From: Candidatus Aminicenantes bacterium
Lineage (GTDB): Bacteria; Acidobacteriota; Aminicenantia; Aminicenantales; JAFGBC01
Length of the DNA stretch: 64,000 bases
Assembly: GCA_022867325.1 (NCBI GenBank)
Contig: JALHUR010000084.1
Location: forward strand, 6,084-70,083
Direction of reading: 5' to 3'
The position numbers and the translations under genes were made by a program. Below are positions 1 through 64,000 of the stretch, one piece after another; position 1 is the stretch's first letter, and each line of letters begins with the position of its first letter. The notes under the pieces were generated by a model. The model worked only from the letters and a program-made list of their open reading frames with translations, did not search any database and was not told the DNA's origin.

Positions 1-139
1 CTCCCTCAAGCACCTTAAGGAAAACGTCAGCGAGGTCAAGAAGGATTACGAATGCGGAATCGGGGTCGAGAAGTTCAAGGACTTTCTGGCCGGGGACGTC
101 ATCGAGGCCTTCCTGACCGAGAAAGTCAAGCCCACCTGA
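1..139 (+). CDS. infB: translation initiation factor IF-2, C-terminal end (5'-partial)
   Basis: Frame open from window edge to TGA at 137-139. Tail ...GIGVEKFKDFLAGDVIEAFLTEKVKPT resembles the IF-2 C-terminus. Followed by the conserved infB-DUF503-rbfA-truB arrangement. Confidence 0.7.
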   Translation, partial: SLKHLKENVSEVKKDYECGIGVEKFKDFLAGDVIEAFLTEKVKPT

Positions 140-160
140 GCGGCGGCCGTCGAGAGGGTC

Positions 161-442
161 ATGATCATCGGGTTGCTCCGTCTTGAGTTTTTTCTCCCCT
201 ACGCCCATTCGCTCAAGGACAAACGAATGTTCCTCAGGAGCCTCAAGGACCGCCTGCGGACCCGATTCAACGTCGCCGTCGCCGAGCTCGATTTCCACGA
301 CAAATGGCAGCGGGCGGCGGTCGGGATCGTGACCCTCAACCAGCAAAGAGCCTTCGTCGAACAGGTTCTGGACAAGGTCCTCCGGGATATCGAGGCGACG
401 GCCGAGGCCGAGATCGTCGGGCGCCGGATCGAATTCCTCTGA
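161..442 (+). CDS. DUF503 family protein (YlxP-like)
   Basis: 93-aa ORF between infB and rbfA. Sequence and position are typical of DUF503. Confidence 0.7.
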   Translation: MIIGLLRLEFFLPYAHSLKDKRMFLRSLKDRLRTRFNVAVAELDFHDKWQRAAVGIVTLNQQRAFVEQVLDKVLRDIEATAEAEIVGRRIEFL

Positions 443-458
443 GGCCGGAACGGACGCC

Positions 459-800
459 ATGAGCGGCTATCGGGACAAGCGGATCGGGGCCCTGATCAAA
501 GAAGCCGTCTCGCCGCTTCTGATCAAGGAGTTCCAGGACGCCGGTTCGGGCTTCCTGACCGTGACCCGGGTCGAGATGACAGACGACCTGAGAACGGCCC
601 GGATCTTCATCTCCGTCTTCGGCTCGGCCGATCGGGCCGCCCTGCTCGACCGGCTCACCCGAAGCGCCGGATCCTTGCGCAAGGCTGTTGCCTCCCGGGT
701 CAAATTAAAGTATAATCCACTGCTTATTTTCGCCCTGGACCCGGGCCCGGACCATGAGGCCCGGATCGACGAACTTCTCAAGCTGGCGAAGAAGACATGA
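459..800 (+). CDS. rbfA: ribosome-binding factor A
   Basis: 113 aa with RbfA-like sequence, in the infB-rbfA-truB context. Confidence 0.85.
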   Translation: MSGYRDKRIGALIKEAVSPLLIKEFQDAGSGFLTVTRVEMTDDLRTARIFISVFGSADRAALLDRLTRSAGSLRKAVASRVKLKYNPLLIFALDPGPDHEARIDELLKLAKKT

Positions 801-1765
801 TGAACGACAGCACCCGGCGCATCGCCGACAAGATCCGCTCCTGCCGGCGGATCGCCATCACCTCCCACCTGAGACCCGACGGCGATTCGATCTGCACCAG
901 CCTCGCCCTGGCCCTGATGGCGGAGAGCCTGGGAAAAGAGGCCTGCGTCATCAACCAAGACCGGACGCCGTCCCCCTTCCACCGTTTTCCGGACGCGGAT
1001 CGGATCAGGATCGGCCAGATCGCCCCGCAGCCCTTCGACGCCGTCATTCTTCTCGAATGCGCCGACGTCTCCCGCTCCGGCCAGGATAATCTGGACGGAT
1101 ACTTCAAGATCAACATCGATCATCATTACTCGAACACCCCCTACGCCGACATCAACTGGATCGACCCCGAAGCTCCGGCCGTCGGCGAGATGGTCCTCGC
1201 CCTGGCCCAGACGCTTCCGGTCGGGTTCACGCCGATCATGGCCAACCATCTCTACTGCTCAATCGTCTCGGACACGGGATCGTTCCAGTTTTCGAACACG
1301 ACGGGCCGGGCGCTGGGGGCCTGCGCCAGGCTGGCCGAGTTGGGGGCGAGCCCGATCGATGTCTCCGAGCGGCTCTACAACAACAATCCTCCGGAAAAAA
1401 TCAAGCTCCTGGGCAAGGTCCTCACGACTCTCCAGCTCAACGCCCGGGGCAATGTCGCCGTCATCTCCATGTTCAAGGACGATTTGAAAGCTCTCAACCT
1501 CAAGGAAATCGACACCGAAGACATCACCACCCTGGCCCGCTCGATCAAGGACGTCGAGATCGTCCTTTTTTTCAAGGAAATGGACAGGGACACCTTCAGG
1601 ATCAGCCTTCGGTCCAAGGGCCGGGCCAACGCCGCCCGGGTGGCCGAACAATTCGGCGGAGGCGGCCATGTCCACGCCGCCGGGTTCACCGTCTACGGCC
1701 CTTATGACCGGCTGATCAAGGAAATCCCGCAAAGGGTCGAAAAGCTCCTGACCCGGGACGCCTGA
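797..1765 (+). CDS. nrnA: DHH-family phosphoesterase, NrnA-like bifunctional oligoribonuclease/pAp phosphatase
   Basis: 322 aa with a DHH motif region (ITSHLRPDGDSICTSLAL...DHH). Overlaps the rbfA stop by 4 nt. Confidence 0.75.
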   Translation: MMNDSTRRIADKIRSCRRIAITSHLRPDGDSICTSLALALMAESLGKEACVINQDRTPSPFHRFPDADRIRIGQIAPQPFDAVILLECADVSRSGQDNLDGYFKINIDHHYSNTPYADINWIDPEAPAVGEMVLALAQTLPVGFTPIMANHLYCSIVSDTGSFQFSNTTGRALGACARLAELGASPIDVSERLYNNNPPEKIKLLGKVLTTLQLNARGNVAVISMFKDDLKALNLKEIDTEDITTLARSIKDVEIVLFFKEMDRDTFRISLRSKGRANAARVAEQFGGGGHVHAAGFTVYGPYDRLIKEIPQRVEKLLTRDA

Positions 1766-1795
1766 CCGGCTCCGGACCGGACCATCCCCAAGACC

Positions 1796-2716
1796 ATGGA
1801 CGGAATCATCCTCGTCGCTAAACCCGCCCTGAAGACGTCCCACGACGTCGTTCTGGAATTGCGGCGGATCCTGAGAATCGGAAAAATCGGACATTTCGGA
1901 ACGCTCGATCCCATGGCGACCGGGGTTCTGATCGCGGCCTGCGGCCGGGCCGCACGCCTTTTTCCCTATTATTCCAGGCATGACAAGGCCTACCGGGGCC
2001 GGATCCGCCTCGGATTCTCGACGGATACCTATGATGCCCAGGGGAAACCCACTTCACAACCGGCGGACAGATTACCCGAGGAAGATGAGCTTCGCGCAGC
2101 CATGGCCAGTTTCCTGGGAAGCCTGAACCAAGTCCCGCCGGCCTATTCCGCCAAGAAATTCAAGGGGAAACCTTTGTATCGCTTGGCTCGGAACGCCGAA
2201 CCCGTGCCCCTGAAACCATCGCCCGTCGTCGTTCACGCTCTCAAGCTCGAATCCTACGCGCCGCCCGACTTCGATATTTCCGTCCGTTGCTCGGGAGGGA
2301 CCTACATTCGATCGCTCGCCCATGACATCGGTCTCAAGCTCGGCTGCGGCGGCCATCTCTTGGAGCTCGTCCGCACGGCCGTCGGGCCGTATACGCTGGA
2401 CCGCTGTTCATCCCTGGAGCGCATCCGGACGCTGGCCGAGGCGGAAGCGATCGGATCGTTCTTGCTACCCCTAGAAGCCCTCCTCCCCGACTTCCCCAAG
2501 CTGATCCTGACCGAAAAAGGGGAACGCTGCGCAAAAAACGGCAATTCGATCCTGCCCGAACACATTCTGTCCGCCGAGACGCCCGGGCCGCCGGCCGGTT
2601 CCCAAGCCGAAGACGAGGCTTTGTTCCGCCTGTTCGGACCCGGAGGAAGGTTCATCGCCCTGGCCCGAAGGGCGCCGGACAAAGCCGTCCTCCAGCCTAT
2701 CCTCGTTTTCAACTAA
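1796..2716 (+). CDS. truB: tRNA pseudouridine(55) synthase
   Basis: 306 aa with the TruB motif [43 protein letters not shown]. Confidence 0.9.
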   Translation: [306 protein letters not shown]

Positions 2717-2777
2717 ATCCAAATCATTGAATTCCGTCCTTGAATTTTCCCCCCTGATATTGTATTGTATCAGGGTT

Positions 2778-3056
2778 ATGAGGCTGAACAAAAATCAGAT
2801 CGAGCACCTGAGTTTCGTCATAGTCCGTAATTTAAACAAGGACGGCAAGGTGCTCATCGAAGACAGAGCCAGGATCCTTGATGAAGTAACGGCCCTGATC
2901 ACCGAGGAATTCATGAAGGAGGACAAGCTGGACCAGGAGGTCCGCGAGATCCTCAGCAAGCATATTGAGAAAATCCGCCGCGAGAATATCGAGTACCAGA
3001 CGATGTTCCGGATGATCAAGACCAAGCTGGCCAAGGAAAGGAACATCGTCCTATGA
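2778..3056 (+). CDS. DUF507 family protein (paralog 1)
   Basis: ORF track 2727..3056. Start moved to ATG 2778 (MRLNKNQIEHLSF...). DUF507-like charged helical protein. Confidence 0.6.
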   Translation: MRLNKNQIEHLSFVIVRNLNKDGKVLIEDRARILDEVTALITEEFMKEDKLDQEVREILSKHIEKIRRENIEYQTMFRMIKTKLAKERNIVL

Positions 3057-3343
3057 GCAATCGTCTGTCCAGGGAAAAGATCAATTTCATGGCCCGCCAG
3101 GTCCTCAACTGTCTCATGAAAAACGACCAGGTCGAGTTTCTGGACGACGATAACGAAATCCGCCTCGGCATCGTCCACTCCATCGAAGAAGAGATCCGGC
3201 TCTACGACCAGCTCGACAAGAAGGCGATCGAGAAAATCCAATCACAGAAACGGGCCATCGAGGAAGGGAGCCGGGAATGGGAGATCCTCTACCGCAAGTA
3301 TTATAACGAGGAGCTCTCGAAGCTCGGGAAGCTCACCGAATAG
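3053..3343 (+). CDS. DUF507 family protein (paralog 2)
   Basis: 96 aa. ATGA start/stop overlap with the upstream paralog. Ends with TAG at 3341-3343. Confidence 0.6.
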   Translation: MSNRLSREKINFMARQVLNCLMKNDQVEFLDDDNEIRLGIVHSIEEEIRLYDQLDKKAIEKIQSQKRAIEEGSREWEILYRKYYNEELSKLGKLTE

Positions 3344-3401
3344 CCCTCCCCCCTTTTCCTCCTCCAGCCGGCCGATAGGCAGCTCAAAAAGCAGTCCTTT
3401 C

Positions 3402-4256
3402 TCAGGGCCTTTTTCCGGTCAAGTAGTCCCCGAGGGCTTCTTGCCATGGGGAAAAGGGCGAAAGCCCGACGGCCTTGGCCCTTCGATTCTCGAGGACCGA
3501 ATAGGCCGGCCGGCGGGCTCGGGCCCCGAATTCCTTGCTGCTGACGGGCCGTATCTCGGCCTCGATCTCGGCCAGGGCGAGAATCGTTCGCGCGAATTCA
3601 TGCCAGGTGCAATCACCTTCGTTGGTCAGGTGATAAAGGCCGTAGGCCGAGGTCCGGATGAGCTCGTCGATCGTCCGGGCCAATTCCCGGGCCGATGTCG
3701 GAGTCGCTCTTTGATCGTCGACGACGCTGAGCGGTTGACCTTGCCGGGCCAGGTCGAGGATCCGGTCCACGAAATTCATGCCTTTTTCGAGACAGCCGGC
3801 CGCGCCGTAGAGCCCGCAGGTCCTGATCAGGAAATGCTTCTCCCAATACGTCCGGAGCAGGTATTCACCCGCCAATTTGGATACGGCATAGACGCTCAAC
3901 GGGCGGGGCGGATCCTCCTCGACGTAGGGAGAACCCTTGGCCCCGTCAAAGACATAATCCGTGCTGAAATGGACGAGCGGGCAGTCCAGCTCCCTGCAAA
4001 CCAGGGCGAGGTCGCGGACGGCCGTCGCATTGACTGCGAACGACTTGTCGGGATGCAGCTCGCATTCGTCGACCCGATGGTAGGCGGCCGTGTTGATGAC
4101 GCAGTCGGGCGCGAGTTCGGTAAAGACGCGGCGGACGCCGTCGGCCCGGGTCACGTCGAAGTCGGGATAATAGAGCGGGAGAAGGATGTCTCCGGTCAAG
4201 CGTCGGACGAGGTCGGACCCGAGCTGTCCGTCCGCCCCGATGATGGCTATCCTCAT
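3402..4256 (-). CDS. rfbD: dTDP-4-dehydrorhamnose reductase
   Basis: 284 aa: MRIAIIGADGQLGSDL... NAD-binding Rossmann N-terminus and overall RmlD-like sequence. Confidence 0.85.
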   Translation of the reverse strand: MRIAIIGADGQLGSDLVRRLTGDILLPLYYPDFDVTRADGVRRVFTELAPDCVINTAAYHRVDECELHPDKSFAVNATAVRDLALVCRELDCPLVHFSTDYVFDGAKGSPYVEEDPPRPLSVYAVSKLAGEYLLRTYWEKHFLIRTCGLYGAAGCLEKGMNFVDRILDLARQGQPLSVVDDQRATPTSARELARTIDELIRTSAYGLYHLTNEGDCTWHEFARTILALAEIEAEIRPVSSKEFGARARRPAYSVLENRRAKAVGLSPFSPWQEALGDYLTGKRP

Positions 4257-4289
4257 GACTGCAGATTATTATAACGCGGCCTCGGCCCG

Positions 4290-4335
4290 AATAAAATGGG
4301 CCGGGGGGCTTCAACGCGCCCCCGGCCCTTTGTCA
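4290..4335 (-). terminator. putative rho-independent terminator downstream of the PKD/beta-barrel OMP gene
   Basis: GC stem gggccggggg/cccccggccc followed on the minus strand by an A/T-rich tail (attttatt). Confidence 0.3.
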
Positions 4336-4352
4336 ATGCGGAGTCGGATCCC

Positions 4353-5810
4353 TTAAAAAATGTACCTGAACCCGAGCGCGAACTTGTGATAATCGTCAAA
4401 GGAGCGATCGCCGCCCAGCGGTGAGCGGAACTCGAAGAACAGGGCGCCGGCCGAGCGACCGCGGCCGAAAAGGTCGACGCCGACCTGGCCGACGAGATCG
4501 AGCCCGGATTTGCGGGTCACCTGATCCTTGCCGCTGTAACCGAGGCCGCCCGCGATGAAGGCGGGCCCGGCATGGAGATTGAGGAGGGCGTTCGCCAGGA
4601 AGAAAGTCCTCCAGGGGTCTCCCTTAAGCCGCGGCGCGACGCCGGCCGCCAGGATGAAGTCCAGATTGCCGGGGACGATATTGTAGAGGAAGCCGCCCCG
4701 AGCGAAGGCGAACATCGTATAGGTCCCCTTGGCCAGGAGAGGGCCGGCTTCGAAGAGGAGGAAAAACCGCCGCTGGGTGATATCGAACTCGAGCCGGCAG
4801 GGCTCCGTCGAAACGGCGCCCAGGTTGTCGGCCACGACGAGGGTCGCGGCGTATTTCCCGGCTTTTTGAAAAACCTTTTCGAAGGTGTACGGCTTCTCGC
4901 TGTCGACGAAAGTGTCGATGACCCGGCCCGTGGCGTCCGTGATTTCGAAGGTCGCCTTGGCGATATCGCCGTCGGGATCGGTCGATCCGTTGGCGTCGAA
5001 GACGACCGGGCGGCCCACGTAGTCTTCGCAGGGGAGGCAGGACGTCCACAGCTTACAGACGGGCGGGAAGTTCACGTAAACCTTGGCCGAGCAGCCGCTG
5101 CCCGAAAGCGAGCCCTTAAGGTCGAAGACCCGGGCCTTGAAGGTGTACTCGCCCGCCTTGGAAAGCGTCGTCTGCCACTTGGGCGATTCGGCCGTCAGCG
5201 TCTTGGAGCCGACTTTGGTTCCGGTCGCGTCGAAGACGTCGACCTCCATGGATTTAGCGTGCTGAGTCCCGCTCATGTCGACCGTGATCGGGTCGTTGAC
5301 GTTACATTTGCCGGGGCTGACGGTGATGTTGCAGACCGGGCCGGGGATGAGGTCGGTCGTTCCCTTGAGGGCGATATTGCCGCAGGGCCTGGGCATCAGG
5401 AACTCGTATTCCTTGAAATCCTTGACGACCTTGAAGACGAAAACGTCGAGAGGCTTGGCGCCCGCCCATTCGACCTCCCGCGCTACCTTGACCTTGCCCT
5501 GGGATCGGAACAGCATCCAGAGGACGCGATCGCCGACGGCGAGCTGCTTTTCCTCTAACTTGGCTGTTTTGAGCTGGTCCATGAAGGGAAGATAGAGATC
5601 GCCGTTCCCGGCCAGGTCGAAGCCGTACTTGATATCGCCCGAATAGCGATCAAACAGGGTTTTCATGACTTCGGAAGTCGGGACGTTCCCCCTGATGCGC
5701 ACGAACGTGTAGCGGCCGATGGTTTTGAGCTTGGTGGCGGCGAAGGTTGATCCGGCACAGATAATGGCGAGAAGAACCACGGTAACGATTAAGACTTTTC
5801 TGTTTCTCAC
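4353..5810 (-). CDS. outer-membrane protein: signal peptide, PKD/Ig-like repeat region, C-terminal beta-barrel ending ...FRYIF
   Basis: GTG start with GGAGG 7 nt upstream. Signal peptide LLAIICAGSTFAA. PKD-like motif FDANGSTDPDGDI. C-terminal about 190 aa of alternating amphipathic strands ending in a terminal aromatic (Phe). Confidence 0.6.
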   Translation of the reverse strand: MRNRKVLIVTVVLLAIICAGSTFAATKLKTIGRYTFVRIRGNVPTSEVMKTLFDRYSGDIKYGFDLAGNGDLYLPFMDQLKTAKLEEKQLAVGDRVLWMLFRSQGKVKVAREVEWAGAKPLDVFVFKVVKDFKEYEFLMPRPCGNIALKGTTDLIPGPVCNITVSPGKCNVNDPITVDMSGTQHAKSMEVDVFDATGTKVGSKTLTAESPKWQTTLSKAGEYTFKARVFDLKGSLSGSGCSAKVYVNFPPVCKLWTSCLPCEDYVGRPVVFDANGSTDPDGDIAKATFEITDATGRVIDTFVDSEKPYTFEKVFQKAGKYAATLVVADNLGAVSTEPCRLEFDITQRRFFLLFEAGPLLAKGTYTMFAFARGGFLYNIVPGNLDFILAAGVAPRLKGDPWRTFFLANALLNLHAGPAFIAGGLGYSGKDQVTRKSGLDLVGQVGVDLFGRGRSAGALFFEFRSPLGGDRSFDDYHKFALGFRYIF

Positions 5811-5863
5811 ATAAACCTCCTTCTTTGTCGTCTCCAGACCTTTACTCGCGTAAAAGCAAGATA

Positions 5864-5892
5864 ATTATAAGTCAATAGGAAAACGTTTTCAA
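5864..5892 (-). promoter_or_regulatory. sigma-70-type promoter TTGAAA-17-TATAAT for the OMP gene
   Basis: Minus strand reads gcTTGAAAacgttttcctattgactTATAATtat, about 45 nt upstream of the GTG start. Confidence 0.45.
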
Positions 5893-5920
5893 GCGATATT
5901 CGAATCATTTTTTTCCAAAA

Positions 5921-6315
5921 TCAGGCCGTTCGGCCAAACGGCCTGGCCGCCATGAAGACGGCCGTGATCCTCTTGATCAGCCCCGAATCCCTGGGCTCTC
6001 CCTTGAGGCCGGCTTCGAACAGGGCCCGCCGCACCGGGCTGCGATCGGCGAAATTCCGGAGCAGCTCCCTCCCCCGCTCGACCGATATTTCGGGATGGAT
6101 CTGAAAACCCCAGAGCGTTCCAGGATGGACGCTTCGGACCCGGTCAGTATGAGGTGCGTATAGCCGTCTCCGAGATCCGGGAGCCGTCCGTCCCTGGCCC
6201 GGAAGGAATCGAAGGGGACGCTCAGGAATTCCCCCCACTGGGCGCAGGGCGGGTAAGAGTCGGGATCGACCGAGTTGTCGATAAGGGCGAGTTTGACGGC
6301 TTGGGTCACGGCCAT
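5921..6315 (-). pseudogene. class I glutamine amidotransferase-like gene remnant (frameshifted, internal deletion)
   Basis: ORF 5977..6315 gives a GATase1 N-terminus (MAVTQAVKLALIDNSVDPDSYPP...LILTGSEASILER). Overlapping ORF 5921..6370 gives a GATase1 C-terminus in another frame (WGFQIHPEISVERGRELLRNFA...). The Cys/His catalytic core of about 100 aa is absent. Total locus is only about 130 codons. Confidence 0.5.
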
Positions 6316-6382
6316 GTCTCCCGGATCGAACTGAAAACTTATTATAGGCCTTCGACTCGTCCTTTTTCAAACACGAAGTCTC

Positions 6383-6410
6383 TTGTCTGGGCCGGGCGAT
6401 TTGATATAAT
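6383..6410 (+). promoter_or_regulatory. putative promoter TTGTCT-16-TATAAT upstream of the ACT-domain gene
   Basis: cTTGTCTgggccgggcgatttgaTATAATactc, then AAGGAGG RBS and GTG start at 6439. Confidence 0.35.
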
Positions 6411-6438
6411 ACTCGCCTGTGAACAAGGAGGCTTGACC

Positions 6439-6834
6439 GTGCACGCAGTCAAAGAGGACACCGAGCTTCATGTCGTTGTTCCCAACGATCCCGGTATACT
6501 GGGCCGTGTCCTGGGGACCATGGCCAATGCCGGGGTCAACGTGAAGGCCATGTGCGTCTCTTCCGAGGGCGATCGGGGGCATTTCCTCCTCGTCACCGAC
6601 AACTACCGGAAGGCCCAAACCGCCCTCAAGTCCCTCCGCTATAAAGTCATGCTGAATAAAGTCGTCACGGTGGCCGTCACCGACCGGATCGGCGCAGGCG
6701 CCGAGTTCGGCGCCTTGCTCGGCAACGCCGTCATCAATATTCTCTATGCCTACGGATCCTCCGGGGGCGCCGGCCAGTCGCTTCTCGTGTTTCACACCAA
6801 CAACAACAAGAGGGCCTTGGAGACCTTGAGATAA
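6439..6834 (+). CDS. ACT-domain protein (tandem ACT-like, about 131 aa)
   Basis: GTG start in frame within ORF 6154..6834, preceded by AAGGAGG. ACT-like ligand-binding fold motifs (GILGRVLGTMANAGVNV..., AVTDRIGAGAEFGALLGNAVINI). Confidence 0.55.
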   Translation: MHAVKEDTELHVVVPNDPGILGRVLGTMANAGVNVKAMCVSSEGDRGHFLLVTDNYRKAQTALKSLRYKVMLNKVVTVAVTDRIGAGAEFGALLGNAVINILYAYGSSGGAGQSLLVFHTNNNKRALETLR

Positions 6835-6889
6835 AGACCGCCCCGGAACGCCTCCGGATCTTGAGGACGGAGGGGACGCGAAGAAACCC

Positions 6890-7948
6890 ATGGCGAAGCG
6901 CATCCTGGTTGTGACCTCGGACGTCCCTTTCGTCGAGGGCGGGCACCTGGTCATCGCCCGAGGGACGGTTCGGGCCCTGCGCGAGGCGGGGCACGAAGCG
7001 GAACTCCTCCTGACTCCCCAGAACCGGTTCGGCCGGCAATTGCGGGCCTACGCGGCCACCCGATTCACGGATGTCGGGATGGACGGGCAGGGTCGTTCCA
7101 TCGACCAGGTCATTACCTTCCGTTTCCCGAGCTACGCCGTCCGGCATCCCGCCCACGTCTGCTGGCTGAACCACCGGATGCGGGAATACTACGACCTCTG
7201 GAGCCTCCTTTACAGCCGCCTCGGCTGGAAGGGCCGGATCAAGGAGACGGTCCGCCGGACGCTCATCCGCGCCATCGACAACCATCTTCTTAAGAGGAAC
7301 GTGACGAAGCTGTACACCATATCCAAGACCGTCCAGGCCAGGCTCCGGCGCTGGGGACGGATCCCTTCCGAAGTCCTCTACCCTCCCCCTCCTCAGAGGG
7401 CGTACCGGACCGAGAGCTACGGGAGCTTCATCTTCACGGTGTCGCGTCTCCACAGCCTCAAGCGGATCGACCTGCTCGTCGAGGCCATGGCCCTGGTTCA
7501 CAATCGCGCGTTCAAGGCCATCATCATGGGCGAAGGGCCGGAGCGTTCCAACCTGGCCGCGCTCATCAAGGCCCGTAATCTGGAAGGCCGGATCGTGCTT
7601 CTCGACGAGACCGACGAGGAGACCATGCTGGATCGCTACGCGCGCTGTCGGGCCGTCTTCTTCTCCCCTCTCCAGGAGGACTACGGGTTCGTGACGGCCG
7701 AGGCCTTTGCCTCACGAAAGCCGGTCTTAACGGCCACGGACAGCGGCGGCCCGGTCGAGCTCGTCGAGGACGGCCGGACCGGATTCGTCGTCCCGCCCAA
7801 TCCCGCGGAGATCGCCGCGAAGCTCGACCTCCTGGCCGAGGATAAAAAGCTGGCCGAGAGGCTGGGGGGAAACGGATATGACTTCATCTCCGGGATAACC
7901 TGGGAGAACGCCGTCGCTAAGCTCATCCTCGGGGAAAAAACTCGTTGA
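6890..7948 (+). CDS. glycosyltransferase family 1 (GT4-like)
   Basis: 352 aa with a C-terminal GT1 motif region (...[39 protein letters not shown]). Confidence 0.8.
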
Positions 7949-7973
7949 CAAATCCCCACCCTTTGCCTAAAAT
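7945..7973 (+). promoter_or_regulatory. near-consensus sigma-70 promoter TTGACA-17-TAAAAT upstream of exbD
   Basis: cgTTGACAaatccccaccctttgccTAAAATgtt. GAGGAGG RBS 6 nt before ATG 8013. Confidence 0.5.
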
Positions 7974-8012
7974 GTTACTCTATTGGCGTAGTCCAATATT
8001 GAGGAGGCGAAT

Positions 8013-8405
8013 ATGTCCCATGCCGAACCCAACGTCGTTCCCCTCTGTGACGTACTTCTCGTCCTTCTGATCATCTTCATGGTCATCACGCCCCTTGTCC
8101 AGAAGGGGGTCGACGTGCAATTGCCCGAAACGGTCCAGGGAGGGACAGATCCGCAGAATGTCCAAGGAGTAATCGTCCTGACGGTTAAAAAGGGCAATAC
8201 GGTCATGATCAATCAGCAGCCGATCGAGCTCCAAGCCCTCCAAGAACAGCTCCGCCAGTACTACGCCGCGCGCCAAGACAAGACCATCTTTGTCCGGGCC
8301 GATTCCAAGCTTCCCTTCAGCAAAGTCATGGAGGTCATCGACATCGCCAAGGGTGCCGGCGTCGAAAAGCTGGGGATCATTCCCGAACTCTTCACGGAAG
8401 AATAG
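8013..8405 (+). CDS. exbD: biopolymer transport protein ExbD/TolR (orphan, no adjacent exbB/tonB/tolQ)
   Basis: 130 aa with N-terminal TM (LLVLLIIFMVITPLV) and an ExbD periplasmic domain. Confidence 0.8.
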   Translation: MSHAEPNVVPLCDVLLVLLIIFMVITPLVQKGVDVQLPETVQGGTDPQNVQGVIVLTVKKGNTVMINQQPIELQALQEQLRQYYAARQDKTIFVRADSKLPFSKVMEVIDIAKGAGVEKLGIIPELFTEE

Positions 8406-8439
8406 GCGGCCGTTCTCCTTGTCCCGGAGACCGGACCCG

Positions 8440-8928
8440 ATGCGCGCCGTCCTCTCCATCGGTTTCTTTTTTCTAATCTCTATCGTATCCCTATCGGGAA
8501 CGGCTTATTCCCAAGAAGGCCAGGTTGAAATGGTCGGTCCGTTGACCCTGGAGGAAATCCTGCAGGCCCTTCCCGATTGGCAGGATAGGATGGTCGCCTA
8601 TGCTCCCAAGCTCGGCGCCGTCAACGAGTTGAAAGCCTTCCCGGATTTTGTCCAGGTCGAGGTCTATCTCGGGACCTGGTGCTCGGACAGCCAATCCCAC
8701 GTCACGGCCTTTTTCCAAGTCCTGAACTTTGTCAATTCCCCCCAAATCCAGGTCTCTTACATGGGCGTCCCCAAGGACAAGCCGTCCCGTGAGCCCTATA
8801 TCGCCGGAAAAGATATCGAGAAGCTTCCGACCTTTATCGTCCTGGTCAACGGAATCGTGAAAGGCCGGATCGTGGAAACCCCGACCCGCACGGTCGAGGA
8901 AGACCTCTTGGCCCTTCTCCGCCGCTGA
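8440..8928 (+). CDS. secreted thioredoxin-fold protein with monothiol WCSDS (CxxS) motif
   Basis: Start set at ATG 8440 (MRAVLSIGFFFLISIVSLSGTAYSQ signal peptide). Thioredoxin-like block VEVYLGTWCSDSQSHV. Confidence 0.55.
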   Translation: MRAVLSIGFFFLISIVSLSGTAYSQEGQVEMVGPLTLEEILQALPDWQDRMVAYAPKLGAVNELKAFPDFVQVEVYLGTWCSDSQSHVTAFFQVLNFVNSPQIQVSYMGVPKDKPSREPYIAGKDIEKLPTFIVLVNGIVKGRIVETPTRTVEEDLLALLRR

Positions 8929-8934
8929 AGGCGG

Positions 8935-10092
8935 CTACTTCGCGTCCCGGACGGGGCCGACCACTTCGTGGGCGATGACCAGGCGCTGAATCTCGTTCGT
9001 TCCCTCGTAGATCTGGAGAAGCTTCGCGTCCCGCATCAGCTTCTCCATCGGATAGTCTTTCATATAGCCGTACCCTCCGCAAATTTGAAGGGCTTCGGTC
9101 GTCGTCCGCATGGCCACGTCGCTGGCAAAGCACTTGGCCATGGCCGATTCTTTCCCGCAGGGTTTTCCCCGGTCCATCAGCCAGGCCGCGTTCCAGACGA
9201 GATGGCGGGCCGCGTTGATCTCCATGGCCATCTGGGCGATCTTGAGCTGGTTGGCCTGGAAAAGGGCGATCGCTTTCCCGAACTGGACCCGTTTCTTGGC
9301 GTACTCGACGGCATAGTCGAGCGCCGCCCGGGCGACCCCGACTCCGGCCGCCCCGACCGGGGCCCGTGTGTTGTCGAGCGTCTTCATGGCGACCATGAAT
9401 CCCAAGCCTTCCCGCCCCAGCAGGTTCGCCCGCGGAACCCGAACGTCGTCGAAGAAGACCTCGGCCGTGTTCGAGGCCCGGTGACCCATCTTGTCCTCGA
9501 CCTTTCCGACCGAGACTCCGGGCGTGTCGCGCGGGACGATGACGGCGCTGATTCCCCGCTTGCCCTTGCCGGGCGCGGTCAGGGCGAAGACGACGTAGAG
9601 GTCGGCGATCCCGCCGTTGGTGATGAAGCACTTGGACCCGTTGATGACGAAATCGGAGCCGTCCTTGAGGGCCCGGCTCTTGAGGCCGCCCGCGTCCGAA
9701 CCGGCTTCCCGCTCGGTCAGGCAGAAGGAGGCGAACGTCATCTTGCGGGTCGCGGGCGCCAGGAAGCGCTTTTTCTGTTCGGGCGAACCGAACAGGATGA
9801 GCGGCGTGTAGGCCAGGGAATTGGCCATGATCGTCGTGTACATGCCCGCGCAGCCGGCCGCCAGCTCTTCGCTGACGATGACCGTGTCGACGTTGCCCAG
9901 CTCTCCCCCGCCGTACTCGGCCGGAATGTTGCAGGTCATGAAGCCCGCCTCGAAAGCTTTCTGGAAGACGTCGGTCGGCGTCTCGTGGCCTTGATCGTAC
10001 TTGGCCGCCTTGGGTTTCATCTCTTTTTCGGCGAACTCGCGGGCCATTTCACGAAGGGCCAGCTGTTCTTCGGACAAGCTGAAATCAATCAT
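8935..10092 (-). CDS. acyl-CoA dehydrogenase
   Basis: 385 aa. Full-length ACAD similarity (MIDFSLSEEQLALREMAREFAEKEM ... YEGTNEIQRLVIA). Confidence 0.9.
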   Translation of the reverse strand: MIDFSLSEEQLALREMAREFAEKEMKPKAAKYDQGHETPTDVFQKAFEAGFMTCNIPAEYGGGELGNVDTVIVSEELAAGCAGMYTTIMANSLAYTPLILFGSPEQKKRFLAPATRKMTFASFCLTEREAGSDAGGLKSRALKDGSDFVINGSKCFITNGGIADLYVVFALTAPGKGKRGISAVIVPRDTPGVSVGKVEDKMGHRASNTAEVFFDDVRVPRANLLGREGLGFMVAMKTLDNTRAPVGAAGVGVARAALDYAVEYAKKRVQFGKAIALFQANQLKIAQMAMEINAARHLVWNAAWLMDRGKPCGKESAMAKCFASDVAMRTTTEALQICGGYGYMKDYPMEKLMRDAKLLQIYEGTNEIQRLVIAHEVVGPVRDAK

Positions 10093-12844
10093 TGTCTTTT
10101 CCTCTCCCGGGGCTCGGACGTTCGCCGAGACGTTGACCTTTTATACCCGAATCGAGAATCTCTGTCAAACCCTCGACTCCCCGGCCTGAAGGCCGGGGCT
10201 TGGTCAGGGTTGACCCTGAGCCGCCCTTTTCGTCCCCGCCTTGAAAGGAGGGGCTTAGCGTCGGCGAACGGGTCAATTTGGCCGTTTCCCCGCGCGGCGC
10301 GGCGGGGAGCACGGGCAGGAACCGGACTTCCTCACGGGCCATATCGTAGACCTGGTCCTCGAGGTTCAGGAGCTCGAAGACGACATCCTGGGGCCTGGGC
10401 GCTTTGCCGGGGCCTTGCGGGATGATCAGGACGAGGATCCGGGGAGGGCCCGACATTCGAATTTGGAGTCCGGACTCTCCTCCCTTGTCCTCGAGAAAGC
10501 GCCGGATCAGGGCGGAGAGCCTGTCGGCAAAGGAACCGTCCGGGATTTCTTTCCGGGCGCAGGCCGTCCGGACCGCTTCTTCCGCTTCGGGTCGATCAAG
10601 ATTCAGCGAATAGACCATGGAATGGACCGCCCGGGATAAAGGCGGCTCCGAATCGGCTAAAAGCCTAAGCTCAAGAAAACGGACGCCCTCCGGGGCCGAT
10701 GCGTTGAGGCGAACGATCGTCTCTTGGGCGGAGAGGGCGGTCCTGGATTTGAGCTCCAGGCAATCCTTTTTGGCCTCCATCCCCAGGGGAAGCGCGGGGA
10801 GAAACGAGACGATCATTTTGGGATGGAACCCTTCGGACATGGCGACCGAAAGGCCGGCCCTCCGGAATATTCTCTGGAGGACGTTGATGAGATCGAGATG
10901 GGACATGAAACGCGCCCGTCCTCCCTTTGAGTAAAAAAGACGGTAGCGAAGAGGCTGGGCGGAATCGCGGCCGAGACGAGGGAAAGGCTCTTCTCGATCG
11001 CCGGCCTCCCCTTCCTCGGAGGACCTGTCCAGGAAAGCGGGCAAGTCGCAGCCCCGGCAGTCGGCGCAAGTCCTTTCCAGACAGGACGGGGTCCTCTCCT
11101 CCGCCATGGCCCTGTCGAGCTCGCCTTGCAGGAATTCTTTCCTGACGCCGGTGTCGATATGGTCCCAGGGCAATAAGGCGTCGCGGTCCAGGGCGCCGAG
11201 ATAATCTCCTTTCTCGATGCCCGACGACATGAAGGCCTGCTCCCAACAGCGGGCCTGGAAACGGTCCTTCCAGCCGTCAAAACGGGCTCCATTCTCCCAG
11301 GCCGCCCTGAGAAGACGGGAGACCGCCCGATCTCCTCGCGAGAGTACCGCTTCCAGCACGGATTTCTCAACCGGATGGTCCTTGAAATCGATGAAACGGA
11401 ACCTTTTCAAACGATCCTTGAGGAAAGCCTGTTTTTCAAGGAGAGTCTCCGGTCCGTCCATGGCCTGCCATTGGAAGGGCGTATGCGGTTTAGGTATGAA
11501 TGAGGAGACGCTGAGGTTGAAGCGCGGCGGCGAATGGAGGATCGATCGGCCTTCCTCGACGAGGGCCTTGACGAGATCGACGATTGCAACCAGGTCTTCG
11601 TCCCGCTCCGTCGGCAGCCCGATCATGAAATAGAGCTTGAGAAGCCTCCAGCCATGGCGGAAAGCGCTCCGGGCCGCTTCGAAGATGTCGGCATCGTCGA
11701 GGTGCTTGTTAATGACCCGGCGCAACCTCTCGGTCCCGGCCTCGGGGACCAGGGTCAGGCCGGTCTTACGGACCGTGAGGATGCTCCGGACGATTTCGGT
11801 CGAGACGCCCTTGGGCCTCAATGACGACAGGGAGAGTGAAATCTTATCGGGCTCGAGCTCGGCCATGGCTTTCTTGATCAAACCGTCGAGGCCGGGATAG
11901 TCGCTCAGGGAAAGGGCGGTCAGGGACGCGTCTTCGTAGCCTGTCGCCCGCAGGCTTTTTTTCATCGTATTGAGGATGAACGCCCGGCTTTTGACCCGGA
12001 AGGGATGGTAGAGGGTTGTGGCCTGGCAGAACCTGCATTTATGGGGGCAGCCGCGGGCCGCCTCGACCGCGACGCGGTCGAATACGGCTTTAATGTTGGG
12101 GACGACGATGTCCTCCGGGAAATAAGACTCCCGGAACGACCGAACGATTCTTTTCTTTATGCGGGAAGGTTCCCCCGGCCCGGCCTTAACGGCCAGGAGT
12201 CTTGAGCGGTCCGGCCGATAGGTCTCGTAGAGGGACGGGACATAAACGCCGGGAATCCCGGCCAAATCCTTGAGAATCCGGCCCCTGTCTTGGGCGGCCC
12301 CTTTGAGCTCGATCAGCCGTTCGACGATTTCCGGGAATGCCTCCTCGCCGTCGCCGATCAGGAAGAGGTCGAAGAAATCCGCGACGGGCTCGGGATTGAA
12401 GGCGGACGGGCCGCCGGCGATGACGAGAGGATGGTTTCCGGTCCGGTTCGCCGCGAGAAGGGGGATCCGGCCCAAATCGAGCATGGTCAGGATGTTCGTC
12501 GCGTTGAGCTCGTAGAGGAGCGAAAAGCCCACGATGTCGAACCGGCCGAGCGGAGTGGCCGTCTCCAGCGAGAAGAGCGGAAGATCCCGCGCCCGGAGCT
12601 CGGCCTCGCAATCCGGCCAGGGCGCGAAGACGCGTTCGGCCTGGATATGGGGACGGTTGTTGAGGATGGCGTAGAGGATCTTCTGCCCCAGATACGACAT
12701 GCCGATTTCATAAACGTCGGGAAAGGCGAGCGCGACCCTGGCCCTGACGGCGGCCGGATCCTTGCGGCGGGCGTTCCATTCCCCTCCCGTGTAGCGGGCC
12801 GGCTTCTCGACCCGGCGCAGGACCCGGTCCAGGCCGTCAGACAT
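10085..12844 (-). CDS. B12-binding radical SAM protein (TIGR03960 family) fused to DUF2344 (TIGR03936)
   Basis: 919 aa with radical SAM Cys cluster AARGCPHKCRFCQ, followed by a DUF2344-like C-terminal half. The last about 65 codons read through repeat copy A1. 8-nt overlaps with rodA upstream and ACAD downstream. Confidence 0.8.
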   Translation of the reverse strand: MSDGLDRVLRRVEKPARYTGGEWNARRKDPAAVRARVALAFPDVYEIGMSYLGQKILYAILNNRPHIQAERVFAPWPDCEAELRARDLPLFSLETATPLGRFDIVGFSLLYELNATNILTMLDLGRIPLLAANRTGNHPLVIAGGPSAFNPEPVADFFDLFLIGDGEEAFPEIVERLIELKGAAQDRGRILKDLAGIPGVYVPSLYETYRPDRSRLLAVKAGPGEPSRIKKRIVRSFRESYFPEDIVVPNIKAVFDRVAVEAARGCPHKCRFCQATTLYHPFRVKSRAFILNTMKKSLRATGYEDASLTALSLSDYPGLDGLIKKAMAELEPDKISLSLSSLRPKGVSTEIVRSILTVRKTGLTLVPEAGTERLRRVINKHLDDADIFEAARSAFRHGWRLLKLYFMIGLPTERDEDLVAIVDLVKALVEEGRSILHSPPRFNLSVSSFIPKPHTPFQWQAMDGPETLLEKQAFLKDRLKRFRFIDFKDHPVEKSVLEAVLSRGDRAVSRLLRAAWENGARFDGWKDRFQARCWEQAFMSSGIEKGDYLGALDRDALLPWDHIDTGVRKEFLQGELDRAMAEERTPSCLERTCADCRGCDLPAFLDRSSEEGEAGDREEPFPRLGRDSAQPLRYRLFYSKGGRARFMSHLDLINVLQRIFRRAGLSVAMSEGFHPKMIVSFLPALPLGMEAKKDCLELKSRTALSAQETIVRLNASAPEGVRFLELRLLADSEPPLSRAVHSMVYSLNLDRPEAEEAVRTACARKEIPDGSFADRLSALIRRFLEDKGGESGLQIRMSGPPRILVLIIPQGPGKAPRPQDVVFELLNLEDQVYDMAREEVRFLPVLPAAPRGETAKLTRSPTLSPSFQGGDEKGGSGSTLTKPRPSGRGVEGLTEILDSGIKGQRLGERPSPGRGKDND
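10133..10168 (-). promoter_or_regulatory. putative internal promoter TTGACA-17-TATAAA for the acyl-CoA dehydrogenase gene; the -35 lies at the edge of repeat A1
   Basis: Minus strand: ggtTTGACAgagattctcgattcgggTATAAAagg, about 40 nt upstream of ACAD ATG at 10092. Confidence 0.35.
10181..10290 (-). repeat. palindromic mosaic repeat, family A copy 1 (minus orientation)
   Basis: Minus strand reads ttgacccgttcgccgacgcta...ggcggggacgaaaag...gctcagggtcaaccctga...ccccggccttcaggccgggg...gggtttgaca. Homologous to copies at 28880-29109 and 45287-45350. Confidence 0.7.
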
Positions 12845-13928
12845 TGGCGAAGCGCCTCATCTTGACGTTGAGGATCAATCCCACGGCCAGGAAGGTGGCC
12901 GTCAGGGACGAGCCTCCGTAGCTCAGGAGCGGAAGGGGAATTCCCGCGATGGGCAGGACGCCGATGATCATCAGGATGTTGATGAAGAATTGAAAGGCGA
13001 TGAAGGAGGAGGCCAGGAACGAGATATAAACGCCGGCCCTGTCCCGGGACTGTCCGACCGACTTGAACAGCCGGCCCAGGAACAAGTAATAGAGGATCAG
13101 GGCGGCCAGACTCCCGGCGAACCCGAATTCTTCGCCGATGACCGAAAAGATGAAATCGGTATGGCGGGCCGGCAGGAAGCGAAGCTGACTCTGGCTTCCT
13201 TTCTTGAAGCCTTTTCCTAAGAGCCCGCCGGACCCGATGGCGATCTTGGATTGGCGGATTTGATAGCCCGCCCCCTGCGTATCCTGACCCGGGGAGAGGA
13301 ACGTCATGATCCGCTTCTTCTGGTAGTCTTTGAGAGTCAAGTTCCAGGTCACCAGGCTCAGGAGAACTATGATGATGAGGAGGACGACGAGCGTCTTCTT
13401 GGTCCGGCCGGCCAGGATCAGGGCGGCCGCCAGGATCGGGATATAGCAAACGGCCGTGGCCAGGTCGGGCTGGAGGGCCACCAGGACGAACGGAACGAAG
13501 ACGGCGCCGGCGCCGGTTAAGGCGATTGTCCGCGTCACGAATGTTTTTTTGGCGGCCCCGAACAGCTGGGCCAGGACCAAGATCAGGACGACCTTAAGGA
13601 TCTCGGACGGCTGGATTTGGAAGAACGGCATCCGGATCCAGGACTTGGTCCCGGCCGTGGTCCGGGCGAACGGGATCATGGCGGCCAAGACGGCCACGAT
13701 CAAAACATAGACGGGCAGGGCGAAGGTCATCAGCGTTTTATAGTCGACGGCCAGGATGAAAAAGAGCATAACCAGGCTGAAGGCCGCGAAGGTGAATTGC
13801 TTCAGGAAATAGGCGCCGCCGGCTTGGTGAGAAGAGCTGTAGATGGCGGCGATGCCCAAGGCCGTATTCAGGAGCAGAAGAACGATCAACCTCCAGTCGA
13901 TTTCCTGGAAATGCTGTCTGTCAATCAT
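12837..13928 (-). CDS. rodA: rod shape-determining protein RodA (SEDS family)
   Basis: 363 aa, multi-TM, FtsW/RodA family. Confidence 0.9.
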   Translation of the reverse strand: MIDRQHFQEIDWRLIVLLLLNTALGIAAIYSSSHQAGGAYFLKQFTFAAFSLVMLFFILAVDYKTLMTFALPVYVLIVAVLAAMIPFARTTAGTKSWIRMPFFQIQPSEILKVVLILVLAQLFGAAKKTFVTRTIALTGAGAVFVPFVLVALQPDLATAVCYIPILAAALILAGRTKKTLVVLLIIIVLLSLVTWNLTLKDYQKKRIMTFLSPGQDTQGAGYQIRQSKIAIGSGGLLGKGFKKGSQSQLRFLPARHTDFIFSVIGEEFGFAGSLAALILYYLFLGRLFKSVGQSRDRAGVYISFLASSFIAFQFFINILMIIGVLPIAGIPLPLLSYGGSSLTATFLAVGLILNVKMRRFANV

Positions 13929-15732
13929 TCCTGGACCTACAGAGCTCGAACAGGGGTTTGGCCAGCGGGGCGGCGACCGCTCCGCCCATTCCGCCGTACT
14001 CGACGAGCACGGTCACGACGTAGCGGGACTTCTGGCGCGGGGCGAAGCCCGTGAACCAGGAATGGGTCTTGATCGTCCTCTTGAGCTTCTCCGCCTTCTC
14101 GGTGCTGATGATCTGAGTCGATCCCGTCTTGCCGCAGACGTCGAAGCCGTCGACCCGGGCCGCCCGCCCCGTCCCCTCCTCGTTCACCGAACGGTACATA
14201 CCCTCGATAACTTTCTCAAAACTGGAGGGCCGGATATCGACCCGGCCGGCCTGCTTGAAGGGATCGGCCGATGTTTTGGCCGTTTCGTCGACGGGCGCCA
14301 AAAAAAGACGGGGGACGACGGGCTCCCCGCGATTGGCGATGAGCGCCGTGTAAGCGGCGACCTGGAGTGGAGTCACAATCAGGGGGCCCTGTCCGATGGC
14401 CACCGAGATCGTCTCGCCCGCGAACCAGCCCGCCTTGTGGGTCCTTTTTTTCCAGTCCGGATGGGGTACCAATCCCTCTTTCTCACCCGGGAGATCGATT
14501 CCCGTCTTCCGTCCCAGGCCCATTTTTTCGGCCGTCTTGGCGATGTCCTCGATCCCCATTCGGCGGCCTATGTTGTAGAAATAGATGTTGCACGAGTAGC
14601 TGAGCGCATTGGGCAAGTTCAGGGAGCCGTGGCCCGCCTCGAACCAGCAGGCGAACGGATGACCGTAGATCTCGATCTTGCCGCCGCAATAATAAGTCGT
14701 GTCCTCGCCGATCAGGCCGGATTCGAGGGCGCCGATGGCCATGACCGGCTTGAAGACCGAGCCCGGGCTGTAAAGGCCCCGGATGGCCCGGTTCTCGAGC
14801 GGGTAGTTGGGGCTTCGGATCAAGGACAGCCATTCATCGACCGTGAATCGGTTGATGAACTTATTGGGATCGAAGGTCGGAAAACTCGCCAAAGCCAGGA
14901 CCTCGCCGTATTCAGCGTCGAGGACGACGATGGCCCCTTCCTTGCCCAGGAGAAGCTCCTCGGCCCTTTTCTGAAGGCTGATGTCGATCGAAAGCGTCAG
15001 GTTCTCCCCCTGTTTGGGCTCCTCCCTGGCCTCCTCTCCCTTGGGCTTTCCCACGCTGTCGACGATCTCCAGGATGCGGCCCTTCTTCCCGACCAGACGC
15101 GCTTCGTACTGCCGTTCAATCCCGTTCCTGCCGACAAGGTCTCCGGCCTGATGATCGCGAAAGCGGTTGGACCTCAGCTCTTCCAGCGTCAATTCCTGTA
15201 GATAGCCGAGGACATGGGCTGCAGCGCTTCCCTGAGGATAGATGCGCTTGGGTTCGGCCGTGACCAGGAGTTCGGGAAACTCGTACAGGCGCGCCTAGAT
15301 TCGCGAGACCTCCTCCCTGGTCAGGTTGTCCTTGACCGGGACCGGCTTATAGCCCGGCAACGAACCGAAGCGCCCGATGCGCGCCCGGATCGTCTCGACC
15401 GGAAGCCCGAGCAGGTCTCCGATCCGCCGGACGGAGGCATCGAGGTCGCCGCTATTGTCGCGGACGATCGAAGCCGTGAATGAGGCGGCGTTGTCGGCGA
15501 GCTTGACGCCGTTCCTATCCAGGATCAGTCCGCGCGGGGCGGCCAGAACGACCTCGCGGGTTCGATTGGACTCGGACAGGGCCCAGTACTTGGCATGATC
15601 CAAGATCTGAATTTTCCAGTAAAGAACGAGCACGGCCCCGAACAGGATCTTGACGATCGCAAATACGGCCTTCGACCGCCGGCAGACGAGCGTCAGGTCC
15701 TCGTAGATGCGTTCCGTATCCTGGGGGCTCAC
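13921..15732 (-). CDS. mrdA: penicillin-binding protein 2 (transpeptidase), interrupted by a single in-frame TAG at 15295-15297
   Basis: ORFs 15295..15732 (PBP dimerisation N-terminus) and 13921..15192 (transpeptidase domain) are in the same frame, 604 codons in total. The 34 codons between them translate coherently (ARLYEFPELLVTAEPKRIYPQGSAAAHVLGYLQE). The only disruption is one TAG. Confidence 0.8.
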
Positions 15733-16220
15733 GCTTGGGCGCGCCTTTCCCGACGGCGGCGGATGAAGTTAAAAACCAGACACCCCCCCAGGGCCGTATT
15801 GAGGGGTTGGAGAAAGAGGAGGCCGCCCGCCGTATCGGCTCGATGGCCGTAGATGAGGCTCGATAGAACCATCCAGACGGCGAGATCCGCGGCGGCGGCC
15901 GTGAACAGGAATAGAAACAGCCTGCGTAGAGGCGTCACGTCGAACTTCTGCGAAAAACTCCCCGCCAGGTAGCCGACCAGGGTCAGGGCGATCCCCGAGC
16001 TGCCCAGGACGCTCCGCGAGAAGGCGTCCTGGACGAGCCCGCAGGCCATGCCCATGACGGCCCCGGCCGCTTCGCCGCCCGTCATCGCGAAATGGAGGAC
16101 GACAAGCAGGAAGACGTTGAAGACAAGAAGTCCTGCCGGCGCGATCCTTCCCGCCAGCGTATAGACGGCGAACCCGAACAGAATCCCGAGCAGGGCTCTG
16201 GCGATATCCCGGGTTGTCAT
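15729..16220 (-). CDS. mreD: rod shape-determining protein MreD
   Basis: Start ATG 16220 overlaps the mreC TGA (ATGA). 163 aa polytopic membrane protein in mreBCD order. Confidence 0.7.
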   Translation of the reverse strand: MTTRDIARALLGILFGFAVYTLAGRIAPAGLLVFNVFLLVVLHFAMTGGEAAGAVMGMACGLVQDAFSRSVLGSSGIALTLVGYLAGSFSQKFDVTPLRRLFLFLFTAAAADLAVWMVLSSLIYGHRADTAGGLLFLQPLNTALGGCLVFNFIRRRRERRAQA

Positions 16221-17068
16221 CGCCCCCCCTCGGGGAAATAATCGCGGGCCGGACGCTTGAGGATGGCGACCTGGCCGAAGCCGGCGATGTCGAAGAAGGG
16301 CTTGACTCGAACCTTTTGAAAAAGGGTCCCGTCCCGCTTGACGTTGATAACTGTTCCCACCCGAATGCCTGGAGGATAGAGTCCGTCCAGCCCCGAGGTC
16401 AGAATCCGGTCGCCCGCCGCTAGGGTCGGGCCCGAGTCGAGCAGGTACTTGAGCTCGCACGTCCCGTCGCCCAGACCCTTCAGGATGACGACCGCGGGGG
16501 GCGACCCGGCCAGGACGCTGACGCCGCATTCCGAATCCGTGATGAGCTGGATATGGGCTTCGCGGCCGGCCACCGTTCCATAGACGCGCCCGATCAGACA
16601 ACCGTTTCTGTCCAGGACCGGCATGTCTTTGCGGACGCCGTGGACCGTTCCCCGGTCGATGACGGCCGAACGGTGGATATTGGTCGCGTCCAATCCGATG
16701 ACCGAGGCGATCTCCAGGTCGTCCCGCCAGCGGGCGGTCGCGTCGCGGATGTCCTTCTCGGATTTCAACTCACGGAGCCAGTTGCGGAGAAATTCGTTCT
16801 CTTCCCGGAGGACGAACAACTCGCGATGGAGAGCCTGGTTTTGGCGCTGGACGTGGCGGAGATAGGCGTATTGAATCCAGAGTCCGCGGACGCCTCCGAC
16901 GGCGCTGGCCAGCCCGTGCTGGACCGGGGACAGGACGGAGAAGATGATCCTGTTCAGCAAGGACACCTTGGCGCCGACCGGGACCTGAAGCGAGATAAGG
17001 AGGAATTGAACGACCAGGAGGACGACGAGCAGCCTGGGCTTTTTCCTGACTCTCAGTTCAAGGGGCAT
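16217..17068 (-). CDS. mreC: rod shape-determining protein MreC
   Basis: 283 aa with N-terminal TM and coiled coil, MreC-like. Confidence 0.8.
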   Translation of the reverse strand: MPLELRVRKKPRLLVVLLVVQFLLISLQVPVGAKVSLLNRIIFSVLSPVQHGLASAVGGVRGLWIQYAYLRHVQRQNQALHRELFVLREENEFLRNWLRELKSEKDIRDATARWRDDLEIASVIGLDATNIHRSAVIDRGTVHGVRKDMPVLDRNGCLIGRVYGTVAGREAHIQLITDSECGVSVLAGSPPAVVILKGLGDGTCELKYLLDSGPTLAAGDRILTSGLDGLYPPGIRVGTVINVKRDGTLFQKVRVKPFFDIAGFGQVAILKRPARDYFPEGGR

Positions 17069-17113
17069 GCCTCGTTCACGCCGCTTCCGGGGCCCGTTCC
17101 TAAGCCCCGCGGA

Positions 17114-18145
17114 CTATGACATCGCGATCTTCTTGAGGAGATCGAGGTTGTCCAGCATCTTCCCGGCGCCGAGAACGACCGTCGTCAGCGGATTCTCTGT
17201 GATGAAAACGGGGAGTTGGGTCTCTTCGCGGATCCGTTTGTCCAGGTTCTTGAGCAGGGCCCCGCCGCCGGTCAGGATGATGCCGTGATCGATGATATCG
17301 GCCGAAAGCTCGGGGGGCGTCTTTTCCAGGGCGATCCGGATGGCGTTGATGATGGCGGCGATGACGTCCTCGAGGGCTTCCCGGATCTCCTGGTCGTCGG
17401 CGACGATGGTCTTGGGGATGCCCTCGCGCAGGTCCCGGCCCGTGATCTCCATGGTCAAAGGCTGGTCGAGCGGGTAGGCGGAGCCGATCTGGATCTTGAC
17501 CAGCTCGGCCGTCCGTTCCCCGATCAGGAGGTTGTACTTCTTCTTGAGGAATTGGATGATGGCCTCGTCCATCTCGTTCCCGGCGACCCGGATCGAATGG
17601 TTGAAGACGATGCCGTTGAGGGAGATTATGGCGATGTCCGTCGTCCCGCCCCCGATATCGACGACCATGTTTCCGGTCGGTTCCGAAATGGGGAGGTCGG
17701 CCCCGACGGCCGCCGACATGGGCTGCTCGACCAGGTAGACCTCGGAGGCCTTGGCCCTCATCGCCACGTCCTTGACGGCGCGCCGCTCGACCTGGGTGAT
17801 GCCGGTCGGAATCCCGATGACGATCCGGGGCCGGAGCAGGAATCCCCGGTTGTTGGTCGCCTGCTTGATGAAATAATCCAGCATCTTCTCGGCGATCTCG
17901 AAGTCGGCGATGACGCCGTCCCGCATCGGCCGGATCGAGAGGATGTTGGCCGGCGTCTTGCCCAGCATCTCCTTGGCCCGCCGGCCGACGGCTTCGATCT
18001 TGCCGGTCAGCTTGTTGACGACGACGATCGAAGGCTCCTGGACGATGATCCCTTTTCCCTTCAGGTAGACGAGGGTGTTGGACGTACCCAGGTCTATGGC
18101 CAAGTCGCAAAATAGCCTATTCTTGAACCAGCCGATGACGCTCAT
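17114..18145 (-). CDS. mreB: rod shape-determining protein MreB (actin homolog)
   Basis: 343 aa: DLGTSNTLVY..., MreB signature throughout. Confidence 0.95.
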   Translation of the reverse strand: MSVIGWFKNRLFCDLAIDLGTSNTLVYLKGKGIIVQEPSIVVVNKLTGKIEAVGRRAKEMLGKTPANILSIRPMRDGVIADFEIAEKMLDYFIKQATNNRGFLLRPRIVIGIPTGITQVERRAVKDVAMRAKASEVYLVEQPMSAAVGADLPISEPTGNMVVDIGGGTTDIAIISLNGIVFNHSIRVAGNEMDEAIIQFLKKKYNLLIGERTAELVKIQIGSAYPLDQPLTMEITGRDLREGIPKTIVADDQEIREALEDVIAAIINAIRIALEKTPPELSADIIDHGIILTGGGALLKNLDKRIREETQLPVFITENPLTTVVLGAGKMLDNLDLLKKIAMS

Positions 18146-18305
18146 GTTAAACCTGCCGTCCGTACCCGACTATTACTAACACAATTCGTCCCGGGACGCA
18201 ATCGGAAACCGGACGCGCGGCCGGGGGGTAGAGGGGTTGACACGTTCGCCGAGCCTCAGTGTTACCCCTGGACAAGCCTTGGCACTTATGCCGGCGGTCG
18301 AGGGG

Positions 18306-18335
18306 TTGACTTTGGACAGGGAAATTGAATATAAA
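18306..18335 (+). promoter_or_regulatory. putative sigma-70 promoter TTGACT-18-TATAAA for the OPT transporter gene
   Basis: ggggTTGACTttggacagggaaattgaaTATAAAttatg. AAAGGAG RBS before ATG 18367. Confidence 0.4.
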
Positions 18336-18366
18336 TTATGCATTACGTCCCGCAAAGGAGTATCGG

Positions 18367-20412
18367 ATGAAGCATCAGCCCTACGTTCCCGAGAAAACCG
18401 AGATGAGGGAGTTCACCCTGCGGGCCCTCCTGATCGGATTGATCATGACGGTCATCCTGGGCGCCGCCAACGCCTATCTCGGTCTCCGGGCCGGGATGAC
18501 GATCGCGGCGACCTACCCGGCCGCCGTCATCGGCATGGCCGTTCTCAGGATCTTCAAGGGATCGATCCTTGAAGAAAACTTAGCGCGGACGGTCGGCTCG
18601 ATCGGCGAGTCCGTGGCCGCAGGCGCCATCTTCACCATACCCGCCTTCCTGATCGCCCGCGTCTGGGTGAAATTCAACACCGTCGAGGCCTACCTCAAGA
18701 CGTCCGCCCTCCTGTTCGTGGGCGGCGTCCTCGGAATTCTGTTCGTCACCTTCCTGCGCCGGGTCATGGTCAGCGATCCCGACCTGACCTTCCCGGAGTC
18801 GGTCGCCGCCGCCGAGATCCACAAGGCCGGCCAGAAAGGCAGCGCCGGGGCCAAGCACCTTTTCCAGGCGATGGGCCTGGGAGCCGTCTTCTACGCCCTG
18901 GGCGTCGCCCAGCTCTATGCCCAGAGCAAGGATTTCATCATCAAGATCGGAACGATCGCATCGAGCTTCGTGCGCTTCGGAACCGAACAGAACTCGCCCA
19001 AGATCGATGCGGGCGGCACGGTCGCCGTCTCCGGGCCCGGCATTTACCCGGCCTATCTCGGAGTCGGCTACATCATCGGCCCGCGGCTGGCTTCCCTCAA
19101 CTTCGCGGGCGGCGTGCTGGCCTGGGGTCTGTTCGCCCCCCTCCTCATGTTCGTCCTCGGCCCGCAGCTCATCGCCAAGTTCTACGGCCCGGGCATCGCC
19201 ATGGCCGACGTCGCCTGGCCGGACCTCGTGACCAACGTCTGGAAATTCATCATCCGTCCGATCGCGGTCGGCGGCATGCTCGTCGGCGCCGGCTACACCC
19301 TGTACCGGATGAGGAAAAACCTGGCGGCGGGCATGAAGCGATCGTTGGGCGACGTCAAGAAGGCCGCCGGGCAGGCCGAAACGACCTCCCGGCTCGAAAA
19401 AGACCTTAACATCAAGGTCGTCCTGGGCGGGCTGGGCCTGACGTTCGTCCTCATGATTCTCGTCTACCGGGTTTTCGCCGGCGCGTTCGGTCCGGCCGTT
19501 ATCGCGGCCATCGTCATGGCCTTGGCCGGATTCTTCTTCGCCGCCGTCTCGGGGAACCTGGTCGGCACGATCGGCTCTTCGAACAATCCGATCTCGGGTC
19601 TTACTTTATCGACGCTCATCATCGCCGCCCTCCTCATGGTCGTTGTCGGAGCTTCCGGAACGAGCGGAGTCTCCGCCGTCCTGGGCGTGGCCGCGGTCGT
19701 CTGCGTCTCCTCGGCCGTCGCCGGCGAGATGCTCCAAGACCTCAAAGTCGGGCATATCCTGGGCGGCACGCCCTGGAAGATGCAGGTCGGCAATATTTTC
19801 GGCATCCTTTTCGCTTCCCTGGTCCTCTATTTTCCCTTGATGCTCCTGATCGGCGCCTTCGAGCTCGGAAGCAAGGATCTAGCCGCTCCCCAGGCGGGAT
19901 TGATGGCGGCCCTCGCCCAGGGCATTGTCGGCGGCGAGATGGCCTGGCCGCTCGTCATCGTCGGCATGCTGATGGGCTTCGCCTTTATCCTGATCCAGGT
20001 TCGATCGCCGATGCTGGTCGCGGTCGGGATGTACCTCCCGCTCGAGACTACCTTCGCCATTTTCGTCGGCGGCATGTTCAAAGGGATCGTCGACAGGCTC
20101 GCCGCCAAGAGGGGGCTCAATGCGGCCCAGAAGGCGCGGACCGAAAACATCGGCATCCTCCTTGCGGCCGGACTGATCGCGGGCGAAAGCCTGACCGGGC
20201 TGCTGCGCGCCCTCTGGAAGTTCCTCTTCCTCCAAAACGTCCTCAAGTTCGACATCCCCAAGATCTTCAAGGGCACGAGCTATTTCGGCGGCTTCGACCT
20301 GTACTTCGGCGGGCTCGCCGTCCTCATCCTGATCGCGCTCTATCTCATCTACAAGCCGCTCCGGAACGCCGGGGCCGCCGACGAGCCGCCGCCGCCGTCG
20401 GCCATCATCTGA
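18367..20412 (+). CDS. OPT-family oligopeptide transporter
   Basis: Start ATG 18367 (MKHQPYVPEK...) after AAAGGAG. 681 aa polytopic membrane protein with OPT family similarity. Confidence 0.85.
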   Translation: MKHQPYVPEKTEMREFTLRALLIGLIMTVILGAANAYLGLRAGMTIAATYPAAVIGMAVLRIFKGSILEENLARTVGSIGESVAAGAIFTIPAFLIARVWVKFNTVEAYLKTSALLFVGGVLGILFVTFLRRVMVSDPDLTFPESVAAAEIHKAGQKGSAGAKHLFQAMGLGAVFYALGVAQLYAQSKDFIIKIGTIASSFVRFGTEQNSPKIDAGGTVAVSGPGIYPAYLGVGYIIGPRLASLNFAGGVLAWGLFAPLLMFVLGPQLIAKFYGPGIAMADVAWPDLVTNVWKFIIRPIAVGGMLVGAGYTLYRMRKNLAAGMKRSLGDVKKAAGQAETTSRLEKDLNIKVVLGGLGLTFVLMILVYRVFAGAFGPAVIAAIVMALAGFFFAAVSGNLVGTIGSSNNPISGLTLSTLIIAALLMVVVGASGTSGVSAVLGVAAVVCVSSAVAGEMLQDLKVGHILGGTPWKMQVGNIFGILFASLVLYFPLMLLIGAFELGSKDLAAPQAGLMAALAQGIVGGEMAWPLVIVGMLMGFAFILIQVRSPMLVAVGMYLPLETTFAIFVGGMFKGIVDRLAAKRGLNAAQKARTENIGILLAAGLIAGESLTGLLRALWKFLFLQNVLKFDIPKIFKGTSYFGGFDLYFGGLAVLILIALYLIYKPLRNAGAADEPPPPSAII

Positions 20413-20436
20413 TCCGATTTCGGTTTGTCGCTTCCA

Positions 20437-20470
20437 CGACCGGCCCTCCTCAGGGAGGGCCGGCTTTTTC
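20437..20470 (+). terminator. rho-independent terminator after the OPT gene
   Basis: gaccggccctcc tcag ggagggccggc followed by ttttt. Confidence 0.6.
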
Positions 20471-20502
20471 GTTGATTCGGGATCGCGCCGGCCCGCCCGG
20501 GT

Positions 20503-20531
20503 TTGACCGCCTTCAGGGCATCGTCTAAAAT
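20503..20531 (+). promoter_or_regulatory. putative promoter TTGACC-17-TAAAAT for def-fmt
   Basis: cccgggtTTGACCgccttcagggcatcgtcTAAAATag, 19 nt before def ATG. Confidence 0.45.
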
Positions 20532-20549
20532 AGTGTTGAGAAGACAGTC

Positions 20550-21065
20550 ATGGCCGTACGAAAAATTCTGACGATCGGACATCCGATCCTGACCAAGGTC
20601 GCCGAACCCATCACCGAGATCGACGATGAAATTCGCGCCCTGGCCGCGGATATGGTCGAAACCATGCACAAGGCGCCCGGTCTCGGCCTGGCCGCGCCCC
20701 AGGTCGACGTCTCCAAACGCCTGATCACGGTCGACCCTTCGATCGGCGAGAATCCCGAAGAGCTCCTTGTCTTGATCAACCCCGAAATCACGGACCAAGA
20801 AGGCCAGGTGACCTGCGAGGAGGGATGCCTTTCCGTCCCCGACGTTTCCGAGCCGGTGACCCGTCCGACCCGCGTCGTCGTCTCCTTCCTCGACCTCAAA
20901 GGCGTTCCCTGCAGCGTCGAGGGCTTCGACCTTATGGCCCGGGCGCTCTGCCACGAGATCGATCATCTCAACGGCAAGTTGTTCATCGAAAGGCTCTCCC
21001 CGCTCAAGCGGGCCCTGATCAAGAAGAAGCTCAAGAAGAAGCGGGACAAAGACGGAGAGAGATGA
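20550..21065 (+). CDS. def: peptide deformylase
   Basis: 171 aa with motifs GLGLAAPQ, EGCLS, HEIDHLNG. Confidence 0.9.
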   Translation: MAVRKILTIGHPILTKVAEPITEIDDEIRALAADMVETMHKAPGLGLAAPQVDVSKRLITVDPSIGENPEELLVLINPEITDQEGQVTCEEGCLSVPDVSEPVTRPTRVVVSFLDLKGVPCSVEGFDLMARALCHEIDHLNGKLFIERLSPLKRALIKKKLKKKRDKDGER

Positions 21066-21994
21066 GAATTGTTTTTTTCGGAAGTCCCGTTTCCGCGCTT
21101 CCCGCCCTGAAGAAGCTCGTCGCTTCGTCCCACCAGGTGACGCTCGTCGTCACCCAGCCCGACCGGGCTTCGGGAAGGGGGCGCAGAGAGACGGCCTGCC
21201 CGGTCAAAGCCTTCGCCCGTGAGCGCGGGCTTCCCGTCTACCAGCCCGAGCGGATCAGGAAAGACCCATCGGCGCTCGACAGGCTCCGGGACGCCCGTCC
21301 CGACTTGAACGTCATCGTCGCTTTCGGCCAGATCATGCCCGCCTCCGTCATCTACCTGCCGCCCTTCCATTCTCTCAACCTCCACTTCTCGCTTCTGCCC
21401 AAGTACCGCGGCGCCTCGCCGGTCCAATGGGCCATTCTCAGCGGTGAGGCCGTGACCGGGATCACGATTTTCGAGCTTGACGAGAAGATGGATGAAGGCC
21501 CCATCCTGGCTCAACGGGAGGTCCCGATCGCCCCGGGTGAAAAATCCTTCGAGCTCGAAGCCCATTTGGCCGAAATCGGGGCCGACCTCCTGCTCAAGAC
21601 CCTGGAGGAGCTGGGCCGAATCCGGCCCGCCGCCCAGGACCATGCTCTCGCCAGCTACGCCCCGAAAATCAAGAAGGAAGACGGCCGGATCGACTGGACG
21701 AACGACGCCGCGACCGTGGACAGGCGCGTCAGGGCTTTCGCCGGATGGCCGTCGGCCCATGCCCGGTTCAAGGAGCGGCGTCTGATCATCCATGACGGCC
21801 GGCCGCTCGGCGCCTTCGCGCGCGAAGGCCCCCCCGGAGAAGTCCTCCGTGTCTCGGAGGAAGGGATCGAGGTCCGCTGCGGCGGCGGCTCCTCTTATCT
21901 CATCAGGCGCCTCCAGGGCGAGAACGGTCGGGAGATGGACGCAGCCCCTTTCGCCAGGGGACACCGAATCTCGACGGGGTTGAAGCTCGACTAA
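21062..21994 (+). CDS. fmt: methionyl-tRNA formyltransferase
   Basis: ATG 21062 overlaps the def TGA (ATGA). MRIVFFGSP... with formyltransferase N- and C-domains. Confidence 0.9.
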   Translation: MRIVFFGSPVSALPALKKLVASSHQVTLVVTQPDRASGRGRRETACPVKAFARERGLPVYQPERIRKDPSALDRLRDARPDLNVIVAFGQIMPASVIYLPPFHSLNLHFSLLPKYRGASPVQWAILSGEAVTGITIFELDEKMDEGPILAQREVPIAPGEKSFELEAHLAEIGADLLLKTLEELGRIRPAAQDHALASYAPKIKKEDGRIDWTNDAATVDRRVRAFAGWPSAHARFKERRLIIHDGRPLGAFAREGPPGEVLRVSEEGIEVRCGGGSSYLIRRLQGENGREMDAAPFARGHRISTGLKLD

Positions 21995-22037
21995 AACGAT
22001 TTCTGAGGAAAGGGCGGGGATAAAGGACCGGAGGATG

Positions 22038-22961
22038 CTATTCTTCGTAAATATAGATAATCGGGTTTTGAGCCTTGTCGTTGACGCGGACTTCATAATG
22101 GAGATGGGGTCCTGTCGCTTTCCCCGATTTGCCGACCAGCCCGATGATGTCGCCCCTCTTGACCTTCTGGCCGGGACGGACCAGCCATTTGTCCAGGTGG
22201 AAAAAATGCGTCGTGACGCCCCAACCGTGGCTGATGACGACGACCTTGCCGGTTATCCGATCCGCTTTTGTTTCCACGACGATTCCGTCCGCCGACGCAA
22301 TGATCTGGTTGCCGTAGCTCGTGGCGATGTCGATGCCGTTGTGGAATTGCCGTTTCTGGGTAAAGGGGTCTGTCCTGTAACCGAACCCCCCCGCGACCCA
22401 TCCGACCGTAGGCCAAATCGTCGGCGTCGAGGCTAACTGGACCGACTTGTTCTCGGCGATATCGCTCAGCATCATCAGGTTCTTTTGAAGGCTGTCGGCC
22501 TTCCGGCTTAAATCTTGTACATGAGAAAGGCTTAGCTCTTGAGGAGGCGGAGCCTCGGAGGGACTCGACGCAAGATCCTGGGCGGGATCGTCGCCTCCGC
22601 CCAAGCCGGTCTCGGTGATTTTTTCGGTGTCCTTGAGACCCACGTAGACGTTTAGCTTTTTGACGTAGGACTCCATCCTATCGATGGTCGTCTGGAGGCC
22701 CCTGACCTGGTTCTCGTAGGTCGCCATGGTTTCTTCCTGCCATCGCGTTTGCTTCTGGAGCTCTCGGTATTTGACTCTGGTGACCGTCATCGTAAAATAA
22801 TCGACCAGGAAAGCGATGATAGCCAAGCTGAAGACAATCGCGCTTCCCAACAAGATCCGGGACGCCCGTTGGGACAGAGTGAAACGCCGGGTGTTCGATT
22901 TGGAATGGGGGACGATGAAGACTGACAGAGAACCCTTGGATTTAGTCATCGGCTTCCCCAT
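22038..22961 (-). CDS. M23 family metallopeptidase with N-terminal TM and coiled coil
   Basis: C-terminal LytM/M23 domain (HNGIDIATSYGNQIIASADGIVV...GPHLHYEV). Exact start uncertain (MGKPM or MTKSK). Confidence 0.8.
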   Translation of the reverse strand: MGKPMTKSKGSLSVFIVPHSKSNTRRFTLSQRASRILLGSAIVFSLAIIAFLVDYFTMTVTRVKYRELQKQTRWQEETMATYENQVRGLQTTIDRMESYVKKLNVYVGLKDTEKITETGLGGGDDPAQDLASSPSEAPPPQELSLSHVQDLSRKADSLQKNLMMLSDIAENKSVQLASTPTIWPTVGWVAGGFGYRTDPFTQKRQFHNGIDIATSYGNQIIASADGIVVETKADRITGKVVVISHGWGVTTHFFHLDKWLVRPGQKVKRGDIIGLVGKSGKATGPHLHYEVRVNDKAQNPIIYIYEE

Positions 22962-23034
22962 TCAATACCATAAGCCCCTTTTCCCTGTCAAGAGCTTCCT
23001 TTGGCGCTTTTAAGGGAGATAGCCCGCTTCGGCA

Positions 23035-23811
23035 TTATCCCCCGCAGAGGACGGATCCCCCGTTGACGTTGAGGATTTCGCCCGTAATGTGCCGGGCCAA
23101 ATCCGAAGCCAGGAAAACGATCGGCCCGGCAATGTCCTCGGGGGGCGGCACCCTCCTCAAGGGGATCGTATCCTCGACCTTCTTACGGTAGCCGGGGATG
23201 CTGAAGACCTCGCTGCACATGTCCGTATCGACCCAGCCGGGGGCGACCGTATTGACCCGGATATTGAAAGCGGCCAACTCGACGGCCAGGGATTTGGTCA
23301 GGGAGTGGAGGGCTCCCTTGCTGGCCGCATAGTGGGAATGGAAGGCCTCGCCCCGGACCGCGGCCGTCGAGGAGATATGGATGATGACTCCGAAGCTATG
23401 CTCCTTCATCAGGGGGACGACGGCATTGGTCGCTAGAAAAACGCCGCCCAGGTTGATGTCCATCGTTTCATCCCATAACGACTTGGTCATCTTTCCCATC
23501 TCGCCGTAGGTCCATATGCCCGCGTTGTTGACGAGAACATCGATCCGGCCCCAGGCCGACCGGCAGCCCTCGACCATGGCCAGGACATCCTTCTCATCCG
23601 AAATCTCGGCCTTGAAGACGAGGCATTCGCGCCCGAGTTTGCGGACCTCGTCGCGGACGAATCCCGCGGCCTCCGCCCGCTTTTGATAGTTGAGGGCGAC
23701 ATCGCAACCGGCCTTCGCGAACAGAAGGGCGGCGGCCCGGCCGATGCCCCGGGACCCGCCCGTGATCAGGACCTTGCGGCCCGCCAAACCCAGATCGATC
23801 CCGTGCGTCAT
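23035..23811 (-). CDS. SDR-family oxidoreductase (3-oxoacyl-ACP reductase-like)
   Basis: TGGSRGIGRA Rossmann motif and a YxxxK-type catalytic region. ATGA overlap with acnB upstream. Confidence 0.85.
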   Translation of the reverse strand: MTHGIDLGLAGRKVLITGGSRGIGRAAALLFAKAGCDVALNYQKRAEAAGFVRDEVRKLGRECLVFKAEISDEKDVLAMVEGCRSAWGRIDVLVNNAGIWTYGEMGKMTKSLWDETMDINLGGVFLATNAVVPLMKEHSFGVIIHISSTAAVRGEAFHSHYAASKGALHSLTKSLAVELAAFNIRVNTVAPGWVDTDMCSEVFSIPGYRKKVEDTIPLRRVPPPEDIAGPIVFLASDLARHITGEILNVNGGSVLCGG

Positions 23812-26351
23812 GGCAGGTATCCCAGGCTGAACGGCCCCATCTCATCGAACTGAAGATAACGGTAGATCTCGTCGACCTTGGGCATGATTTTCTCCCGCAT
23901 GACGGCGAAATAATCCTCGACCGTGGGGAGCTTGCCCCGCAGCGCGGCCACCGCGCTCAGCTCGGCCGAGCCCAAATAAACCCGGGCCCCGTCTCCCATC
24001 CGGTCGTCGAAGTTCCGGGTCGACGTCGAGATGATGGTCGCTTTGGGCCGGACCCGCGCCTGGTTTCCCATGCAGAGGGAGCAGCCCGGGATCTCCATCC
24101 TGGCCCCGGCGCAAACGAACAGTCCGTAGTAACCTTCGCGCATGAGCTGCGCCGCGTCCATCTTGGTCGGCGGGGTCATCCAGAGAGCGACCGGCAGGTA
24201 ACCTTCGCCTTCGAAGATCTTCCCGGCGGCCCGGAAATGCCCTATGTTCGTCATGCACGACCCGATGAAGACCTCGTCGATTTTGTCTCCGGCGACCTCG
24301 GAGAGAGGTTTGACGTCGTCCGGGTCGTTGGGACAGGCCAGGATCGGTTCCTTGATCTCGGACAGATCGACCTCGATGACGGCCGCGTACTCGGCCTTGG
24401 CGTCCCTCTTGACGAGAACCGGGTTCTCGAGCCAGCGCCGGCAGGCTTCGATCCGTCTTTGCAGGGTCGAAGCCGTTTGATAGCCCTCGGCGATCATGCG
24501 CTCCATCAGGGCGACGTTGCTCTTCAGGAACTTGGCAACGGTCGCTTCGCTCAGGGCGATCGTCCCGCCGGCGGCGGACCGTTCGGCCGTGGCGTCGGTC
24601 AGCTCGTAGGCTTGCTCGCAGGTCAGGTCGGGAAGGCCTTCCATCTCGATGATCCGGCCGTTGAAGATGTTCTTCTTCCCTTTCTTGGCCACGGTCAGAA
24701 GCCCCTTTTGGAGGGCGGCCAAGGGAATGGCGTTAACGACGTCGCGGAGGGTGATCCCCGGATTCAGAGAACCCGAGAACTTGACCAGGACGGACTCGGG
24801 CATGTCGAGGGGCATGAATCCGAGGGCGCCGGCGAAAGCGACCAGGCCCGATCCGGCCGGGAAGGACAGGCCGATCGGGAAACGAGTGTGGGAGTCGCCG
24901 CCCGTTCCCATCGTGTCGGGAAGGATGAGGCGGTTGAGCCAGGAGTGGATGACGCCGTCCCCCGGCTTGAGGGCGACGCCTTTCCGCTCGATGATGAACG
25001 GGGGCAGGGATTTGTGCATTTTGACGTCGGTGGTCTTGGGGTAGGCCGCCGTGTGGCAGAAGGACTGCATGAAGAGCTCGGACTGGAATTCGAGGCAGGA
25101 CAGCTCCTTGAGCTCGTCGGCCGTCATGGGGCCGGTCGTGTCCTGGGAGCCGACCGTCGTCATCTTGGGCTCACAGGAAGCGCCGGGCAGGACGCCCTGG
25201 CTTCCGCAGGCAAGGCCGACGATCTTCTGGGCCTGGCTGTAGCCCTGGCCTTTTCGGGGCGACGGCTGTTCGAGCTTGATGAAGAAATCGGCCTCGGGAA
25301 GATCGAGCGCCCTGCGCGCTTTATTGGTGAGCTGCCGGCCGACGATGAGGTTCAGCCGCCCGCCCGCCCTGTATTCGTCTCGAAGGGTCGACGGCTTGAG
25401 ATCGAAGGCGGCGACGGCATCCCCTTTTTCATTGACGATCGTCCCCGAGGCTGTCCGAATCGTGATCAGGTCGCCCGTCGCCAGCATGGAGACGTCGGCC
25501 GTGATCGGAAGACCGCCCGAGTCCTCGGTCGTGTTGAAGAAGATCGGCGCGATCAGGCCGCCGATGACGACCCCTCCCCTGCGCTTGTTGGGGACGAAGG
25601 GGATATCTTCGCCGATGTGCCACATGACCGAATTGCAGGCCGATTTGCGCGAGGAGCCGGTTCCGACGACGTCGCCGACGAAGACGACCCGGTGTCCCTC
25701 CTCGCGGAACTTGCGGATGAGGCCGATCCCGTCCGGAAAGCGCGTTTCGCCCATGACCAAGGCGTGGAGCGGAATGTCGGGACGGGTTGAGGCATGCTTG
25801 GCCGGCGAAAAGTCATCCGTGTTGATCTCGCCGTCGACCTTGAAGACCTTGAGCTCGAGCGTCTCGGGAAAGACCGGCCGGGACAGGAACCAGTCGCCCT
25901 TGGCCCAGGATTCGAGGATGCCCCGGGCCGCGGCGTTTGTCTTAGACTTGGACAGGACGGCTTCGAAAGCTCCGTAGACGAGGATCGTCTTCTTGAGGGC
26001 TTCGGCCGCGTCCGTCGCCAGCCCTCCGTCATCCAGCAGAAAGACGAGGGGATCCACGTTGTATCCGCCCAGCATGGTGCCCAGCATGAACACGGCGTCC
26101 TTCCCGGAGACGAGGGGCGGACGGATTTCGCCCTTTCCGACTTTAGCCAGCCATTCGGCTTTGACCTTAGCCGCCGGATCGACGCCGGGAGAGACCCTAT
26201 TCTTAAGCAAGCCGAGGGCGATCCTCGCCTCATCCCCGGAATCTTTTTCCAGGATCCGGCAGACTTCGGCCGTTTCCGGCGGGTTTAAGGGCAGGGGCGG
26301 AATGCCCTGGTTCTCGCGTTCTTTGGCCTGCTGGAAATAGGTCTCTAACAT
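23808..26351 (-). CDS. acnB: aconitate hydratase B / 2-methylisocitrate dehydratase
   Basis: Start ATG 26351 (MLETYFQQAKERENQGIPPLPL...) with AAGGAG 8 nt upstream. About 847 aa AcnB-type aconitase. Confidence 0.9.
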   Translation of the reverse strand: MLETYFQQAKERENQGIPPLPLNPPETAEVCRILEKDSGDEARIALGLLKNRVSPGVDPAAKVKAEWLAKVGKGEIRPPLVSGKDAVFMLGTMLGGYNVDPLVFLLDDGGLATDAAEALKKTILVYGAFEAVLSKSKTNAAARGILESWAKGDWFLSRPVFPETLELKVFKVDGEINTDDFSPAKHASTRPDIPLHALVMGETRFPDGIGLIRKFREEGHRVVFVGDVVGTGSSRKSACNSVMWHIGEDIPFVPNKRRGGVVIGGLIAPIFFNTTEDSGGLPITADVSMLATGDLITIRTASGTIVNEKGDAVAAFDLKPSTLRDEYRAGGRLNLIVGRQLTNKARRALDLPEADFFIKLEQPSPRKGQGYSQAQKIVGLACGSQGVLPGASCEPKMTTVGSQDTTGPMTADELKELSCLEFQSELFMQSFCHTAAYPKTTDVKMHKSLPPFIIERKGVALKPGDGVIHSWLNRLILPDTMGTGGDSHTRFPIGLSFPAGSGLVAFAGALGFMPLDMPESVLVKFSGSLNPGITLRDVVNAIPLAALQKGLLTVAKKGKKNIFNGRIIEMEGLPDLTCEQAYELTDATAERSAAGGTIALSEATVAKFLKSNVALMERMIAEGYQTASTLQRRIEACRRWLENPVLVKRDAKAEYAAVIEVDLSEIKEPILACPNDPDDVKPLSEVAGDKIDEVFIGSCMTNIGHFRAAGKIFEGEGYLPVALWMTPPTKMDAAQLMREGYYGLFVCAGARMEIPGCSLCMGNQARVRPKATIISTSTRNFDDRMGDGARVYLGSAELSAVAALRGKLPTVEDYFAVMREKIMPKVDEIYRYLQFDEMGPFSLGYLP

Positions 26352-26525
26352 GCGCGATCTCCTTGGTCGAATAAAGATGTCTCGCTCCCAAGTTTTATAA
26401 TGGGTTTTGGCGGATTTGTCAAAGACAGGGCGCCTTATAGTCATTGCTTTTCCCGAGAAAAAAAGTTACAATAACCTGCCTTTTCAAGCTCCATTTAAAA
26501 TATTTTGTATTTGGAGGACAATCGG

Positions 26526-27725
26526 ATGGATAAGGCCGCGATCGCAAGAGCCACGGAGCACTTCGGCAAGTTGCTGGAAGTTCAGATGAAGCGCATGGAG
26601 CGGGTCAAGGCCGCTCCGGACTGGATCGACTACAGCAAGGTCAAGCCCCTCAAAATCGGTATTCTCGCCGGCGACGGCATCGGCGTCTATATCGCCGCCG
26701 AGTCCAAGCGGGTCCTCGAGTTCCTGCTCAAGGACGAGGTCAAGGCCGGAACGGTCATCATCAAGAATATCGAGGGACTGACGATCGAGAACCGGGCTGC
26801 CCACAAAAAAGCCATCCCGGATGACGTCCTGGCCGAAATCAAGGAATATCAAATAACCCTCAAGGGCCCGACCACGACCCCGCGCAAGGGCGACCCCTGG
26901 CCCAACATCGAGAGCTGCAACGTGGCCCTGCGGAAGGAGCTGGACCTGTTCGCCAACGTCCGGCCCATCCGCATCCCCAAGCAGGGGATCGACTGGATCT
27001 TCTTCCGCGAGAACACCGAAGATCTCTACGCCCTCGGCCCCTACGGCATCGACGTCGACGCCGATATCTCGATCGACTTCAAGCTGATCACCGGACCCGG
27101 TTCCGACCGGATCTGCAGGCTGGCCTTCGAACACGCCAAGAAGAACAACCGCAAGAAGGTCACTTGCGTCACCAAGGCCAACGTCGTCAAGACGACCGAC
27201 GGCCGCTTCCTGGAGAACTTCTACCGGATCGCCAAGGATTATCCCGGAATCGAGGTTGACGACTGGTACATCGACATCATGACAGCCAAGCTCGTCGACG
27301 AGAAGCGCCGCCGCGACTTTCAGGTCATGGTCCTGCCCAACCTCTACGGCGACATCCTGACCGACGAGGCCGCCGAGTTCCAGGGCGGCGTCGGGACGGC
27401 CGGCAGCGCCAACATCGGCAAGCAGTTCGCCATGTTCGAGGCCATTCACGGCTCCGCGCCGCGGATGGTCACCGAGGGCCGCGCCCAGTATGCCGACCCC
27501 TGCTCGATGATCCGGGCCGCCGCCATGCTCCTCGGCCACGTCGGCTACCCCGAGAAGAGCCGGAAGCTCGAGATGGCCCTGGACATCACCGGCCAGTACG
27601 AGAAGAAGCTCGCCATCACCGGCCGCAACACCGGCGCGACCGGCAAGGCCTTCACCGACTACATCATGGAATGGATCGTCAGCCCCAAGCTCCAGGCGGC
27701 CTGGGAAGGCTACGTCAAGGGCTGA
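26526..27725 (+). CDS. icd: isocitrate dehydrogenase (isocitrate/isopropylmalate dehydrogenase family)
   Basis: ATG 26526 after GGAGGA. About 399 aa with IDH/IMDH family sequence. Divergent from acnB. Confidence 0.8.
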   Translation: MDKAAIARATEHFGKLLEVQMKRMERVKAAPDWIDYSKVKPLKIGILAGDGIGVYIAAESKRVLEFLLKDEVKAGTVIIKNIEGLTIENRAAHKKAIPDDVLAEIKEYQITLKGPTTTPRKGDPWPNIESCNVALRKELDLFANVRPIRIPKQGIDWIFFRENTEDLYALGPYGIDVDADISIDFKLITGPGSDRICRLAFEHAKKNNRKKVTCVTKANVVKTTDGRFLENFYRIAKDYPGIEVDDWYIDIMTAKLVDEKRRRDFQVMVLPNLYGDILTDEAAEFQGGVGTAGSANIGKQFAMFEAIHGSAPRMVTEGRAQYADPCSMIRAAAMLLGHVGYPEKSRKLEMALDITGQYEKKLAITGRNTGATGKAFTDYIMEWIVSPKLQAAWEGYVKG

Positions 27726-27794
27726 GGGAAGGGCATCGATTTGAGACCCGGCCATGAGGTTCGGGCATCACATTCATTAAAAGGAGGCTTTTCG

Positions 27795-28727
27795 ATGAGA
27801 AAGAAGATCGCTCTCGTCGGCGGCGGCCAGATCGGACAGAACCTGGCCATGCTCGCCGCCCAGAAGGAGCTCGGGGATATCGTCATCCTCGACGTCGAGG
27901 CTTACGTCAACGCGGCCAAGGGAAAGGCCCTCGACCTCATGGAGATGGCACCCCACGGGAACTATGACGCCAACATCTCCGCGACCTCGGACTACAAGGA
28001 CATCGCGGAGGCCGACGTCGTCATCGTCACGGCCGGCAAACCCCGCGAGGCCGGGATGACCCGCGAGGACCTCCTCGCCGTCAACCTGAAAATCATCACC
28101 GATGTCGCCGCCGGCGTCAAGCAGTACGCGCCCAAGGCCTTCTGCATCATCGTCACCAATCCGCTCGACGCCATGGTCTACGCGTTCTACAAGCTGACCG
28201 GCTTCCCCAAGAGCCAGGTCCTTGGCATGGCCGGAACCCTGGACACGGCCCGCTGGCGCGCCTTCATCGCCATGGAGCTCGGCGTGTCCGTCGGCGACGT
28301 CGCCGGCACCGTCCTGGGCGGCCACGGCCCCGACATGGTTCCCCTGCCCCGGCTGACGACCGTCGGCGGCGTCCCGCTGACCGAAATCGCGACCAAGGAG
28401 CAGATCGACAAGCTCGTCCTCAGGACGCGCGAGGCCGGGACCGAAATCGTCAAGCTCTTCGGCAAGGGATCGGCCTTCTTCAGCCCGGCCTGGAGCGCGA
28501 TCGTGATGGCCGAGAGCTACCTCAAGGACAAGCACCGGGTGCTACCCGCCTGCGCCCTGTGCGAGGGCGAGTACGGCGTCAAGGGGCTGTTCATCGGAGT
28601 CCCTTGCCTGATCGGCGCCAAGGGACTGGAGAAAATCTACGAGATCAAGCTCGCCGAGGACGAAAAGGCCCAGCTCGAAAAGACGATCACCTCCGTCAAG
28701 AAGACCGTCGAAGAAACCAAGCTCTGA
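27795..28727 (+). CDS. mdh: malate dehydrogenase (LDH-like MDH)
   Basis: ATG 27795 after AAAGGAGG. MRKKIALVGGGQIGQ... over the full length. Confidence 0.9.
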   Translation: MRKKIALVGGGQIGQNLAMLAAQKELGDIVILDVEAYVNAAKGKALDLMEMAPHGNYDANISATSDYKDIAEADVVIVTAGKPREAGMTREDLLAVNLKIITDVAAGVKQYAPKAFCIIVTNPLDAMVYAFYKLTGFPKSQVLGMAGTLDTARWRAFIAMELGVSVGDVAGTVLGGHGPDMVPLPRLTTVGGVPLTEIATKEQIDKLVLRTREAGTEIVKLFGKGSAFFSPAWSAIVMAESYLKDKHRVLPACALCEGEYGVKGLFIGVPCLIGAKGLEKIYEIKLAEDEKAQLEKTITSVKKTVEETKL

Positions 28728-28792
28728 CGGTCCAGCCCCTGGGCAGAAGGCTGAATCGTCCCCCCCGGGTGGGGCGCTCCAGCCGCTCGGAA

Positions 28793-28827
28793 AGCCGGTG
28801 ATAGGAATCTATCACCGGCTTTTTTTT
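28793..28827 (+). terminator. rho-independent terminator after mdh
   Basis: agccggtgatag-gaat-ctatcaccggct followed by T7-9. Confidence 0.7.
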
Positions 28828-28879
28828 GGGCCGCGACCCCCCCCATACGCTTTTCGCCGACCGTGTCCGGCCCGTCAAA

Positions 28880-29109
28880 GCTCCTCCCGGTTGACGGACC
28901 GGATGCGAATTTGACCCGTTCGCCGACGCTACCCCGCCCTGAAAGGCGGGGACGAGAAGCGACACTTTTGTACTCAGCCCCTTGAGAGGAGATGGGGCTG
29001 AGTGGGCTCAGGGTTAACCCTGAGCAAGCCCCGCCTTGCAGTACTCAAGGAGCCGAAACAACGGCTCCTTGGGTGCCGGCATTCATGCCGGGGCGTCGAT
29101 GGGTTGACA
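28880..29109 (+). repeat. palindromic mosaic repeat, family A copy 2 (longest copy, with an extra internal hairpin module)
   Basis: ...cggttgacggaccggatgcgaatttgacccgttcgccgacgctaccccgccctgaaaggcggggacgagaagcgac[ctcagcccc..ggggctgag]ggctcagggttaaccctgag...ccggcattcatgccggggcgtcgatgggTTGACA. Confidence 0.7.
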
Positions 29110-29132
29110 CCTGCATGCGGCCGGGCGATAAT
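29104..29132 (+). promoter_or_regulatory. sigma-70 promoter TTGACA-17-GATAAT for the MBL-fold gene; the -35 hexamer is the terminal motif of repeat A2
   Basis: gggTTGACAcctgcatgcggccgggcGATAATcg, 40 nt before ATG 29172. Confidence 0.45.
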
Positions 29133-29171
29133 CGACAATAAGAGATGTTCATCTCATCAAGGAGACCGTTC

Positions 29172-30050
29172 ATGAAACGCCTTCCAACCTTCATTTTCGC
29201 CATCAGCATGATCGTGACGGCCGGGCTCATCCCCGCCCTGCAGGCGGGAGGCCAGACGCCCCCGCCCCTCGCGGCTCAAGTCATCAAGCCCGGGCTCTAT
29301 TGGGTCGAGGGCGGAGCCGGCGCCAACACGGGCTTCTGGATCGGCAAGGACGCGGTCGTGGTCATCGACGCCAAGATGACTCCGGACGCGGCGCGCGAAA
29401 TGCTGGCCAAGATCAAGGAGCTGACACCGAATCCGGTCCAGTCTATCGTTTTAACCCACAGCGACGGCGACCATGTCAACGGATTGACCGGCTTTCCCCA
29501 AGGGCTCAAAATCGTGAGCCAGGAGACGTGCAAGACGGAACTCGAAGCGGCTTTCACGGATCCGGCCCTTCGCGCCTATCTGCCCACGGTCACTTTCAAG
29601 GACCGGATGGACCTTCTCCTTCCGGGAGGATCCATCCGGCTTCTCCATTTCGGCTCGGCCCACACCAGCGGAGACGCGATCGTTCTCTTCCCCGCCGAAA
29701 AAGTCGCGTTCATAGGGGATCTCGCCTTCATCGGGAGGGATCCCTTGATTCACAAAAGCAAGGGCGGGACATCGTTCGGATTGACCGCAACCTTGAAGTC
29801 CATCCTGGCGCTCGAGGCCGACACCTTCATCCCCGGTCACGGCAAACCCCTGGCCAAATCCGACATCGAGGGACTTCTCAAGAGCGTCGAGGACAAGCAG
29901 GCTCAAGTCAAGGACATGGTCGCCCGGGGGAAGTCCTTGGATGAGGTCAAGAAAGCGTTCGGCATCGAGGAGGAGACGGCGCAGCCGGGACGCCGGCGTT
30001 GGCCGAGCCTGGTCGAGGTCATTTATCTCGATCTGACGGAGAAAAAATAA
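29172..30050 (+). CDS. secreted MBL-fold metallo-hydrolase
   Basis: AGGAGA RBS. Signal peptide MKRLPTFIFAISMIVTAGLIPALQA. Metallo-beta-lactamase motif LTHSDGDHVNG plus HTSGD and PGHG. Confidence 0.8.
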   Translation: MKRLPTFIFAISMIVTAGLIPALQAGGQTPPPLAAQVIKPGLYWVEGGAGANTGFWIGKDAVVVIDAKMTPDAAREMLAKIKELTPNPVQSIVLTHSDGDHVNGLTGFPQGLKIVSQETCKTELEAAFTDPALRAYLPTVTFKDRMDLLLPGGSIRLLHFGSAHTSGDAIVLFPAEKVAFIGDLAFIGRDPLIHKSKGGTSFGLTATLKSILALEADTFIPGHGKPLAKSDIEGLLKSVEDKQAQVKDMVARGKSLDEVKKAFGIEEETAQPGRRRWPSLVEVIYLDLTEKK

Positions 30051-30082
30051 CGAAGTTCGCCGCGGTCGTCGGGGAGGATCCC

Positions 30083-33034
30083 ATGAAGCGTTCCCGGTGG
30101 GGCCGGGGCTTTTTCGCTCTCGCCGCCGCGATTGTCGCCCTCGCAAGCTGCGGCCGTTCCGGCTGGACGACGATCGAAGACAAAGCCCAGGTTTTCAAGA
30201 CTTACGCTTATTCGGAACCGGACCCGGTGCCGGTCTTCGCCCGGCCGGGCTCGGGCGGCCGGGGCGAACGCCTCTATCCCTATTTCTTCTTCGACGGGTT
30301 CTCAAGGACCGCGATCGAGAAATCCTGGAACGTGGTCAGGCTCGAAAACCCCTATCTCTCGGTTTCGGTCCTTCCCCAGGTCGGCGGCAAGGTCTGGGGA
30401 GCAACCGACAAACGCGACGGCGCCGAATTCCTATACACGAACCATGTCATGAAGTTCAGAGAAATCGCGTTGCGCGGTCCCTGGACCTCGGGCGGGATCG
30501 AATTCAACTTCGGGTTCATCGGCCATACGCCGTCGACGGCCGCCCCGGTCGACTACGCCCTTCGCCGCAACAGAGACGGAAGCGTCTCCTGTGTCGTCGG
30601 GAACCTCGATCTTCCCTCCAGGACGTTCTGGAGCGTCGAAGTCAACCTGCCTCCGGATAAGGCCTTCTTCCGGACGCGAACCCAATGGTTCAACCCGACC
30701 CCCTTCCATCAATCCTATTATAACTGGATGACGGCGGCTTTGCCGACCGCGGGCGATCTGGAGTACATCTCGCCCGGCCGCTTCCAAATCGGCCATGATT
30801 ATTCGGTGCCGCTCGAACCCTGGCCCTTGGACGGGCGTGGTCACGATCTTTCCAAATACCGCGATAACGCCTTCGGGTCCTCCAAGAGCTACTTTACGGT
30901 CGGAGAGTACGAAGACACGAGCGGGGCTTACTACCGGGATGCCGACAAAGGCTTCGGCCACTGGGCCCTCTACGACGATATGCCGGGCCGTAAAATTTGG
31001 ATCTGGGACTTGTCCCGGGCCGGAGCCATCTGGGAAGACCTGCTGACCGATGAAGACGGCCAGTATAGCGAACCCCAGTTCGGCCGGCTGTTCAACCAAT
31101 CCGATCATGAATTCTTGACGCCGTCCCGGACGGATCGCTGGTCCGAGGTCTGGTTCCCTTATTCCAAAATCGGGCCCCTGGTCAAGGCGTCACCCTGGGC
31201 CGTTCTGAACGCGGAGCATCGGGACGGGGCTCTGAAGATCGCCCTTTTCTCCCTTCAAGCCCTCGACGACGACCTGACCGTGACGGCCGGCGGCGCCGAA
31301 ATTTTCCGCGAACGCCTCCGGCTCGAACCCGCCCGCGTCTATCGGAAAACGGTTCGACTCGAGTCCGCCGGCGTTCCGTACGAAATCCGCCTGGCGGCGA
31401 ACAAGCTCGTCTACCGGAGCGACCCCAAGGCCAACGACATCGAGAGGCCTTTACGTTTCCGGCCCGACGACGAGTCCACGACCGAGGGCATTTATCTGGC
31501 CGCGGACAGACTTCACAAGGAGCGCCAATACGGCCTCGCGCTCGAAAAGTATCTCGCCTGCATCGCCCGCGAGCCGCGCCATGTCCGGTCGCTGGTCCGG
31601 ACCGCCGAACTCTTCAGCCGGCGCGGCGAGGACGGGAAAGGCCTCGGCTATGCGCGGACGGCCCTCGAGCATTCCATGTACGACCCGGCGGCGAACTATA
31701 TTTACGGCGTGATATCACGGCGGCTGGAACGGCTCGTCGACGCCAAGGAAGCCCTCGGCTGGGCGGCCCGCTCCCTCGAATTCCGGTCAGGCGCCTACGG
31801 ACTCCTGGCCGAGATCGCCCTCCAGGAAAATGACGCCGACTTAGCGCTGGAATACGCCGGCCGCGCCCTCGAAACTAACGCATTCAACTTCAACGCCTTG
31901 GACGTCCGGGCGACCGCCCTCCGTCTGAACGACGAGCGCGGACCTGCCGTCAACGTTATAAACCGCATCCTGGACGCCGATCCCCTCCACCATCTCGCCC
32001 GCTTTGAAGGGTATCTTCTCAACCCGGGTCCGGCCTCCCTCAAGGCATTCCAGTCGAATATCCGAAACGAATTCCCCCAGGAGACTTATCTGGAATTAGC
32101 GCTCTACTATGTCCGGCTCGGCCTCCACCGAGACGCCGTCCGCCTCCTCAAACTGTCCCCCGAATCGCCGACGGTCTGCGCCAGGCTTGCCTATTTAACG
32201 AAGGCGGATTCGCCGGCCGAGAGCGCCGCCCATCTCAAGAAGGCCTTCCAACTCTCTCCCTGGCTCGTCTTCCCCTTCCGCGAGGAGGACATCCCGGTCT
32301 ACGAATGGGCGATCCGGGAACGGCCGTCGGATTGGAAACCCCAATATTATCTCGGCCTCCTTCTTTGGTCGAAGGGAAGGCTCGACGAAGCCAAGGCGCT
32401 TTTCGAGGGCTGTTCCGGAGTCGATTTCGCGCCGTTCTTCCTGACGCGGTCCGCGCTTTATCTCGACGGCGCGCCCGGTAAGGCGGCGGCAGACCTCAGG
32501 CAAGCGTTGGCGCTGGACCCCAAGACATGGCGAACCTGGCACGCTTTAAGCCGGTTTACCATCGAAACGGGACTCAAGGCCGAGTCTCTCGAAACGACGG
32601 CCAGGGCCATGGAGCTCTTCCCCGATGACGTTTCCATACAGGTGGACCGGGTCAAGGCCCTGCTCGGGAACGGGCTCCCGCGCGACGCCGCGGCCCTCCT
32701 CGACCGGATCGAAGCCCTGCCGTCCGAAGGCGCGAGCGCTCTCCATTCCCTTTTCGTGAGGAGCCATATCTTAATCGCTCTGGATGAAATCCGAAAACGA
32801 GACTACCGGGCCGCTCTCAAGAGCTTGGATCTGGCCAAGACCTATCCCGAACGCCTGGGCAGCGGACAGCCGTTCGATCCCGACTGGAGGCTTCAGGACT
32901 ACCTCCGGGCCGTTTGCTTCGAGAGGCTCAACGATAAGGATCAAGCCGCGGCGATCAGGACAACGATTCGTGATCTGACGGATGCCGAACTCGAAAGCCG
33001 GCTCCGGTCGCTTCGCCGTGCCCATAAGCCGTAA
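30083..33034 (+). CDS. DUF5107-domain lipoprotein with long TPR-repeat C-terminal region
   Basis: Start ATG 30083 (MKRSRWGRGFFALAAAIVALASCG lipobox). About 984 aa with a DUF5107-like N-terminal domain and TPR-like helical repeats. Confidence 0.65.
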   Translation: MKRSRWGRGFFALAAAIVALASCGRSGWTTIEDKAQVFKTYAYSEPDPVPVFARPGSGGRGERLYPYFFFDGFSRTAIEKSWNVVRLENPYLSVSVLPQVGGKVWGATDKRDGAEFLYTNHVMKFREIALRGPWTSGGIEFNFGFIGHTPSTAAPVDYALRRNRDGSVSCVVGNLDLPSRTFWSVEVNLPPDKAFFRTRTQWFNPTPFHQSYYNWMTAALPTAGDLEYISPGRFQIGHDYSVPLEPWPLDGRGHDLSKYRDNAFGSSKSYFTVGEYEDTSGAYYRDADKGFGHWALYDDMPGRKIWIWDLSRAGAIWEDLLTDEDGQYSEPQFGRLFNQSDHEFLTPSRTDRWSEVWFPYSKIGPLVKASPWAVLNAEHRDGALKIALFSLQALDDDLTVTAGGAEIFRERLRLEPARVYRKTVRLESAGVPYEIRLAANKLVYRSDPKANDIERPLRFRPDDESTTEGIYLAADRLHKERQYGLALEKYLACIAREPRHVRSLVRTAELFSRRGEDGKGLGYARTALEHSMYDPAANYIYGVISRRLERLVDAKEALGWAARSLEFRSGAYGLLAEIALQENDADLALEYAGRALETNAFNFNALDVRATALRLNDERGPAVNVINRILDADPLHHLARFEGYLLNPGPASLKAFQSNIRNEFPQETYLELALYYVRLGLHRDAVRLLKLSPESPTVCARLAYLTKADSPAESAAHLKKAFQLSPWLVFPFREEDIPVYEWAIRERPSDWKPQYYLGLLLWSKGRLDEAKALFEGCSGVDFAPFFLTRSALYLDGAPGKAAADLRQALALDPKTWRTWHALSRFTIETGLKAESLETTARAMELFPDDVSIQVDRVKALLGNGLPRDAAALLDRIEALPSEGASALHSLFVRSHILIALDEIRKRDYRAALKSLDLAKTYPERLGSGQPFDPDWRLQDYLRAVCFERLNDKDQAAAIRTTIRDLTDAELESRLRSLRRAHKP

Positions 33035-33038
33035 CACG

Positions 33039-33243
33039 GCTGATGGGTGCGCTCGATCCGTTGACGGACGGCGAATCCCCTCCGCGCCATTCCACGGACG
33101 TCAGTCCGTGGAGGGATAGCGTATCGTCGCTTCGGGGACAGGCAGCGGTTTCGCAGTACTCATGAACCGGAAACGGTTCATGGGTGCGCTCCACCGCCTT
33201 CGACGGGCAGATCCCCGGACGTAAGTTCGTGGAGCTTCAGTCC
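33039..33243 (+). repeat. palindromic mosaic repeat, family B copy 1 (tandem units bounded by ccacggacgtNagtccgtgg hairpins)
   Basis: Begins 5 nt after the DUF5107 stop. Contains atgggtgcgctc modules, gaaccgGAAAcggttc and ccacggacgtcagtccgtggag / ccccggacgtaagttcgtggagcttcagt. Confidence 0.7.
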
Positions 33244-34006
33244 TATCCGCGATCCCAGCGCCGGTAAGGGATGACGCTCAAGTCCTGGGCGCGGGCCAAC
33301 CGGATGATATCGAAGAAGTTTCCGGCTTCGGGGACGAGCTTATAGGTCCGGTAGCGGATGAAGCCGTACTCGGACTGGGGCTCGAGCAGGCACGGGATAA
33401 GAACGGCGCCGGGCTGGGTGGATCGTGGCGCGAGGCGCCCTCCTGGATGAAGGACAGGGTTTGGAAAATCCCCGGGCTGTTGCGGCCGTCGTTGAGGTCC
33501 GTCGTGCTGAAGCGCGTCATCTCCTCCCGTCCGGCCGTATCCTCGGGGCGGAGGGCGGCGCCGGCCGAGGTATTGACGCCCATTTCCTCCGTCACCAGAT
33601 ACTCCTGAAAAGTCACTCCGTCCTTGGCCAGGCTTTTCTCGACCGAGGCCAGAAGCCGATTCCTGGAAAAGTCCTGGAGACGCCGATCGATATTGGCGTT
33701 CGAGACGCAGCCGATCGAGACCCGGTAATAGTCGTCGCCTTTTTCGTGGACGTCGATGGTGACCTCGGGCATCCAGGCCCTGAAAACGGCATGGACGGCC
33801 TTGACCTCCTCGGATTCGATCTTGACGTGGTCCCGGTTGAGGTCGATCCCGTACTCGTTGGCCCGGACGTCGAAATAATTTCCGTAGGGATTGGTTTGGG
33901 GAATGACCAGGACGTTGATCCTATCCAGGAGGCGCCCCCATTCTCCGGCGGCCAGATCCCGGATCAGCCCGAGGGCGGCCTCCTTGGGTGAGAGATTTTT
34001 AATCAT
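33243..34006 (-). pseudogene. M14-family zinc carboxypeptidase gene remnant (N-terminally truncated, frameshifted near 33410)
   Basis: ORF 33278..34006 has M14 motifs (IPQTNPYGNYFDVRANEYGIDLNRDH) but lacks the HxxE zinc site, and its C-terminus degenerates into P/S-rich out-of-frame sequence. The plausible continuation (PGAVLIPCLLEPQSEYGFIRYRTYKLVPEAGNFFDIIRLARAQDLSVIPYRRWDRG) is in another frame and ends at TAG about 33243, directly abutting repeat B1. Confidence 0.5.
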
Positions 34007-34084
34007 CTCCTCATCGTCCTCTAAACAGGGATCGGCTATAATAGCGATCCCATGAACGATTTCATCCCGAAAGGAGTTCGAATC

Positions 34085-35395
34085 ATGAACAGAACGCGCG
34101 TCATCTCCATCTTGACCGTTCTCATCCTAGCAACCATGACATCGGGAGCCGTCCTGGCCCAGGACGCCGAAGACGACCAGGGCCTTGAGGATATCGCCGT
34201 CATCAAGCAGAAAGCGCCCAAGGTTTACATCGACTGTGAGCATTGCGACCTTGATTAGGTCCGGACCGAGATCCCCTACGTCAATTATGTCCGTGACCGC
34301 AAGGAGGCCGACGTCCACATCCTGATCACGACCCAGACGACCGGGAGCGGCGGCACGGAATATACGATGGCCTTCATCGGCCGGGGCGCCTACGAAACGA
34401 TCAACAGCACCCTCGTCTATGCTTCGGGTAAGACGAATACCGAGGATGAAGTTCGCCGCGGCTATGTTCAGGTGCTTAAAATGGGGCTGATGCATTATGC
34501 GTCGCGGACGCCGATCTGCAGCTTAATCGATATCGGCTTCCGTCGCACCGTCAAGCCGACCGACGTCATCGATCCCTGGAAGTTTTGGGTGTTCAGCTTG
34601 GGCCTGGGCGGAGATCTCCGGGGCGAATCGCAGGCCAAAAACAGCATGTTCTACGCCAACTTCTCGGCGAATAAAGTCACGCCGGACATCAAGCTCCGGC
34701 TCGGTCTGACAGGCTGGTTCGAAAACAGCAGCTTCGACTATGACGGCAAAGTCATCGACAGCTCGTCGGAAAGCGGATCAATCAACGCCCTCGTTGTCAA
34801 GAGCCTCTCCGACCACTGGTCGGCCGGCGCCCTGCTGTCCGTCGAGACTTCGACCTACAGCAACCTTAAGTCTAGGATTACGCCCTCGCCCGCCCTTGAA
34901 TACAATCTTTTCCCCTATGCCGAATCGACCCGCCGCCAGCTCCGCTTTCTCTATCGTGTCGGCTACGAGATGACCCGTTACCGGGATATGACCATTTACG
35001 ACAAGATGAAGGAAAATCTCCTGAGCGAGGCCCTCTCGGCCACCATCGAGGTCAACGAACCCTGGGGGACGATCGAGGCGTCCTTGGAGGGGTCCCACTA
35101 TTTCCACGATTTTAAAAAGAACAGGCTCGAGTTTGGGGGCGAGGTGTCCTTCCGTATCTTCAAGGGCCTCAGCCTGGAGATCGACGGCCGCTACGAGCGC
35201 GTTCGCGATCAGCTCGCTCTGGCCAAGGGAAACTTGAGCCTGGACGAGATCCTTCTCCGACGCCGGGAGTTGGCCACCGACTATAACTACTTCGTCTTTC
35301 TGAGCCTTAGCTACACGTTCGGATCCATTTACAGCAACGTCGTCAACCCCCGCTTCGGGGATTGGGGCGTCCCCCATATGGAGGAATATGACTGA
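34085..35395 (+). CDS. DUF4835-like secreted/outer-membrane protein, interrupted by an in-frame TAG at 34256-34258
   Basis: AAAGGAG RBS and signal peptide (MNRTRVISILTVLILATMTSGAVLA). ORFs 34052..34258 and 34367..35395 are in the same frame with a coherent read-through (CEHCDLD*VRTEIPYVNYVRDRKEADVHILITTQTTGSGG). The stop aligns with an aromatic (Tyr) position of the DUF4835 CD..Y..EI motif as recalled from family members. Confidence 0.5.
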
Positions 35396-35457
35396 GAGGA
35401 CGGCGGGGGACGCCCGAAGGCCTCTTCAATGAGAGGGATTTCCCCTATAATAAGGAC

Positions 35458-36138
35458 ATGAGGATTCTTGTTGTCGAGGACGACCGGAAGGTCGGCGCCT
35501 TCCTGCAGAAAGGGCTGCGCGAGGAGCACTACGCGGTCGACTTGGCCCGCGACGGGGAGGCGGCCCTGGAGCTGGCCCAGGTCCATTCCTACGACGTCAT
35601 TCTCCTCGACGTCATGCTCCCGCGCAGGGAAGGTTTCTCCGTCTGCCGCGAGCTGCGCCAGAAAGGAATCCTGACGCCCGTCCTGATGCTGACGGCCAAG
35701 GACACGGTCGAGGACAAGGTCGCCGGCCTGGGCGAGGGCGCCGACGACTATCTGACCAAGCCTTTCTCCTTCGAAGAGCTGCTGGCCCGGATCCGGGCCC
35801 TGCTCCGCCGCAGCCAGGATTACAAGACCAAGGTCCTCAAGGTCGCCGACCTCGAGCTCGACCCGGTCAGCCGCCGGGTGAGCCGGGCCGGCAAACCGGT
35901 CGCGCTGACCGGCCGCGAATACGCCCTGCTCGAGTTTCTCATGCGCAACAAGGGCCGCATCCTGACCGAGTCCCGGATCATCGAGCACGTCTGGGACATG
36001 AATTACGAGGGGACGAGCAACATCGTCAGCGTTTACATCAAATACCTTCGCGGGAAGATCGACAACGCTTCCCCGCTCAAGCTTATCCGGACCGTCCGGG
36101 GCCACGGCTATGTCATCGATGAGAATCGCGAAGACTAA
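35458..36138 (+). CDS. OmpR-family response regulator
   Basis: 226 aa with REC domain (VVEDD...LLDVMLP...LMLTAK) plus a winged-helix trans_reg_C domain. Confidence 0.9.
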   Translation: MRILVVEDDRKVGAFLQKGLREEHYAVDLARDGEAALELAQVHSYDVILLDVMLPRREGFSVCRELRQKGILTPVLMLTAKDTVEDKVAGLGEGADDYLTKPFSFEELLARIRALLRRSQDYKTKVLKVADLELDPVSRRVSRAGKPVALTGREYALLEFLMRNKGRILTESRIIEHVWDMNYEGTSNIVSVYIKYLRGKIDNASPLKLIRTVRGHGYVIDENRED

Positions 36139-37537
36139 GTCTCTGACCTTCCGGCTGACGGTTTGGTACATCGTCATCCTGGGCCTCCTCGTATCCGCGT
36201 CCGGAGCCTTCCTCTATCAAGGATTCCGGACCAGCCTTCTGGACGAGATGGACCGGTCGCTGCGGGAAATCGCCTACCGCGTCAACTCCTTCTGGCAGCG
36301 GACGCGGGGCACCTCCTGGGCGGACGCCATCCGGCGGGCCGAGGAGGAATTCAGGAGACAGGAACCGTTCATCCTGGTCGTCGAGCTCAGCGAGGATGAA
36401 GGGGCCCGGATCGAGAACGTTTACGGCTCCGGACGTTTCGCCAAGGACGCGTTTCTGTTCGAACTCGAGACCTACAAGGGAGCCGAGGACGCGAGCTGGG
36501 ACAAGGCGCCGATATTGAACTGGAACGGGCGGGCTCTCGCGGGATCCCCGTTGCGGGTCGTTTTCCTGCCGGCCCGCGGCGATCATATCATCCAGGTCGG
36601 GCTGTCCCTGGGATACGTATCCGGCGAGCTGCGGCGCTTGACCCTGATCCTGGTCCTGGCCGGACTCCTTCTTCTCCTGTTCGCCTCGTTCGGCGGGAGC
36701 TTTATCATCCGCAAGGCCCTGCGGCCCGTCCGGAGCGTCGTCGAGACGGCCCGACGCATCTCGGCCGACGACCTCGGTCTCCGGATCGACGCCCCCAAGC
36801 GAAAGGACGAGATCGGCGAGCTGGTCGCCACGATCAACGACATGATCGCCCGGCTGGACGGCTCGGTCAACAAGATCCGGAAGTTCTCGGGCGACGTCTC
36901 CCACGAGCTCCGGACCCCGCTGACCATCATCCGGGGCGAGATCGAGGTCGTGCTGCGCAAGGAGCGGCGCGAGAAGGAATACCGGGCGACACTCGACAGC
37001 GTCCTCGAGGAAACCTATCACATGGAGAAGATCATCGAGGACCTTCTCTTCCTGTCCCGGATCGAAGCCGTCCGCAAGACGCGGTTCGACCAGGAAGTCC
37101 CTCTCTCGGACATCCTGGCCCGGGTCCGGGAAAGCCGGGCCCCGGCCGCGAAGACAAAACAGGTCGGGCTTGAGATGGGGGCCTGCCTGGACCTCCTCGT
37201 CTTGGGAGACCGCACCCTGCTCGAGCGGCTCGTCGCCAACCTGGTCGACAACGCCATTCGTTACACGCCCTCGGGAGGCCGCGTCGAGTTGAGCTGCGAG
37301 GACAGGGACGGCCGGGCGGCCCTGGCCGTCCGGGATACCGGAATCGGAATTCCCGAGGAGTCCCTCCCCTTCATTTTCGACCGCTTCTACGTCGTCGATC
37401 CCTCGCGCTCCAAGGAGAGCGGCGGATCGGGGCTGGGCCTGTCCATCGTCAAGTCCGTTGCCGAAATTCATGGCGCCGCGATCCAGGTCGAGTCCCAACT
37501 CGGGGCCGGGACCGTGTTCAGGGTCGTCTTTCCCTAA
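36110..37537 (+). CDS. sensor histidine kinase (HAMP-HisKA-HATPase_c)
   Basis: Two TM segments. H-box DVSHELRTPLT. G-boxes DTGIGIP...GGSGLGLSIV. Overlaps the response-regulator 3' end. Confidence 0.85.
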   Translation: MSSMRIAKTKSLTFRLTVWYIVILGLLVSASGAFLYQGFRTSLLDEMDRSLREIAYRVNSFWQRTRGTSWADAIRRAEEEFRRQEPFILVVELSEDEGARIENVYGSGRFAKDAFLFELETYKGAEDASWDKAPILNWNGRALAGSPLRVVFLPARGDHIIQVGLSLGYVSGELRRLTLILVLAGLLLLLFASFGGSFIIRKALRPVRSVVETARRISADDLGLRIDAPKRKDEIGELVATINDMIARLDGSVNKIRKFSGDVSHELRTPLTIIRGEIEVVLRKERREKEYRATLDSVLEETYHMEKIIEDLLFLSRIEAVRKTRFDQEVPLSDILARVRESRAPAAKTKQVGLEMGACLDLLVLGDRTLLERLVANLVDNAIRYTPSGGRVELSCEDRDGRAALAVRDTGIGIPEESLPFIFDRFYVVDPSRSKESGGSGLGLSIVKSVAEIHGAAIQVESQLGAGTVFRVVFP

Positions 37538-37558
37538 GCCGGAACGGAAGGAATCGCC

Positions 37559-38709
37559 ATGGACGTCGCCAAGCCTCATGCGGCCAAAACGCTCCGGACC
37601 TTCGCCCTGGCCTCGTTCCTGAACGACCTGGGATCGGACATCGTCTACCCGATCTGGCCCCTGTTCGTCACCCAAGTCCTGAAGGCCAACATGGCCGCCC
37701 TCGGGTTTCTGGACGGGCTGGGCGAAGCCCTCGTCTCCCTCTCCCAGGCCGCGTCCGGCTATCTTTCGGACAAGCTGCGCCGGCGCAAGATCTTCATCTG
37801 GACCGGCTATTTCTGCGGAGGGCTGTCGCGCCTGGGCTATGCCGCCTCGTCGATCTGGCAGCACCTTATTCCTTTTCGCGTCCTGGACCGCGCCGGCAAG
37901 ATCAGGGCCGCTCCGCGCGACGCCCTGATCGCCGACATCTCCGACGACGACAACCGGGGCCGCCACTTCGGCTTGCTCCGGACCATGGACAACCTGGGCG
38001 CCGTTGCCGGAATCCTCATCTGTATCGCCTTCGTCAGCCTGCTCGGCTACAAGCTGTTATTCGCTCTGGCGGCCCTGCCGTCTCTGGCCGCGGGCCTGCT
38101 CATCCTGACTCGGATCCGGGAACAGCGCCCGGACGGGCGGCGCGTTTACAAAGGCCTGTCCATCAAAGAACTCGGCCCGAATCTCCGCCTCTATGTCCTG
38201 CTTAACGCGATTTTCGCCCTGGGCGCCTTCAGCTATTCGTTCCTGCTCATCTACGCCAAGGGCGCCGGTTTCAAGGTCGTCTTCATCCCTGTCCTCTACC
38301 TCGTCTCTACGGCGACGGCGAGCCTCTTGTCCTACCCTTTCGGAAGGCTCTCGGACCAGATCGGCCGCAAGCCCGTCCTGTTTATCGCCTTCGGCCTGTG
38401 GGTCGCGGTCTGCCTGGGCATCCTGATCGGCCGAAATACAATCCTGGTTGCCGCTCTTTTTGTCCTCTACGGGGCCCACAAGGCGGCGCTCGACCCGGTC
38501 CAGAAAACCTTGGTCTGCGAGCTGTCCCCCTTGTCATTCCGGGCCAGCTGCTTGGGCGGGTTTCAGATGATCGTCGGGCTCTGCGCGCTGCCGGCCTCGT
38601 TCCTGGCCGGTATCCTCTGGGACCGGATGGGGATGTCGGCCCCCTTCATTCTAAGCCTGGCTTTGACGGCCGCCGCCTGCGGCCTGCTCGTTTTCGTTAA
38701 AGAGCGGCT

Positions 38710-38713
<4 letters not shown>
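37559..38713 (+). CDS. MFS transporter
   Basis: 384 aa, 12-TM-like hydropathy with MFS-type motifs. Confidence 0.75.
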
Positions 38714-40806
<2,093 letters not shown>

Positions 40807-40978
40807 GTCGATGCCTCCAAGTCCAACTCGGTAAAAGATTATACATAATACACTAAAACCGCGGCTCTTCTCAAGAACAAAACCGCAAAGTTGACTTCGG
40901 GCCGGAGGATGTGATAAGTGTTGAGCGTACAATGAGTTCGAAAGATGGAGTGAATCGGATCAAGGAGGGAGATCGTCC

Positions 40979-41632
40979 ATGAAAAACCCGAGGATCGCCG
41001 TCTGCGTCTTCGCCGTCCTGGCCGTTTCCGCCGCCTGCGGCGTGAATATGATGCCGTCCAAGGACGCCTGGTATACCCAGCATTATTTCGTGATGCAGGA
41101 CTTCGAACGCCAGGCCTATAAGGACTTTTCGCCCCAGGCGCGGATCGAATTCCAGAAAATTTTCTGGGAAGCCCGCGAGCTCGGCTCGAAGAAAGAGTTT
41201 GAAAAGCGGATGGACTATATCCAGAAAACCTACAAAAGGGACAACAGCCAGCAGCCCTGGAACTGCGACCGGGCCCGAATCTTTCTTCTCAACGGACCTC
41301 CCGCCTCCATCGACTATAAGCAGATGGACGACTGGGCGACCAACGTCACTCAAGGAGCGGCTCGCACCAATGCCTCGACCGACCGGTCAAACGAGGACAT
41401 CTCCGCCACCTCGGCCGAAATCTGGACCTATCCCTACAATAATCAGTTCGTCCAATATGCCTTCGCTTTTAAGCCGCCGAACGAATGGCGGCTGGCCCCG
41501 GCCGCTTTCGCCGGCAACAGGTTTATCGGAGCCCTGGAAGCCCTGAACAAGGAACAAGTGTACGGGGTATTGAATTTAGACCAATATCAACGCCGGATCG
41601 AAGAATTGAAGAAAATTAAGGACGTTAAATAA
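40979..41632 (+). CDS. GWxTD-domain protein (small secreted paralog 1)
   Basis: AGGAGGG RBS and signal peptide MKNPRIAVCVFAVLAVSAACG. Shares the block ...W.[SC][DE]..RI(Y/F)..G.P... with the two downstream GWxTD paralogs. Confidence 0.55.
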   Translation: MKNPRIAVCVFAVLAVSAACGVNMMPSKDAWYTQHYFVMQDFERQAYKDFSPQARIEFQKIFWEARELGSKKEFEKRMDYIQKTYKRDNSQQPWNCDRARIFLLNGPPASIDYKQMDDWATNVTQGAARTNASTDRSNEDISATSAEIWTYPYNNQFVQYAFAFKPPNEWRLAPAAFAGNRFIGALEALNKEQVYGVLNLDQYQRRIEELKKIKDVK

Positions 41633-41645
41633 CGCTCGATTGTTT

Positions 41646-41808
41646 TAATCCCCTTCGAGGGATTCCACGGACGTTAGTCCATGGAGGAACCCCCTTTCGG
41701 GGGCTGGCAGCGATTTTGCAGTGCCCTTGAACCGGAAACGGTTCGTGTGCGCGCTCCGACGCCTGCAAAGGGTAGATCCCATGGACGTAAGTCCGTGGAG
41801 CTTCAGTA
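41646..41808 (+). repeat. palindromic mosaic repeat, family B copy 2
   Basis: Begins 14 nt after the GWxTD1 stop. attccacggacgttagtccatggag ... gaaccgGAAAcggttc ... gcgcgctccgacgcctgcaaagggtagatcccatggacGTAAgtccgtggagcttcagt. Confidence 0.7.
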
Positions 41809-41914
41809 GATGTTCCAAGATTCATTTAATTGGATAAATACATTTTTTTGTATTTCGTTCCCCCCAACGTTTTCCTAAACTATTGAATATATTTAAATTA
41901 TCTTTCCAATTTTT

Positions 41915-41930
41915 TGGCATGAATATTGCT
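41915..41930 (+). promoter_or_regulatory. sigma-54 (RpoN) -24/-12 promoter TGGCAT-N5-TTGCT inside a 300-bp AT-rich island upstream of the TBDR-like gene
   Basis: ttTGGCATgaataTTGCTtaaa matches the TGGCAC-N5-TTGCW spacing exactly. Lies about 190 nt upstream of ATG 42120. Local GC is far below the window average. Confidence 0.4.
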
Positions 41931-42119
41931 TAAATAGATTTGGAAAGAAATGTTTAGGAACTATGAGAGAGGAGGTGAAACAAGCGGGGAATTAACTAAT
42001 CTGGTCAAAGGTTGGAGCGGTTCATTGCAGCCGCTCCTGGTGGGGGGAAAAACGAGTTTTGCTTCTATCCTCAATCCACCGATTGGGAAAGAAGGGTGAA
42101 AAAGGAGAATTTCCAGAGA

Positions 42120-45100
42120 ATGCGTAAATCATGGACTTTAGCTTTGCTTGCGCTCCTCCTGGTCGCCGGATTCGCTTCAGCCCAGGGCCGCCCTGAAGGC
42201 AAGTTCGTCGGCAAAGTCAGCGACGATCAGGGCAACCCGCTCCCCGGCGTCACGGTCGAGGCGATAAGCCCCAAACTGGTCGGTAAAGCGGCGACGGTCA
42301 CGGATCAGACCGGAACCTTCCGGCTGTTCCAGCTGCCTTCCGGGCTGTATGAAATCAACTTCACCCTGCCCGGGTTCAAAACGATGTCCCGTAAGGACGT
42401 CGTCCTGCAGCTGTCGCAGACCGTGACCCTCAACATCACGATGGAGCCGTCCACTCTCGAAGAGACGGTGACCGTCATCGGGATGAGCCCCCTGATCGAC
42501 GTCAAGAGCACGGTCAAGGGCCAGACTATGACGCGGGAAGTGTTCATGAAGCTTCCCAAGAGCCGGAACTTCGACGGCCTGCTGAGCACGGTCCCCGGCG
42601 TTCAGTATGACAACGTCGGAGGCGGCCTGCTGGTCGACGGCGCCACCGGTACCGAGAACATGTGGTACATGGACGGCGCCGACGTCACCCAGCCGCATAT
42701 CGGAACCCGGGCCCAGAGCGTGGTCATGGAGATCATCGAGGAGGTCAAGGTTACGGCCTCCGGGTACAATGCCGAGTTCGGCGGCTCGATGGGCGGCGTC
42801 GTCAACGTCGTCACCCGTTCGGGCGGCAACGCCTTCCACGGCGATGCCATCGGCTATTACGAGGGCAACAGCCGGCTGATGCAAGGCAAAGCCCGCGATT
42901 ACGGCCGCTGGAATCCCTACGACGACGAGATCTATGAGTACGTCAACGAAGACGACCTTTATTTTGACGGCGGCAAGAAGCGGGATGTCTATAATCGCTT
43001 CGAGGGCGTCTTCAACCTGGGCGGCTATATCATGCGGGACAAGCTGTGGTTCTTCGCCTCCTTCAACCCCCAGTACAGCCACCAGACGTTCGACCGGTAC
43101 TTCCTGAGCGAACAGGGCAAGCCGATTCATCAATTCAGGAGAAATTGGAACTGGTGGAACGGCCAGGTCAAGGTAACGGCGGCCCCGCTGGCCGGGATGC
43201 GCTTGAGCGCCAGCTTCGTCAACAATTTTTCCAAGTACAGAGGCGGGGGCAATAACGATCGTAGCGCGAACGGGATGCCGAGCCTCGCCGGCACGAGCAA
43301 CGCCACCTACAAATGGGACCAAGAAGGCTATGACTATCCCAACTGGAGCGCGGCCTTCCTGCTGGACTACAGCATCAGCAACTCCCTGCTGCTGAGCATG
43401 CGCGGCGGCTACCACATGCAGGACACGGCGAACCAGCAGATCAAGAACGACTTCACCACCTATTATTTCAACCAAAGCAACTACGGCTATAAGAGCGACC
43501 CGTTCTTCATTGCGAATCCCAATCTGCTCGGCTACGCCGGAACCGCCAACTATGGCGGCAGCACCATGATCACCGAACGCTACAAATTGGAGAAGTACTC
43601 CGGCAACTTCGACCTGTCCTACTATCTCAACCTGGCCGGCGATCACGCCTGGAAGGCCGGCCTGCAGTGGATCCGCGACGCGGAAGACGTCTTCAACGGC
43701 CGTCCCAAGCCTATGGTCAACATCTATTGGGGCCGCGGATACTACGGCCTGGCCAGCGGCGAGCCCGTTCTGGGCACCTACGGCCATTACGAGATCCGGA
43801 GCGGCTGGACGTCGCCCTACGGCTATGTCTGGAAAATTCAAAGAGACAGCTGGTCCCTCTATCTCCAGGATTCCTGGACGATCGGCAACAAGCTGACCGT
43901 CAACGCCGGTCTCCGGACCGAAAGCGAGTACATCCCGGCCTTCACCGCCGACACGGCCCTGGTAGGCTACCAGGCCAAACCCATCAAGTTCGGTTTCGAC
44001 AAGAAGCTGGCTCCCCGCCTCGGCGCCGTCTATGACGTCTTCGGCGATTCCACCCTGAAGATTTTCGGCAGCTTCGGAATCTACTACGACGTCATGAAGC
44101 TGTACATGGCCGAGGGCGCCTTCGGCGGCTTCAAGTGGAAAACCGACTATTACGAGCTGAACAACCCGAACTACCTCCTGATCGCGGCCAGCGGAACTCT
44201 GGATGATCGGGCCAGTCAGGAAGCGGGTGGACGGTACGTCGGCACCATGGATTGGCGCATCCCCTCCTGGGACACGACCGATCCCGACATGCTGCCCGTC
44301 TCCCAGAGAGAAATCTCGTTGGGCGCCGAGTACAAGCTCGCCGAGAACGTTTCCCTGTCGGCCCGCCTGGTCCAGAAGCACCTCATGCGGACGATCGAGG
44401 ACATCGGAGTCCTGACGCCGGCAGGCGAGATGTACTACAACGCCAATCCCGGTTTCGGGTGGTCTCGCAGCATCAAGAACGGCGGGAAGTTCGACGACAT
44501 GTACTGGGAGTGTCCCAAGGCCACGAGAGAGTACTACGGAATGAACCTCTCTCTCGAAAAGCGGTTCAGCAACAACTGGCAGGGCGGCGTCAACTACACC
44601 CTGAGCCGCGTCGCCGGCAATTACGGCGGCCTGTCGTCCCCCGACGAGGTCAACCGGAACTCCCCGAACGTCGAGCGCTATTTCGACCTCTGGTTCATGG
44701 CCTATGATCTGAAGGGCAATGTCCTCGACGGCCCGCTGCCCCAGGACAGAAGCCACTACGTCAAGGCCTACGGCTCCTACGCCTTCCCGTTCGGGCTGAC
44801 GGTCGGCGTCGTCGGCTATGCCAGAAGCGGCATGCCGTTGACAACCGAGCTCTTTGCCAACAACGTCTCGGGATATTATCCCAACCAGCGCGGCGACCTC
44901 GGCCGCGCGCCCTGGACGGTCTGGGCCGACGTGTACATGGAATACACGTTGAACCTCGGCCGGAACACCCTCAACTTCAACGTCCAGATAAACAACATCA
45001 CCAACACCAAGACGTGGCAGTGGTACAACAACCGCATCAACAGACTCTCCATGCGCATCACCGACGAGGAGATCCTGAGCAAGACGTTCGACTGGCAGTC

Positions 45101-45197
45101 CAGGGTCGCCGACTACTGGCCCAACGCTTCGTTCAACAAGCCGAGCTGGCAGTTCGGAACCTGGTCGGCCCGCGTCGGCACCCGGTTCTCGTTCTAA
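42120..45197 (+). CDS. TonB-dependent receptor-like outer membrane protein with N-terminal carboxypeptidase-regulatory-like domain
   Basis: AAGGAG RBS and signal peptide MRKSWTLALLALLLVAGFASAQG. CarbopepD_reg-like block GKVSDDQGNPLPGVTVEAISP...TGTFRLFQLPSGLYEINFTLPGFK. Plug-like region, then about 1025 aa barrel ending ...VGTRFSF. Confidence 0.75.
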   Translation: MRKSWTLALLALLLVAGFASAQGRPEGKFVGKVSDDQGNPLPGVTVEAISPKLVGKAATVTDQTGTFRLFQLPSGLYEINFTLPGFKTMSRKDVVLQLSQTVTLNITMEPSTLEETVTVIGMSPLIDVKSTVKGQTMTREVFMKLPKSRNFDGLLSTVPGVQYDNVGGGLLVDGATGTENMWYMDGADVTQPHIGTRAQSVVMEIIEEVKVTASGYNAEFGGSMGGVVNVVTRSGGNAFHGDAIGYYEGNSRLMQGKARDYGRWNPYDDEIYEYVNEDDLYFDGGKKRDVYNRFEGVFNLGGYIMRDKLWFFASFNPQYSHQTFDRYFLSEQGKPIHQFRRNWNWWNGQVKVTAAPLAGMRLSASFVNNFSKYRGGGNNDRSANGMPSLAGTSNATYKWDQEGYDYPNWSAAFLLDYSISNSLLLSMRGGYHMQDTANQQIKNDFTTYYFNQSNYGYKSDPFFIANPNLLGYAGTANYGGSTMITERYKLEKYSGNFDLSYYLNLAGDHAWKAGLQWIRDAEDVFNGRPKPMVNIYWGRGYYGLASGEPVLGTYGHYEIRSGWTSPYGYVWKIQRDSWSLYLQDSWTIGNKLTVNAGLRTESEYIPAFTADTALVGYQAKPIKFGFDKKLAPRLGAVYDVFGDSTLKIFGSFGIYYDVMKLYMAEGAFGGFKWKTDYYELNNPNYLLIAASGTLDDRASQEAGGRYVGTMDWRIPSWDTTDPDMLPVSQREISLGAEYKLAENVSLSARLVQKHLMRTIEDIGVLTPAGEMYYNANPGFGWSRSIKNGGKFDDMYWECPKATREYYGMNLSLEKRFSNNWQGGVNYTLSRVAGNYGGLSSPDEVNRNSPNVERYFDLWFMAYDLKGNVLDGPLPQDRSHYVKAYGSYAFPFGLTVGVVGYARSGMPLTTELFANNVSGYYPNQRGDLGRAPWTVWADVYMEYTLNLGRNTLNFNVQINNITNTKTWQWYNNRINRLSMRITDEEILSKTFDWQSRVADYWPNASFNKPSWQFGTWSARVGTRFSF

Positions 45198-45236
45198 GCT
45201 CGAGCTGAAGCAGGACACGCAGAAGTAGAAGCACAA

Positions 45237-45273
45237 ACCCCGTCCCGCCCTTCGGCGGGGCGGGGTTTTTTTT
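45237..45273 (+). terminator. rho-independent terminator after the TBDR-like gene
   Basis: ccccgtcccgcc-cttc-ggcggggcgggg followed by T8. Confidence 0.8.
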
Positions 45274-45286
45274 GTCGTCTCTTTCA

Positions 45287-45424
45287 CCCGTTCGCCGACG
45301 CTACGCCGCCCTGAAAGGCGGGGACGAGAAGCGAGGCTCAGGGTTAACTTCCGCGCTTCGGGGACAGGCGCTCCAACACCTGCAAAGGGCAGATCCCACG
45401 GACGTAAGTCCGTGGAGCTTCAGT
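45287..45424 (+). repeat. composite repeat: family A copy 3 fused to a short family B copy 3
   Basis: cacccgttcgccgacgctacgccgccctgaaaggcggggacgagaagcgaggctcagggttaac | ttccgcgcttcggggacaggcgctccaacacctgcaaagggcagatcccacggacGTAAgtccgtggagcttcagt. Confidence 0.7.
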
Positions 45425-45557
45425 TCGCTTGTTTCAGATTGCCGATTAGTAGCGAGAATCAGCGGGAGCCTCAAGGGGGTATAATTTTCGGCTACCGCAA
45501 AATTTAAAACGCTTCCCGCTGACGACCTATCTCATTGATATAAAATAAGATATGATT

Positions 45558-45596
45558 AAAGAAAACCGAGGAATCGAAAACGATCTCGGTCCGATC
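45558..45596 (-). terminator. putative terminator for the minus-strand sulfatase/TPR/GWxTD operon
   Basis: Minus strand: ccgagatcgttttcgattcctcgg followed by ttttctttaat. Confidence 0.35.
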
Positions 45597-45616
45597 TTAG
45601 CTGAAGCCCTCTTCCT

Positions 45617-47875
45617 TCACTTAGAGGGATTAGCTTCAAGCCTCTGAAGTTCGGCCCGGGCGGCCCGGATGCTCTTTTCAGGCTCGCCCCGCGGATCGTC
45701 CAGGTATAATTTCAGATAACGGACGGCCTCTCCGAAATCGCCCGTCTTACGGTAAGCGGTCGAAAGGTTATAATAAGCGGTAGGCGTGGGTTTCAGATAA
45801 ACGGCCTGTTTCAGGCTCTCGATCGACTTGGCGTAATCGCCGGAAAAGCCGTAGGCGATGCCCAAATACTGGAATAGGACCTGATCCTCCGGATAATCCA
45901 GGGTGAGCTCCTCGTAAGTCTCGATCGCTCGGTCGAGCCGTCCGCTCGAAGCCAGGTTGTTGGCGTAGCTCATGCGCAGGTACTTGTTTTCGGGCTCGAT
46001 GGCAATGGCCCGCTCGTAGAACGACCGCGCTTCGTCCTTGCGCCGCAGCGTATCCAGGACTCCGGCCGTGACCGTCAAGGCGTCCACATTCTTGGGGTTG
46101 ATCCTCAGAACCTCGGCCATCGTATCCAGCGCTTCTCCGAGGCGGTTGGTGACGAGATAGGTGTGCCCGAGTCGGGCCAGCAGGATCTCCGAGCCGGGGA
46201 TTTTTTTTATACCCGATTTCAGGGTTTGAACGGCCTCGTCGAATTTACCCCGGCGCGCCCGGCTCAGGGCCAGGTTGACGTAGGACGCCGGCGCGTCGGG
46301 AATGAGGTCCAGGAGTCGCTCATAGACGGCGGCCGCTTCGGCGTATCGCCCCTGGAATTCGAATCCCTCGGCCTGTTGAGTCAGACGCAGGACATCGGTT
46401 TTATCCTTGGGGTCGGGATAGGACGCGCGGGCGCCTCCGTCCGAGAAACTCGTGTATCCCAGCGAACGCAGGCGCTCCTGGACCTCGGCCGAGGGGGTTC
46501 GCCCCCCGGCCGACGCCAAGCCGGCGCCCGCCTTGACCAGCTCCTCCAGACGGGCATTCAGGTCCGAGGCCCGTTTGGCCGCCGAGGCGATGAGATTCCT
46601 GTTCTCGCCGGGATCGGCCGCCAAGTTGTAGAGCTCGGGCTTGGGAGCCCGGATGAACTTCCAATCCCCCCGGACCAGTCCGACGAGCTCCGACCAACCG
46701 TAGTTCTCCCTGGGATAGAAAGTTTCCAGATAAATGTCCAGGTCCTCGCGGCTTCGTCCCTCGATCGCGGGAATCAGGCTCTCCCCGGTCGTTCCGGCCG
46801 GCGCGGGAATTTCCAGGATATCCAGGATGGAAGGCATGATATCGATCAGCCGGACCCGGGATTTGACGACGGCCCGGGGAGGGATGCGATGATCGGCCAG
46901 GATTATCAGGGGGACCCGCATCGTCCCGTCATAGATAAAGATACCGTGCCCGGTCTCGACCTTCTCCCCGAAGGCCTCCCCGTGGTCTCCGGCCAGAACG
47001 ATCAGGGTCTTGTCCCGCAGCCCCTTCTCGGCGAGCTTGTCGACGACCCGGCCGACGTGAAAATCCATGAAAGCGACCTCTCCATCGTAGGGATCGGCGG
47101 CGAACTCCTCGCTGTAGGGCGGGGGGGGCTGGTAAGGAAGATGGGGGTCGAAAAAATGGACCCAAGCGAAAAATTGCGCATCGGCGTTCCGATCGAGCCA
47201 GCTCGAAAAAACGGCGCTGATCTGATCCGCTTTCCGCTCGGAGTTCAGCGGCTTGAAGGGAAGTCCGGTCTGAAAATTGTCGTCGTAGACGTCGAATCCC
47301 TGGCCGAGCCCGAACCTGGAATCGACCGAGAAGGAGGCTACAAAGGCGGCGGTCCGGAACCCCGCATTCTTAAGGACTTCGGCCAAGGTCTCCCACCCGG
47401 TCGCAAGCTCGTAGCTGCCGTTGTTGTGAACGCCGTGGGAGACCGGCGTCAACCCGGTCATGATCGAGCAATGCGAGGGGAGGGTCAGCGGAGCCGGGCA
47501 ATAGACGTTTTCAAACCGGACTCCCTTTCCGGCCAGACCGTCGATGTTCGGGGTCCTGCCCTTGGAATATCCGTAACAGCCGAGCCGGTCGGCCCGGGTT
47601 GTGTCCAGAGTGATGAGCAAAACGTTCAGCCGACCGTCCTTTTGGATTCGGGTCCGGCCGCCGGGACTGAAAACCACGAAAAGCGCTGCCGCCAGAGCCA
47701 TCACTCCGACGGCGATGAACGGGAGTTTCGAGACCGGGCGTTTTCGGGCCTCTCTCCCGCCGGCGAGCCGGGGAGCGGCCGGACCCGAGCGGCCGACCTG
47801 CGGACACGGCGCGCCGCTGGGATTGGGATCCGTCCGGCTCCTTCCGCGGCGGCGGGAGCGTCTTTTTTTTCCCAT
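45617..47875 (-). CDS. sulfatase-like hydrolase/transferase (alkaline-phosphatase superfamily) fused to C-terminal TPR repeats, N-terminal membrane anchor
   Basis: 752 aa. TM segment LPFIAVGVMALAAALFVVF. AP-superfamily core (LLITLDTTRADRLGCYGY...DHGE). No canonical CxPxR sulfatase motif. TPR-like C-terminal third. Confidence 0.7.
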   Translation of the reverse strand: MGKKRRSRRRGRSRTDPNPSGAPCPQVGRSGPAAPRLAGGREARKRPVSKLPFIAVGVMALAAALFVVFSPGGRTRIQKDGRLNVLLITLDTTRADRLGCYGYSKGRTPNIDGLAGKGVRFENVYCPAPLTLPSHCSIMTGLTPVSHGVHNNGSYELATGWETLAEVLKNAGFRTAAFVASFSVDSRFGLGQGFDVYDDNFQTGLPFKPLNSERKADQISAVFSSWLDRNADAQFFAWVHFFDPHLPYQPPPPYSEEFAADPYDGEVAFMDFHVGRVVDKLAEKGLRDKTLIVLAGDHGEAFGEKVETGHGIFIYDGTMRVPLIILADHRIPPRAVVKSRVRLIDIMPSILDILEIPAPAGTTGESLIPAIEGRSREDLDIYLETFYPRENYGWSELVGLVRGDWKFIRAPKPELYNLAADPGENRNLIASAAKRASDLNARLEELVKAGAGLASAGGRTPSAEVQERLRSLGYTSFSDGGARASYPDPKDKTDVLRLTQQAEGFEFQGRYAEAAAVYERLLDLIPDAPASYVNLALSRARRGKFDEAVQTLKSGIKKIPGSEILLARLGHTYLVTNRLGEALDTMAEVLRINPKNVDALTVTAGVLDTLRRKDEARSFYERAIAIEPENKYLRMSYANNLASSGRLDRAIETYEELTLDYPEDQVLFQYLGIAYGFSGDYAKSIESLKQAVYLKPTPTAYYNLSTAYRKTGDFGEAVRYLKLYLDDPRGEPEKSIRAARAELQRLEANPSK

Positions 47876-47919
47876 GGGACTGCCTGGTGGCGAGTGACGG
47901 CGGGCCGGCTCCGGACCCT

Positions 47920-48870
47920 TTATTTCTTGATGGAATCCAGGATGGCTCTGGCCTGGGCGGCCTTTTCGGCGTTGGACTCGAGCTTGATATACGCCTCGAG
48001 AGATTCGGCCGCCTTGGCCATGTCGCCCTTGTTGAGGTGGACGTACCCCATCTTGAGATAGGGATCGGGCCAGTCCGGCTTGATCCGGATGGCCAGATCG
48101 AAATACCGGACGGCCTCGTCGATCTGCTGATTGGAAAAACAGATCTCGCCCACGTTGTAGGCCAGATTCTCGTCCTGGGGATCGGTTTCGATCGACTGCT
48201 TGAAGTAGTTCTGGGCTTCGCTGAGGTTGTTCTGCCGCAAATAACAGAGTCCGACGGCGGCCAGCGCCTTGGCCGTCATGTTTTTCCCCATCGACGCGTC
48301 GTTCTTGGCCCGCTCGATAACCGTGTTGTAGTCGGCGATAGCTTTTTCGTATTCGGCCTTTTCCCGACGGCAGTCGCCGATATTGAGGATGACCTGATAG
48401 ACCGCGGGGTTTTTCTCCAAGAATTGCTCAAACATGAGGCGCGCCGTGTTGTACTTGCCGTCCGCGTAGAAAGCGTTGGCATCATCCAGGAGCTGCAAAG
48501 AGGAATCATCCTGAACCAGGCCGGACGACTTTTCGACCCTGGTCAATTTGACGTTCAGCCGGGGATTTTTGTCCAGCTGCCTGACGTAGTAGCTGACGCT
48601 AGCCGGCAGGTAACCCTCGGCGGAGGCCGTGATCGTCCAATTGCCGGTGCCGAGCCCGATGATCGACCACTCGCCCTTGTCGTTAGCGGTCGCTTCCTTC
48701 TTGACTCCGCCATCCTGCTGGAACTCGGCCAGGATCTTCGCGTCCGGGATCGGATTGCCGGCCAGGTCCTCGACGTTTCCGACCAGACGCGCTAATCCCA
48801 TCCCAGCCTGAGCCGAGGCGGTTCCGGCCGTCAGCACGACCGCGACCGCGATCGCGGCCGCGATTCTCAA
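47920..48870 (-). CDS. secreted TPR-repeat protein with carboxypeptidase-regulatory-like N-terminal domain
   Basis: Track ORF 47920..48903. Likely TTG start at 48870 giving signal peptide MRIAAAIAVAVVLTAGTASAQA. CarbopepD-like block LVGNVEDLAGNPIPDAKILAEF, then TPR repeats. Confidence 0.55.
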   Translation of the reverse strand: MRIAAAIAVAVVLTAGTASAQAGMGLARLVGNVEDLAGNPIPDAKILAEFQQDGGVKKEATANDKGEWSIIGLGTGNWTITASAEGYLPASVSYYVRQLDKNPRLNVKLTRVEKSSGLVQDDSSLQLLDDANAFYADGKYNTARLMFEQFLEKNPAVYQVILNIGDCRREKAEYEKAIADYNTVIERAKNDASMGKNMTAKALAAVGLCYLRQNNLSEAQNYFKQSIETDPQDENLAYNVGEICFSNQQIDEAVRYFDLAIRIKPDWPDPYLKMGYVHLNKGDMAKAAESLEAYIKLESNAEKAAQARAILDSIKK

Positions 48871-48916
48871 CCCGTTTTCATTTTCATCCTCTCCTCCCTG
48901 CACTCGGCGTTATCAA

Positions 48917-49819
48917 TTATAAAACAAGTTTCGCCTTTTTTTCAATGCGAGCCCCGGGAAAAACGTTAAGAAGCGTAATGCGGAGATCATACTCTCCCCG
49001 AGGAAGTTTGATCGGAACCTTGATTAGGTACGTCTCTCCGCGGATTTTCATGAATTCATCCTTGGAGAACGAGAGCGGATAGCTCTGCTCTTCCTGCCAA
49101 GCCCGCGCTCCGGCGGCGTCGGTCGCTTCGACCGAGAGTCGAAGCGTCGTCGTCATCCGGTCGCCGTCGAGATTGAGCCAGATATCCTTGTAGGGAAGCT
49201 TAACCAGGACGATGGCCTCCCCCGGCCCGGCCTTTTGAATTTCCAACAGCACGTCCTTCATCCAGGAATCCGAGCCGACCTTCGGCCTGAGCATGACCTG
49301 GGTCTTGGTCATTTCGCCGATCTGGGCGGCGCTCTGCGGATCGAGCCGGTAGTTGCCGGTCCAGTTGTCGTCGACGAACATGACGGGGAAGAAACCGTAA
49401 TACCAGACCTCGGTCGGTTTCCCATAGAAAGTGACTCCGCGCGGATAGGTCACCCGGTTCTCGGGCGGTCCGAGCGTAATATACAGCCTGCCCCGTTCGC
49501 TCATCCAGCCGGGTGTCGTCCCCTCCTTGAACAGGAAATTGGCCCCGTCGATCCGGGCGAAATATTCGATCTTGAACTCGTTGGCCTCGGTGTCCGGGTC
49601 GGGATCCCGCTTCTTCCAGAAATCCTCGCTAAAGGCCTTTCGGTCTTCCGGATCGGCCAAACCGAGGAAGGCCGTTCGTTCGTCTTTGCCGATCAGGTAG
49701 CGGACCTTGGACAGGAATTCCCTGCTTTCGGGGTCGAGAGAACCCAGCGCCGGCCGCAAGAAGCAGGCCAAGCTCAGGCAGATGCCCGCCAACACCAGCC
49801 CCCAACCTGTTTTCCTCAT
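48917..49819 (-). CDS. GWxTD-domain protein (paralog 2)
   Basis: Start ATG 49819 (MRKTGWGLVLAGICLSLACFL) forms an ATGA overlap with the upstream gene stop. Motif GTTPGWMSERGRLYITLGPP. Confidence 0.55.
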   Translation of the reverse strand: MRKTGWGLVLAGICLSLACFLRPALGSLDPESREFLSKVRYLIGKDERTAFLGLADPEDRKAFSEDFWKKRDPDPDTEANEFKIEYFARIDGANFLFKEGTTPGWMSERGRLYITLGPPENRVTYPRGVTFYGKPTEVWYYGFFPVMFVDDNWTGNYRLDPQSAAQIGEMTKTQVMLRPKVGSDSWMKDVLLEIQKAGPGEAIVLVKLPYKDIWLNLDGDRMTTTLRLSVEATDAAGARAWQEEQSYPLSFSKDEFMKIRGETYLIKVPIKLPRGEYDLRITLLNVFPGARIEKKAKLVL

Positions 49820-51882
49820 TTTTTTTCCTTGTGCGACTTGACCACAGCCTTGATCGTGTCCTGATTGGGGTTGATCTCGAGAGATTTTTCGTAGGCGAGC
49901 AGGGCCTCGGGAATATTGACCAGCTGGCGGTAGCAATCTCCTATGCTGTTGAGAATATTCAAGTTGGTCCCGAGGCGAACAAGATAGTCCTTGTAATACG
50001 CGATGGCCTCCGCGAATTCGCCCAAGGCATGCGAGGATTGGCCGAGGAGCTCCAAGAAATCAAACTTCTGCATGTCCCTGACGAAGGGCAGGGCGATTGT
50101 CTTTACCTGGAGATAGTCCTGGGCCTTATACAGGAACCGGCAGTAATCGAGGGCGAAGGCCGGAGAAGCCGGATCCTTGCGGTAGGCTTGTTCGAGGTAG
50201 GCGCGGGCCTTGGTGGTATCCTTCACGTTCATGTACTGGATGCCCAAGGCGTTGAGCGTCTCGGCATCGTCGTCGGCCGGCTTGGGCATTGACAAAATCC
50301 AGGGCCGGGGCAGCGTCGGCACGTAGCTGATGTAGAAAAGGGCCTTATCCGAGAGAAGAACGGTTTGGCCTCCGTCGGACAGCGTGGCCGTGATTTCGTA
50401 GTTGGCCGGCGCGAGATCGGCCAGGCTGAATAGCTCCAGAATATTGAGCGGGTCGGGGATGTCGGCCAGTTTCCGTGTCCTCGACAGGAGCTTGGCGTCT
50501 CCCCTATGGAGCGCGAACTCCAGGCTGCCGTTCCGGCGAAGGTCCCCGCCCAAGCCCTGGAGTTGGATGAAAACGAAAAGCGTGTCCTTTGCGGTAAAAT
50601 CGTGCCGGGGGGAGGGAATGAGCTGGGCGCGCCCCAGCAGGAAAGGCTTGTTCTGGCCGACGTATTTCGAGTTCACGTCGGCCCGGCTGGCCAGCAGGAT
50701 CGGGCTCATTCTAAGATCCGCCCTATCCGGAACGGTGATCTCGGATTCCAACGAGGTGAATTCCTTGGAAACGGTGTTCTTGAAGAGAATGCTCAATTTG
50801 TAGCGCCCGGCGATGAGCGGCAGCATATCCTGGAAGCTGAAGAGCTTAGGACGGATCGCCGCGATCTGATCCCGGTTCATTTCGATCGGGGCCTTGCGCT
50901 CGAATTGATAGACAAGATTCCCGTTGGGGTCCGTGACGTTGCCGTTGATCTCGAGGTTGGACAGGAACCGATTATCGTACTGCTCGAAGGTTAGGCGGGC
51001 CGGCTCGATCAGATAGTGGACATAGAACAGACCGGTCGCATCCTGGAAGACCCGGACGAGGGCGTCGGAGTCCATGTAGTTGGCCGAGTACTCGACGTCG
51101 ATGATGTCTTTAAGGGCCAGCAGCTTTTCGGCATAGGAATCCTTGACCTTGACCATGGGGGCCATGGGGATTTTCTGATGGACGAGGGCCTCCGAGGCGA
51201 TCGAGGGGCTGGTGACATTTTGTGTTTCCCCTTCGATCAGGGTCAGAGAGATGTGGGCGATCGACGGTTCGATCCGGAACAACTGGTCGTAGGCCGTTGC
51301 GTATTCCGTCATGTCCCCGCTGTAATGGGGCATCAGGTACTGGGGGCCGAACCTGATCGGAGTGTACAGCTCGTACTCGCCGACGCCGTCCTTCTTGAAG
51401 AAGACGACGGAGAAGGCGTTGGGCAAACCGAACTCAAGCATCCCGCTGTAGAACCAGATTTCGATCGGATAGACCTCGCTCCGGTTATCGAAGCGATCGG
51501 TCGAATTCGGCTCGCCCAGCGTGATGTAGATCCGTCCCTGGTCCGACCGCCAGCCCGGCCCCGGAGAGCTCTTGCCGTAGCGTTCGTTGGCGAAGGCGAT
51601 CCGGCGCATGTGTTCGATCTTGAATTCGTTTTCGGGTGTCGCCGGGTTCGGGTCCCGCTGCTTCCAGAAGGCCTCGATGAACATCTCCCGCTGCCGGTCG
51701 TTGTCGAGCTGGAGGAAAACCTCTTTTTCCTTGGCGGTAATGATGAAAACCACCTCTTCCTGCAGCCATTTCCGGTAGAAAGGGCCCAAGTCCTTGACGG
51801 ACTTCTTCGTCTGCGCAAAGGTAGATATAATCGTAAAGACGGCAACCGCCCCGAGAACGCTGAGGACGAGGGTTTTCTTCAT
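49816..51882 (-). CDS. GWxTD-domain protein fused to C-terminal TPR repeats (paralog 3)
   Basis: Start set at ATG 51882 to give signal peptide MKKTLVLSVLGAVAVFTIISTFAQT (track ORF extends to 51960). Motif GPGWRSDQGRIYITLGEP. TPR-like C-terminus. TATAAT lies 8 nt upstream of the ATG. Confidence 0.55.
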   Translation of the reverse strand: MKKTLVLSVLGAVAVFTIISTFAQTKKSVKDLGPFYRKWLQEEVVFIITAKEKEVFLQLDNDRQREMFIEAFWKQRDPNPATPENEFKIEHMRRIAFANERYGKSSPGPGWRSDQGRIYITLGEPNSTDRFDNRSEVYPIEIWFYSGMLEFGLPNAFSVVFFKKDGVGEYELYTPIRFGPQYLMPHYSGDMTEYATAYDQLFRIEPSIAHISLTLIEGETQNVTSPSIASEALVHQKIPMAPMVKVKDSYAEKLLALKDIIDVEYSANYMDSDALVRVFQDATGLFYVHYLIEPARLTFEQYDNRFLSNLEINGNVTDPNGNLVYQFERKAPIEMNRDQIAAIRPKLFSFQDMLPLIAGRYKLSILFKNTVSKEFTSLESEITVPDRADLRMSPILLASRADVNSKYVGQNKPFLLGRAQLIPSPRHDFTAKDTLFVFIQLQGLGGDLRRNGSLEFALHRGDAKLLSRTRKLADIPDPLNILELFSLADLAPANYEITATLSDGGQTVLLSDKALFYISYVPTLPRPWILSMPKPADDDAETLNALGIQYMNVKDTTKARAYLEQAYRKDPASPAFALDYCRFLYKAQDYLQVKTIALPFVRDMQKFDFLELLGQSSHALGEFAEAIAYYKDYLVRLGTNLNILNSIGDCYRQLVNIPEALLAYEKSLEINPNQDTIKAVVKSHKEKK

Positions 51883-51970
51883 TTGATTATTATAGGCAAT
51901 ATTCGTCGCTTCTTCAAGAAGCTTCCGATCCGCCGCCTGCATCCGATGAGTCTGGGACAAGGGCCGCCGA

Positions 51971-52906
51971 TCAGGTTTCGGGGGGACGGACCGCGGAGGC
52001 CCTGAGCTTGTCCAGGATCGTGTCGAGCTCCAGGGGGAGGGGCGAGAAGAACTCGACCCATTCCATCCGGACCGGATGGATGAAGCCCAGGCGTTGGGCG
52101 TGGAGGAAGACCCTGAGCTCGAAGCCCTTCGCCCTCATCGGCCCGTAGAGCCTATCCCCGTAGAGCGGATGGCCGGCCGCGGCCAGATGAACGCGGATCT
52201 GGTGGGTCCGGCCCGTCAGGGGCTTGATCTCGAGAAGGGCGAAATCGTTGAACTGCTCCAGGACCCGGAAACAGGTCTTGGCCTCCTTGGGTTTCCGGGT
52301 CTTGATCGAGAAGCGCTGGCCGTCTTTGACGTGGCGGCCGATCGGCCAGTTGATCCGGCCTTCCTCGTCCGGCCGGCCCCGGGCCAGCCCCAAGTAGGTC
52401 TTCTGGACGACCCGGTACTTGAATTGCCTCTGAAGGTCAGAGTAAGCCCGCTCGGTCCGGGCGACGACCATGACCCCCGAGGTCTCCTTATCCAATCGAT
52501 GGACCAGCCCCGGACGCTCGGGGGCGCCGACGCGCCGGACTTCGGGAAAATGATGGAGGAGGGCGTTGATGAGCGTCCCCGAGTGGACCCCGGCCCCGGG
52601 GTGGACGACCAGCCCCGAGGGCTTGTCGATGACGGCGACGTCCTCGTCCTGGTAGATGATCAGGAGAGGGATGGGCTCGGGGTCGAGGGAGGGCGGTTCG
52701 AAGTCCCGGACCTTGATGACGACGACGTCCCCGGGCCTGAGACGGGTGCCGGATTTCCGGGTTCGTTCGTTGACCGTGACCAGGCCCTGCTCGATGTGAT
52801 CCTGGATCTGGGCCCGGGTCAGGTCCCGGACCTGGTCGACCAGGTAGACGTCGAGCCTGAGGTTGTCATCCTCGCCGTGAACAAACCTGAATTCCCGTTC
52901 AGACAC
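51971..52906 (-). CDS. rluD: RluA/RluD-family 23S rRNA pseudouridine synthase
   Basis: 311 aa with S4-like N-terminus and catalytic HRLDKETSG motif. Confidence 0.85.
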   Translation of the reverse strand: MSEREFRFVHGEDDNLRLDVYLVDQVRDLTRAQIQDHIEQGLVTVNERTRKSGTRLRPGDVVVIKVRDFEPPSLDPEPIPLLIIYQDEDVAVIDKPSGLVVHPGAGVHSGTLINALLHHFPEVRRVGAPERPGLVHRLDKETSGVMVVARTERAYSDLQRQFKYRVVQKTYLGLARGRPDEEGRINWPIGRHVKDGQRFSIKTRKPKEAKTCFRVLEQFNDFALLEIKPLTGRTHQIRVHLAAAGHPLYGDRLYGPMRAKGFELRVFLHAQRLGFIHPVRMEWVEFFSPLPLELDTILDKLRASAVRPPET

Positions 52907-53696
52907 GTTGGCGTCGTTTGAAAATCAGGCCCGCCAGGATCCCGGCCCCGAGACCCAACAGGCAAAAAAGCTGAGGATAGGACACGCTCAAGTAGGGCGA
53001 GGGGCCCTGGATGAGGTAAGCCCGGCCCGGATGGTCGCCCCGGAAGAATTCGGTGATATAGCGGATGACCGAATAATTGACGATATATAAAGAAAAAACC
53101 TGGCCGTCGAACTTTTTCCGTCTCAGGATCAGGAACAGGATGCCGAAGTTGAGGAAATTGAGGGCTGCTTCATACAGCTGAACGGGATGAAGGCGCTCCC
53201 CGAGCGGAATTCCGGTCAGGTTGTGGGCATAATCGTCCTTGAACACGACCCCCCAGGGCGCGTCGCAGACCCTGCCGTAACAACATCCGGCGGCAAAGCA
53301 GCCGATCCGTCCGACGGCGTGGCCCAGGGCGAGGGCGGGGACAATGATGTCGGCCGCCTTCCAGGTCGGGATCTTCTTCCGCCGGAAGTACCAGAGCGCG
53401 AAGACGACGCCGAAGGCCAACCCCCCCTGAAAGACGCCGCCCGACCGGGCCAGGCTGAAAAGCTCGCCCGGGTAGCTCGTGTAATAATCGAAGTTGGAAA
53501 TGAAGAGAATGAGCTTGGCGCCGACGAGCGAAATCAGGATCGTGTAAAAAGCGGCGTCGATCAGCTTGACGGTGTCGAGCCCCCGCTTCTTGGCCTGAAC
53601 GTAGAAAAACCAGAGCCCGAGGCCGACGCCCAGGGCCATCATCAGTCCGTAGCTGTGGAGCGTCAACGGGCCGAGCTTGAAGACGATGGGGATCAT
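52899..53696 (-). CDS. lgt: prolipoprotein diacylglyceryl transferase
   Basis: 265 aa polytopic, Lgt signature (G..R.G...G). Confidence 0.9.
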   Translation of the reverse strand: MIPIVFKLGPLTLHSYGLMMALGVGLGLWFFYVQAKKRGLDTVKLIDAAFYTILISLVGAKLILFISNFDYYTSYPGELFSLARSGGVFQGGLAFGVVFALWYFRRKKIPTWKAADIIVPALALGHAVGRIGCFAAGCCYGRVCDAPWGVVFKDDYAHNLTGIPLGERLHPVQLYEAALNFLNFGILFLILRRKKFDGQVFSLYIVNYSVIRYITEFFRGDHPGRAYLIQGPSPYLSVSYPQLFCLLGLGAGILAGLIFKRRQRV

Positions 53697-54169
53697 GCCG
53701 GTTTTCTCCTGAAAAGAACGATAAGGAGGAGGCAGGCGCCGATCGAAATGCAGGAATCGGCGAGGTTGAAGATCGGCCAGTGCCAGCGCTTGATGTAGAC
53801 GTCCATGAAGTCGATGACCGAGCCGCGCAGGATCCGGTCGACGTTGTTGCCGACGGCCCCGGCCAGGATCAAGGACAACGCGGCCAGCATCAGGACGTCC
53901 CGGCCCGGAGTCTTTATGAAATAGAAGACGACCAGCCCCAGGGCCAGGAAAGACGCCAGGGCCAGAATCCAGCGAAAGGCCGGGTTTCCGGCGTGGGACA
54001 GAAAGCCGAAGATGGCCCCGTCGTTGCGATTATAGGTAAGGTTGATAAACCCCCGGATGATGGGCCGGCTTTCATAGAGGGTCATGCTCTTGGCGATCAG
54101 GGACTTGGTCCATTGGTCCAGGACGACCGTAAGGCCGATCAATCCCAGGGCGAGTCCTTTCCGTTTCAC
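53693..54169 (-). CDS. lspA: lipoprotein signal peptidase II
   Basis: GTG start at 54169 overlapping the ileS TGA (GTGA). LspA motifs NRNDGAIFGF, FNLADSCISIG. Track ORF extends further upstream but would overlap ileS. Confidence 0.75.
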   Translation of the reverse strand: MKRKGLALGLIGLTVVLDQWTKSLIAKSMTLYESRPIIRGFINLTYNRNDGAIFGFLSHAGNPAFRWILALASFLALGLVVFYFIKTPGRDVLMLAALSLILAGAVGNNVDRILRGSVIDFMDVYIKRWHWPIFNLADSCISIGACLLLIVLFRRKPA

Positions 54170-56943
54170 GTCCGATTCCCTTCCAGGACTCCGGAGCAGC
54201 GACTGCAGCAGTTGGGAAAAGCCTTGGACAAGCCGACCGTCGTTGCGTAGTTCCAGCAGCGCTCGCATTTCTCCCCCGGGGCCCGGCCGACCCGGACCTC
54301 CAGCTCCGGGCCTCCCCCCTCCCCGAGCGTCACGGCCGAAACGATGAACAGGGCCGGGAGGGCGGCCTCGTGCTTTCGGAGAAGCCCGAGCTGGGCTTGG
54401 GGCGCGGCCAGGCTCAGCGACGCCTCGAGCGAATTCCCGATGAGTTTGTCCACACGGGCCTTCTCGAGCTCCTTGAGGACCTTCTCCCGGACGGCCATCA
54501 GAGCTTCCTGTTCGTTGAAGGGGTCCGGTTCGAGCCATCTTTCCTCGAAAGCGGGAAACAATCCCAAGTGGACGGACTCCGTTTTGCCGGAGAAAGCCGG
54601 CATGGCCTCCCAGGCCTCTTCGGTCGTGAAGGGGAGGATGGGCGCCATGAGGGCCAGCGTATCCTTAAGGATCCGGAACAGGGCCGTCTGGGCCGAACGC
54701 CTAAGGCGCGACTTTTTGGCCGAGCAGTAGAGCCGGTCCTTGATGATGTCGAGATAGACGGCGCACATCTCGACCGTGAAGAACTGGTAAAGGGAGTGGA
54801 AAACGACGTGGTACTCATAGTCTTGGTACCCCTGCAGGATGCGTCGGCCGGTCCGGGCCGTCGTCTCCAGCGCCCAGCCGTCGAAGATCTCCATCTCGGC
54901 GGCCGGGACGGCATCGGCGGCCGGGTCGAAATCGTAGAGGTTGCCGAGCAAGTAGCGCCAGGTGTTGCGGATCTTGCGGTAGGCCTCGACCAGGCGCTGG
55001 AGGATCTCGGTCCCGAACCGGGCGTCCTCCTTGAAGTTCAGCATGGCGACCCACAGCCGCAGGATCTCCGCCCCGTTCTGGGCGATGATCCGGCCGGGAT
55101 CGATGACATTCCCCATCGATTTCGACATCGCCCTCCCCTGCTCGTCCAGGACAAAGCCGTGGGTGATGCAAGTCCGGTAGGGCGATCCGCCTTTGGCTCC
55201 GACTCCGATCACGATCGAGCTGTTGAACCAGCCCCGGTACTGGTCGTGACCCTCGACGTAGACGTCGGCGGGCCAGGGCAGGTCGGGCCGTTTGCCCAGT
55301 TCGCCTTGGCTGGCCCCGGATTCGAACCAGACGTCGATGATGTCGTTGGCTTTTTCGAACTCCGCGGCGCCGCAGGAGGCGCAGGACGTTCCCCGGGGGA
55401 TGAGATCCCCGGCCGGCTTGATGTACCAGGCGTTCGAACCCTCCCTTGAAAAGACATCGGCGACGTGGCGGGCGATGCTGTCGCCGGCCACGACGGCCCC
55501 GCATCGGACTCAGTGAAAGGCCGGGATGGGTACGCCCCACAGGCGCTGGCGCGAGATGCACCAGTCGGGGCGGCCGCTCATCATATTGGCGATCCGCTCC
55601 TCGCCCCAGGCCGGAATCCAGCGGACCTTGCCGACCGCTGCCTGGGTTCGATCCCTCAGGCCGGCCGCGTCCATCGAGATGAACCATTGCTCGGTGGCCC
55701 GGAAGATGACGGGGTTCTTGCAGCGCCAGCAGTGGGGGTAGGAGTGGCTGATGGCTGTTTCCTTGAGGAGGCTCCCGTCCTTCTTCATGTCTTCGCTGAT
55801 GGGCTTATTGGCCTTGAAAACGTTGAGGCCGGCGTACTTGGCGACGTCGGGCGTGAAGTTCCCGGCGCCGTCGACGGGCGTGTAGATGTCGAGGCCGTAA
55901 GCCATGCCGGTCAGATAGTCGTCGTGGCCGTGTCCGGGCGCGGTGTGTACGGCGCCCGTCCCGTCCTCGAGAGTCACGTAATCGCCCAGGACGAAGACCG
56001 ATTCCCTGTCGATGAAGGGATGGCGGGCCTTGAAGCCCTCGAGTTCGCCGCCCAGGAAAGTCGCCAGGAGCTTAGTTTCCTTGAATCCGAGCTCTTCGGC
56101 CACCACCGGGACGAGGCGCTTGGCCAGGAGATAAACTTCGGCGCCGACCTCGACGGCCGCGTACTCGTGCTCGGGATGGAAGGCGATGGCCAGGTTGGCC
56201 GGCAGGGTCCAGGGCGTCGTCGTCCAGATCAGGACGTAGACCGTCTTTCCTTTGAGGGCCGGCGCTTTGGCGGACAGGTCGGAGACGACCGGAAACCGGA
56301 CGTAGATCGAAGGCGACGTCTTGTCCCTATACTCGATCTCGGCCTCGGCCAGGGCCGTTTGACAGTGGAAGCACCAATGGACCGGCCGCTTCCCTTTATA
56401 GACATTGCCCGAGGCAAAGAAAGCGGCCAGGTAGCGAATCGTCTCGGCCTCGTACTCGGGATTCATGGTCAGGTAGGGCGTTTCCCATTCGCCCAGGACG
56501 CCCAGCCGGATGAATTCGGAGCGCTGGATGTCGATGTATTGAAGGGCGTACCGCCGGCACTCTTCGCGGATCTGGGTGATCGACATGGATTTCTTTGCGT
56601 CGCCCAACTGCTTGTCGACCTGGATCTCGATCGGCAGGCCGTGGCAGTCCCAGCCGGGCAGGTAGGCGGCCTGGAATCCCTGCATGCTCTTGGTCTTGAC
56701 GATAAAATCCTTTAGGATCTTGTTGAGGGCCGTCCCGAGGTGGATGTGGCCGTTGGCGTAGGGAGGCCCGTCATGGAGGACGAAGCAGGGGCGGCCTTTC
56801 CGGGATTCCAGGATTTTCTTGTAGAGACCGATGGCGTCCCAGGCCTTGATGATTTCGGGTTCGTTCTGGGCCAGCTTGGCCTTCATCGAGAAAGACGTCT
56901 GGGGCAGGTTCAGGCTGAGCTTGAGATCCTTGTCGTCCGACAT
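54166..56943 (-). CDS. ileS: isoleucine--tRNA ligase, interrupted by a single in-frame TGA at 55510-55512
   Basis: ORFs 55510..56943 (HIGH-region half: PYANGHIHLG) and 54166..55491 (KMSKS half: KMSKSMGNV, C-terminal Zn-finger CERCW...CSRC) are in the same frame, 926 codons in total, with a coherent link ...WGVPIPAFH*VRCGAVVAGDSIARHVADVF. The stop sits where many IleS sequences have Cys (FYCExCG). Confidence 0.85.
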
Positions 56944-57014
56944 GTGCGACTCCCATAGATACGGCCGGAAATTAACTCATTATAAATCAATTTATTCTAT
57001 CCGACCAGCCCTAA

Positions 57015-57512
57015 ATGTCAATTCCGCGCGCGGTCAAAGCGCTCGTCAAGGATTACGACCTGGTTTTAAGCGCGGTCCCGGGCGCGCTGGGATTCCAAAC
57101 GCTGCGCGCCGTAATCGAAGCCCGCCGAACCGTCGTCGACATCGCCTTTTTCCCCGAAGATCCATTCGCCCTGTCGGAGGCGGCCGATAAAGCCGGCATC
57201 CAGGCCGTCGTCGACTGCGGGGTCGCCCCGGGCCTGAGCAATGTCCTGGTCGGACACGTCCAAACCCGGCTCGACGAAACGCGATCGGCGGCCATCTACG
57301 TCGGAGGCTTGCCCGAGGTCAGGGAGCGCCCCTTCGAGTATAAGGCCGTTTTCTCGCCCTCCGACGTCATCGAAGAGTACTTAAGGCCGGCCCGGCTTAT
57401 TCAAAACGGACGCCTCGTCGTCCGGCCCGCGCTATCCGAACCGGAGCTCATGGATTTTCCGGGCGTCGGGACGCTCGAGGCCTTCAACACCGATGAAGAA
57501 GTCGGGACTTGA
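57015..57512 (+). pseudogene. saccharopine-dehydrogenase-like gene fragment (central portion only)
   Basis: 165-aa ORF resembles only the middle of about 400-aa saccharopine dehydrogenase-like NAD(P) enzymes (DLVLSAVPGALGFQTLRAVIEARRTVVDIAFFPEDP...). No Rossmann GxGxxG N-terminus and no C-terminal domain. Squeezed between the ileS promoter region and a convergent radical SAM gene. Confidence 0.4.
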
Positions 57513-57533
57513 GGGAATGAGCCGTCTCCGGCT

Positions 57534-58490
57534 TCACTCCGGAATCCGGCGCAGGTCGTAGCTGTACCCGGAAGCAAGCCGATCCGCCGCCTCGAGGTGT
57601 TTCCTGAGGTATTGGCCGCAGTTGCTGCCGATCAGGTTTTCCTCGGGCTCGCCGATGCTGACCAGAACCTGATAGCCGGCCGACTTGAGCGCTTCGACGA
57701 TCCCATACCGCTCATCCTCCCGGAACGGGTCGATATAAGACGACAGCCCGTGCCGCTCGGCCTGGTAGGTCGGGTTGAGGGGCGTGATTTTCAGAAGGAA
57801 CCGGTCCGGATGGAAATGGGCCAAGAGGACGTCGGGATCGACGGGCATCCCGTGGGCCAAGGCGAAGTTCAAGGCGATCTTCCGGTCTCCGGGTTCGAAG
57901 AATTCGTCCCCGTAGGCGGCCATCCGGCCGAAATCCCATTTGGGGATCGGCATGAACCGGTCCCTCAGCACGGAGTCGGTCGTATGGATTGAAAATTGGA
58001 ATTGAAAGCGTCCGCCCCGATACCTGTCTTTCTTGATCCTCAGCAACCTTCGGAAAAATGAGCCGGAGCCCAGCGGGGCGATCGTCGATAGCGAGGGCAT
58101 GAAACCGGGAGCCCGATAGCGGTCGGGAAACGTCTCGAGGACGTCCAGGACGGCCGGGTTGAGGGCGGGCTCGCCCATCCGGGCGAACTGGATCTTGAAC
58201 TGGGCTTGGGGAATCCGGCCGTCCGGATACCGGCCGCGGACCATGTAATCGACCTGGGCGAAGATGTCCTCGACTCCGGCGTTCCCCCGGAACAGGCCGC
58301 CCGCGTCGCACATCCGGCAGCCGACGGGACAGCCGAACATCGTCGACACCAGCAATACCCATTTGGATCCCTGACGGATCCCGGGCTGATAGGCATCCAC
58401 GAATTCCGCGTATCGGCCTTCCCCGAAATCGGCCAGGTAGACGACGGCCACGCCTTCTTTCCCGGCCGAGCCGATCACTTTCATGGCCAT
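57534..58490 (-). CDS. radical SAM enzyme, function unknown
   Basis: 318 aa. Single CxxxCxxC cluster (FGCPVGCRMCDAGG). GGE-like SAM motif ARMGEPALNP. Confidence 0.6.
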   Translation of the reverse strand: MAMKVIGSAGKEGVAVVYLADFGEGRYAEFVDAYQPGIRQGSKWVLLVSTMFGCPVGCRMCDAGGLFRGNAGVEDIFAQVDYMVRGRYPDGRIPQAQFKIQFARMGEPALNPAVLDVLETFPDRYRAPGFMPSLSTIAPLGSGSFFRRLLRIKKDRYRGGRFQFQFSIHTTDSVLRDRFMPIPKWDFGRMAAYGDEFFEPGDRKIALNFALAHGMPVDPDVLLAHFHPDRFLLKITPLNPTYQAERHGLSSYIDPFREDERYGIVEALKSAGYQVLVSIGEPEENLIGSNCGQYLRKHLEAADRLASGYSYDLRRIPE

Positions 58491-59380
58491 GCGAGTTGAC
58501 CCGTTTTCGATTCGGCGGCTATCTTCATGGCCGCCCGGACTCCGTCCCCAACGGCGATCGAGGCCTGGCGGAAAAGACCGTTTTTCACGTCGCCCACGAA
58601 ATGAAGCCGGCCGCGGAGCTTCCCCAGGCGCGATGCTCTGTCCAAGCGTTCGGTTAGAAAATCCCGACTTGGCTCACGGCCGACGGCCGTCACCAAATAA
58701 TCGACCTTGAGCAGGAACGTACCCGACGGTCCCCGTCCCTCCAGGCAAATCGCCCGAGGTCCGGCCGGCCAGACCCTTTCGATCCTTGTCTTGGGAACAT
58801 ATCGAATGCGGGGCCGCGCCAGGACTCGGTCCAGGAGGAGCGGCAGGCAGCGCGGAGAATTCCCACGATCGAAAACGATCACCCGGTTGGCCCCGGCCAG
58901 GTTGAGCGCGTAATCCATCGCCGCGTCGCCCGCTCCGATGACGGCGATATCGCGGCCGGAGACATTCCCGATCGGGACGATTTCGCCGACGACCCGGCGG
59001 CGGGCCTCGGGGGCGATCTCGAGTCCGGCCGGAGGCTTGGCTTTGGTTCCGGTCGCCACGACGACGATCCCGGATTGGAGCAGCCTTCGCCTGGTTTTAA
59101 GGACGAAGCGTCCTCGAACGACGTCCAGGCGCAAGACTTCGTCGAAGATGACGCGGAGCCCGATCCGCTCGGCCTGCTTTTCCAGCCGCCGAACGAGGCT
59201 CGGACCGCCGATCCCGCCCGGGAATCCCGGGTAATTCTCGACGCGAAAGGCATTGCGCAACAGTCCGCCCAGCGCCTCCTTCTCCACGAGAAGCGGGTTC
59301 AGTCCCGACCGCTGGAGCTGGACGGCCGCCGCGATCCCGGCCGGGCCGCCGCCGACGACGGTGACGAACTCATTCCCCAT
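58481..59380 (-). CDS. thioredoxin-reductase-like FAD/NAD(P)-dependent oxidoreductase (no CxxC redox motif)
   Basis: VVGGGPAGIAAA FAD motif, second dinucleotide motif VIGAGDAAMDYA. C-terminal GD motif HFVGDV. Confidence 0.7.
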   Translation of the reverse strand: MGNEFVTVVGGGPAGIAAAVQLQRSGLNPLLVEKEALGGLLRNAFRVENYPGFPGGIGGPSLVRRLEKQAERIGLRVIFDEVLRLDVVRGRFVLKTRRRLLQSGIVVVATGTKAKPPAGLEIAPEARRRVVGEIVPIGNVSGRDIAVIGAGDAAMDYALNLAGANRVIVFDRGNSPRCLPLLLDRVLARPRIRYVPKTRIERVWPAGPRAICLEGRGPSGTFLLKVDYLVTAVGREPSRDFLTERLDRASRLGKLRGRLHFVGDVKNGLFRQASIAVGDGVRAAMKIAAESKTGQLAWP

Positions 59381-60041
59381 CGGACCTCACCGCCTTCAAA
59401 ACTTCTCGCACCAGGACGGGCAGGGCGAAGCCGTAGGACAGGTTCAGGAGGCTGGCCCGATGATAAGCCTCCCGGTAAGTCGCGGTCCCATCAACGGCGA
59501 AGAAGACCTCGAAGCCGCGGACGAATGCCGATCTGGCCGTCGTTTCGCAACAGAGATGGGTCATGACCCCGCAAATGACGAGTTGGGTCACGGAGCGTTC
59601 CTTGAGGAACGCTTCCAGGGACGTCTCATGGAAGGCGTCATATTGGTTTTTGTCCAGGATCGTTCCCCGGCCGACATCGAGACGGCGGGTGATCGAACTC
59701 AAGGGATTGTCCTCCGTCAACAGCTCCCGCCACCAGATCCCCATTCGGCCCGCATCCCCGGCGGCGTTGAGATGTCGGGTGAAGCAGACGGGCCGGCCGG
59801 ACCGTCCGAAACCGGCGATCATCGCCCGAATGCCCGGGACGATCGCGGGCGCGCTGGGGATGAACGCATGCGAGGCGGGCTCGAGGAAATAGTCCTGCAT
59901 GTCGAGGACGAGCAAGGCCGCCCGCCCCCGCTTCAGCCCCAAGGCGCGCCGTTTCCGGAACGAGGCCAGCCGCCGCATCATCTCTCCCGATTTCAGGCGG
60001 ATGGTGGATGTCTTGAAATAGGCCTGTCTGGAATTGTCCAT
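59370..60041 (-). CDS. isochorismatase-family cysteine hydrolase (possibly nicotinamidase-like)
   Basis: ALLVLDMQDYF... and LVICGVMTHLCC (catalytic Cys context). Sits between the flavoprotein and nadB. Confidence 0.7.
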   Translation of the reverse strand: MDNSRQAYFKTSTIRLKSGEMMRRLASFRKRRALGLKRGRAALLVLDMQDYFLEPASHAFIPSAPAIVPGIRAMIAGFGRSGRPVCFTRHLNAAGDAGRMGIWWRELLTEDNPLSSITRRLDVGRGTILDKNQYDAFHETSLEAFLKERSVTQLVICGVMTHLCCETTARSAFVRGFEVFFAVDGTATYREAYHRASLLNLSYGFALPVLVREVLKAVRSDGE

Positions 60042-60073
60042 GTTCGTTCTCGAGGCCGGTCTTGGTCCCCCCC

Positions 60074-61648
60074 TCAATCCTTCCGGAAGTGCGCGCCGCG
60101 CGAGACGGGATTGCTGAGGGCGGCCCGCGTGATCATCAGGGCGACCAGGATCCCGTTGCGGAGCCCTACGATTTCGGCGTCCATCTGGGCTTCACGGTAG
60201 AACTTTTCGATCCGATGGAGGAGGTATTCGAGGTCGGCCTTCGCCCTTTCCAGGCGCTTCCGGGTCCGGATGATCCCGGCGTAGTTCCATAGCGTGGAGC
60301 GGATGGTCAGCCAGTCCTGCTGGATGAGGGCCGGGTCGATCTCCTCTTCTTTGCGCGGATAATACCAGAGATGGATCTCGGACGGCTTGACCGGAATCGC
60401 CGGCTCGAACCGCTCGGCGATGCGACGTCCGGCCCTAGTTCCCCAGACAAGTCCCTCCAGAAGCGAGGTCGAGGCGAGACGATTCGCGCCGTGGACGCCC
60501 GTGCAGGAAACTTCGCCGACGGCATAGAGGCCGGGGAGGGTCGTCTGTCCCCAGTCGTCGACCAGGACGCCGCCGCAGCAGTAATGGGCGGCCGGGACGA
60601 CCGGGATGGGCTCTTTGCTGATGTCGATCCCGTAAAGGCGACAGGTCTTATAGATGTTGGGAAAACGCTTCTTGACGTCGGATTTGGCGTAGGAGGCGAG
60701 GTCGAGAAGGACGTAGGGCGTGTTCGTCGCGATCATCTCCTCATAGATGGCCCGGGTGACCTCGTCGCGCGGCGCCAGATCGCGCCGGGGGCTATATTTC
60801 TCCATGAATGTCCGGCCGTCTCTGGTCTTGAGACGCCCCCCTTCGCCCCGGACGGTCTCCGAGATCAAAAAGCCCTCGGAATCCCTGTGGTAGAGGGAAG
60901 TCGGATGGAACTGGATGTATTCCATGTTCACGATCCGGGCCCCGGCCCGCAGGGCCATCGCATAGCCGTCCCCGATCGATTCGCGCGGGTTCGAGGTATA
61001 GAGAAAGACGGCCCCGCAGCCGCCCGTGGCCAGGACGGTCGTCGAAGCGAAAACGGACCGGACTTTCCCGGTCTTGTTGTCCAAGATGTAGGCGCCGATG
61101 CAGGCCGGCGATCGGTAGTAGGCGATCGGGTTCTTGGAGTGGTGGGGAACGGTCAGAAGGTCGACGGCCGTGTGGTCGGCCAGCAGGGTCACGGACTTGC
61201 GTTTCTTGAGGGCGGCGACGAACCGCTCCTCGATCGTCCGCCCCGTCGTATCCTGGACGTGGAGGATCCGGCGCCGCGAGTGACCCGCCTCCTGGGCGTA
61301 GTCGAGCTCGTCCGGCGCGTTCCGGGTGAAGGGGATGGCGAGCTCTTCGATCAGGATCCGCTCGACGAGCTCCTTCCCCTCCCCGGCCAGGACCTCGACC
61401 GCCTTCGGATCGCTCGTCCCGTCGCCCTTCTCGATGATATCGGCGACGAGCAGGACCGGCGCGTCGTTCCTACCCAGCGAGACGATCCCGCCCTGGGCGT
61501 AGAACGTATTGGACTCCTCGATCCGGGAGGATTTGTTGACGACCAGGACCTTCAGCCCGGACTTGGAGGCTTGGAGGGCCGCGCTGGCGCCGGCGATCCC
61601 GGAGCCGATGACCAGGACATCGGTATGGAGAATGTCGCCGCGGGTCAT
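60074..61648 (-). CDS. nadB: L-aspartate oxidase
   Basis: DVLVIGSGIAGASAAL FAD motif and NadB/succinate-dehydrogenase-flavoprotein family throughout. Start chosen at ATG 61648 with AAGAGG RBS (ATG 61666 also possible). Confidence 0.9.
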   Translation of the reverse strand: MTRGDILHTDVLVIGSGIAGASAALQASKSGLKVLVVNKSSRIEESNTFYAQGGIVSLGRNDAPVLLVADIIEKGDGTSDPKAVEVLAGEGKELVERILIEELAIPFTRNAPDELDYAQEAGHSRRRILHVQDTTGRTIEERFVAALKKRKSVTLLADHTAVDLLTVPHHSKNPIAYYRSPACIGAYILDNKTGKVRSVFASTTVLATGGCGAVFLYTSNPRESIGDGYAMALRAGARIVNMEYIQFHPTSLYHRDSEGFLISETVRGEGGRLKTRDGRTFMEKYSPRRDLAPRDEVTRAIYEEMIATNTPYVLLDLASYAKSDVKKRFPNIYKTCRLYGIDISKEPIPVVPAAHYCCGGVLVDDWGQTTLPGLYAVGEVSCTGVHGANRLASTSLLEGLVWGTRAGRRIAERFEPAIPVKPSEIHLWYYPRKEEEIDPALIQQDWLTIRSTLWNYAGIIRTRKRLERAKADLEYLLHRIEKFYREAQMDAEIVGLRNGILVALMITRAALSNPVSRGAHFRKD

Positions 61649-61668
61649 GCCTCTTGCCTTTTTCATTT

Positions 61669-62502
61669 TCAAGCCTCGAACTCGAGGCTGATGTCGAGGG
61701 ACCGGAAGGAGTGGGTCAGCGCGCCCACCGAGATATAATCGACACCCAGCCGGGCGACGGTCCGGACGCCCTCCAGGCCCATTCGGCCCGAGGCCTCGAC
61801 CGGGACCCGGCCCGCGATCCAGTCCACGACCTCCCGCATCTCCTCTGGGGCCATGTTGTCGAGCATGAGCATGGTCGCTCCGCCGGCCAAGGCTTCGCGC
61901 GCCTGCTCCAGGCTCCTGACCTCGACCTCGACGGCCATCCCGGCGGGGACTCTGCCCCGGATCCGGTTGAGGGCCTCGCCCACGCTCCCGGCCAGGGCGA
62001 GATGGTTGTCCTTGACGAGGACCATGTCCGAGAGGCTCATTCTGTGATTGACGCCGCCGCCCATCCGGACCGCGTATTTCTCCAGGGCGCGCCAGCCGGG
62101 CGTCGTCTTGCGCGTATCCAGGATCCTGGTCTTTGTCCCCCGGACGGCTTCAACGAATGCCCGGGTGTAGGTGGCGATGCCCGAGAGCCTCTGTAAAAAA
62201 TTGAGGGACGTCCGCTCCGCCTTGAGCAGCCAGAGGGACGGACCGTTCACGGTCGCCAAAACGTCCCCGAACGCGAAGGATTCGCCGTCGTTCTTGGCCT
62301 TCTCGAATCGGATCGAGGCGTCGATTCTTTCGAAGACCCGGCCGGCGACGTCGATCCCGGCCAGGACGCCGTCCTCCTTGGCCAGAAAGACGCCCTTGGA
62401 GACGGAGCCTTCCGCCACGATGCTCTCCGAAGTCGGATCGCCGCCGGGGAGGTCTTCCCGGATGGCGAGGTCGATGAGAAGATCCGTTCCTTCGGGCAGC
62501 AT
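61669..62502 (-). CDS. nadC: nicotinate-nucleotide diphosphorylase (carboxylating)
   Basis: Start ATG 62502 (MLPEGTDLLIDLAIREDLPGGD...). QPRTase family, 277 aa. Confidence 0.9.
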   Translation of the reverse strand: MLPEGTDLLIDLAIREDLPGGDPTSESIVAEGSVSKGVFLAKEDGVLAGIDVAGRVFERIDASIRFEKAKNDGESFAFGDVLATVNGPSLWLLKAERTSLNFLQRLSGIATYTRAFVEAVRGTKTRILDTRKTTPGWRALEKYAVRMGGGVNHRMSLSDMVLVKDNHLALAGSVGEALNRIRGRVPAGMAVEVEVRSLEQAREALAGGATMLMLDNMAPEEMREVVDWIAGRVPVEASGRMGLEGVRTVARLGVDYISVGALTHSFRSLDISLEFEA

Positions 62503-62513
62503 CCGGAAAAACC

Positions 62514-62918
62514 TTATTCCTTTTGCCTCAAGTAATGGAGGGCTTGAACGGCCGCCACGCACCCCTCCCCCGCCGCGGACACGACTTGCAGGCCGCCGCA
62601 GGTCACGCAATAGCTTACGCCCATGCCGAGGAGCCTCTCCTCGCCCGGAATCATCCTCTCTTTGGGCAGGGGCTTGCCGGAGGCGATGATGACGGCTCCG
62701 GCCTCGATGAAGGCGTCCTTGGTCGCGACGTACTTGACCTGGCCGGACAGGTTGAAGTCGATGGACAGGCGGGATCCGGCGCCCCCCTCGAGGATCAGCG
62801 TCTTCTTGCCGGCGCGGGCCGCGTAGAGACCCGCCGTCAGCCCGGCCGGACCTCCGCCCAGGACGAGAACATCGGCTTTTTTCGCAGACGCGCTTGCGCC
62901 GCTTGCCGTCATTGACAT
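62514..62918 (-). CDS. 134-aa thioredoxin-reductase-like mini-flavoprotein (possible decayed gene or novel truncated form)
   Basis: Retains the FAD N-terminus VLVLGGGPAGLTAGLYAARAG, a CxxC-containing block GVSYCVTCGG and the C-terminal FAD helix. Lacks about 170 residues, including the NADPH domain, relative to canonical TrxR. Confidence 0.4.
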   Translation of the reverse strand: MSMTASGASASAKKADVLVLGGGPAGLTAGLYAARAGKKTLILEGGAGSRLSIDFNLSGQVKYVATKDAFIEAGAVIIASGKPLPKERMIPGEERLLGMGVSYCVTCGGLQVVSAAGEGCVAAVQALHYLRQKE

Positions 62919-63021
62919 CTCCTTGGAGGCCGGCCGGCCTCGGAGTCGTTTATACCAGACTTGGCCCGCCTATTCAACTTTCCGGGCCCAACGGTTTTCC
63001 CGGGCGGCTCCCGAAGTTGCC

Positions 63022-63459
63022 CTACTCCATCAGCGTCCCGCTGTCGGCGACCTTCCAAGCCCCCTTGACCTCGATGTAGAGGATGGTCCTTTGAACCTCG
63101 CGGCCTTTTTCGTTCTTGAACTTGAGGTCGATGAGTTTCCAATCCTCGAGCCCGGGATTCATGGCGAGCAGGACGCCTTCCCGCGCCCCTGCGAAGTTCA
63201 TCCCCTTGAAGCGGCCGAGGGCCTTTCGGTTCCGGCCGTAGTTCTTGACATAGACCGGGAGCAGCCCTTTGGCGACCGCATCGTTTTTAATATACGCCTC
63301 GACATCGTCCTCGGGCGTGTAGTTCAGGTCGATGGTCTTCCAGACCACGGCCGAGGCCTCCCGGGCCGCCGCTGACTGGCTCTTGTAGAGGAGATAGCCT
63401 CCGACCACGATGGCATCGAATATCAGGAAGATGATCAGGATCTTGGCCGTCTTGTTCAT
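63022..63459 (-). CDS. hypothetical membrane-anchored protein
   Basis: Start at MNKTAKILIIFLIFDAIVVGGYLLY (single N-terminal TM). No recognisable domain. Confidence 0.4.
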   Translation of the reverse strand: MNKTAKILIIFLIFDAIVVGGYLLYKSQSAAAREASAVVWKTIDLNYTPEDDVEAYIKNDAVAKGLLPVYVKNYGRNRKALGRFKGMNFAGAREGVLLAMNPGLEDWKLIDLKFKNEKGREVQRTILYIEVKGAWKVADSGTLME

Positions 63460-63567
63460 GTCCCTCCTCACCGGATTCAAGCTGACTCCATGATAGGAAT
63501 GGACCCGTTAAAAGTCAACCATCGAGGATTTGACAAAACCCGGCGCCCTTCCTAAGATACACGGAAG

Positions 63568-64000
63568 ATGAACAAGAAGTGGCGGTACGCTCTCGTCTCG
63601 CTGGCCTTATCCTTTTTGCTCATGGGACTCCTGTTGAAGCAAATCGAGCCCGGCCAGATCGCCCGGACCTTGAGGGCCATTCACATCCCGGCCCTCCTCG
63701 CCTACCTGGCCCTGATGCTGGCCGGGTCGGTCGTGCGCGCCCTCCGCTACAAATGGTTTCTCAAGCCGACCGAGATCGGCTGGGGCCCGATCCTGCTCAC
63801 GACTTTCATCCGGAACAGCCTGGTCGACCTTCTTCCGGCGCGCTTGGGATCCCTGTCCTTTATCTACATCCTGAACCGAAGGCTCGGCTACACCTTCGAG
63901 CTGGCTTCCTCCACTTTCATCCTGGCTTTTATCTTCGATTTCCTGACCTTGAGCCCGTTCGTCGTTGCCGCCGTTCTCATCGTCGGTTTCGGCTCGACGG
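63568..64000 (+). CDS. flippase-like / lysylphosphatidylglycerol-synthase-TM-region family membrane protein (3'-partial)
   Basis: MNKKWRYALVSLALSFLLMGLL... multi-TM. UPF0104/LPG_synthase_TM-like. Runs off the window end. Confidence 0.55.
   Translation, partial: MNKKWRYALVSLALSFLLMGLLLKQIEPGQIARTLRAIHIPALLAYLALMLAGSVVRALRYKWFLKPTEIGWGPILLTTFIRNSLVDLLPARLGSLSFIYILNRRLGYTFELASSTFILAFIFDFLTLSPFVVAAVLIVGFGST

What the first reader, a model, noticed from the sequence alone, without database searches (positions are those of the whole stretch)
10085..10290. Repeat copy A1 embedded in the 3' end of the radical SAM gene, giving it a repeat-encoded C-terminal tail
The 919-aa TIGR03960/DUF2344 ORF has no stop until 10085. 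Its last about 65 codons are read straight through repeat A1, giving the tail TLSPSFQGGDEKGGSGSTLTKPRPSGRGVEGLTEILDSGIKGQRL.... This part is low-complexity and Gly/Pro/Ser-rich. The DUF2344 portion, about 300 aa, is longer than the roughly 220-250 aa I recall for stand-alone homologs. This suggests an element insertion that removed the native stop. That would be an example of repeat-driven protein C-terminus remodelling. The same region also has to carry the ACAD promoter.
Basis: inference. Interest (0 to 1): 0.5.

Follow-up and report, generated by a model that had tools for sequence, protein, structure and literature searches.

The report
Mobile repeat inside a gene's tail
A 108-base mobile repeat recently landed in the promoter of the next gene, inside a stop-less, unstructured extension of a radical SAM gene; it added 36 junk residues but did not cause the loss of the stop codon.

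Summary
The 919-aa TIGR03960/TIGR03936 ORF (10085..12844, minus strand) has no stop until TGA at 10085-10087, 5 nt past the ACAD ATG. Only 36 tail codons (R859-T894; 10164..10271) are repeat-encoded. The last 25 codons are the ACAD promoter, 5'UTR and start.

Strain-level relatives (98-99% nt identity, at least 17 contigs) lack the 108 nt yet have the same stop-less read-through (883 aa). The stop was therefore absent before the insertion. One relative has TGA where the window has GGG (codon 852). A more distant one stops at the TGA inside the ACAD -35 box TTGACA, in another frame.

The tail is predicted disordered and evolves like non-coding DNA.

The more interesting result is the repeat itself. 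It belongs to a multi-copy, hairpin-rich MITE-like family of Aminicenantes, with a modal unit of exactly 108 nt. The unit is flanked by TTGAC on the left and ends in TTGAC, and 40% of right ends have a -10-like hexamer 16-18 nt downstream. It appears to insert at -35 boxes and regenerate them. The same ACAD -35 carries a diverged tandem array in another lineage. How it moves is unknown.

The parts
10085..12844 (-). Radical SAM ORF, 919 aa: TIGR03960 B12-binding radical SAM fused to TIGR03936/DUF2344. Last gene of an mreB-mreC-mreD-mrdA-rodA-rSAM string.
   Evidence: ORF. TIGR03960 residues 6-596, E=4e-198; TIGR03936 residues 633-767, E=1e-39. (Pfam). (synteny in L085). Exact sequence is NCBI MCJ7586938.1.
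10307..10948 (-). DUF2344/TIGR03936 domain proper, residues 633-846. The last beta-strand is MAREEVRF (835-842).
   Evidence: AlphaFold2 model of residues 619-919 with a 42-sequence alignment: pLDDT above 90 up to about residue 846. Homolog C-termini end 0-19 residues after F842.
10277..10306 (-). Lineage-specific short tail PAAPRGETAK (847-856). It contains codon 852 (GGG, 10289..10291), where relative L084 has the stop TGA, and a GC hairpin CCCCGCCGCGCCGCGCGGGG (10288..10307).
   Evidence: Alignment A2. P0124 and P0126 end ...LPAAPR*.
10272..10276 (-). Left TTGAC: the target pentanucleotide, or the left copy of a duplication. Read as L857 and the first two bases of T858.
   Evidence: The filled/empty comparison places the indel boundary within this 5-nt ambiguity. 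The left flank is TTGAC in about 41 of 56 family copies.
10164..10271 (-). Repeat copy A1, 108 nt, encoding R859-T894 in frame. It ends in TTGAC (10164..10168). Three hairpins or palindromes lie at 10234..10253, 10204..10219 and 10179..10198.
   Evidence: Absent from L001, L085, L088, L089, L084 and L002 as one clean 108-nt gap. The family unit is exactly 108 nt in 22 of 43 copies. RNA fold -73.9 kcal/mol, z = -3.6. Canonical DNA fold z = -4.35.
10163..10168 (-). ACAD promoter -35 hexamer TTGACA. Its TTGAC is now supplied by the right end of the element.
   Evidence: Invariant in all 7 aligned relatives, while the 17-nt spacer varies. The empty site reads AAATTGACAGAG.
10140..10145 (-). ACAD promoter -10 hexamer TATAAA, 17 nt after the -35.
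   Evidence: Invariant in 7 relatives, including one at 80% amino-acid identity. The tool's consensus scan does not call it because position 6 is A rather than T.
10100..10108 (-). ACAD ribosome-binding site GGGAGAGGA, 7 nt before the ATG. It is read as part of the radical SAM tail (PGRG).
   Evidence: Sequence. Conserved in relatives.
8935..10092 (-). Acyl-CoA dehydrogenase gene, 385 aa. Its ATG (10092..10090) precedes the radical SAM stop TGA (10087..10085).
   Evidence: Pfam Acyl-CoA_dh N, M and C domains.
28911..29108 (+). Longer composite copy of the same family, with extra hairpin modules inserted. The right end TTGACA (29104..29109) is followed by 17 nt and GATAAT, upstream of the gene starting at 29145.
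18219..18310 (+). A partial right end plus one degenerate unit of the family. The right end TTGACT (18306..18311) is followed by 18 nt and TATAAA (18330..18335), upstream of the OPT transporter gene (ATG 18367). Polymorphic between strains.
45283..45348 (+). Truncated copy (left end, hairpin 1 and half of the palindrome) fused to a second repeat family, in a convergent intergenic region.

Best explanation
Copy A1 is a very recent insertion of a 108-nt, non-coding, hairpin-rich MITE-like element of Aminicenantes at the TTGAC of the -35 box of the ACAD promoter. The element ends in TTGAC, so the -35 hexamer is rebuilt at the correct 17-nt distance from the -10.

In this species the radical SAM ORF had already lost any stop upstream of that promoter, so it ran through the ACAD promoter, 5'UTR and start codon to the first in-frame TGA (883-aa allele). 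The stop-less state arose in one of two ways. Either a TGA at codon 852 changed to GGR, or a 4-nt frame change took the ORF out of frame with the TGA inside TTGACA.

The element is 36 codons long and open in that frame. Its insertion therefore lengthened an existing junk tail from 32 to 68 residues beyond codon 851 without changing what follows. The tail is disordered, is not conserved as protein, and is most likely a tolerated by-product.

Shown: the insertion polymorphism, the prior absence of the stop, conservation of the promoter hexamers, and the family's TTGAC ends with -10 association. Inferred: that the promoter still works, that the tail is translated and harmless, and how the element moves.
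For: 1. L001 (97-98% nt identity) and L085/L087 (98.3-99.2%) align to the window over 16-22 kb. The only large differences are the 108-nt gap at 10169-10271 and a second repeat-family site at 18215-18296.

2. The 883-aa alleles lacking the repeat share the read-through tail ...KLTE(I/A)(L/P)DSGIKGQRL...DND. P0122 alone is found on 17 contigs. The 919-aa form is seen once.

3. L084 has CGC TGA where the window has CGC GGG and L001 has CGC GGA. L002 stops at AAT TGA inside TTGACA after a 4-nt length difference.

4. Between the window and L085, the gene body differs at 0.55% (9 synonymous, 5 non-synonymous). The tail differs at 4.4% (0 synonymous, 5 non-synonymous). Against L001 the tail shows 1 synonymous and 5 non-synonymous changes.

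5. In the AlphaFold2 model, pLDDT is 40-58 with no secondary structure for residues about 849-919.

6. Family level. The 17-mer CCCGTTCGCCGACGCTA hits dozens of sites in several Aminicenantes MAGs. The unit is 108 nt in 22 of 43 copies. The left flank is TTGAC in about 41 of 56 copies and the right end in about 52 of 56, with two mirrored TTTAC/TTTAC pairs.

7. A -10-like hexamer lies 16-18 nt after the right TTGACN in 21 of 52 copies (40%), against 0-8% at other spacings. Other TTGACW sites in the same loci show 21% (Fisher p = 0.007).

8. L092, a lineage at 73% amino-acid identity, carries 2.2 tandem 105-nt units of a diverged subtype at exactly the same ACAD -35 TTGAC. L091 has element-end-like TCGAGGGTT directly before that -35.
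Against: The filled allele is seen only in the window's own MAG. Both junctions gave 0 hits in the JGI metagenome contigs, so there is no independent confirmation of the insertion.

No transposase partner or cargo-bearing copy was found in the held loci. Terminal inverted repeats are weak. Mobility is therefore inferred only from the presence/absence polymorphism, near-identical copies and nested insertions.

The -10 (TATAAA) lacks the canonical T at position 6, and the tool's scan reports no promoter.

The direction of the stop change at codon 852 (loss in the 883/919 clade, or gain in L084) is not resolved.

The crude test of orientation relative to downstream genes was inconclusive: 16 of 36 against 10 of 36.
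Confidence: 0.8

Rival explanations
1. One reading: insertion of the repeat destroyed or displaced the native stop codon and so created the C-terminal extension.
For: The repeat is in frame, stop-free and lies inside the extension.
Against: At least 17 contigs of strain-level relatives lack the repeat and still read through to the same TGA. The empty site AAATTGACAGAG holds no in-frame stop in that frame. Stops in other relatives lie upstream of the insertion point or inside TTGACA in another frame.
Confidence: 0.03
2. The element is ancestral at this site and was precisely lost from the 883-aa strains. The window would then keep the old state.
For: The same -35 site is occupied by related units in L092, and possibly by a relic in L091. 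The site therefore has a history of occupancy. Seamless excision is known for some element classes (own knowledge: IS200/IS605).
Against: All six strain-level contigs, the 857-aa strain L084 and the 80% relative L002 are empty with an identical clean junction. The L092 units are a different subtype with a 105-nt period. One gain is more parsimonious than several precise losses.
Confidence: 0.07
3. Assembly artefact: the 108 nt were wrongly placed in the MAG contig by repeat-induced mis-assembly.
For: The filled allele occurs once, and there are no junction hits in the metagenome contigs.
Against: The insert has the exact family anatomy: left TTGAC, a 108-nt unit and a right TTGAC. It sits in otherwise collinear sequence. 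Its sequence is only about 84% identical to the other copies in the window, so it was not copied from them.
Confidence: 0.05
4. The extension, repeat part included, is a functional addition to the protein. It could act as a disordered linker or interaction tail, or translation through the ACAD ribosome-binding site could couple expression of the two genes.
For: The 883-aa read-through allele is common in nature (17 contigs). The stop overlaps the ACAD start in the ATGATTGA arrangement typical of coupled genes. Translating ribosomes would melt the element's hairpins.
Against: All 5 substitutions between the window and L085 in the tail are non-synonymous, and the tail evolves about 8 times faster than the gene body. 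The conserved positions are the promoter hexamers and the RBS, not codons. The tail is predicted disordered. Other lineages do without it.
Confidence: 0.08
5. The repeats are primarily cis-regulatory modules, for example the 20-bp palindrome GCTCAGGGTTAACCCTGAGC as a transcription-factor site upstream of promoters, rather than selfish mobile DNA.
For: Constant position immediately upstream of -35 boxes. A perfect palindrome is present in some copies.
Against: Presence/absence differs between strains that are 99% identical. There are nested insertions, truncated and tandem copies, and copies in convergent intergenic regions. Copies within a genome are near-identical. The two ideas are not mutually exclusive.
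Confidence: 0.1

Closest known systems
Rickettsia palindromic elements (RPEs) and other MITEs found in frame inside ORFs (ERIC, BOX, QMITE1)
   Same: A short, hairpin-forming, multi-copy element whose length is a multiple of three and which is open in the host frame. It adds a peptide segment to a host protein without breaking it (review PMC10969869).
   Different: RPEs are inserted inside many functional genes and encode a conserved peptide. Here only one copy is seen inside an ORF. It lies in an already unconstrained tail, and the family is otherwise intergenic and sits at promoters.
Correia elements (Neisseria) and IS ends that carry outward-facing -35 boxes (hybrid promoters)
   Same: A small repeat whose terminus supplies a sigma-70-type promoter hexamer to the adjacent gene (PMC10969869; IS hybrid promoters from own knowledge).
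   Different: Correia elements duplicate TA and bring complete promoters. Here the target itself is TTGAC, and the empty site already holds a working-looking promoter. The element replaces like with like rather than creating a promoter.
PATEs, the non-autonomous derivatives of IS200/IS605 elements (own knowledge)
   Same: No convincing terminal inverted repeats. Subterminal hairpins near both ends. Always the same orientation relative to an asymmetric 5-nt sequence on the left flank.
   Different: The right end carries the same pentanucleotide as the left flank, and two copies show mirrored variants (TTTAC/TTTAC). This fits a 5-bp (or 3-bp TTG) target duplication equally well. No Y1 transposase was identified.
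REP/BIME mosaics, REPINs, and IS1397-type insertion into REP loops (own knowledge)
   Same: Mosaic arrays of short GC-rich palindromes in intergenic DNA. Other repeat families are nested in hairpin loops.
   Different: No GTAG/CTAC-type REP head. The location is upstream of promoters rather than after genes. No RAYT gene was tested.
C-terminal extension by stop-codon loss into the downstream intergenic region
   Same: Substitution at a stop codon (TGA against GGR at codon 852) or a frame change lets translation run to the next in-frame stop.
   Different: The extension crosses a functional-looking promoter, RBS and start codon of the next gene, and then served as landing site for a mobile element.

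Membership tests
TIGR03960 + TIGR03936 (DUF2344) fused radical SAM protein | Whole-protein score above the curated NCBIfam cut-offs for both models | tested here: met
   TIGR03960 scores 659.7 bits (cut-off 462.3). TIGR03936 scores 136 bits (cut-off 71.9). Pfam Radical_SAM_N2, Radical_SAM and DUF2344 are all found.
MITE (miniature inverted-repeat transposable element) | Small, non-coding, many copies per genome | tested here: met
   108-nt modal unit. Dozens of copies in each of several Aminicenantes MAGs. No Rfam family matches.
MITE (miniature inverted-repeat transposable element) | Presence/absence polymorphism at orthologous sites | tested here: met
   The window is filled. L001, L085-L090, L084 and L002 are empty at the same site.
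MITE (miniature inverted-repeat transposable element) | Terminal inverted repeats | tested here: inconclusive
   Only a weak 7-9-nt match between the ends (ACCCGTTCG against CGAGGGGT), read from the sequences. The internal palindrome pairs with both ends in the folds.
MITE (miniature inverted-repeat transposable element) | Target-site duplication | tested here: inconclusive
   TTGAC lies on both sides, and the empty site has one copy. Two mirrored TTTAC pairs exist, but about 12 left-only variants do as well. This cannot be separated from 'insertion 3' of TTGAC by an element that ends in TTGAC'.
IS200/IS605-derived PATE | Subterminal hairpins, fixed orientation next to a specific 4-5-nt target, no terminal inverted repeats | tested here: met
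   Hairpins lie 18 nt from the left end and 15 nt from the right end. All of about 56 copies have the same orientation relative to TTGAC.
IS200/IS605-derived PATE | A cognate Y1 (HUH) transposase gene flanked by the same ends | not tested
   No copy longer than 361 nt was found between matched ends in the held loci. Whole genomes could not be scanned.
REP/REPIN | Conserved GTAG-type head on 20-40-nt palindromes, and an associated RAYT gene | tested here: not met
   No such head is visible in the aligned copies. RAYT genes were not searched.
RPE-like in-frame coding repeats | Repeated in-frame insertion in many ORFs with a conserved encoded peptide | tested here: not met
   Only A1 is seen inside an ORF. 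Other copies are intergenic and upstream of promoters.
Sigma-70-type promoter (ACAD) | -35 and -10 hexamers at 16-18 nt spacing, conserved across relatives, upstream of the RBS and ATG | tested here: met
   TTGACA, 17 nt, TATAAA is invariant in 7 sequences while the spacer varies. The strict consensus scan fails it because of A at position 6. The transcription start was not measured.

The most novel reading that the evidence does not exclude
The repeat belongs to an undescribed family of Aminicenantes mobile elements that dock specifically on the TTGAC of sigma-70 -35 boxes and carry their own terminal TTGAC. Every insertion would then rebuild the promoter it lands in and leave a fresh target behind, allowing tandem arrays. 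This would be a 'promoter-safe' niche for selfish DNA. It could also swap the DNA upstream of promoters, and thus their regulation, between strains.
Probability: 0.45. Interest if true: 0.6.

Novelty: new member of a known kind. Interest (0 to 1): 0.4.

Why it matters
For annotation, the 919-aa and 883-aa lengths of this radical SAM protein are artefacts of stop loss plus a mobile repeat. They are not a new domain, and the functional protein ends near residue 846.

For biology, the locus is a clean, strain-resolved example of an ORF running through the next gene's promoter and then being lengthened in frame by a mobile element.

It also exposes a high-copy repeat family in an uncultured phylum. 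That family accounts for both large structural differences seen in 22 kb between strains about 99% identical. It appears to use -35 boxes as safe landing sites. If confirmed, that targeting rule would be a useful marker for promoters in Aminicenantes genomes and an example of a transposon strategy that avoids harming host expression.

Tried and rejected
1. Rfam, whole window at gathering thresholds and 10000-10400 at E up to 1: only sub-threshold chance hits.

2. Rfam on the extra sequence in L085's mreB-OPT spacer: nothing.

3. The tool's promoter/terminator scan of 9900-10500: no calls. The -10 is TATAAA, and there is no intrinsic terminator between the two genes.

4. Covariation in the hairpins across 25 copies: the copies are too similar, with only 2 pairs showing double changes. 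The structure rests on folding energy alone.

5. Search for an autonomous, cargo-bearing copy between matched ends in all held loci: none found.

6. Two metagenome scans for the filled-allele junctions: 0 hits.

7. Orientation test against downstream gene starts: 16 of 36 against 10 of 36, not decisive.

8. Literature searches for Aminicenantes repeats or transposable elements, and for MITEs with TTGAC: nothing relevant.

9. I first attributed the read-through solely to the 4-nt frame difference from L002. L084's in-frame TGA at codon 852 shows a second possible route, so I left the polarity open.

Full report
**What is at the coordinates**

On the minus strand an ORF runs from 12844 to 10085 (919 aa). 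It matches TIGR03960 (residues 6-596, E = 4e-198) and TIGR03936/DUF2344 (residues 633-767) above the curated cut-offs.

Its stop TGA (10087..10085) lies 5 nt past the ATG (10092..10090) of a 385-aa acyl-CoA dehydrogenase (ACAD) gene, an 8-nt overlap. The exact protein is in NCBI as MCJ7586938.1 from a Candidatus Aminicenantes MAG.

**Where the domain ends**

Among 120 listed homologs nearly all are 836-870 aa. In a 42-sequence alignment the homologs carry 0-19 residues (median 7) after the last conserved Phe (F842 here). The window carries 77.

An AlphaFold2 model of residues 619-919 is confident (pLDDT above 90) up to about residue 846, with the last strand at 835-842. It then drops to pLDDT 40-58 with no secondary structure. 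The DUF2344 part is therefore of normal size, and all the excess is a disordered tail.

**What the tail is made of**

Aligning the window with contigs that encode the closest homologs gives one clean 108-nt gap. The window reads AAATTGAC|CCGTTCGCC...GTCGAGGGTTTGAC|AGAG. L001, L085, L088, L089, L084 and L002 all read AAATTGACAGAG.

The inserted unit is 10164..10271, with the boundary ambiguous within TTGAC. It encodes R859-T894. Residues E895-D919 are not repeat. They are the ACAD upstream region and the first 8 nt of the ACAD coding sequence:
- TTGACA at 10168..10163
- a 17-nt spacer
- TATAAA at 10145..10140
- GGGAGAGGA at 10108..10100
- the ATG at 10092..10090

The two hexamers are invariant in all seven sequences, including one at only 80% protein identity, while the spacer varies. 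The tool's strict consensus scan does not call this promoter because position 6 of the -10 is A. It also finds no intrinsic terminator between the genes.

**Did the insertion remove the stop? No.**

L001 is 97-98% identical in DNA to the window, and L085/L087 are 98.3-99.2% identical over 22 kb. They lack the element, yet their ORFs read through to the same TGA, giving 883 aa. That allele occurs in P0001, P0122 (17 contigs), P0125 and P0127. The 919-aa form occurs once.

Stops in other relatives lie elsewhere:
- L084 (857 aa) has CGC TGA where the window has CGC GGG (10291..10289, codon 852) and L001 has CGC GGA.
- L002 (854 aa) differs by a 4-nt length change upstream and stops at AAT TGA, the TGA inside TTGACA.
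- L091 stops at a TGA just before the -35.
- L092 stops at a TAG further upstream.

The stop-less state therefore arose either by TGA to GGR at codon 852, or earlier through the frame change with L084 regaining a stop. Both are one-step scenarios and I cannot polarise them. Either way it preceded the element and is independent of it. The element then added 36 codons in frame.

**Is the open frame remarkable, and is the tail constrained?**

A 68-codon stop-free run at this composition has p of about 0.09, and two of the element's three sense frames are open.

Between the window and L085 the gene body differs at 0.55% (9 synonymous, 5 non-synonymous). The tail, with the element removed, differs at 4.4%, and all 5 changes are non-synonymous. 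Against L001 the body shows 35 synonymous and 20 non-synonymous changes, and the tail 1 and 5. The conserved positions are the promoter and RBS elements. The tail behaves as non-coding DNA that happens to be translated.

**What the repeat is**

Rfam has nothing for it. Related copies in the window lie at 28911-29108, 18219-18310 and 45283-45348.

The left-end 17-mer CCCGTTCGCCGACGCTA hits 81 or more sites in the species-representative genomes. About 55 are in a handful of Aminicenantes MAGs, including the complete chromosome OY969696.1. The rest are single chance hits in unrelated taxa.

The canonical unit is [TTGA]CCCGTTCGCCGACGCTAAGCCCCGCCTTTCAAGGCGGGGACAAGAAGCGAGGCTCAGGGTTAACCCCGAACAAGCCCCGGCATTCATGCCGGGGACTCGAGGGGTTGAC. 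Its features are:
- The unit is exactly 108 nt in 22 of 43 measured copies.
- Copies within one genome are nearly identical.
- Short 53-nt forms exist, as do composites with other hairpin families nested in the loop of hairpin 1 or in the central palindrome, and tandem arrangements.
- It folds into two or three strong hairpins (z = -3.6 as RNA in context, z = -4.35 as DNA).
- The copies are too similar for covariation to add anything.

**The TTGAC and -35 association**

The 5 nt before the unit are TTGAC in about 41 of 56 copies, with one-mismatch variants otherwise. The unit ends in TTGAC in about 52 of 56. Two copies have TTTAC on both sides.

Downstream of the right TTGAC(A/T), a -10-like hexamer (at least 4 of 6 matches, with A at position 2 and T at position 6) lies at spacing 16-18 in 21 of 52 copies (40%). 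At other spacings the figure is 0-8%, with a sharp peak at 17-18. Other TTGACW sites in the same loci give 21% (Fisher p = 0.007).

In the window, three of the four copies sit this way in front of a co-oriented gene: ACAD, the OPT transporter, and the gene starting at 29145.

The empty ACAD site already has the complete promoter, so the element did not create it. It landed on TTGAC and rebuilt it.

The same ACAD -35 is occupied in another lineage. L092 (73% protein identity) has 2.2 tandem 105-nt units of a diverged subtype ending in ...GCGGTTTGAC|AGCGGG, followed by TATAAA. L091 has TCGAGGGTT, identical to A1's right end, directly before its TTGACA. This may be a relic.

**Mechanism**

Two readings fit the data.
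- (a) A MITE with weak terminal inverted repeats and a 5-bp (or 3-bp) duplication of a preferred target TTGAC. In this reading the right copy is kept by selection as the -35 while the left copy drifts.
- (b) An IS200/IS605-type (PATE-like) element that inserts 3' of TTGAC and itself ends in TTGAC. This would explain the fixed orientation on an asymmetric target and the subterminal hairpins.

No autonomous copy or transposase was found in the DNA I hold, so this stays open. The crude orientation test was inconclusive (16 of 36 against 10 of 36).

**Caveats**

The filled allele is known only from the window's MAG. Both junction patterns gave no hit in the JGI metagenome contigs.

I consider an assembly artefact unlikely. 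The insert has the exact family anatomy in collinear sequence, and it is only about 84% identical to the other copies in the window.

Promoter function, translation of the tail and its harmlessness are all inferred.

**Comparison with known systems**

In-frame MITE insertions that add peptide segments are known, notably Rickettsia palindromic elements (RPEs), and MITEs that carry promoter hexamers are known, notably Correia elements (review PMC10969869). This case is a new example of the first kind, and an incidental one.

The family's apparent rule of landing on a -35 box and replacing it is, to my knowledge and in the literature I could search, not described. It is the part worth following up.

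**Verdict**

The protein tail is an ordinary by-product. The repeat family is a moderately interesting new member, possibly a new variant, of small bacterial mobile repeats.

Noticed in passing
window 18146-18367, compared with L085 4183-4699 (minus strand): The mreB-OPT intergenic spacer is the only other large structural difference in 22 kb between the window and strains about 99% identical. L085 has an extra 72-nt module of the same repeat family before the final GTCGAGGGGTTGAC. It also has about 240 nt of additional sequence that the window lacks. That extra sequence has no Rfam match.
   Followed up: partly
L092 3110-3340: In a lineage at 73% protein identity, the same ACAD -35 site carries 2.2 tandem 105-nt units (98% alike) of a diverged subtype of the element. 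The radical SAM gene there stops at a TAG immediately before the array.
   Followed up: partly
L091 4040-4080: The radical SAM stop TGA is directly followed by TCGAGGGTTTGACAGAG. The 9 nt before the -35 are identical to the right end of copy A1. This may be a relic of an old element, and part of that protein's short tail (WPPDHSSSGPST) may be relic-encoded.
   Followed up: no
window 33074-33235, 41647-41807, 45368-45424: A second repeat family (GATCCCACGGACGTAAGTCCGTGGAGCTTCA and neighbouring modules). In other Aminicenantes genomes it is found nested in the loop of hairpin 1 of the first family, between TTTCA and GGGCGGGG. It ends in CTTCA, so it seems to follow the same logic of ending in its own target with a different short target.
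   Followed up: partly
loci L024, L033, L047, L058, L075, L083: A third small palindromic insert (CTACGGGGAGCAG...CTGCTCCCCGTAGTA) sits inside the central GGGTTA|ACCCC palindrome of the element. The repeats insert into one another in layers.
   Followed up: no
window 10288-10307 (minus strand): The GC hairpin CCCCGCCGCGCCGCGCGGGG just upstream of the insertion encodes the tail residues P-A-A-P-R-G. It resembles hairpin 1 of the element (CCCCGCC...GGCGGGG) and is absent from L002. The 'native' short tail may itself derive from an older element.
   Followed up: no
window 63522-63557: TCGAGGATTTGACA, 17 nt, then TAAGAT: a promoter-like site whose upstream 8 nt resemble the element's right end, but with no other part of the element. 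It is either a solo end or a sign that the element's terminus mimics a common extended -35 context.
   Followed up: no
window 12837-12844 and 10085-10092; L001 1903-1910: The genes mrdA, rodA, the radical SAM gene and ACAD are chained by 8-nt start/stop overlaps. The last overlap (radical SAM/ACAD) is not ancestral. It exists only in the read-through alleles.
   Followed up: partly
window 8968-10425 (plus strand): A 485-aa ORF antisense to ACAD also runs straight through the repeat. It is spurious. It illustrates how easily stop-free frames arise in this G+C-rich genome.
   Followed up: no

What the first reader, a model, noticed from the sequence alone, without database searches (positions are those of the whole stretch)
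15295..15297. Single in-frame TAG inside an otherwise intact PBP2 (mrdA) gene
Two adjacent ORFs, 15295..15732 and 13921..15192, are in the same frame and together give a full-length 603-codon PBP2. The 34 codons between them translate into sensible protein. The only defect is one TAG. mrdA sits in an apparently functional mreBCD-mrdA-rodA operon with tight start/stop overlaps. Together with the TGA in ileS and the TAG in the DUF4835-like gene, that makes three substitution-type nonsense codons in housekeeping or envelope genes within 64 kb. A frameshift-prone assembly would be expected to produce indels rather than this. Possible explanations: (a) sequencing or consensus error; (b) recent pseudogenisation with a second copy elsewhere; (c) programmed stop-codon suppression or recoding in this lineage. 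TAG is also used as a genuine terminator nearby (3341-3343), so a wholesale reassignment is unlikely, but context-dependent read-through is not excluded.
Basis: seen in the sequence. Interest (0 to 1): 0.7.

Follow-up and report, generated by a model that had tools for sequence, protein, structure and literature searches.

The report
Private nonsense substitution in MAG mrdA
The in-frame TAG in the cell-wall gene mrdA is real in this sequence, but it is a one-base change (GAG to TAG) found only in this metagenome-assembled genome, so it is an ordinary lesion or consensus error and not a sign of an unusual genetic code.

Summary
Codon 146 of a 603-codon PBP2/mrdA gene (13921..15732, minus strand) is TAG (15295..15297), and it splits the Pfam PBP_dimer domain. 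The window comes from a GenBank MAG of Candidatus Aminicenantes. The protein numbering of that record leaves no protein for mrdA or ileS, which fits pseudogene annotation.

Nine assemblies of the same or a very close species (96.5-99% nucleotide identity) carry GAG and an intact 603-codon ORF. Glu occupies the site in 115 of 120 homologous proteins and in 72 of 80 related genomes read at DNA level, with no stop in any.

The two companion stops are also private single-base changes, each at a different amino acid. TAT(Tyr) became TAG at 34256..34258, and TGC (an invariant Cys) became TGA in ileS at 55510..55512.

TAG and TGA end 8 and 32 of the window's 53 genes. The window has no tRNA gene and no Rfam match, and the sequence after each stop shows no significant structure. 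Recoding is therefore not supported.

The lesion is either a consensus or minor-allele artefact of the MAG (my preference, because a null ileS should be lethal) or a very recent real null allele. Only the reads can decide. Interest is low.

The parts
15295..15297 (-). In-frame TAG, codon 146 of mrdA. It derives from GAG (Glu) by G>T on the coding strand (C>A on the + strand at 15297).
   Evidence: Searches show the stop. Searches show GAG in L001-L008. One search finds Glu in 115/120 homologues. One search finds Glu in 72/80 GTDB genomes and no stop.
13921..15732 (-). mrdA (PBP2, class B penicillin-binding protein), 603 codons plus a TGA terminator, with one lesion only. The SxxK (SVFK), SxN (SCN) and KTG motifs are readable in the translation.
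   Evidence: One search finds a 95% identical full-length 603-aa homologue, P0001.
15729..18145 (-). mreB (17114..18145), mreC (16217..17068) and mreD (15729..16220), all intact, lying upstream in the same operon.
   Evidence: GenBank proteins MCJ7586942, MCJ7586941 and MCJ7586940.
12837..13928 (-). rodA, intact. Its start overlaps the end of mrdA by 8 nt.
   Evidence: GenBank protein MCJ7586939.
55510..55512 (-). Companion lesion: in-frame TGA at codon 478 of ileS (54166..56943). It derives from TGC (Cys of the CxxC motif). A second private C>A lies 6 nt downstream, at 55504.
   Evidence: Cys in 77/77 related loci and in 73/73 of the more distant relatives aligned.
34256..34258 (+). Companion lesion: in-frame TAG at codon 58 of a 436-codon gene (34085..35395) for a protein of unknown family with a hydrophobic N-terminus. 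It derives from TAT (Tyr).
   Evidence: GenBank splits it into MCJ7586953 (57 aa) and MCJ7586954 (342 aa).

Best explanation
The TAG is not decoded. It is a single-base substitution, GAG (Glu146) to TAG, carried only by this MAG contig. It is one of three private nonsense substitutions in the window: mrdA GAG>TAG, the 436-codon gene TAT>TAG and ileS TGC>TGA.

Shown: each stop is one base away from the sense codon that every conspecific assembly carries. The sites are conserved in the wider families. The same codons act as normal terminators in the window.

Inferred: the stops most likely do not represent the genome of the viable majority population. They would be errors of the deposited consensus, or a minority or defective allele picked up by the assembler. 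The reasons are that a truncated IleRS lacks the KMSKS region and should be lethal, and that mrdA carries no second lesion in an otherwise constrained operon.
For: Codon state in relatives:
- L001 (96.5% nt identity over mrdA) and L002-L008 (98-99% over the aligned blocks) have GAG at codon 146 and an uninterrupted 603-codon ORF.
- With L001 as outgroup the change is derived on the window's branch.
- The site is Glu in 115/120 homologous proteins. Read at DNA level, which avoids gene-caller bias, it is Glu in 72/80 GTDB genomes (codons GAA 38, GAG 34) with no stop.
- The other TAG replaces Tyr (TAT in all relatives). The TGA replaces a Cys that is invariant in 77/77 loci.

Code usage and recoding signals:
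- Terminators of the 53 genes are TGA 32, TAA 13 and TAG 8. mreB ends in TAG and mrdA itself in TGA.
- No tRNA or tmRNA gene and no Rfam family.
- Folding of the 63 nt from each stop is no better than shuffles (z -0.46, -0.43, -0.93).

State of the rest of the window:
- No frameshift was found in coding sequence over the roughly 43 kb (86..22508 and 27752..48833) checked for indels against siblings L002, L010 and L011. Indels lie in intergenic DNA.
- 626 private differences over 51.7 kb give omega about 0.30 for transitions and for transversions, so the genes are under selection.
- About 15 nonsense changes would be expected if the differences were neutral. Three are seen.

Public annotation: GenBank protein numbers run RodA MCJ7586939 then MreD MCJ7586940, and lspA MCJ7586967 (inferred from the run of numbers) then MCJ7586968. 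Locus tags still count ileS as a locus. So mrdA and ileS have no protein in the record, which fits pseudogene annotation.

Rate argument: two independent Logan contigs of the same strain (run SRR19116065) differ from the window at 9 of 4128 positions. Seven of these are unique to the window, including three within 6 nt at 36476..36481. That rate, about 1.7 per kb, together with the roughly 3% of coding substitutions that create stops, would give about three stops in 64 kb.
Against: - No reads were available, so error is not demonstrated.
- Most private differences look like real evolution. The ratio of nonsynonymous to synonymous changes on the window's branch (19:21) equals that on the sibling branch (24:24).
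- Most of the seven window-unique sites against the Logan contigs are synonymous. That fits natural microdiversity better than random error.
- A substitution error rate near 1e-3 would be unusually high for a short-read assembly.
- The same strain carries at least one gene that looks truly degraded. The saccharopine-dehydrogenase-like remnant at 57015..57512 has two deletions, so real inactivating lesions do occur in it.
- The Logan contigs do not reach any of the three stops.
Confidence: 0.6

Rival explanations
1. The alleles are real and very recent null alleles. This strain, or a defective sub-population or relic DNA that dominated the sample, truly carries nonsense mutations in mrdA, ileS and the 436-codon gene. 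Viability would rest on a second gene copy elsewhere or on low-level natural read-through.
For: - The stops sit among 626 private differences that behave like genuine divergence (omega about 0.3).
- The saccharopine-dehydrogenase-like gene of the same strain is degraded by two clean deletions of 404 and 489 nt without flanking repeats.
- Terminal branches normally carry an excess of deleterious variants. The window's IleRS and PBP2 have several residues not seen in any relative at conserved columns, such as IleRS S727C, K27N and K135Q.
- Window proteins score slightly lower than sibling proteins against four of six Pfam domain profiles.
Against: - The ileS stop removes an invariant Cys and everything downstream, including the KMSKS region. 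That should be lethal for a single-copy gene.
- Each disrupted gene has one lesion only and is otherwise conserved.
- No coding frameshifts were found, although decay usually produces them as well.
- None of 9 (mrdA), 7 (436-codon gene) or 2 (ileS) conspecific or near-conspecific assemblies shares a stop.
Confidence: 0.3
2. Programmed recoding or suppression. In this lineage TAG and/or TGA are read through by a suppressor tRNA, or TGA in ileS encodes selenocysteine, so the genes are functional as written.
For: All three stops are substitution-type, in frame, in otherwise intact genes, and are each followed by G. The ileS TGA replaces a Cys, the classical Sec/Cys relationship.
Against: - Strains 98-99% identical have sense codons at all three sites.
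- The two TAGs replace different amino acids, Glu and Tyr.
- TAG and TGA terminate 40 of 53 genes.
- No tRNA gene and no Rfam SECIS or other element.
- The hairpin after the ileS TGA is no more stable than shuffles (z -0.93). Within the 48 nt compared, the sequence that forms it is unchanged in the siblings, which encode Cys there.
- A full-text search found no report linking Aminicenantes to stop-codon recoding.
Confidence: 0.03
3. Functional split gene. Translation reinitiates after the stop, for example at TTG 15192 in mrdA or GTG 55491 in ileS, and the two fragments assemble into an active protein.
For: In-frame start codons exist downstream of the stops. From my own knowledge, E. coli IleRS fragments have been reported to reassemble when co-expressed. 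I did not check this here.
Against: - The downstream PBP2 fragment would lack its N-terminal membrane anchor and half of the PBP_dimer domain.
- The IleRS split removes a conserved Cys of the CxxC motif.
- No relative is split.
Confidence: 0.02

Closest known systems
Internal-stop pseudogenes as flagged by NCBI PGAP in metagenome-assembled genomes
   Same: There is a single in-frame stop in a gene whose homologues are full length, and no protein record is issued. mrdA has no accession between MCJ7586939 and MCJ7586940, and ileS has none before MCJ7586968.
   Different: I could not read the GenBank feature table, so 'pseudogene' is inferred from the accession and locus-tag numbering. Whether the lesion is biological or an assembly error is unknown.
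Stop-codon reassignment in uncultivated bacteria (TGA as Gly in Gracilibacteria/SR1, TGA as Trp in Mollicutes)
   Same: In-frame stop codons occur at conserved positions of housekeeping genes.
   Different: Here the codons are still the normal terminators. The in-frame cases are private to one assembly. They align with three different amino acids, and there are only three in 53 genes.
Selenocysteine insertion at UGA (bacterial SECIS-dependent)
   Same: The ileS UGA replaces a Cys codon.
   Different: There is no significant downstream stem-loop and no Rfam hit. All 77 relatives have Cys. The change is a single C>A in an otherwise near-identical neighbourhood.

Membership tests
PBP2 / MrdA (class B penicillin-binding protein of the elongasome) | PBP_dimer (pedestal) domain followed by a transpeptidase domain | tested here: met
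   PF03717 is split 3-90 / 93-177 across the stop, and PF00905 covers profile positions 1-298 of 299 with E 2e-68.
PBP2 / MrdA (class B penicillin-binding protein of the elongasome) | Active-site motifs SxxK, SxN and KTG | tested here: met
   SVFK, SCN and KTG can be read in the translation. These motif definitions come from my own knowledge.
PBP2 / MrdA (class B penicillin-binding protein of the elongasome) | Position in an mreBCD-mrdA-rodA cluster | tested here: met
   Pfam hits for MreB, MreC, MreD and FTSW_RODA_SPOVE flank the gene. The conspecific contigs have the same order.
PBP2 / MrdA (class B penicillin-binding protein of the elongasome) | Uninterrupted reading frame | tested here: not met
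   TAG at codon 146.
Stop-codon reassignment (alternative genetic code) | The codon is not used, or hardly used, as a terminator | tested here: not met
   TAG ends 8 and TGA 32 of 53 genes.
Stop-codon reassignment (alternative genetic code) | In-frame occurrences align consistently with one amino acid | tested here: not met
   TAG aligns with Glu in mrdA and with Tyr in the 436-codon gene.
Stop-codon reassignment (alternative genetic code) | In-frame occurrences are shared by close relatives | tested here: not met
   All conspecific assemblies have GAG, TAT and TGC at the three sites.
Stop-codon reassignment (alternative genetic code) | A cognate suppressor tRNA, or loss or alteration of a release factor | not testable with these tools
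   The window has no tRNA gene. The rest of the MAG could not be reached. Its exact 28-mer around the stop (the variable base wild-carded) is absent from the GTDB representative genomes.
Selenoprotein (UGA = Sec) | A SECIS stem-loop just downstream of the UGA | tested here: not met
   Folding gives z -0.93 against shuffles. There is no Rfam hit. Within the 48 nt compared, the sequence that forms the hairpin is unchanged in the Cys-encoding siblings.
Selenoprotein (UGA = Sec) | selA, selB, selC and selD present in the genome | not testable with these tools
   Only this window of the MAG is available.
Decaying pseudogene | Several independent lesions or relaxed constraint within the gene | tested here: not met
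   mrdA has one lesion and no frameshift. Nonsynonymous to synonymous counts on the window's branch match the sibling branch.

The most novel reading that the evidence does not exclude
This Aminicenantes strain tolerates nonsense codons in essential genes because it carries suppressor activity, either amber and opal suppressor tRNAs or unusually leaky termination at stop-G contexts. The three stops would then be real, translated through, and the first trace of an incipient loosening of the code in a high-GC free-living bacterium.
Probability: 0.03. Interest if true: 0.75.

Novelty: already known. Interest (0 to 1): 0.1.

Why it matters
It matters mainly as a caution. Substitution-type in-frame stops in housekeeping genes of a single MAG look like recoding. 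Comparison with conspecific assemblies shows they are private one-base lesions.

If the reads were to confirm all three stops at high frequency, the case would become more interesting, because it would mean a viable population with a nonsense codon in ileS. As it stands it adds nothing to the biology of PBP2 or to genetic-code evolution.

Tried and rejected
- Independent confirmation of the stop alleles. I made exact look-ups of the fragments a gene caller would produce: PBP2 145 aa and 423 aa, IleRS 477 aa and 441 aa, and the 57-aa and 342-aa pieces of the third gene. I also looked up 'revertant' full-length proteins with E146, C478 or Y58. Only the two GenBank pieces of the third gene are on record. 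Nothing came from another assembly.
- Same-strain Logan contigs from SRR19116065. Two were found, covering 16082..17284 and 34477..37401. Neither reaches a stop; the nearer one ends 219 nt short.
- The rest of the MAG. The exact 28-mer around the stop (the variable base wild-carded) is absent from the GTDB representative genomes. A suppressor tRNA, sel or pyl genes, or a second mrdA or ileS therefore could not be sought.
- A mutational signature such as 8-oxoG. The spectrum of the 626 private differences is unremarkable: transitions to transversions 1.5, and C>A 78 against T>G 66. All three stops being transversions is expected, because most stop-creating changes are transversions.
- Unusual clustering of private differences around the stops. 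It is no stronger than elsewhere in the window.
- Literature. Nothing links Aminicenantes to stop-codon recoding. A search for the sibling sample identifiers led nowhere.
- An early six-frame scan for split ORFs was too noisy in this 61% GC sequence, because antisense frames stay open. I replaced it with an explicit map of 53 genes.

Full report
**Observation**

The minus strand reads CGA ATC TAG GCG CGC, with the TAG at 15297..15295. Translating 13921..15732 gives 604 codons with a single internal stop, at codon 146, and a terminal TGA. The upstream piece (145 aa) matches Pfam PBP_dimer profile positions 3-90. The downstream piece matches positions 93-177 and a complete Transpeptidase domain. 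This is therefore one PBP2 gene cut by one codon, not two ORFs that happen to share a frame.

mreB, mreC and mreD lie upstream and rodA downstream. Neighbouring genes overlap by 4, 4 and 8 nt. In a map of 53 genes these are the only three internal stops.

**Source of the window**

Exact protein look-ups place the window on a 74,763-bp contig of a GenBank MAG named Candidatus Aminicenantes bacterium. Its proteins run from MCJ7586928 to MCJ7586968, with locus tags MUQ00_.

- RodA is MCJ7586939 and MreD is MCJ7586940, so mrdA between them has no protein.
- lgt is MCJ7586966 and the gene after ileS is MCJ7586968, which leaves MCJ7586967 for lspA and none for ileS.
- Locus tags run from MUQ00_03525 to MUQ00_03600, a span that leaves room for ileS as a locus.

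I infer that the public record already treats both genes as pseudogenes. The third gene is deposited as two hypothetical proteins of 57 and 342 aa.

**What relatives carry at the site**

A protein search found a 603-aa homologue at 95% identity and many Aminicenantes PBP2 proteins. Glu occupies the stop position in 115 of 120 of them.

Protein databases cannot contain interrupted genes, so I also read the DNA. In 80 GTDB representative genomes the codon is GAA (38), GAG (34), AAA or AAG (7) or GAC (1), and never a stop.

More telling are assemblies of the same or a very close species. Seven contigs from other ENA and JGI samples (L002-L008, 98-99% nucleotide identity over the aligned blocks) and one more distant contig (L001, 96.5% over mrdA) all have GAG and an intact 603-codon ORF in the same operon. 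With L001 as outgroup the G>T change is derived on the window's own branch.

**The companion stops**

The 436-codon gene has TAT (Tyr) at codon 58 in five conspecific contigs, in a more divergent Logan contig, and Tyr in seven database proteins.

The ileS codon is TGC in the two conspecific contigs. The residue is Cys, the first of a CxxC motif, in 77 of 77 related loci.

The three stops are therefore three independent one-base changes from three different amino acids: Glu, Tyr and Cys.

**Tests for recoding**

- TGA, TAA and TAG terminate 32, 13 and 8 of the 53 genes. mreB ends in TAG, and mrdA and ileS end in TGA.
- The window has no tRNA or tmRNA gene and no Rfam family at gathering threshold.
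- The 63 nt from each stop fold no better than dinucleotide shuffles, with z -0.46, -0.43 and -0.93.
- Within the 48 nt compared, the sequence that forms the hairpin after the ileS TGA is unchanged in the siblings that encode Cys.
- A full-text search found no report of recoding in this phylum.

A code change or programmed read-through would have to have arisen within about 1% sequence divergence, and would have to insert different residues at the same codon. I reject it, leaving a residual probability of about 3%.

**Error or real allele**

The window differs from its siblings at 626 private positions in 51.7 kb, or 1.2%. These behave like real divergence. Omega is about 0.30 for both transitions and transversions. 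On the polarised 3.7 kb the window's branch has 19 nonsynonymous and 21 synonymous changes, against 24 and 24 on the sibling branch.

The indels found against siblings L002, L010 and L011, over about 43 kb (86..22508 and 27752..48833), are all intergenic. If the private differences were neutral, about 15 would be nonsense. Three are.

Arguments for an artefact:
- A null ileS should be lethal.
- Each hit gene has exactly one lesion.
- No other assembly shares any of the stops.
- Two independently assembled Logan contigs of the same strain (SRR19116065) differ from the window at 9 of 4128 positions. Seven are unique to the window, including three within 6 nt. That rate would yield about three stops in 64 kb.

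Arguments for real alleles:
- Most of those window-unique sites are synonymous.
- The strain carries a gene that looks truly degraded. The saccharopine-dehydrogenase-like gene at 57015..57512 lacks 404 and 489 nt that the siblings have, with clean junctions and no flanking repeats.
- The window's IleRS and PBP2 carry several residues unseen in relatives at conserved columns.

The Logan contigs stop short of all three sites, and no fragment or revertant protein is on record elsewhere. The question therefore stays open. I put about 0.6 on artefact or minor allele and about 0.3 on a real null allele.

**Comparison with what is known**

The gene is a normal PBP2 by domains, motifs and context, and fails only the test of an open frame. 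The situation is that of an internal-stop pseudogene in a MAG, which the public annotation already reflects. It meets none of the testable criteria for stop-codon reassignment or for a selenoprotein.

**Verdict**

The recoding interpretation is not supported. This is an ordinary lesion of a known kind, and interest is low. Read mapping at three positions would settle whether it is an error.

Noticed in passing
window 57015..57512 (+): A 165-aa 'hypothetical protein' (MCJ7586968) is the remnant of a 382-aa saccharopine-dehydrogenase-like gene. Relative to conspecific contigs the window lacks 404 nt (promoter region plus the first 54 codons, junction 57022|57023) and an in-frame 489 nt (junction 57493|57494). 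Neither deletion has flanking repeats.
   Followed up: partly
window 55504 and 55510 (ileS); IleRS residues 27, 135 and 727: The ileS stop has a second private C>A 6 nt downstream (CGC>CGA, synonymous). The window's IleRS also carries N27, Q135 and C727, residues seen in none of 73 relatives at well-conserved columns.
   Followed up: partly
Its intact homologue gives only a sub-threshold LptD_2 hit (17.4 bits). Codons 56-58 and 131-155 of the window share states with a more divergent lineage (L178), which suggests a recombination mosaic.
   Followed up: partly
window 10169..10271 (-), radical SAM gene 10085..12844: The window has a 108-nt in-frame insertion in the low-complexity C-terminal tail relative to all conspecific contigs (919 against 883 aa). 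It is not a tandem duplication.
   Followed up: partly
window 22038..22961 (-): The M23 peptidase gene has an intact ORF and a complete Pfam domain, but there is no GenBank protein number for it between fmt (MCJ7586945) and fabG (MCJ7586946). Its 3' part is hypervariable, with 55 private differences in 500 nt.
   Followed up: no
window 18215..18219, 29089..29094, 33976..33987, 41687..41774: Several intergenic stretches differ in length from the conspecific contigs by about 90-230 nt. One example is about 225 nt missing upstream of mreB. Poly-C tracts near 4302 and 28760 are one base shorter in the window.
   Followed up: no
window 36476..36481 (+), histidine kinase gene: Three substitutions within 6 nt (CGG..G to AAG..A) are unique to the window compared with both the siblings and an independent Logan contig of the same strain. 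They could be a local consensus error or a multi-nucleotide variant.
   Followed up: no

What the first reader, a model, noticed from the sequence alone, without database searches (positions are those of the whole stretch)
28880..29109. Family A of palindromic mosaic intergenic repeats, three copies
Copies at 10181-10290 (minus orientation), 28880-29109 and 45287-45350 share a highly similar core. The core reads: (t)gacccgttcgccgacgcta-NN-ccgccctgaaaggcggggacgaRaagSga followed by the perfect palindrome ctcagggtYaaccctgaS. It contains two stable hairpins: ccccgcc-ctgaaa-ggcgggg and ctcaggg-ttaa-ccctgag. Copy 2 carries an extra inserted hairpin module (ctcagcccc...ggggctgag) and a 3' extension ccggcattcatgccggggcgtcgatgggttgaca, which also ends copy 1. 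All copies lie immediately 3' of genes, after or instead of terminators. This is REP/BIME- or MITE-like behaviour. No transposase is present in the window. Such elements can be lineage-specific, can be transcribed as structured RNA, and can serve as recombination or IS-targeting sites.
Basis: seen in the sequence. Interest (0 to 1): 0.65.

Follow-up and report, generated by a model that had tools for sequence, protein, structure and literature searches.

The report
Promoter-homing miniature mobile element family
The three repeats are copies of a roughly 105-base gene-less mobile DNA element, widespread in uncultured Aminicenantes bacteria, that inserts right after the sequence TTGAC (the core of a promoter's -35 box) and carries its own TTGAC at its far end, so the promoter it lands in is rebuilt.

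Summary
The window holds three family-A copies (10164-10276 minus; 28911-29108 plus; 45283-45348 plus, a half copy) and a diverged fourth (18237-18310).

The family is dispersed. I found 7 strict matches in one complete Aminicenantes MAG, one in another MAG, at least 120 metagenome stretches, and 92 distinct sites in about 1 Mb fetched.

It is mobile. Four filled/empty pairs between near-identical strains, one of them window copy 1, show a precise 105-209 nt insertion immediately 3' of one pentamer.

The left pentamer comes from the target, usually TTGAC but ATGAC in one decisive pair. The right TTGAC belongs to the element. Orientation relative to the target is fixed at all 92 sites. There are no terminal inverted repeats.

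Two similar subterminal hairpins are each preceded by a 4-nt "guide". The right guide obeys the published IS608 pairing rule fully; the left does so with one wobble.

Occupied sites are strongly enriched for TTGAC[A/T]-N17-TANNNT promoters, whose -35 box the element's end regenerates.

Best reading: a non-autonomous IS200/IS605-like (PATE-type) single-strand transposon. No transposase was found. It is not a REP/BIME element, a classical MITE or a known RNA.

The parts
28911..29108 (+). Copy 2 (the finding): a full-length composite element. It comprises left target pentamer TTGAC (28911-28915), domain 1, central TTAAC, domain 2 and the element-borne terminal TTGAC (29104-29108).
   Evidence: Sequence read. 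nhmmer pieces at 28911-28964, 28994-29040 and 29076-29109. Same composite architecture at unrelated sites L005, L032 and L123.
28932..28951 (+). Hairpin 1 (CCCCGCC-CTGAAA-GGCGGGG), the left subterminal hairpin. Its foot lies 16 nt after the left pentamer.
   Evidence: Helix 1 is paired in 91.8% of cells across 37 copies.
28963..29004 (+). Nested 42-nt hairpin module (CACTTTTGTACTCAGCCCC...GGGGCTGAGTG) inserted at a recurrent hot spot after GAGAAGCGA. It is not part of the basic element.
   Evidence: Absent from canonical copies. Many copies are split at model position 53/54.
29014..29018 (+). Central TTAAC at the junction of the two domains. It resembles a unit junction and is the point where half copies end.
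   Evidence: Copy 3 and L127 end exactly here.
29034..29075 (+). Second nested about 42-nt hairpin module (CCTTGCAGTACTCAAGGAGCCGAAACAACGGCTCCTTGGGTG) inserted after CCCCG in the 5' arm of hairpin 3.
   Evidence: The same module at the same CCCCG junction sits in frame inside a methylase gene in L156.
29076..29103 (+). Rest of hairpin 3 (CCGGC-ATTCAT-GCCGGGG) plus the 10-nt linker CGTCGATGGG. This is the right subterminal hairpin region.
   Evidence: Helix 3 is paired in 96.5% of cells.
29104..29132 (+). Promoter of the downstream metallo-beta-lactamase-fold gene: TTGACA-17 nt-GATAAT. The -35 TTGAC is the element's own right end; the -10 is unique flank.
   Evidence: Consensus scan gives 11 of 12 matches, with 0.0 expected in shuffles. 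Pfam.
10164..10276 (-). Copy 1: canonical full-length element. Left TTGAC is 10276-10272 and right TTGAC is 10168-10164. The insertion is 108 nt. It is followed by a 17-nt spacer and TATAAA (10145-10140) upstream of the acyl-CoA dehydrogenase gene.
   Evidence: Empty orthologous site in L129, L130 and L131. The promoter is conserved and empty in distant relatives.
45283..45348 (+). Copy 3: half copy with left pentamer TTCAC, domain 1 only, ending at the central TTAAC. Family-B hairpin modules follow. It lies between convergent genes after a terminator.
   Evidence: Flanking genes.
18237..18310 (+). Diverged short copy lacking hairpin 1, bounded by TTGAC and TTGAC. Its right end forms TTGACT-18 nt-TATAAA upstream of an OPT transporter gene. 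A right-end remnant (GCCGGGGGGTAGAGGGG) directly precedes it.

Best explanation
Family A is a non-autonomous mobile element of about 100 nt plus a terminal TTGAC, with no coding capacity.

**How it inserts.** It inserts in one fixed orientation, immediately 3' of a pentanucleotide whose consensus is TTGAC. The last two bases, AC, are invariant. The left pentamer is the target's own sequence. The right TTGAC is part of the element.

**Likely mechanism.** Three features match the ends of IS200/IS605-family elements:
- It has no terminal inverted repeats.
- It has two similar GC-rich subterminal hairpins in direct orientation.
- A 4-nt guide lies 5' of each hairpin foot, complementary under the IS608 rule to the cleavage motif.

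The most likely mechanism is therefore single-strand 'peel-and-paste' transposition by a Y1 HUH transposase supplied in trans. That would make it a PATE-type element with TAM = TEM = TTGAC. This step is inferred.

**Why it sits in promoters.** TTGAC is the core of the sigma-70 -35 hexamer, and the element ends in TTGAC. Insertion into a -35 box therefore rebuilds the box at the same distance from the -10. Such insertions should be tolerated, whereas most insertions into coding TTGAC sites would be purged. That would explain why surviving copies pile up at promoters (inferred).

**Why it forms mosaics.** Each inserted unit creates a new TTGAC or TTAAC site at its own right end. This would explain tandem and mosaic arrays and the two-domain build of the full element (inferred).
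For: **Dispersal.**
- 8 genome loci in two other Aminicenantes MAGs.
- 193 nhmmer hits, 84 of them full length.
- 92 distinct complete sites.

**Mobility: four filled/empty pairs, the L035/L100, L117/L033 and L089/L155 pairs with about 99% identical flanks.**
- L035 filled versus L100 empty, 108 nt.
- L117 filled versus L033 empty, 205 nt plus 4 nt.
- Window copy 1 filled versus L129-131 empty, 108 nt.
- L089 filled versus L155 empty, 105 nt.

**The left pentamer is target, the right is element.**
- In the L089/L155 pair the empty site reads ATGAC once. The filled site reads ATGAC[...TTGAC]. The ATG is the methylase start codon.
- About 20 sites have a variant left pentamer with a right TTGAC; only about 3 show the reverse.
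- Left positions 1-3 vary by about 5-16% per column. The body shows 1.5-2% private mismatches per nt, and the right TTGAC is invariant.

**Orientation.** No site out of 92 is in the inverse orientation.

**Architecture versus IS608.**
- IS608 has CL 19 nt 5' of the left hairpin foot and outside the element. CR lies inside the element, 10 nt 3' of the right hairpin foot.
- In IS608 the guides are the 4 nt 5' of each foot. The pairs are C(-3):G1, C(-4):G2 and C(-1):G4, with A(-2) unpaired. The two bases 3' of the right foot are AG.
- Family A has the left pentamer 16-18 nt 5' of hairpin 1.
- Hairpin 3 is preceded by CAAG and followed by AG; the element ends 15 nt after its foot.
- TGAC against CAAG satisfies all three pairs.
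- The left guide TAAG fits TGAC with one G:T wobble. It fits the central TAAC perfectly.

**Promoter association.**
- TANNNT at spacer 17-18 occurs in 36% of 86 sites, against about 1% at other offsets.
- At least 5/6 match to TATAAT in 20/86 sites, against 1-2/86 in controls.
- Only 5.2% of 2249 non-element TTGAC sites are promoter-like.
- 54/86 sites have a co-directional ORF starting within 300 nt downstream; 9/86 have a convergent one.
- The acyl-CoA dehydrogenase promoter TTGAC[A/T]-N17-TATAAA is conserved and empty in distant relatives.
Against: - No transposase was identified. Pfam found none among 49 window ORFs.
- tblastn with IS200 TnpA and E. coli RAYT sequences, recalled from memory, found nothing in 1.1 Mb.
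- No long element with these ends was seen.
- Two independent sites of different subtypes carry TCGAC at both ends (L093/L087 cluster and L062). That looks like a true target duplication; chance about 0.0014.
- A 2-bp AC duplication, with the element ending in TTG, cannot be formally excluded by any pair.
- The L117/L033 pair has 4 unexplained extra bases (TCTG) at the left junction.
- The minority subtype lacking 'AG' has GCTA, not TAAG, 5' of hairpin 1, which does not fit the guide rule.
- The right linker is 15 nt, against 10 nt in IS608.
- Lagging-strand bias was not tested.
- Promoter function and neutrality of insertion are inferred, not measured.
Confidence: 0.6

Rival explanations
1. 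A classical MITE moved by a DDE transposase, making a short target-site duplication (5-bp TTGAC, or 2-bp AC with a strong preference for TTG upstream).
For: TTGAC flanks both ends at 62 of 92 sites, and TCGAC flanks both ends at two independent sites. Empty sites carry one copy of the pentamer. Size and copy number are MITE-like.
Against: - The termini share only about 7 of 12 bases as inverted repeats (sequence inspection).
- Orientation is fixed relative to an asymmetric target at 92/92 sites.
- The L089/L155 pair shows ATGAC on the left and TTGAC on the right with a single ATGAC in the empty site. A 5-bp duplication is therefore excluded there.
- Variation is strongly asymmetric between the left and right pentamers.
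Confidence: 0.2
2. A REP/BIME-type repeat spread by a RAYT (REP-associated tyrosine transposase), or by recombination and slippage, as in enterobacterial BIMEs.
For: GC-rich hairpins, mosaic and nested organisation, intergenic bias and strain-level module gain or loss. RAYTs are also Y1 HUH enzymes.
Against: - No GTAG or CGTC tag, and the stems do not begin with the A-T pairs described for CGTC REPs.
- The unit has two different ends with a defined target pentamer and precise empty sites. This is not described for REPs.
- No RAYT-like hit in 1.1 Mb, using a recalled query.
Confidence: 0.1
3. A selected cis-regulatory or structured-RNA element (regulator binding site, insulator, terminator or small RNA) maintained for host function rather than a selfish mobile element.
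For: High sequence conservation across species (92% mean column identity). An 18-bp palindrome about 50 bp upstream of -35 boxes. The consensus folds well below shuffles (z -4.4 as DNA, -5.1 as RNA).
Against: - Close relatives have the same promoters without the element.
- Copies also occur inside coding sequences and between convergent genes.
- No Rfam match at gathering threshold, and only about 19 bits against 65 needed at E<1.
- No compensatory changes in the three-hairpin model and only two weakly covarying pairs in the two-domain model.
- No T-tract terminators.
Confidence: 0.04
4. Local duplication within this genomic region, not a dispersed family.
For: None beyond the three copies lying within 35 kb.
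Against: 92 distinct sites with unrelated flanks, found in several genomes and many metagenome contigs.
Confidence: 0.01

Closest known systems
PATEs (palindrome-associated transposable elements), the gene-less derivatives of IS200/IS605-family insertion sequences such as IS608 and ISDra2
   Same: - No coding capacity and no terminal inverted repeats.
- Subterminal hairpins at both ends on one strand.
- Insertion 3' of a 4-5-nt motif that stays on the left flank (TAM), with a cleavage motif at the very right end inside the element (TEM).
- Strict orientation and precise empty sites.
- 4-nt guides 5' of the hairpin feet that pair with the cleavage motif by the IS608 rule.
- TTGAT (ISDra2) and TTGAC have been discussed as TAMs.
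   Different: - No partner TnpA or TnpB was found.
- TAM and TEM are the same sequence, and that sequence is the -35 core, so insertions rebuild promoters.
- The right linker is 15 nt rather than 10 nt.
- The element looks like two hairpin units joined at an internal TTAAC.
- Two sites look like real duplications (TCGAC at both ends).
- No omega-RNA-like Rfam match.
Correia elements (Neisseria) and other bacterial MITEs with promoter activity
   Same: About 100-150 nt, high copy number, mostly just upstream of genes, and contributing sigma-70-type promoter hexamers (review read).
   Different: By my own knowledge, not tested here, Correia elements have 26-bp inverted repeats and a TA duplication. 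Per the review they carry their own promoters. Family A has no inverted repeats, targets an existing -35 box and supplies only the replacement TTGAC.
REP/BIME repeats (GTAG- and CGTC-tagged REPs) and REPINs
   Same: GC-rich hairpins, mosaic arrays, intergenic location, and possible mobilisation by a Y1 HUH enzyme.
   Different: Family A lacks the tags and stem rules. The unit is larger and has two distinct ends, a defined target pentamer and documented empty sites.
Rickettsia palindromic elements (RPEs)
   Same: Some family-A copies sit in frame inside protein-coding genes and add a peptide. Examples are the 105-nt copies after the start codon in L007 and L089, and the peptide TRSPTL...GVEGLT inside P0123.
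   Different: Intragenic copies are the minority here. The resemblance to RPEs is recalled from knowledge, not tested.

Membership tests
IS200/IS605-derived non-autonomous element (PATE) | Inserts 3' of a specific 4-5-nt target that remains on the left flank, without target duplication. | tested here: met
   Four filled/empty pairs. In L089/L155 the left ATGAC equals the empty site and the right pentamer is TTGAC. Caveats: a 2-bp AC duplication is not excluded, and two sites have TCGAC at both ends.
IS200/IS605-derived non-autonomous element (PATE) | No terminal inverted repeats; imperfect palindromes near both ends on the same strand. | tested here: met
   Hairpin 1 (CCCCGCC...GGCGGGG) and hairpin 3 (CCCCGGC...GCCGGGG) are in direct orientation and 92-97% paired across copies. 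The termini match as inverted repeats at only about 7/12 positions.
IS200/IS605-derived non-autonomous element (PATE) | Strand- and orientation-specific insertion relative to the target motif. | tested here: met
   0 of 92 distinct sites are in the inverse orientation, which would show as GTCAA at both ends.
IS200/IS605-derived non-autonomous element (PATE) | 4-nt guide 5' of each hairpin foot pairs with the cleavage motif (IS608 rule: C-3:G1, C-4:G2, C-1:G4, A-2 unpaired). | tested here: met
   Right end: CAAG against TGAC fits fully, and the two bases 3' of the foot are AG as in IS608. Left end (majority subtype): TAAG against TGAC fits with one G:T wobble. The minority subtype (GCTA) does not fit.
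IS200/IS605-derived non-autonomous element (PATE) | A Y1 HUH transposase (TnpA) in the same genome, on an element with matching ends. | tested here: inconclusive
   None in the window or in 1.1 Mb of loci by tblastn with recalled queries. Whole genomes could not be searched.
IS200/IS605-derived non-autonomous element (PATE) | Top strand preferentially on the lagging-strand template. | not tested
   Locus positions in the closed MAG chromosome were not available. Any skew test would be confounded by gene orientation.
Classical bacterial MITE (DDE-mobilised) | Terminal inverted repeats. | tested here: not met
   5' CCGTTCGCCGAC compared with the reverse complement of the 3' end, CCCCTCGACTCC, gives about 7/12 matches (consensus).
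Classical bacterial MITE (DDE-mobilised) | Target-site duplication flanking the element. | tested here: inconclusive
   Pentamers are identical at 64/92 sites, but ATGAC/TTGAC with an ATGAC empty site and about 20 one-sided discordant sites argue against a 5-bp duplication.
REP / BIME (GTAG or CGTC super-families) | 20-40-nt palindrome with an unpaired GTAG or CGTC tag. CGTC stems of 8-9 bp start with A-T pairs, loops are 4-5 nt, and there is a CCA tail. | tested here: not met
   Definitions. Hairpins here have 7-bp all-G/C stems and 6-nt loops. 'CGTC' abuts hairpin 1 on the minus strand, but the stem and tail rules fail.
Known structured RNA family (Rfam 15) | Match at the family's gathering score. 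| tested here: not met
   0 matches in the whole window. The best sub-threshold match is 19 bits against 65.3 needed.

The most novel reading that the evidence does not exclude
Family A may be more than a passive passenger. It could be the omega-RNA/guide-bearing partner of a TnpB- or IscB-type RNA-guided nuclease whose TAM is TTGAC. Vacated promoter sites (TTGAC plus promoter spacer) would then be re-cut and the element re-installed. That would be a homing system specialised on promoters. PATEs are reported often to encode omega RNAs, and TTGAC has been proposed as a TnpB TAM. Nothing here tests transcription or a nuclease partner.
Probability: 0.07. Interest if true: 0.85.

Novelty: new variant of a known kind. 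Interest (0 to 1): 0.6.

Why it matters
**Biology.**
- This is a natural transposon family whose target motif and own terminal motif are both the -35 core. It can colonise promoters without destroying them.
- That is a bacterial counterpart of integrative elements that rebuild the tRNA gene they enter. In my literature searches I found no description of it.
- It gives a concrete sequence handle, the two ends plus TTGAC, for finding a new HUH transposase in a phylum with no cultured members.

**Practical consequences for Aminicenantes genomics.**
- The elements break assemblies.
- They extend or split ORF calls, for example a 919-aa radical SAM ORF against about 847 aa in relatives.
- They add 35-residue peptides to real proteins.
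- They differ between strains, so they can serve as strain markers.
- They move every upstream promoter element about 105 bp away.

Tried and rejected
- **Rfam.** At gathering threshold and at E<1, no family matched.
- **Viral contig scan.** 0 matches.
- **Search for an autonomous copy.** I looked for 5' and 3' ends 0.7-6 kb apart. I found only chance matches or heavily nested composites. L032's 'long' copy is a 255-nt composite next to an era-like GTPase gene.
- **tblastn with IS200 TnpA and E. coli RAYT.** There were no hits, so this is weak evidence.
- **Protein search with the element-encoded peptide.** The second found only one 52-aa ORF. The word index is insensitive for 40-aa queries, so this is uninformative.
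- **Covariation.**
  - Copies are too alike (92% column identity).
  - The three-hairpin model shows 0 compensatory pairs.
  - The two-domain model shows 2 pairs (73-107 and 88-93), with 9/500 shuffles as high. This is suggestive only.
- **CGTC-REP idea.** Rejected on the stem and tail rules.
- **5-bp TSD idea.** This was my first reading. I downgraded it after the asymmetry analysis and the ATGAC pair.
- **P0123 DNA look-up.** Not on record.
- **Literature searches.** I searched for Aminicenantes repeats and for TTGAC-targeting elements. No prior description turned up.

Full report

Yes. The 17-mer CCCGTTCGCCGACGCTA occurs exactly at 10256-10272 (minus), 28915-28931 and 45287-45303. With up to 3 mismatches, 0.47 matches are expected. 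GGCGGGGACGARAAGSG is exact at the same three places. The two plus-strand copies share 53 nt at 96% identity.

Reading the sequence and a profile search corrects the boundaries:
- Copy 1 is 10164-10276 (minus).
- Copy 2 is 28911-29108.
- Copy 3 is 45283-45348 and is only the 5' half.

A diverged short copy at 18237-18310 had been missed. Rfam has no match.

**2. Is it a dispersed family?**

Yes. The pattern CGTTCGCCGACGCTA-N10-35-GACGARAAG gave these results:

| Collection | Result |
|---|---|
| Reference genomes | 8 loci: 7 in the closed Candidatus Aminicenantes MAG OY969696.1, 1 in a second MAG |
| Viral contigs | 0 |

The window is from neither of these two MAGs. Loci L034, L044 and L094 are conspecific with it at 97-99% identity.

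In the window plus 961 kb of loci, a profile built from seven copies finds 193 hits, 84 of them full length. Pairing ends and removing duplicate flanks leaves 92 distinct complete sites.

**3. Anatomy.**

The consensus is:

TTGAC | CCGTTCGCCGACGCTA(AG) | CCCCGCC-TTTCAA-GGCGGGG | ACGAGAAGCGAGGCTCAGGG-TTAAC-CCCGAACAAG | CCCCGGC-ATTCAT-GCCGGGG | AGTCGAGGGG-TTGAC | A/T.

- The body is very uniform, with 1.5-2% private mismatches per nucleotide outside a few subtype columns.
- The middle 'perfect palindrome' is degenerate in most copies.
- The consensus folds better as two long imperfect hairpin domains joined at GGGTTAACCC. This model is 94% paired; z is -4.4 as DNA and -5.1 as RNA.
- Compensatory change is almost absent because the copies are so alike.
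- Many copies, including copy 2, carry nested unrelated 42-nt hairpin modules at recurrent points.

**4. It is mobile.**

Four filled/empty pairs were found; the first two and the fourth have about 99% identical flanks, and for the window pair only the 96% identity of the acyl-CoA dehydrogenase protein was measured.

| Filled | Empty | Insertion |
|---|---|---|
| L035 | L100 | 108 nt |
| L117 | L033 | 205 nt composite, plus 4 unexplained bases |
| Window copy 1 | L129/L130/L131 | 108 nt |
| L089 | L155 | 105 nt |

In the first three pairs the empty site has a single TTGAC. That TTGAC is the -35 of a good promoter:
- TTGACA-N18-TAATCT
- TTGACT-N17-TATAAA
- TTGACA-N17-TATAAA

At the acyl-CoA dehydrogenase gene the promoter is conserved and empty in more distant Aminicenantes (L134, L144, L154). 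A relative with 88% protein identity carries a different, diverged copy at the same -35 box (L132). The promoter therefore predates the element and has been hit at least twice.

**5. Target versus element end.**

My first reading was a 5-bp target duplication, but the data are asymmetric.
- The left pentamer varies at positions 1-3: TTTAC 6 sites, TCGAC 4, ATGAC 3, TTAAC 3, and others.
- Its last two bases, AC, and the whole right TTGAC are as invariant as the body.
- Copies with variant left pentamers are not older than the rest.
- The fourth pair settles the direction. The empty site is ...TATAATGGTCCC-ATGAC-CGAAGCC. The filled site is ...ATGAC[CCGTTC...GAGGGGTTGAC]CGAAGCC.
- There the ATG is the start codon of a SpoU/TrmH methylase (MTEAPNR...).

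So the left pentamer is target and at least the first T of the right pentamer comes with the element.

Orientation relative to the asymmetric target is fixed at all 92 sites. There are no usable terminal inverted repeats.

Two observations remain unexplained:
- Two sites have TCGAC on both sides.
- A 2-bp AC duplication is not formally excluded.

**6. Mechanism.**

These properties are those of IS200/IS605-family ends. The published facts for IS608 are:
- The left cleavage motif TTAC lies 19 nt 5' of the left hairpin foot and is not part of the element.
- The right motif TCAA is inside the element, 10 nt 3' of the right hairpin foot.
- The 4 nt 5' of each foot are guides: AAAG on the left, GAAT on the right.
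- The pairs are C(-3):G1, C(-4):G2 and C(-1):G4, with A(-2) unpaired.
- The two bases 3' of the right foot (A, G) form base triples.

Family A compares as follows:
- The pentamer lies 16-18 nt 5' of hairpin 1.
- Hairpin 3 is preceded by CAAG and followed by AG, and the element ends 15 nt after its foot.
- TGAC against CAAG satisfies every pair.
- The left guide TAAG, in the majority subtype, fits TGAC with one wobble.
- TAAG fits the central TAAC perfectly. This suggests the full element is two hairpin units in tandem.
- That would also explain half copies ending at TTAAC (copy 3, L127) and tandem short units sharing TTGAC (L008).

Gene-less elements with such ends are called PATEs. Their flanking and terminal motifs are called TAM and TEM.

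No transposase was found in the window or in the loci. The enzyme is therefore inferred.

**7. Why promoters?**

TANNNT sits 17-18 nt after the right TTGACN in 36% of 86 sites, against about 1% at other offsets. Matches of at least 5/6 to TATAAT occur in 20/86 sites, against 1-2/86 in control windows. The base after TTGAC is A or T in 76/86 sites.

Only 5.2% of 2249 other TTGAC sites in the same DNA are promoter-like. A co-directional ORF starts within 300 nt downstream at 54/86 sites, against 9/86 with a convergent ORF.

Because the element ends in TTGAC, a -35 box hit by it is rebuilt at the same spacing from its -10. Copy 2 is an example: TTGACA-17-GATAAT, 11 of 12 matches. I infer that such insertions are near-neutral while most others are purged.

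Some copies survive in coding DNA when in frame:
- L007 and L089 have 105-nt copies directly after ATG-AC start codons.
- P0123 has the element's peptide inside the same methylase.

**8. Comparison and novelty.**

- The family is closest to PATEs of the IS200/IS605 family.
- It fails the definitions of GTAG/CGTC REPs and of classical MITEs, and it matches no RNA family.
- TTGAC has been discussed as a possible TnpB TAM.
- I found no report of an element family whose TAM and TEM are the -35 core and which homes to promoters, nor any description of repeats in Aminicenantes.
- I rate it a new variant of a known kind.

Interest is 0.6. The mobility, target and promoter association are well shown. 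The enzyme and the phenotypic neutrality are inferred.

Noticed in passing
window 10085-12844 (minus): The radical SAM/DUF2344 ORF is 919 aa, against about 847 aa in relatives. The relatives' stop codon (GCGCTGAAAAAC) reads GCGCGGGGAAAC here. The ORF therefore runs through element copy 1 and 8 nt into the next gene, adding about 58 residues. This could be real stop loss or a sequencing error.
   Followed up: partly
window 33074-33235, 41647-41807, 45349-45424: A second mosaic repeat family ('family B') built from several small hairpin modules, for example CCACGGACGTnAGTCCGTGGAG and GTACTCATGAACCGGAAACGGTTCATG. One copy abuts family-A copy 3. The 33.1-kb copy differs in length between the window and the conspecific contigs L034 and L044.
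   Followed up: partly
window 29034-29075; L156 about 640-690: A 42-nt single-hairpin module (CCTTGCAGTACTCAAGGAGCCGAAACAACGGCTCCTTGGGTG) is inserted after CCCCG in hairpin 3 of copy 2. It is also inserted, at the same CCCCG junction and in frame, in the 5' coding region of a SpoU methylase gene in L156. It looks like an independent tiny mobile element with its own target.
   Followed up: partly
window 29088-29095 versus L034 5542-5648 and L044 6968-7074: Conspecific strains carry about 98 nt of extra nested hairpin modules inside the right end of copy 2. The same long composite occurs at an unrelated site in L032. This is either recent module gain or loss, or gene conversion between copies.
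   Followed up: partly
L093/L087 cluster and L062 (8745): Two independent copies of different subtypes have TCGAC, not TTGAC, at both ends. No model in which one pentamer comes from the element explains this. A T:G mismatch correction in a heteroduplex is one speculative way out.
   Followed up: partly
L117 4280-4284 versus L033 8052-8056: The filled allele has four extra bases (TCTG) just 5' of the left TTGAC that are absent from the otherwise 99% identical empty allele.
   Followed up: no
L007 (about 2060-2169, minus), L089, protein P0123: These are in-frame intragenic copies. A 105-nt copy lies directly after ATG-AC start codons of a UroD-like gene and a SpoU methylase gene. The peptide TRSPTL...GDEKRGSGLTPNKPRHSCRGVEGLT lies inside the methylase of an NCBI Aminicenantes MAG. 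All three copies with left pentamer ATGAC are 105 nt, a multiple of three.
   Followed up: partly
L091 (2882) and L119 (1318): Two copies share the same 30-nt upstream flank (..GTCTCTCCGCTCTCTCCAGCCGCCC) but have different downstream flanks. Either the flank is itself a repeat, or copies have recombined.
   Followed up: no
L035 2111-2227 versus L086: A 115-nt indel between near-identical contigs is bounded by a 13-nt direct repeat (TTCGGCCGCCGTC). It is unrelated to family A.
   Followed up: no
window 54166-56943 (minus): A class-I aminoacyl-tRNA synthetase is split into two adjacent ORFs (55510-56943 and 54166-55491). This is a possible frameshift, pseudogene or assembly error.
   Followed up: no
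window 18210-18241: Directly upstream of the short copy lies a remnant of another right end (GCCGGGGGGTAGAGGGG-TTGAC). This site therefore holds a tandem of two units sharing one TTGAC, like the tandem 70-nt units in L008 805-945.
   Followed up: partly
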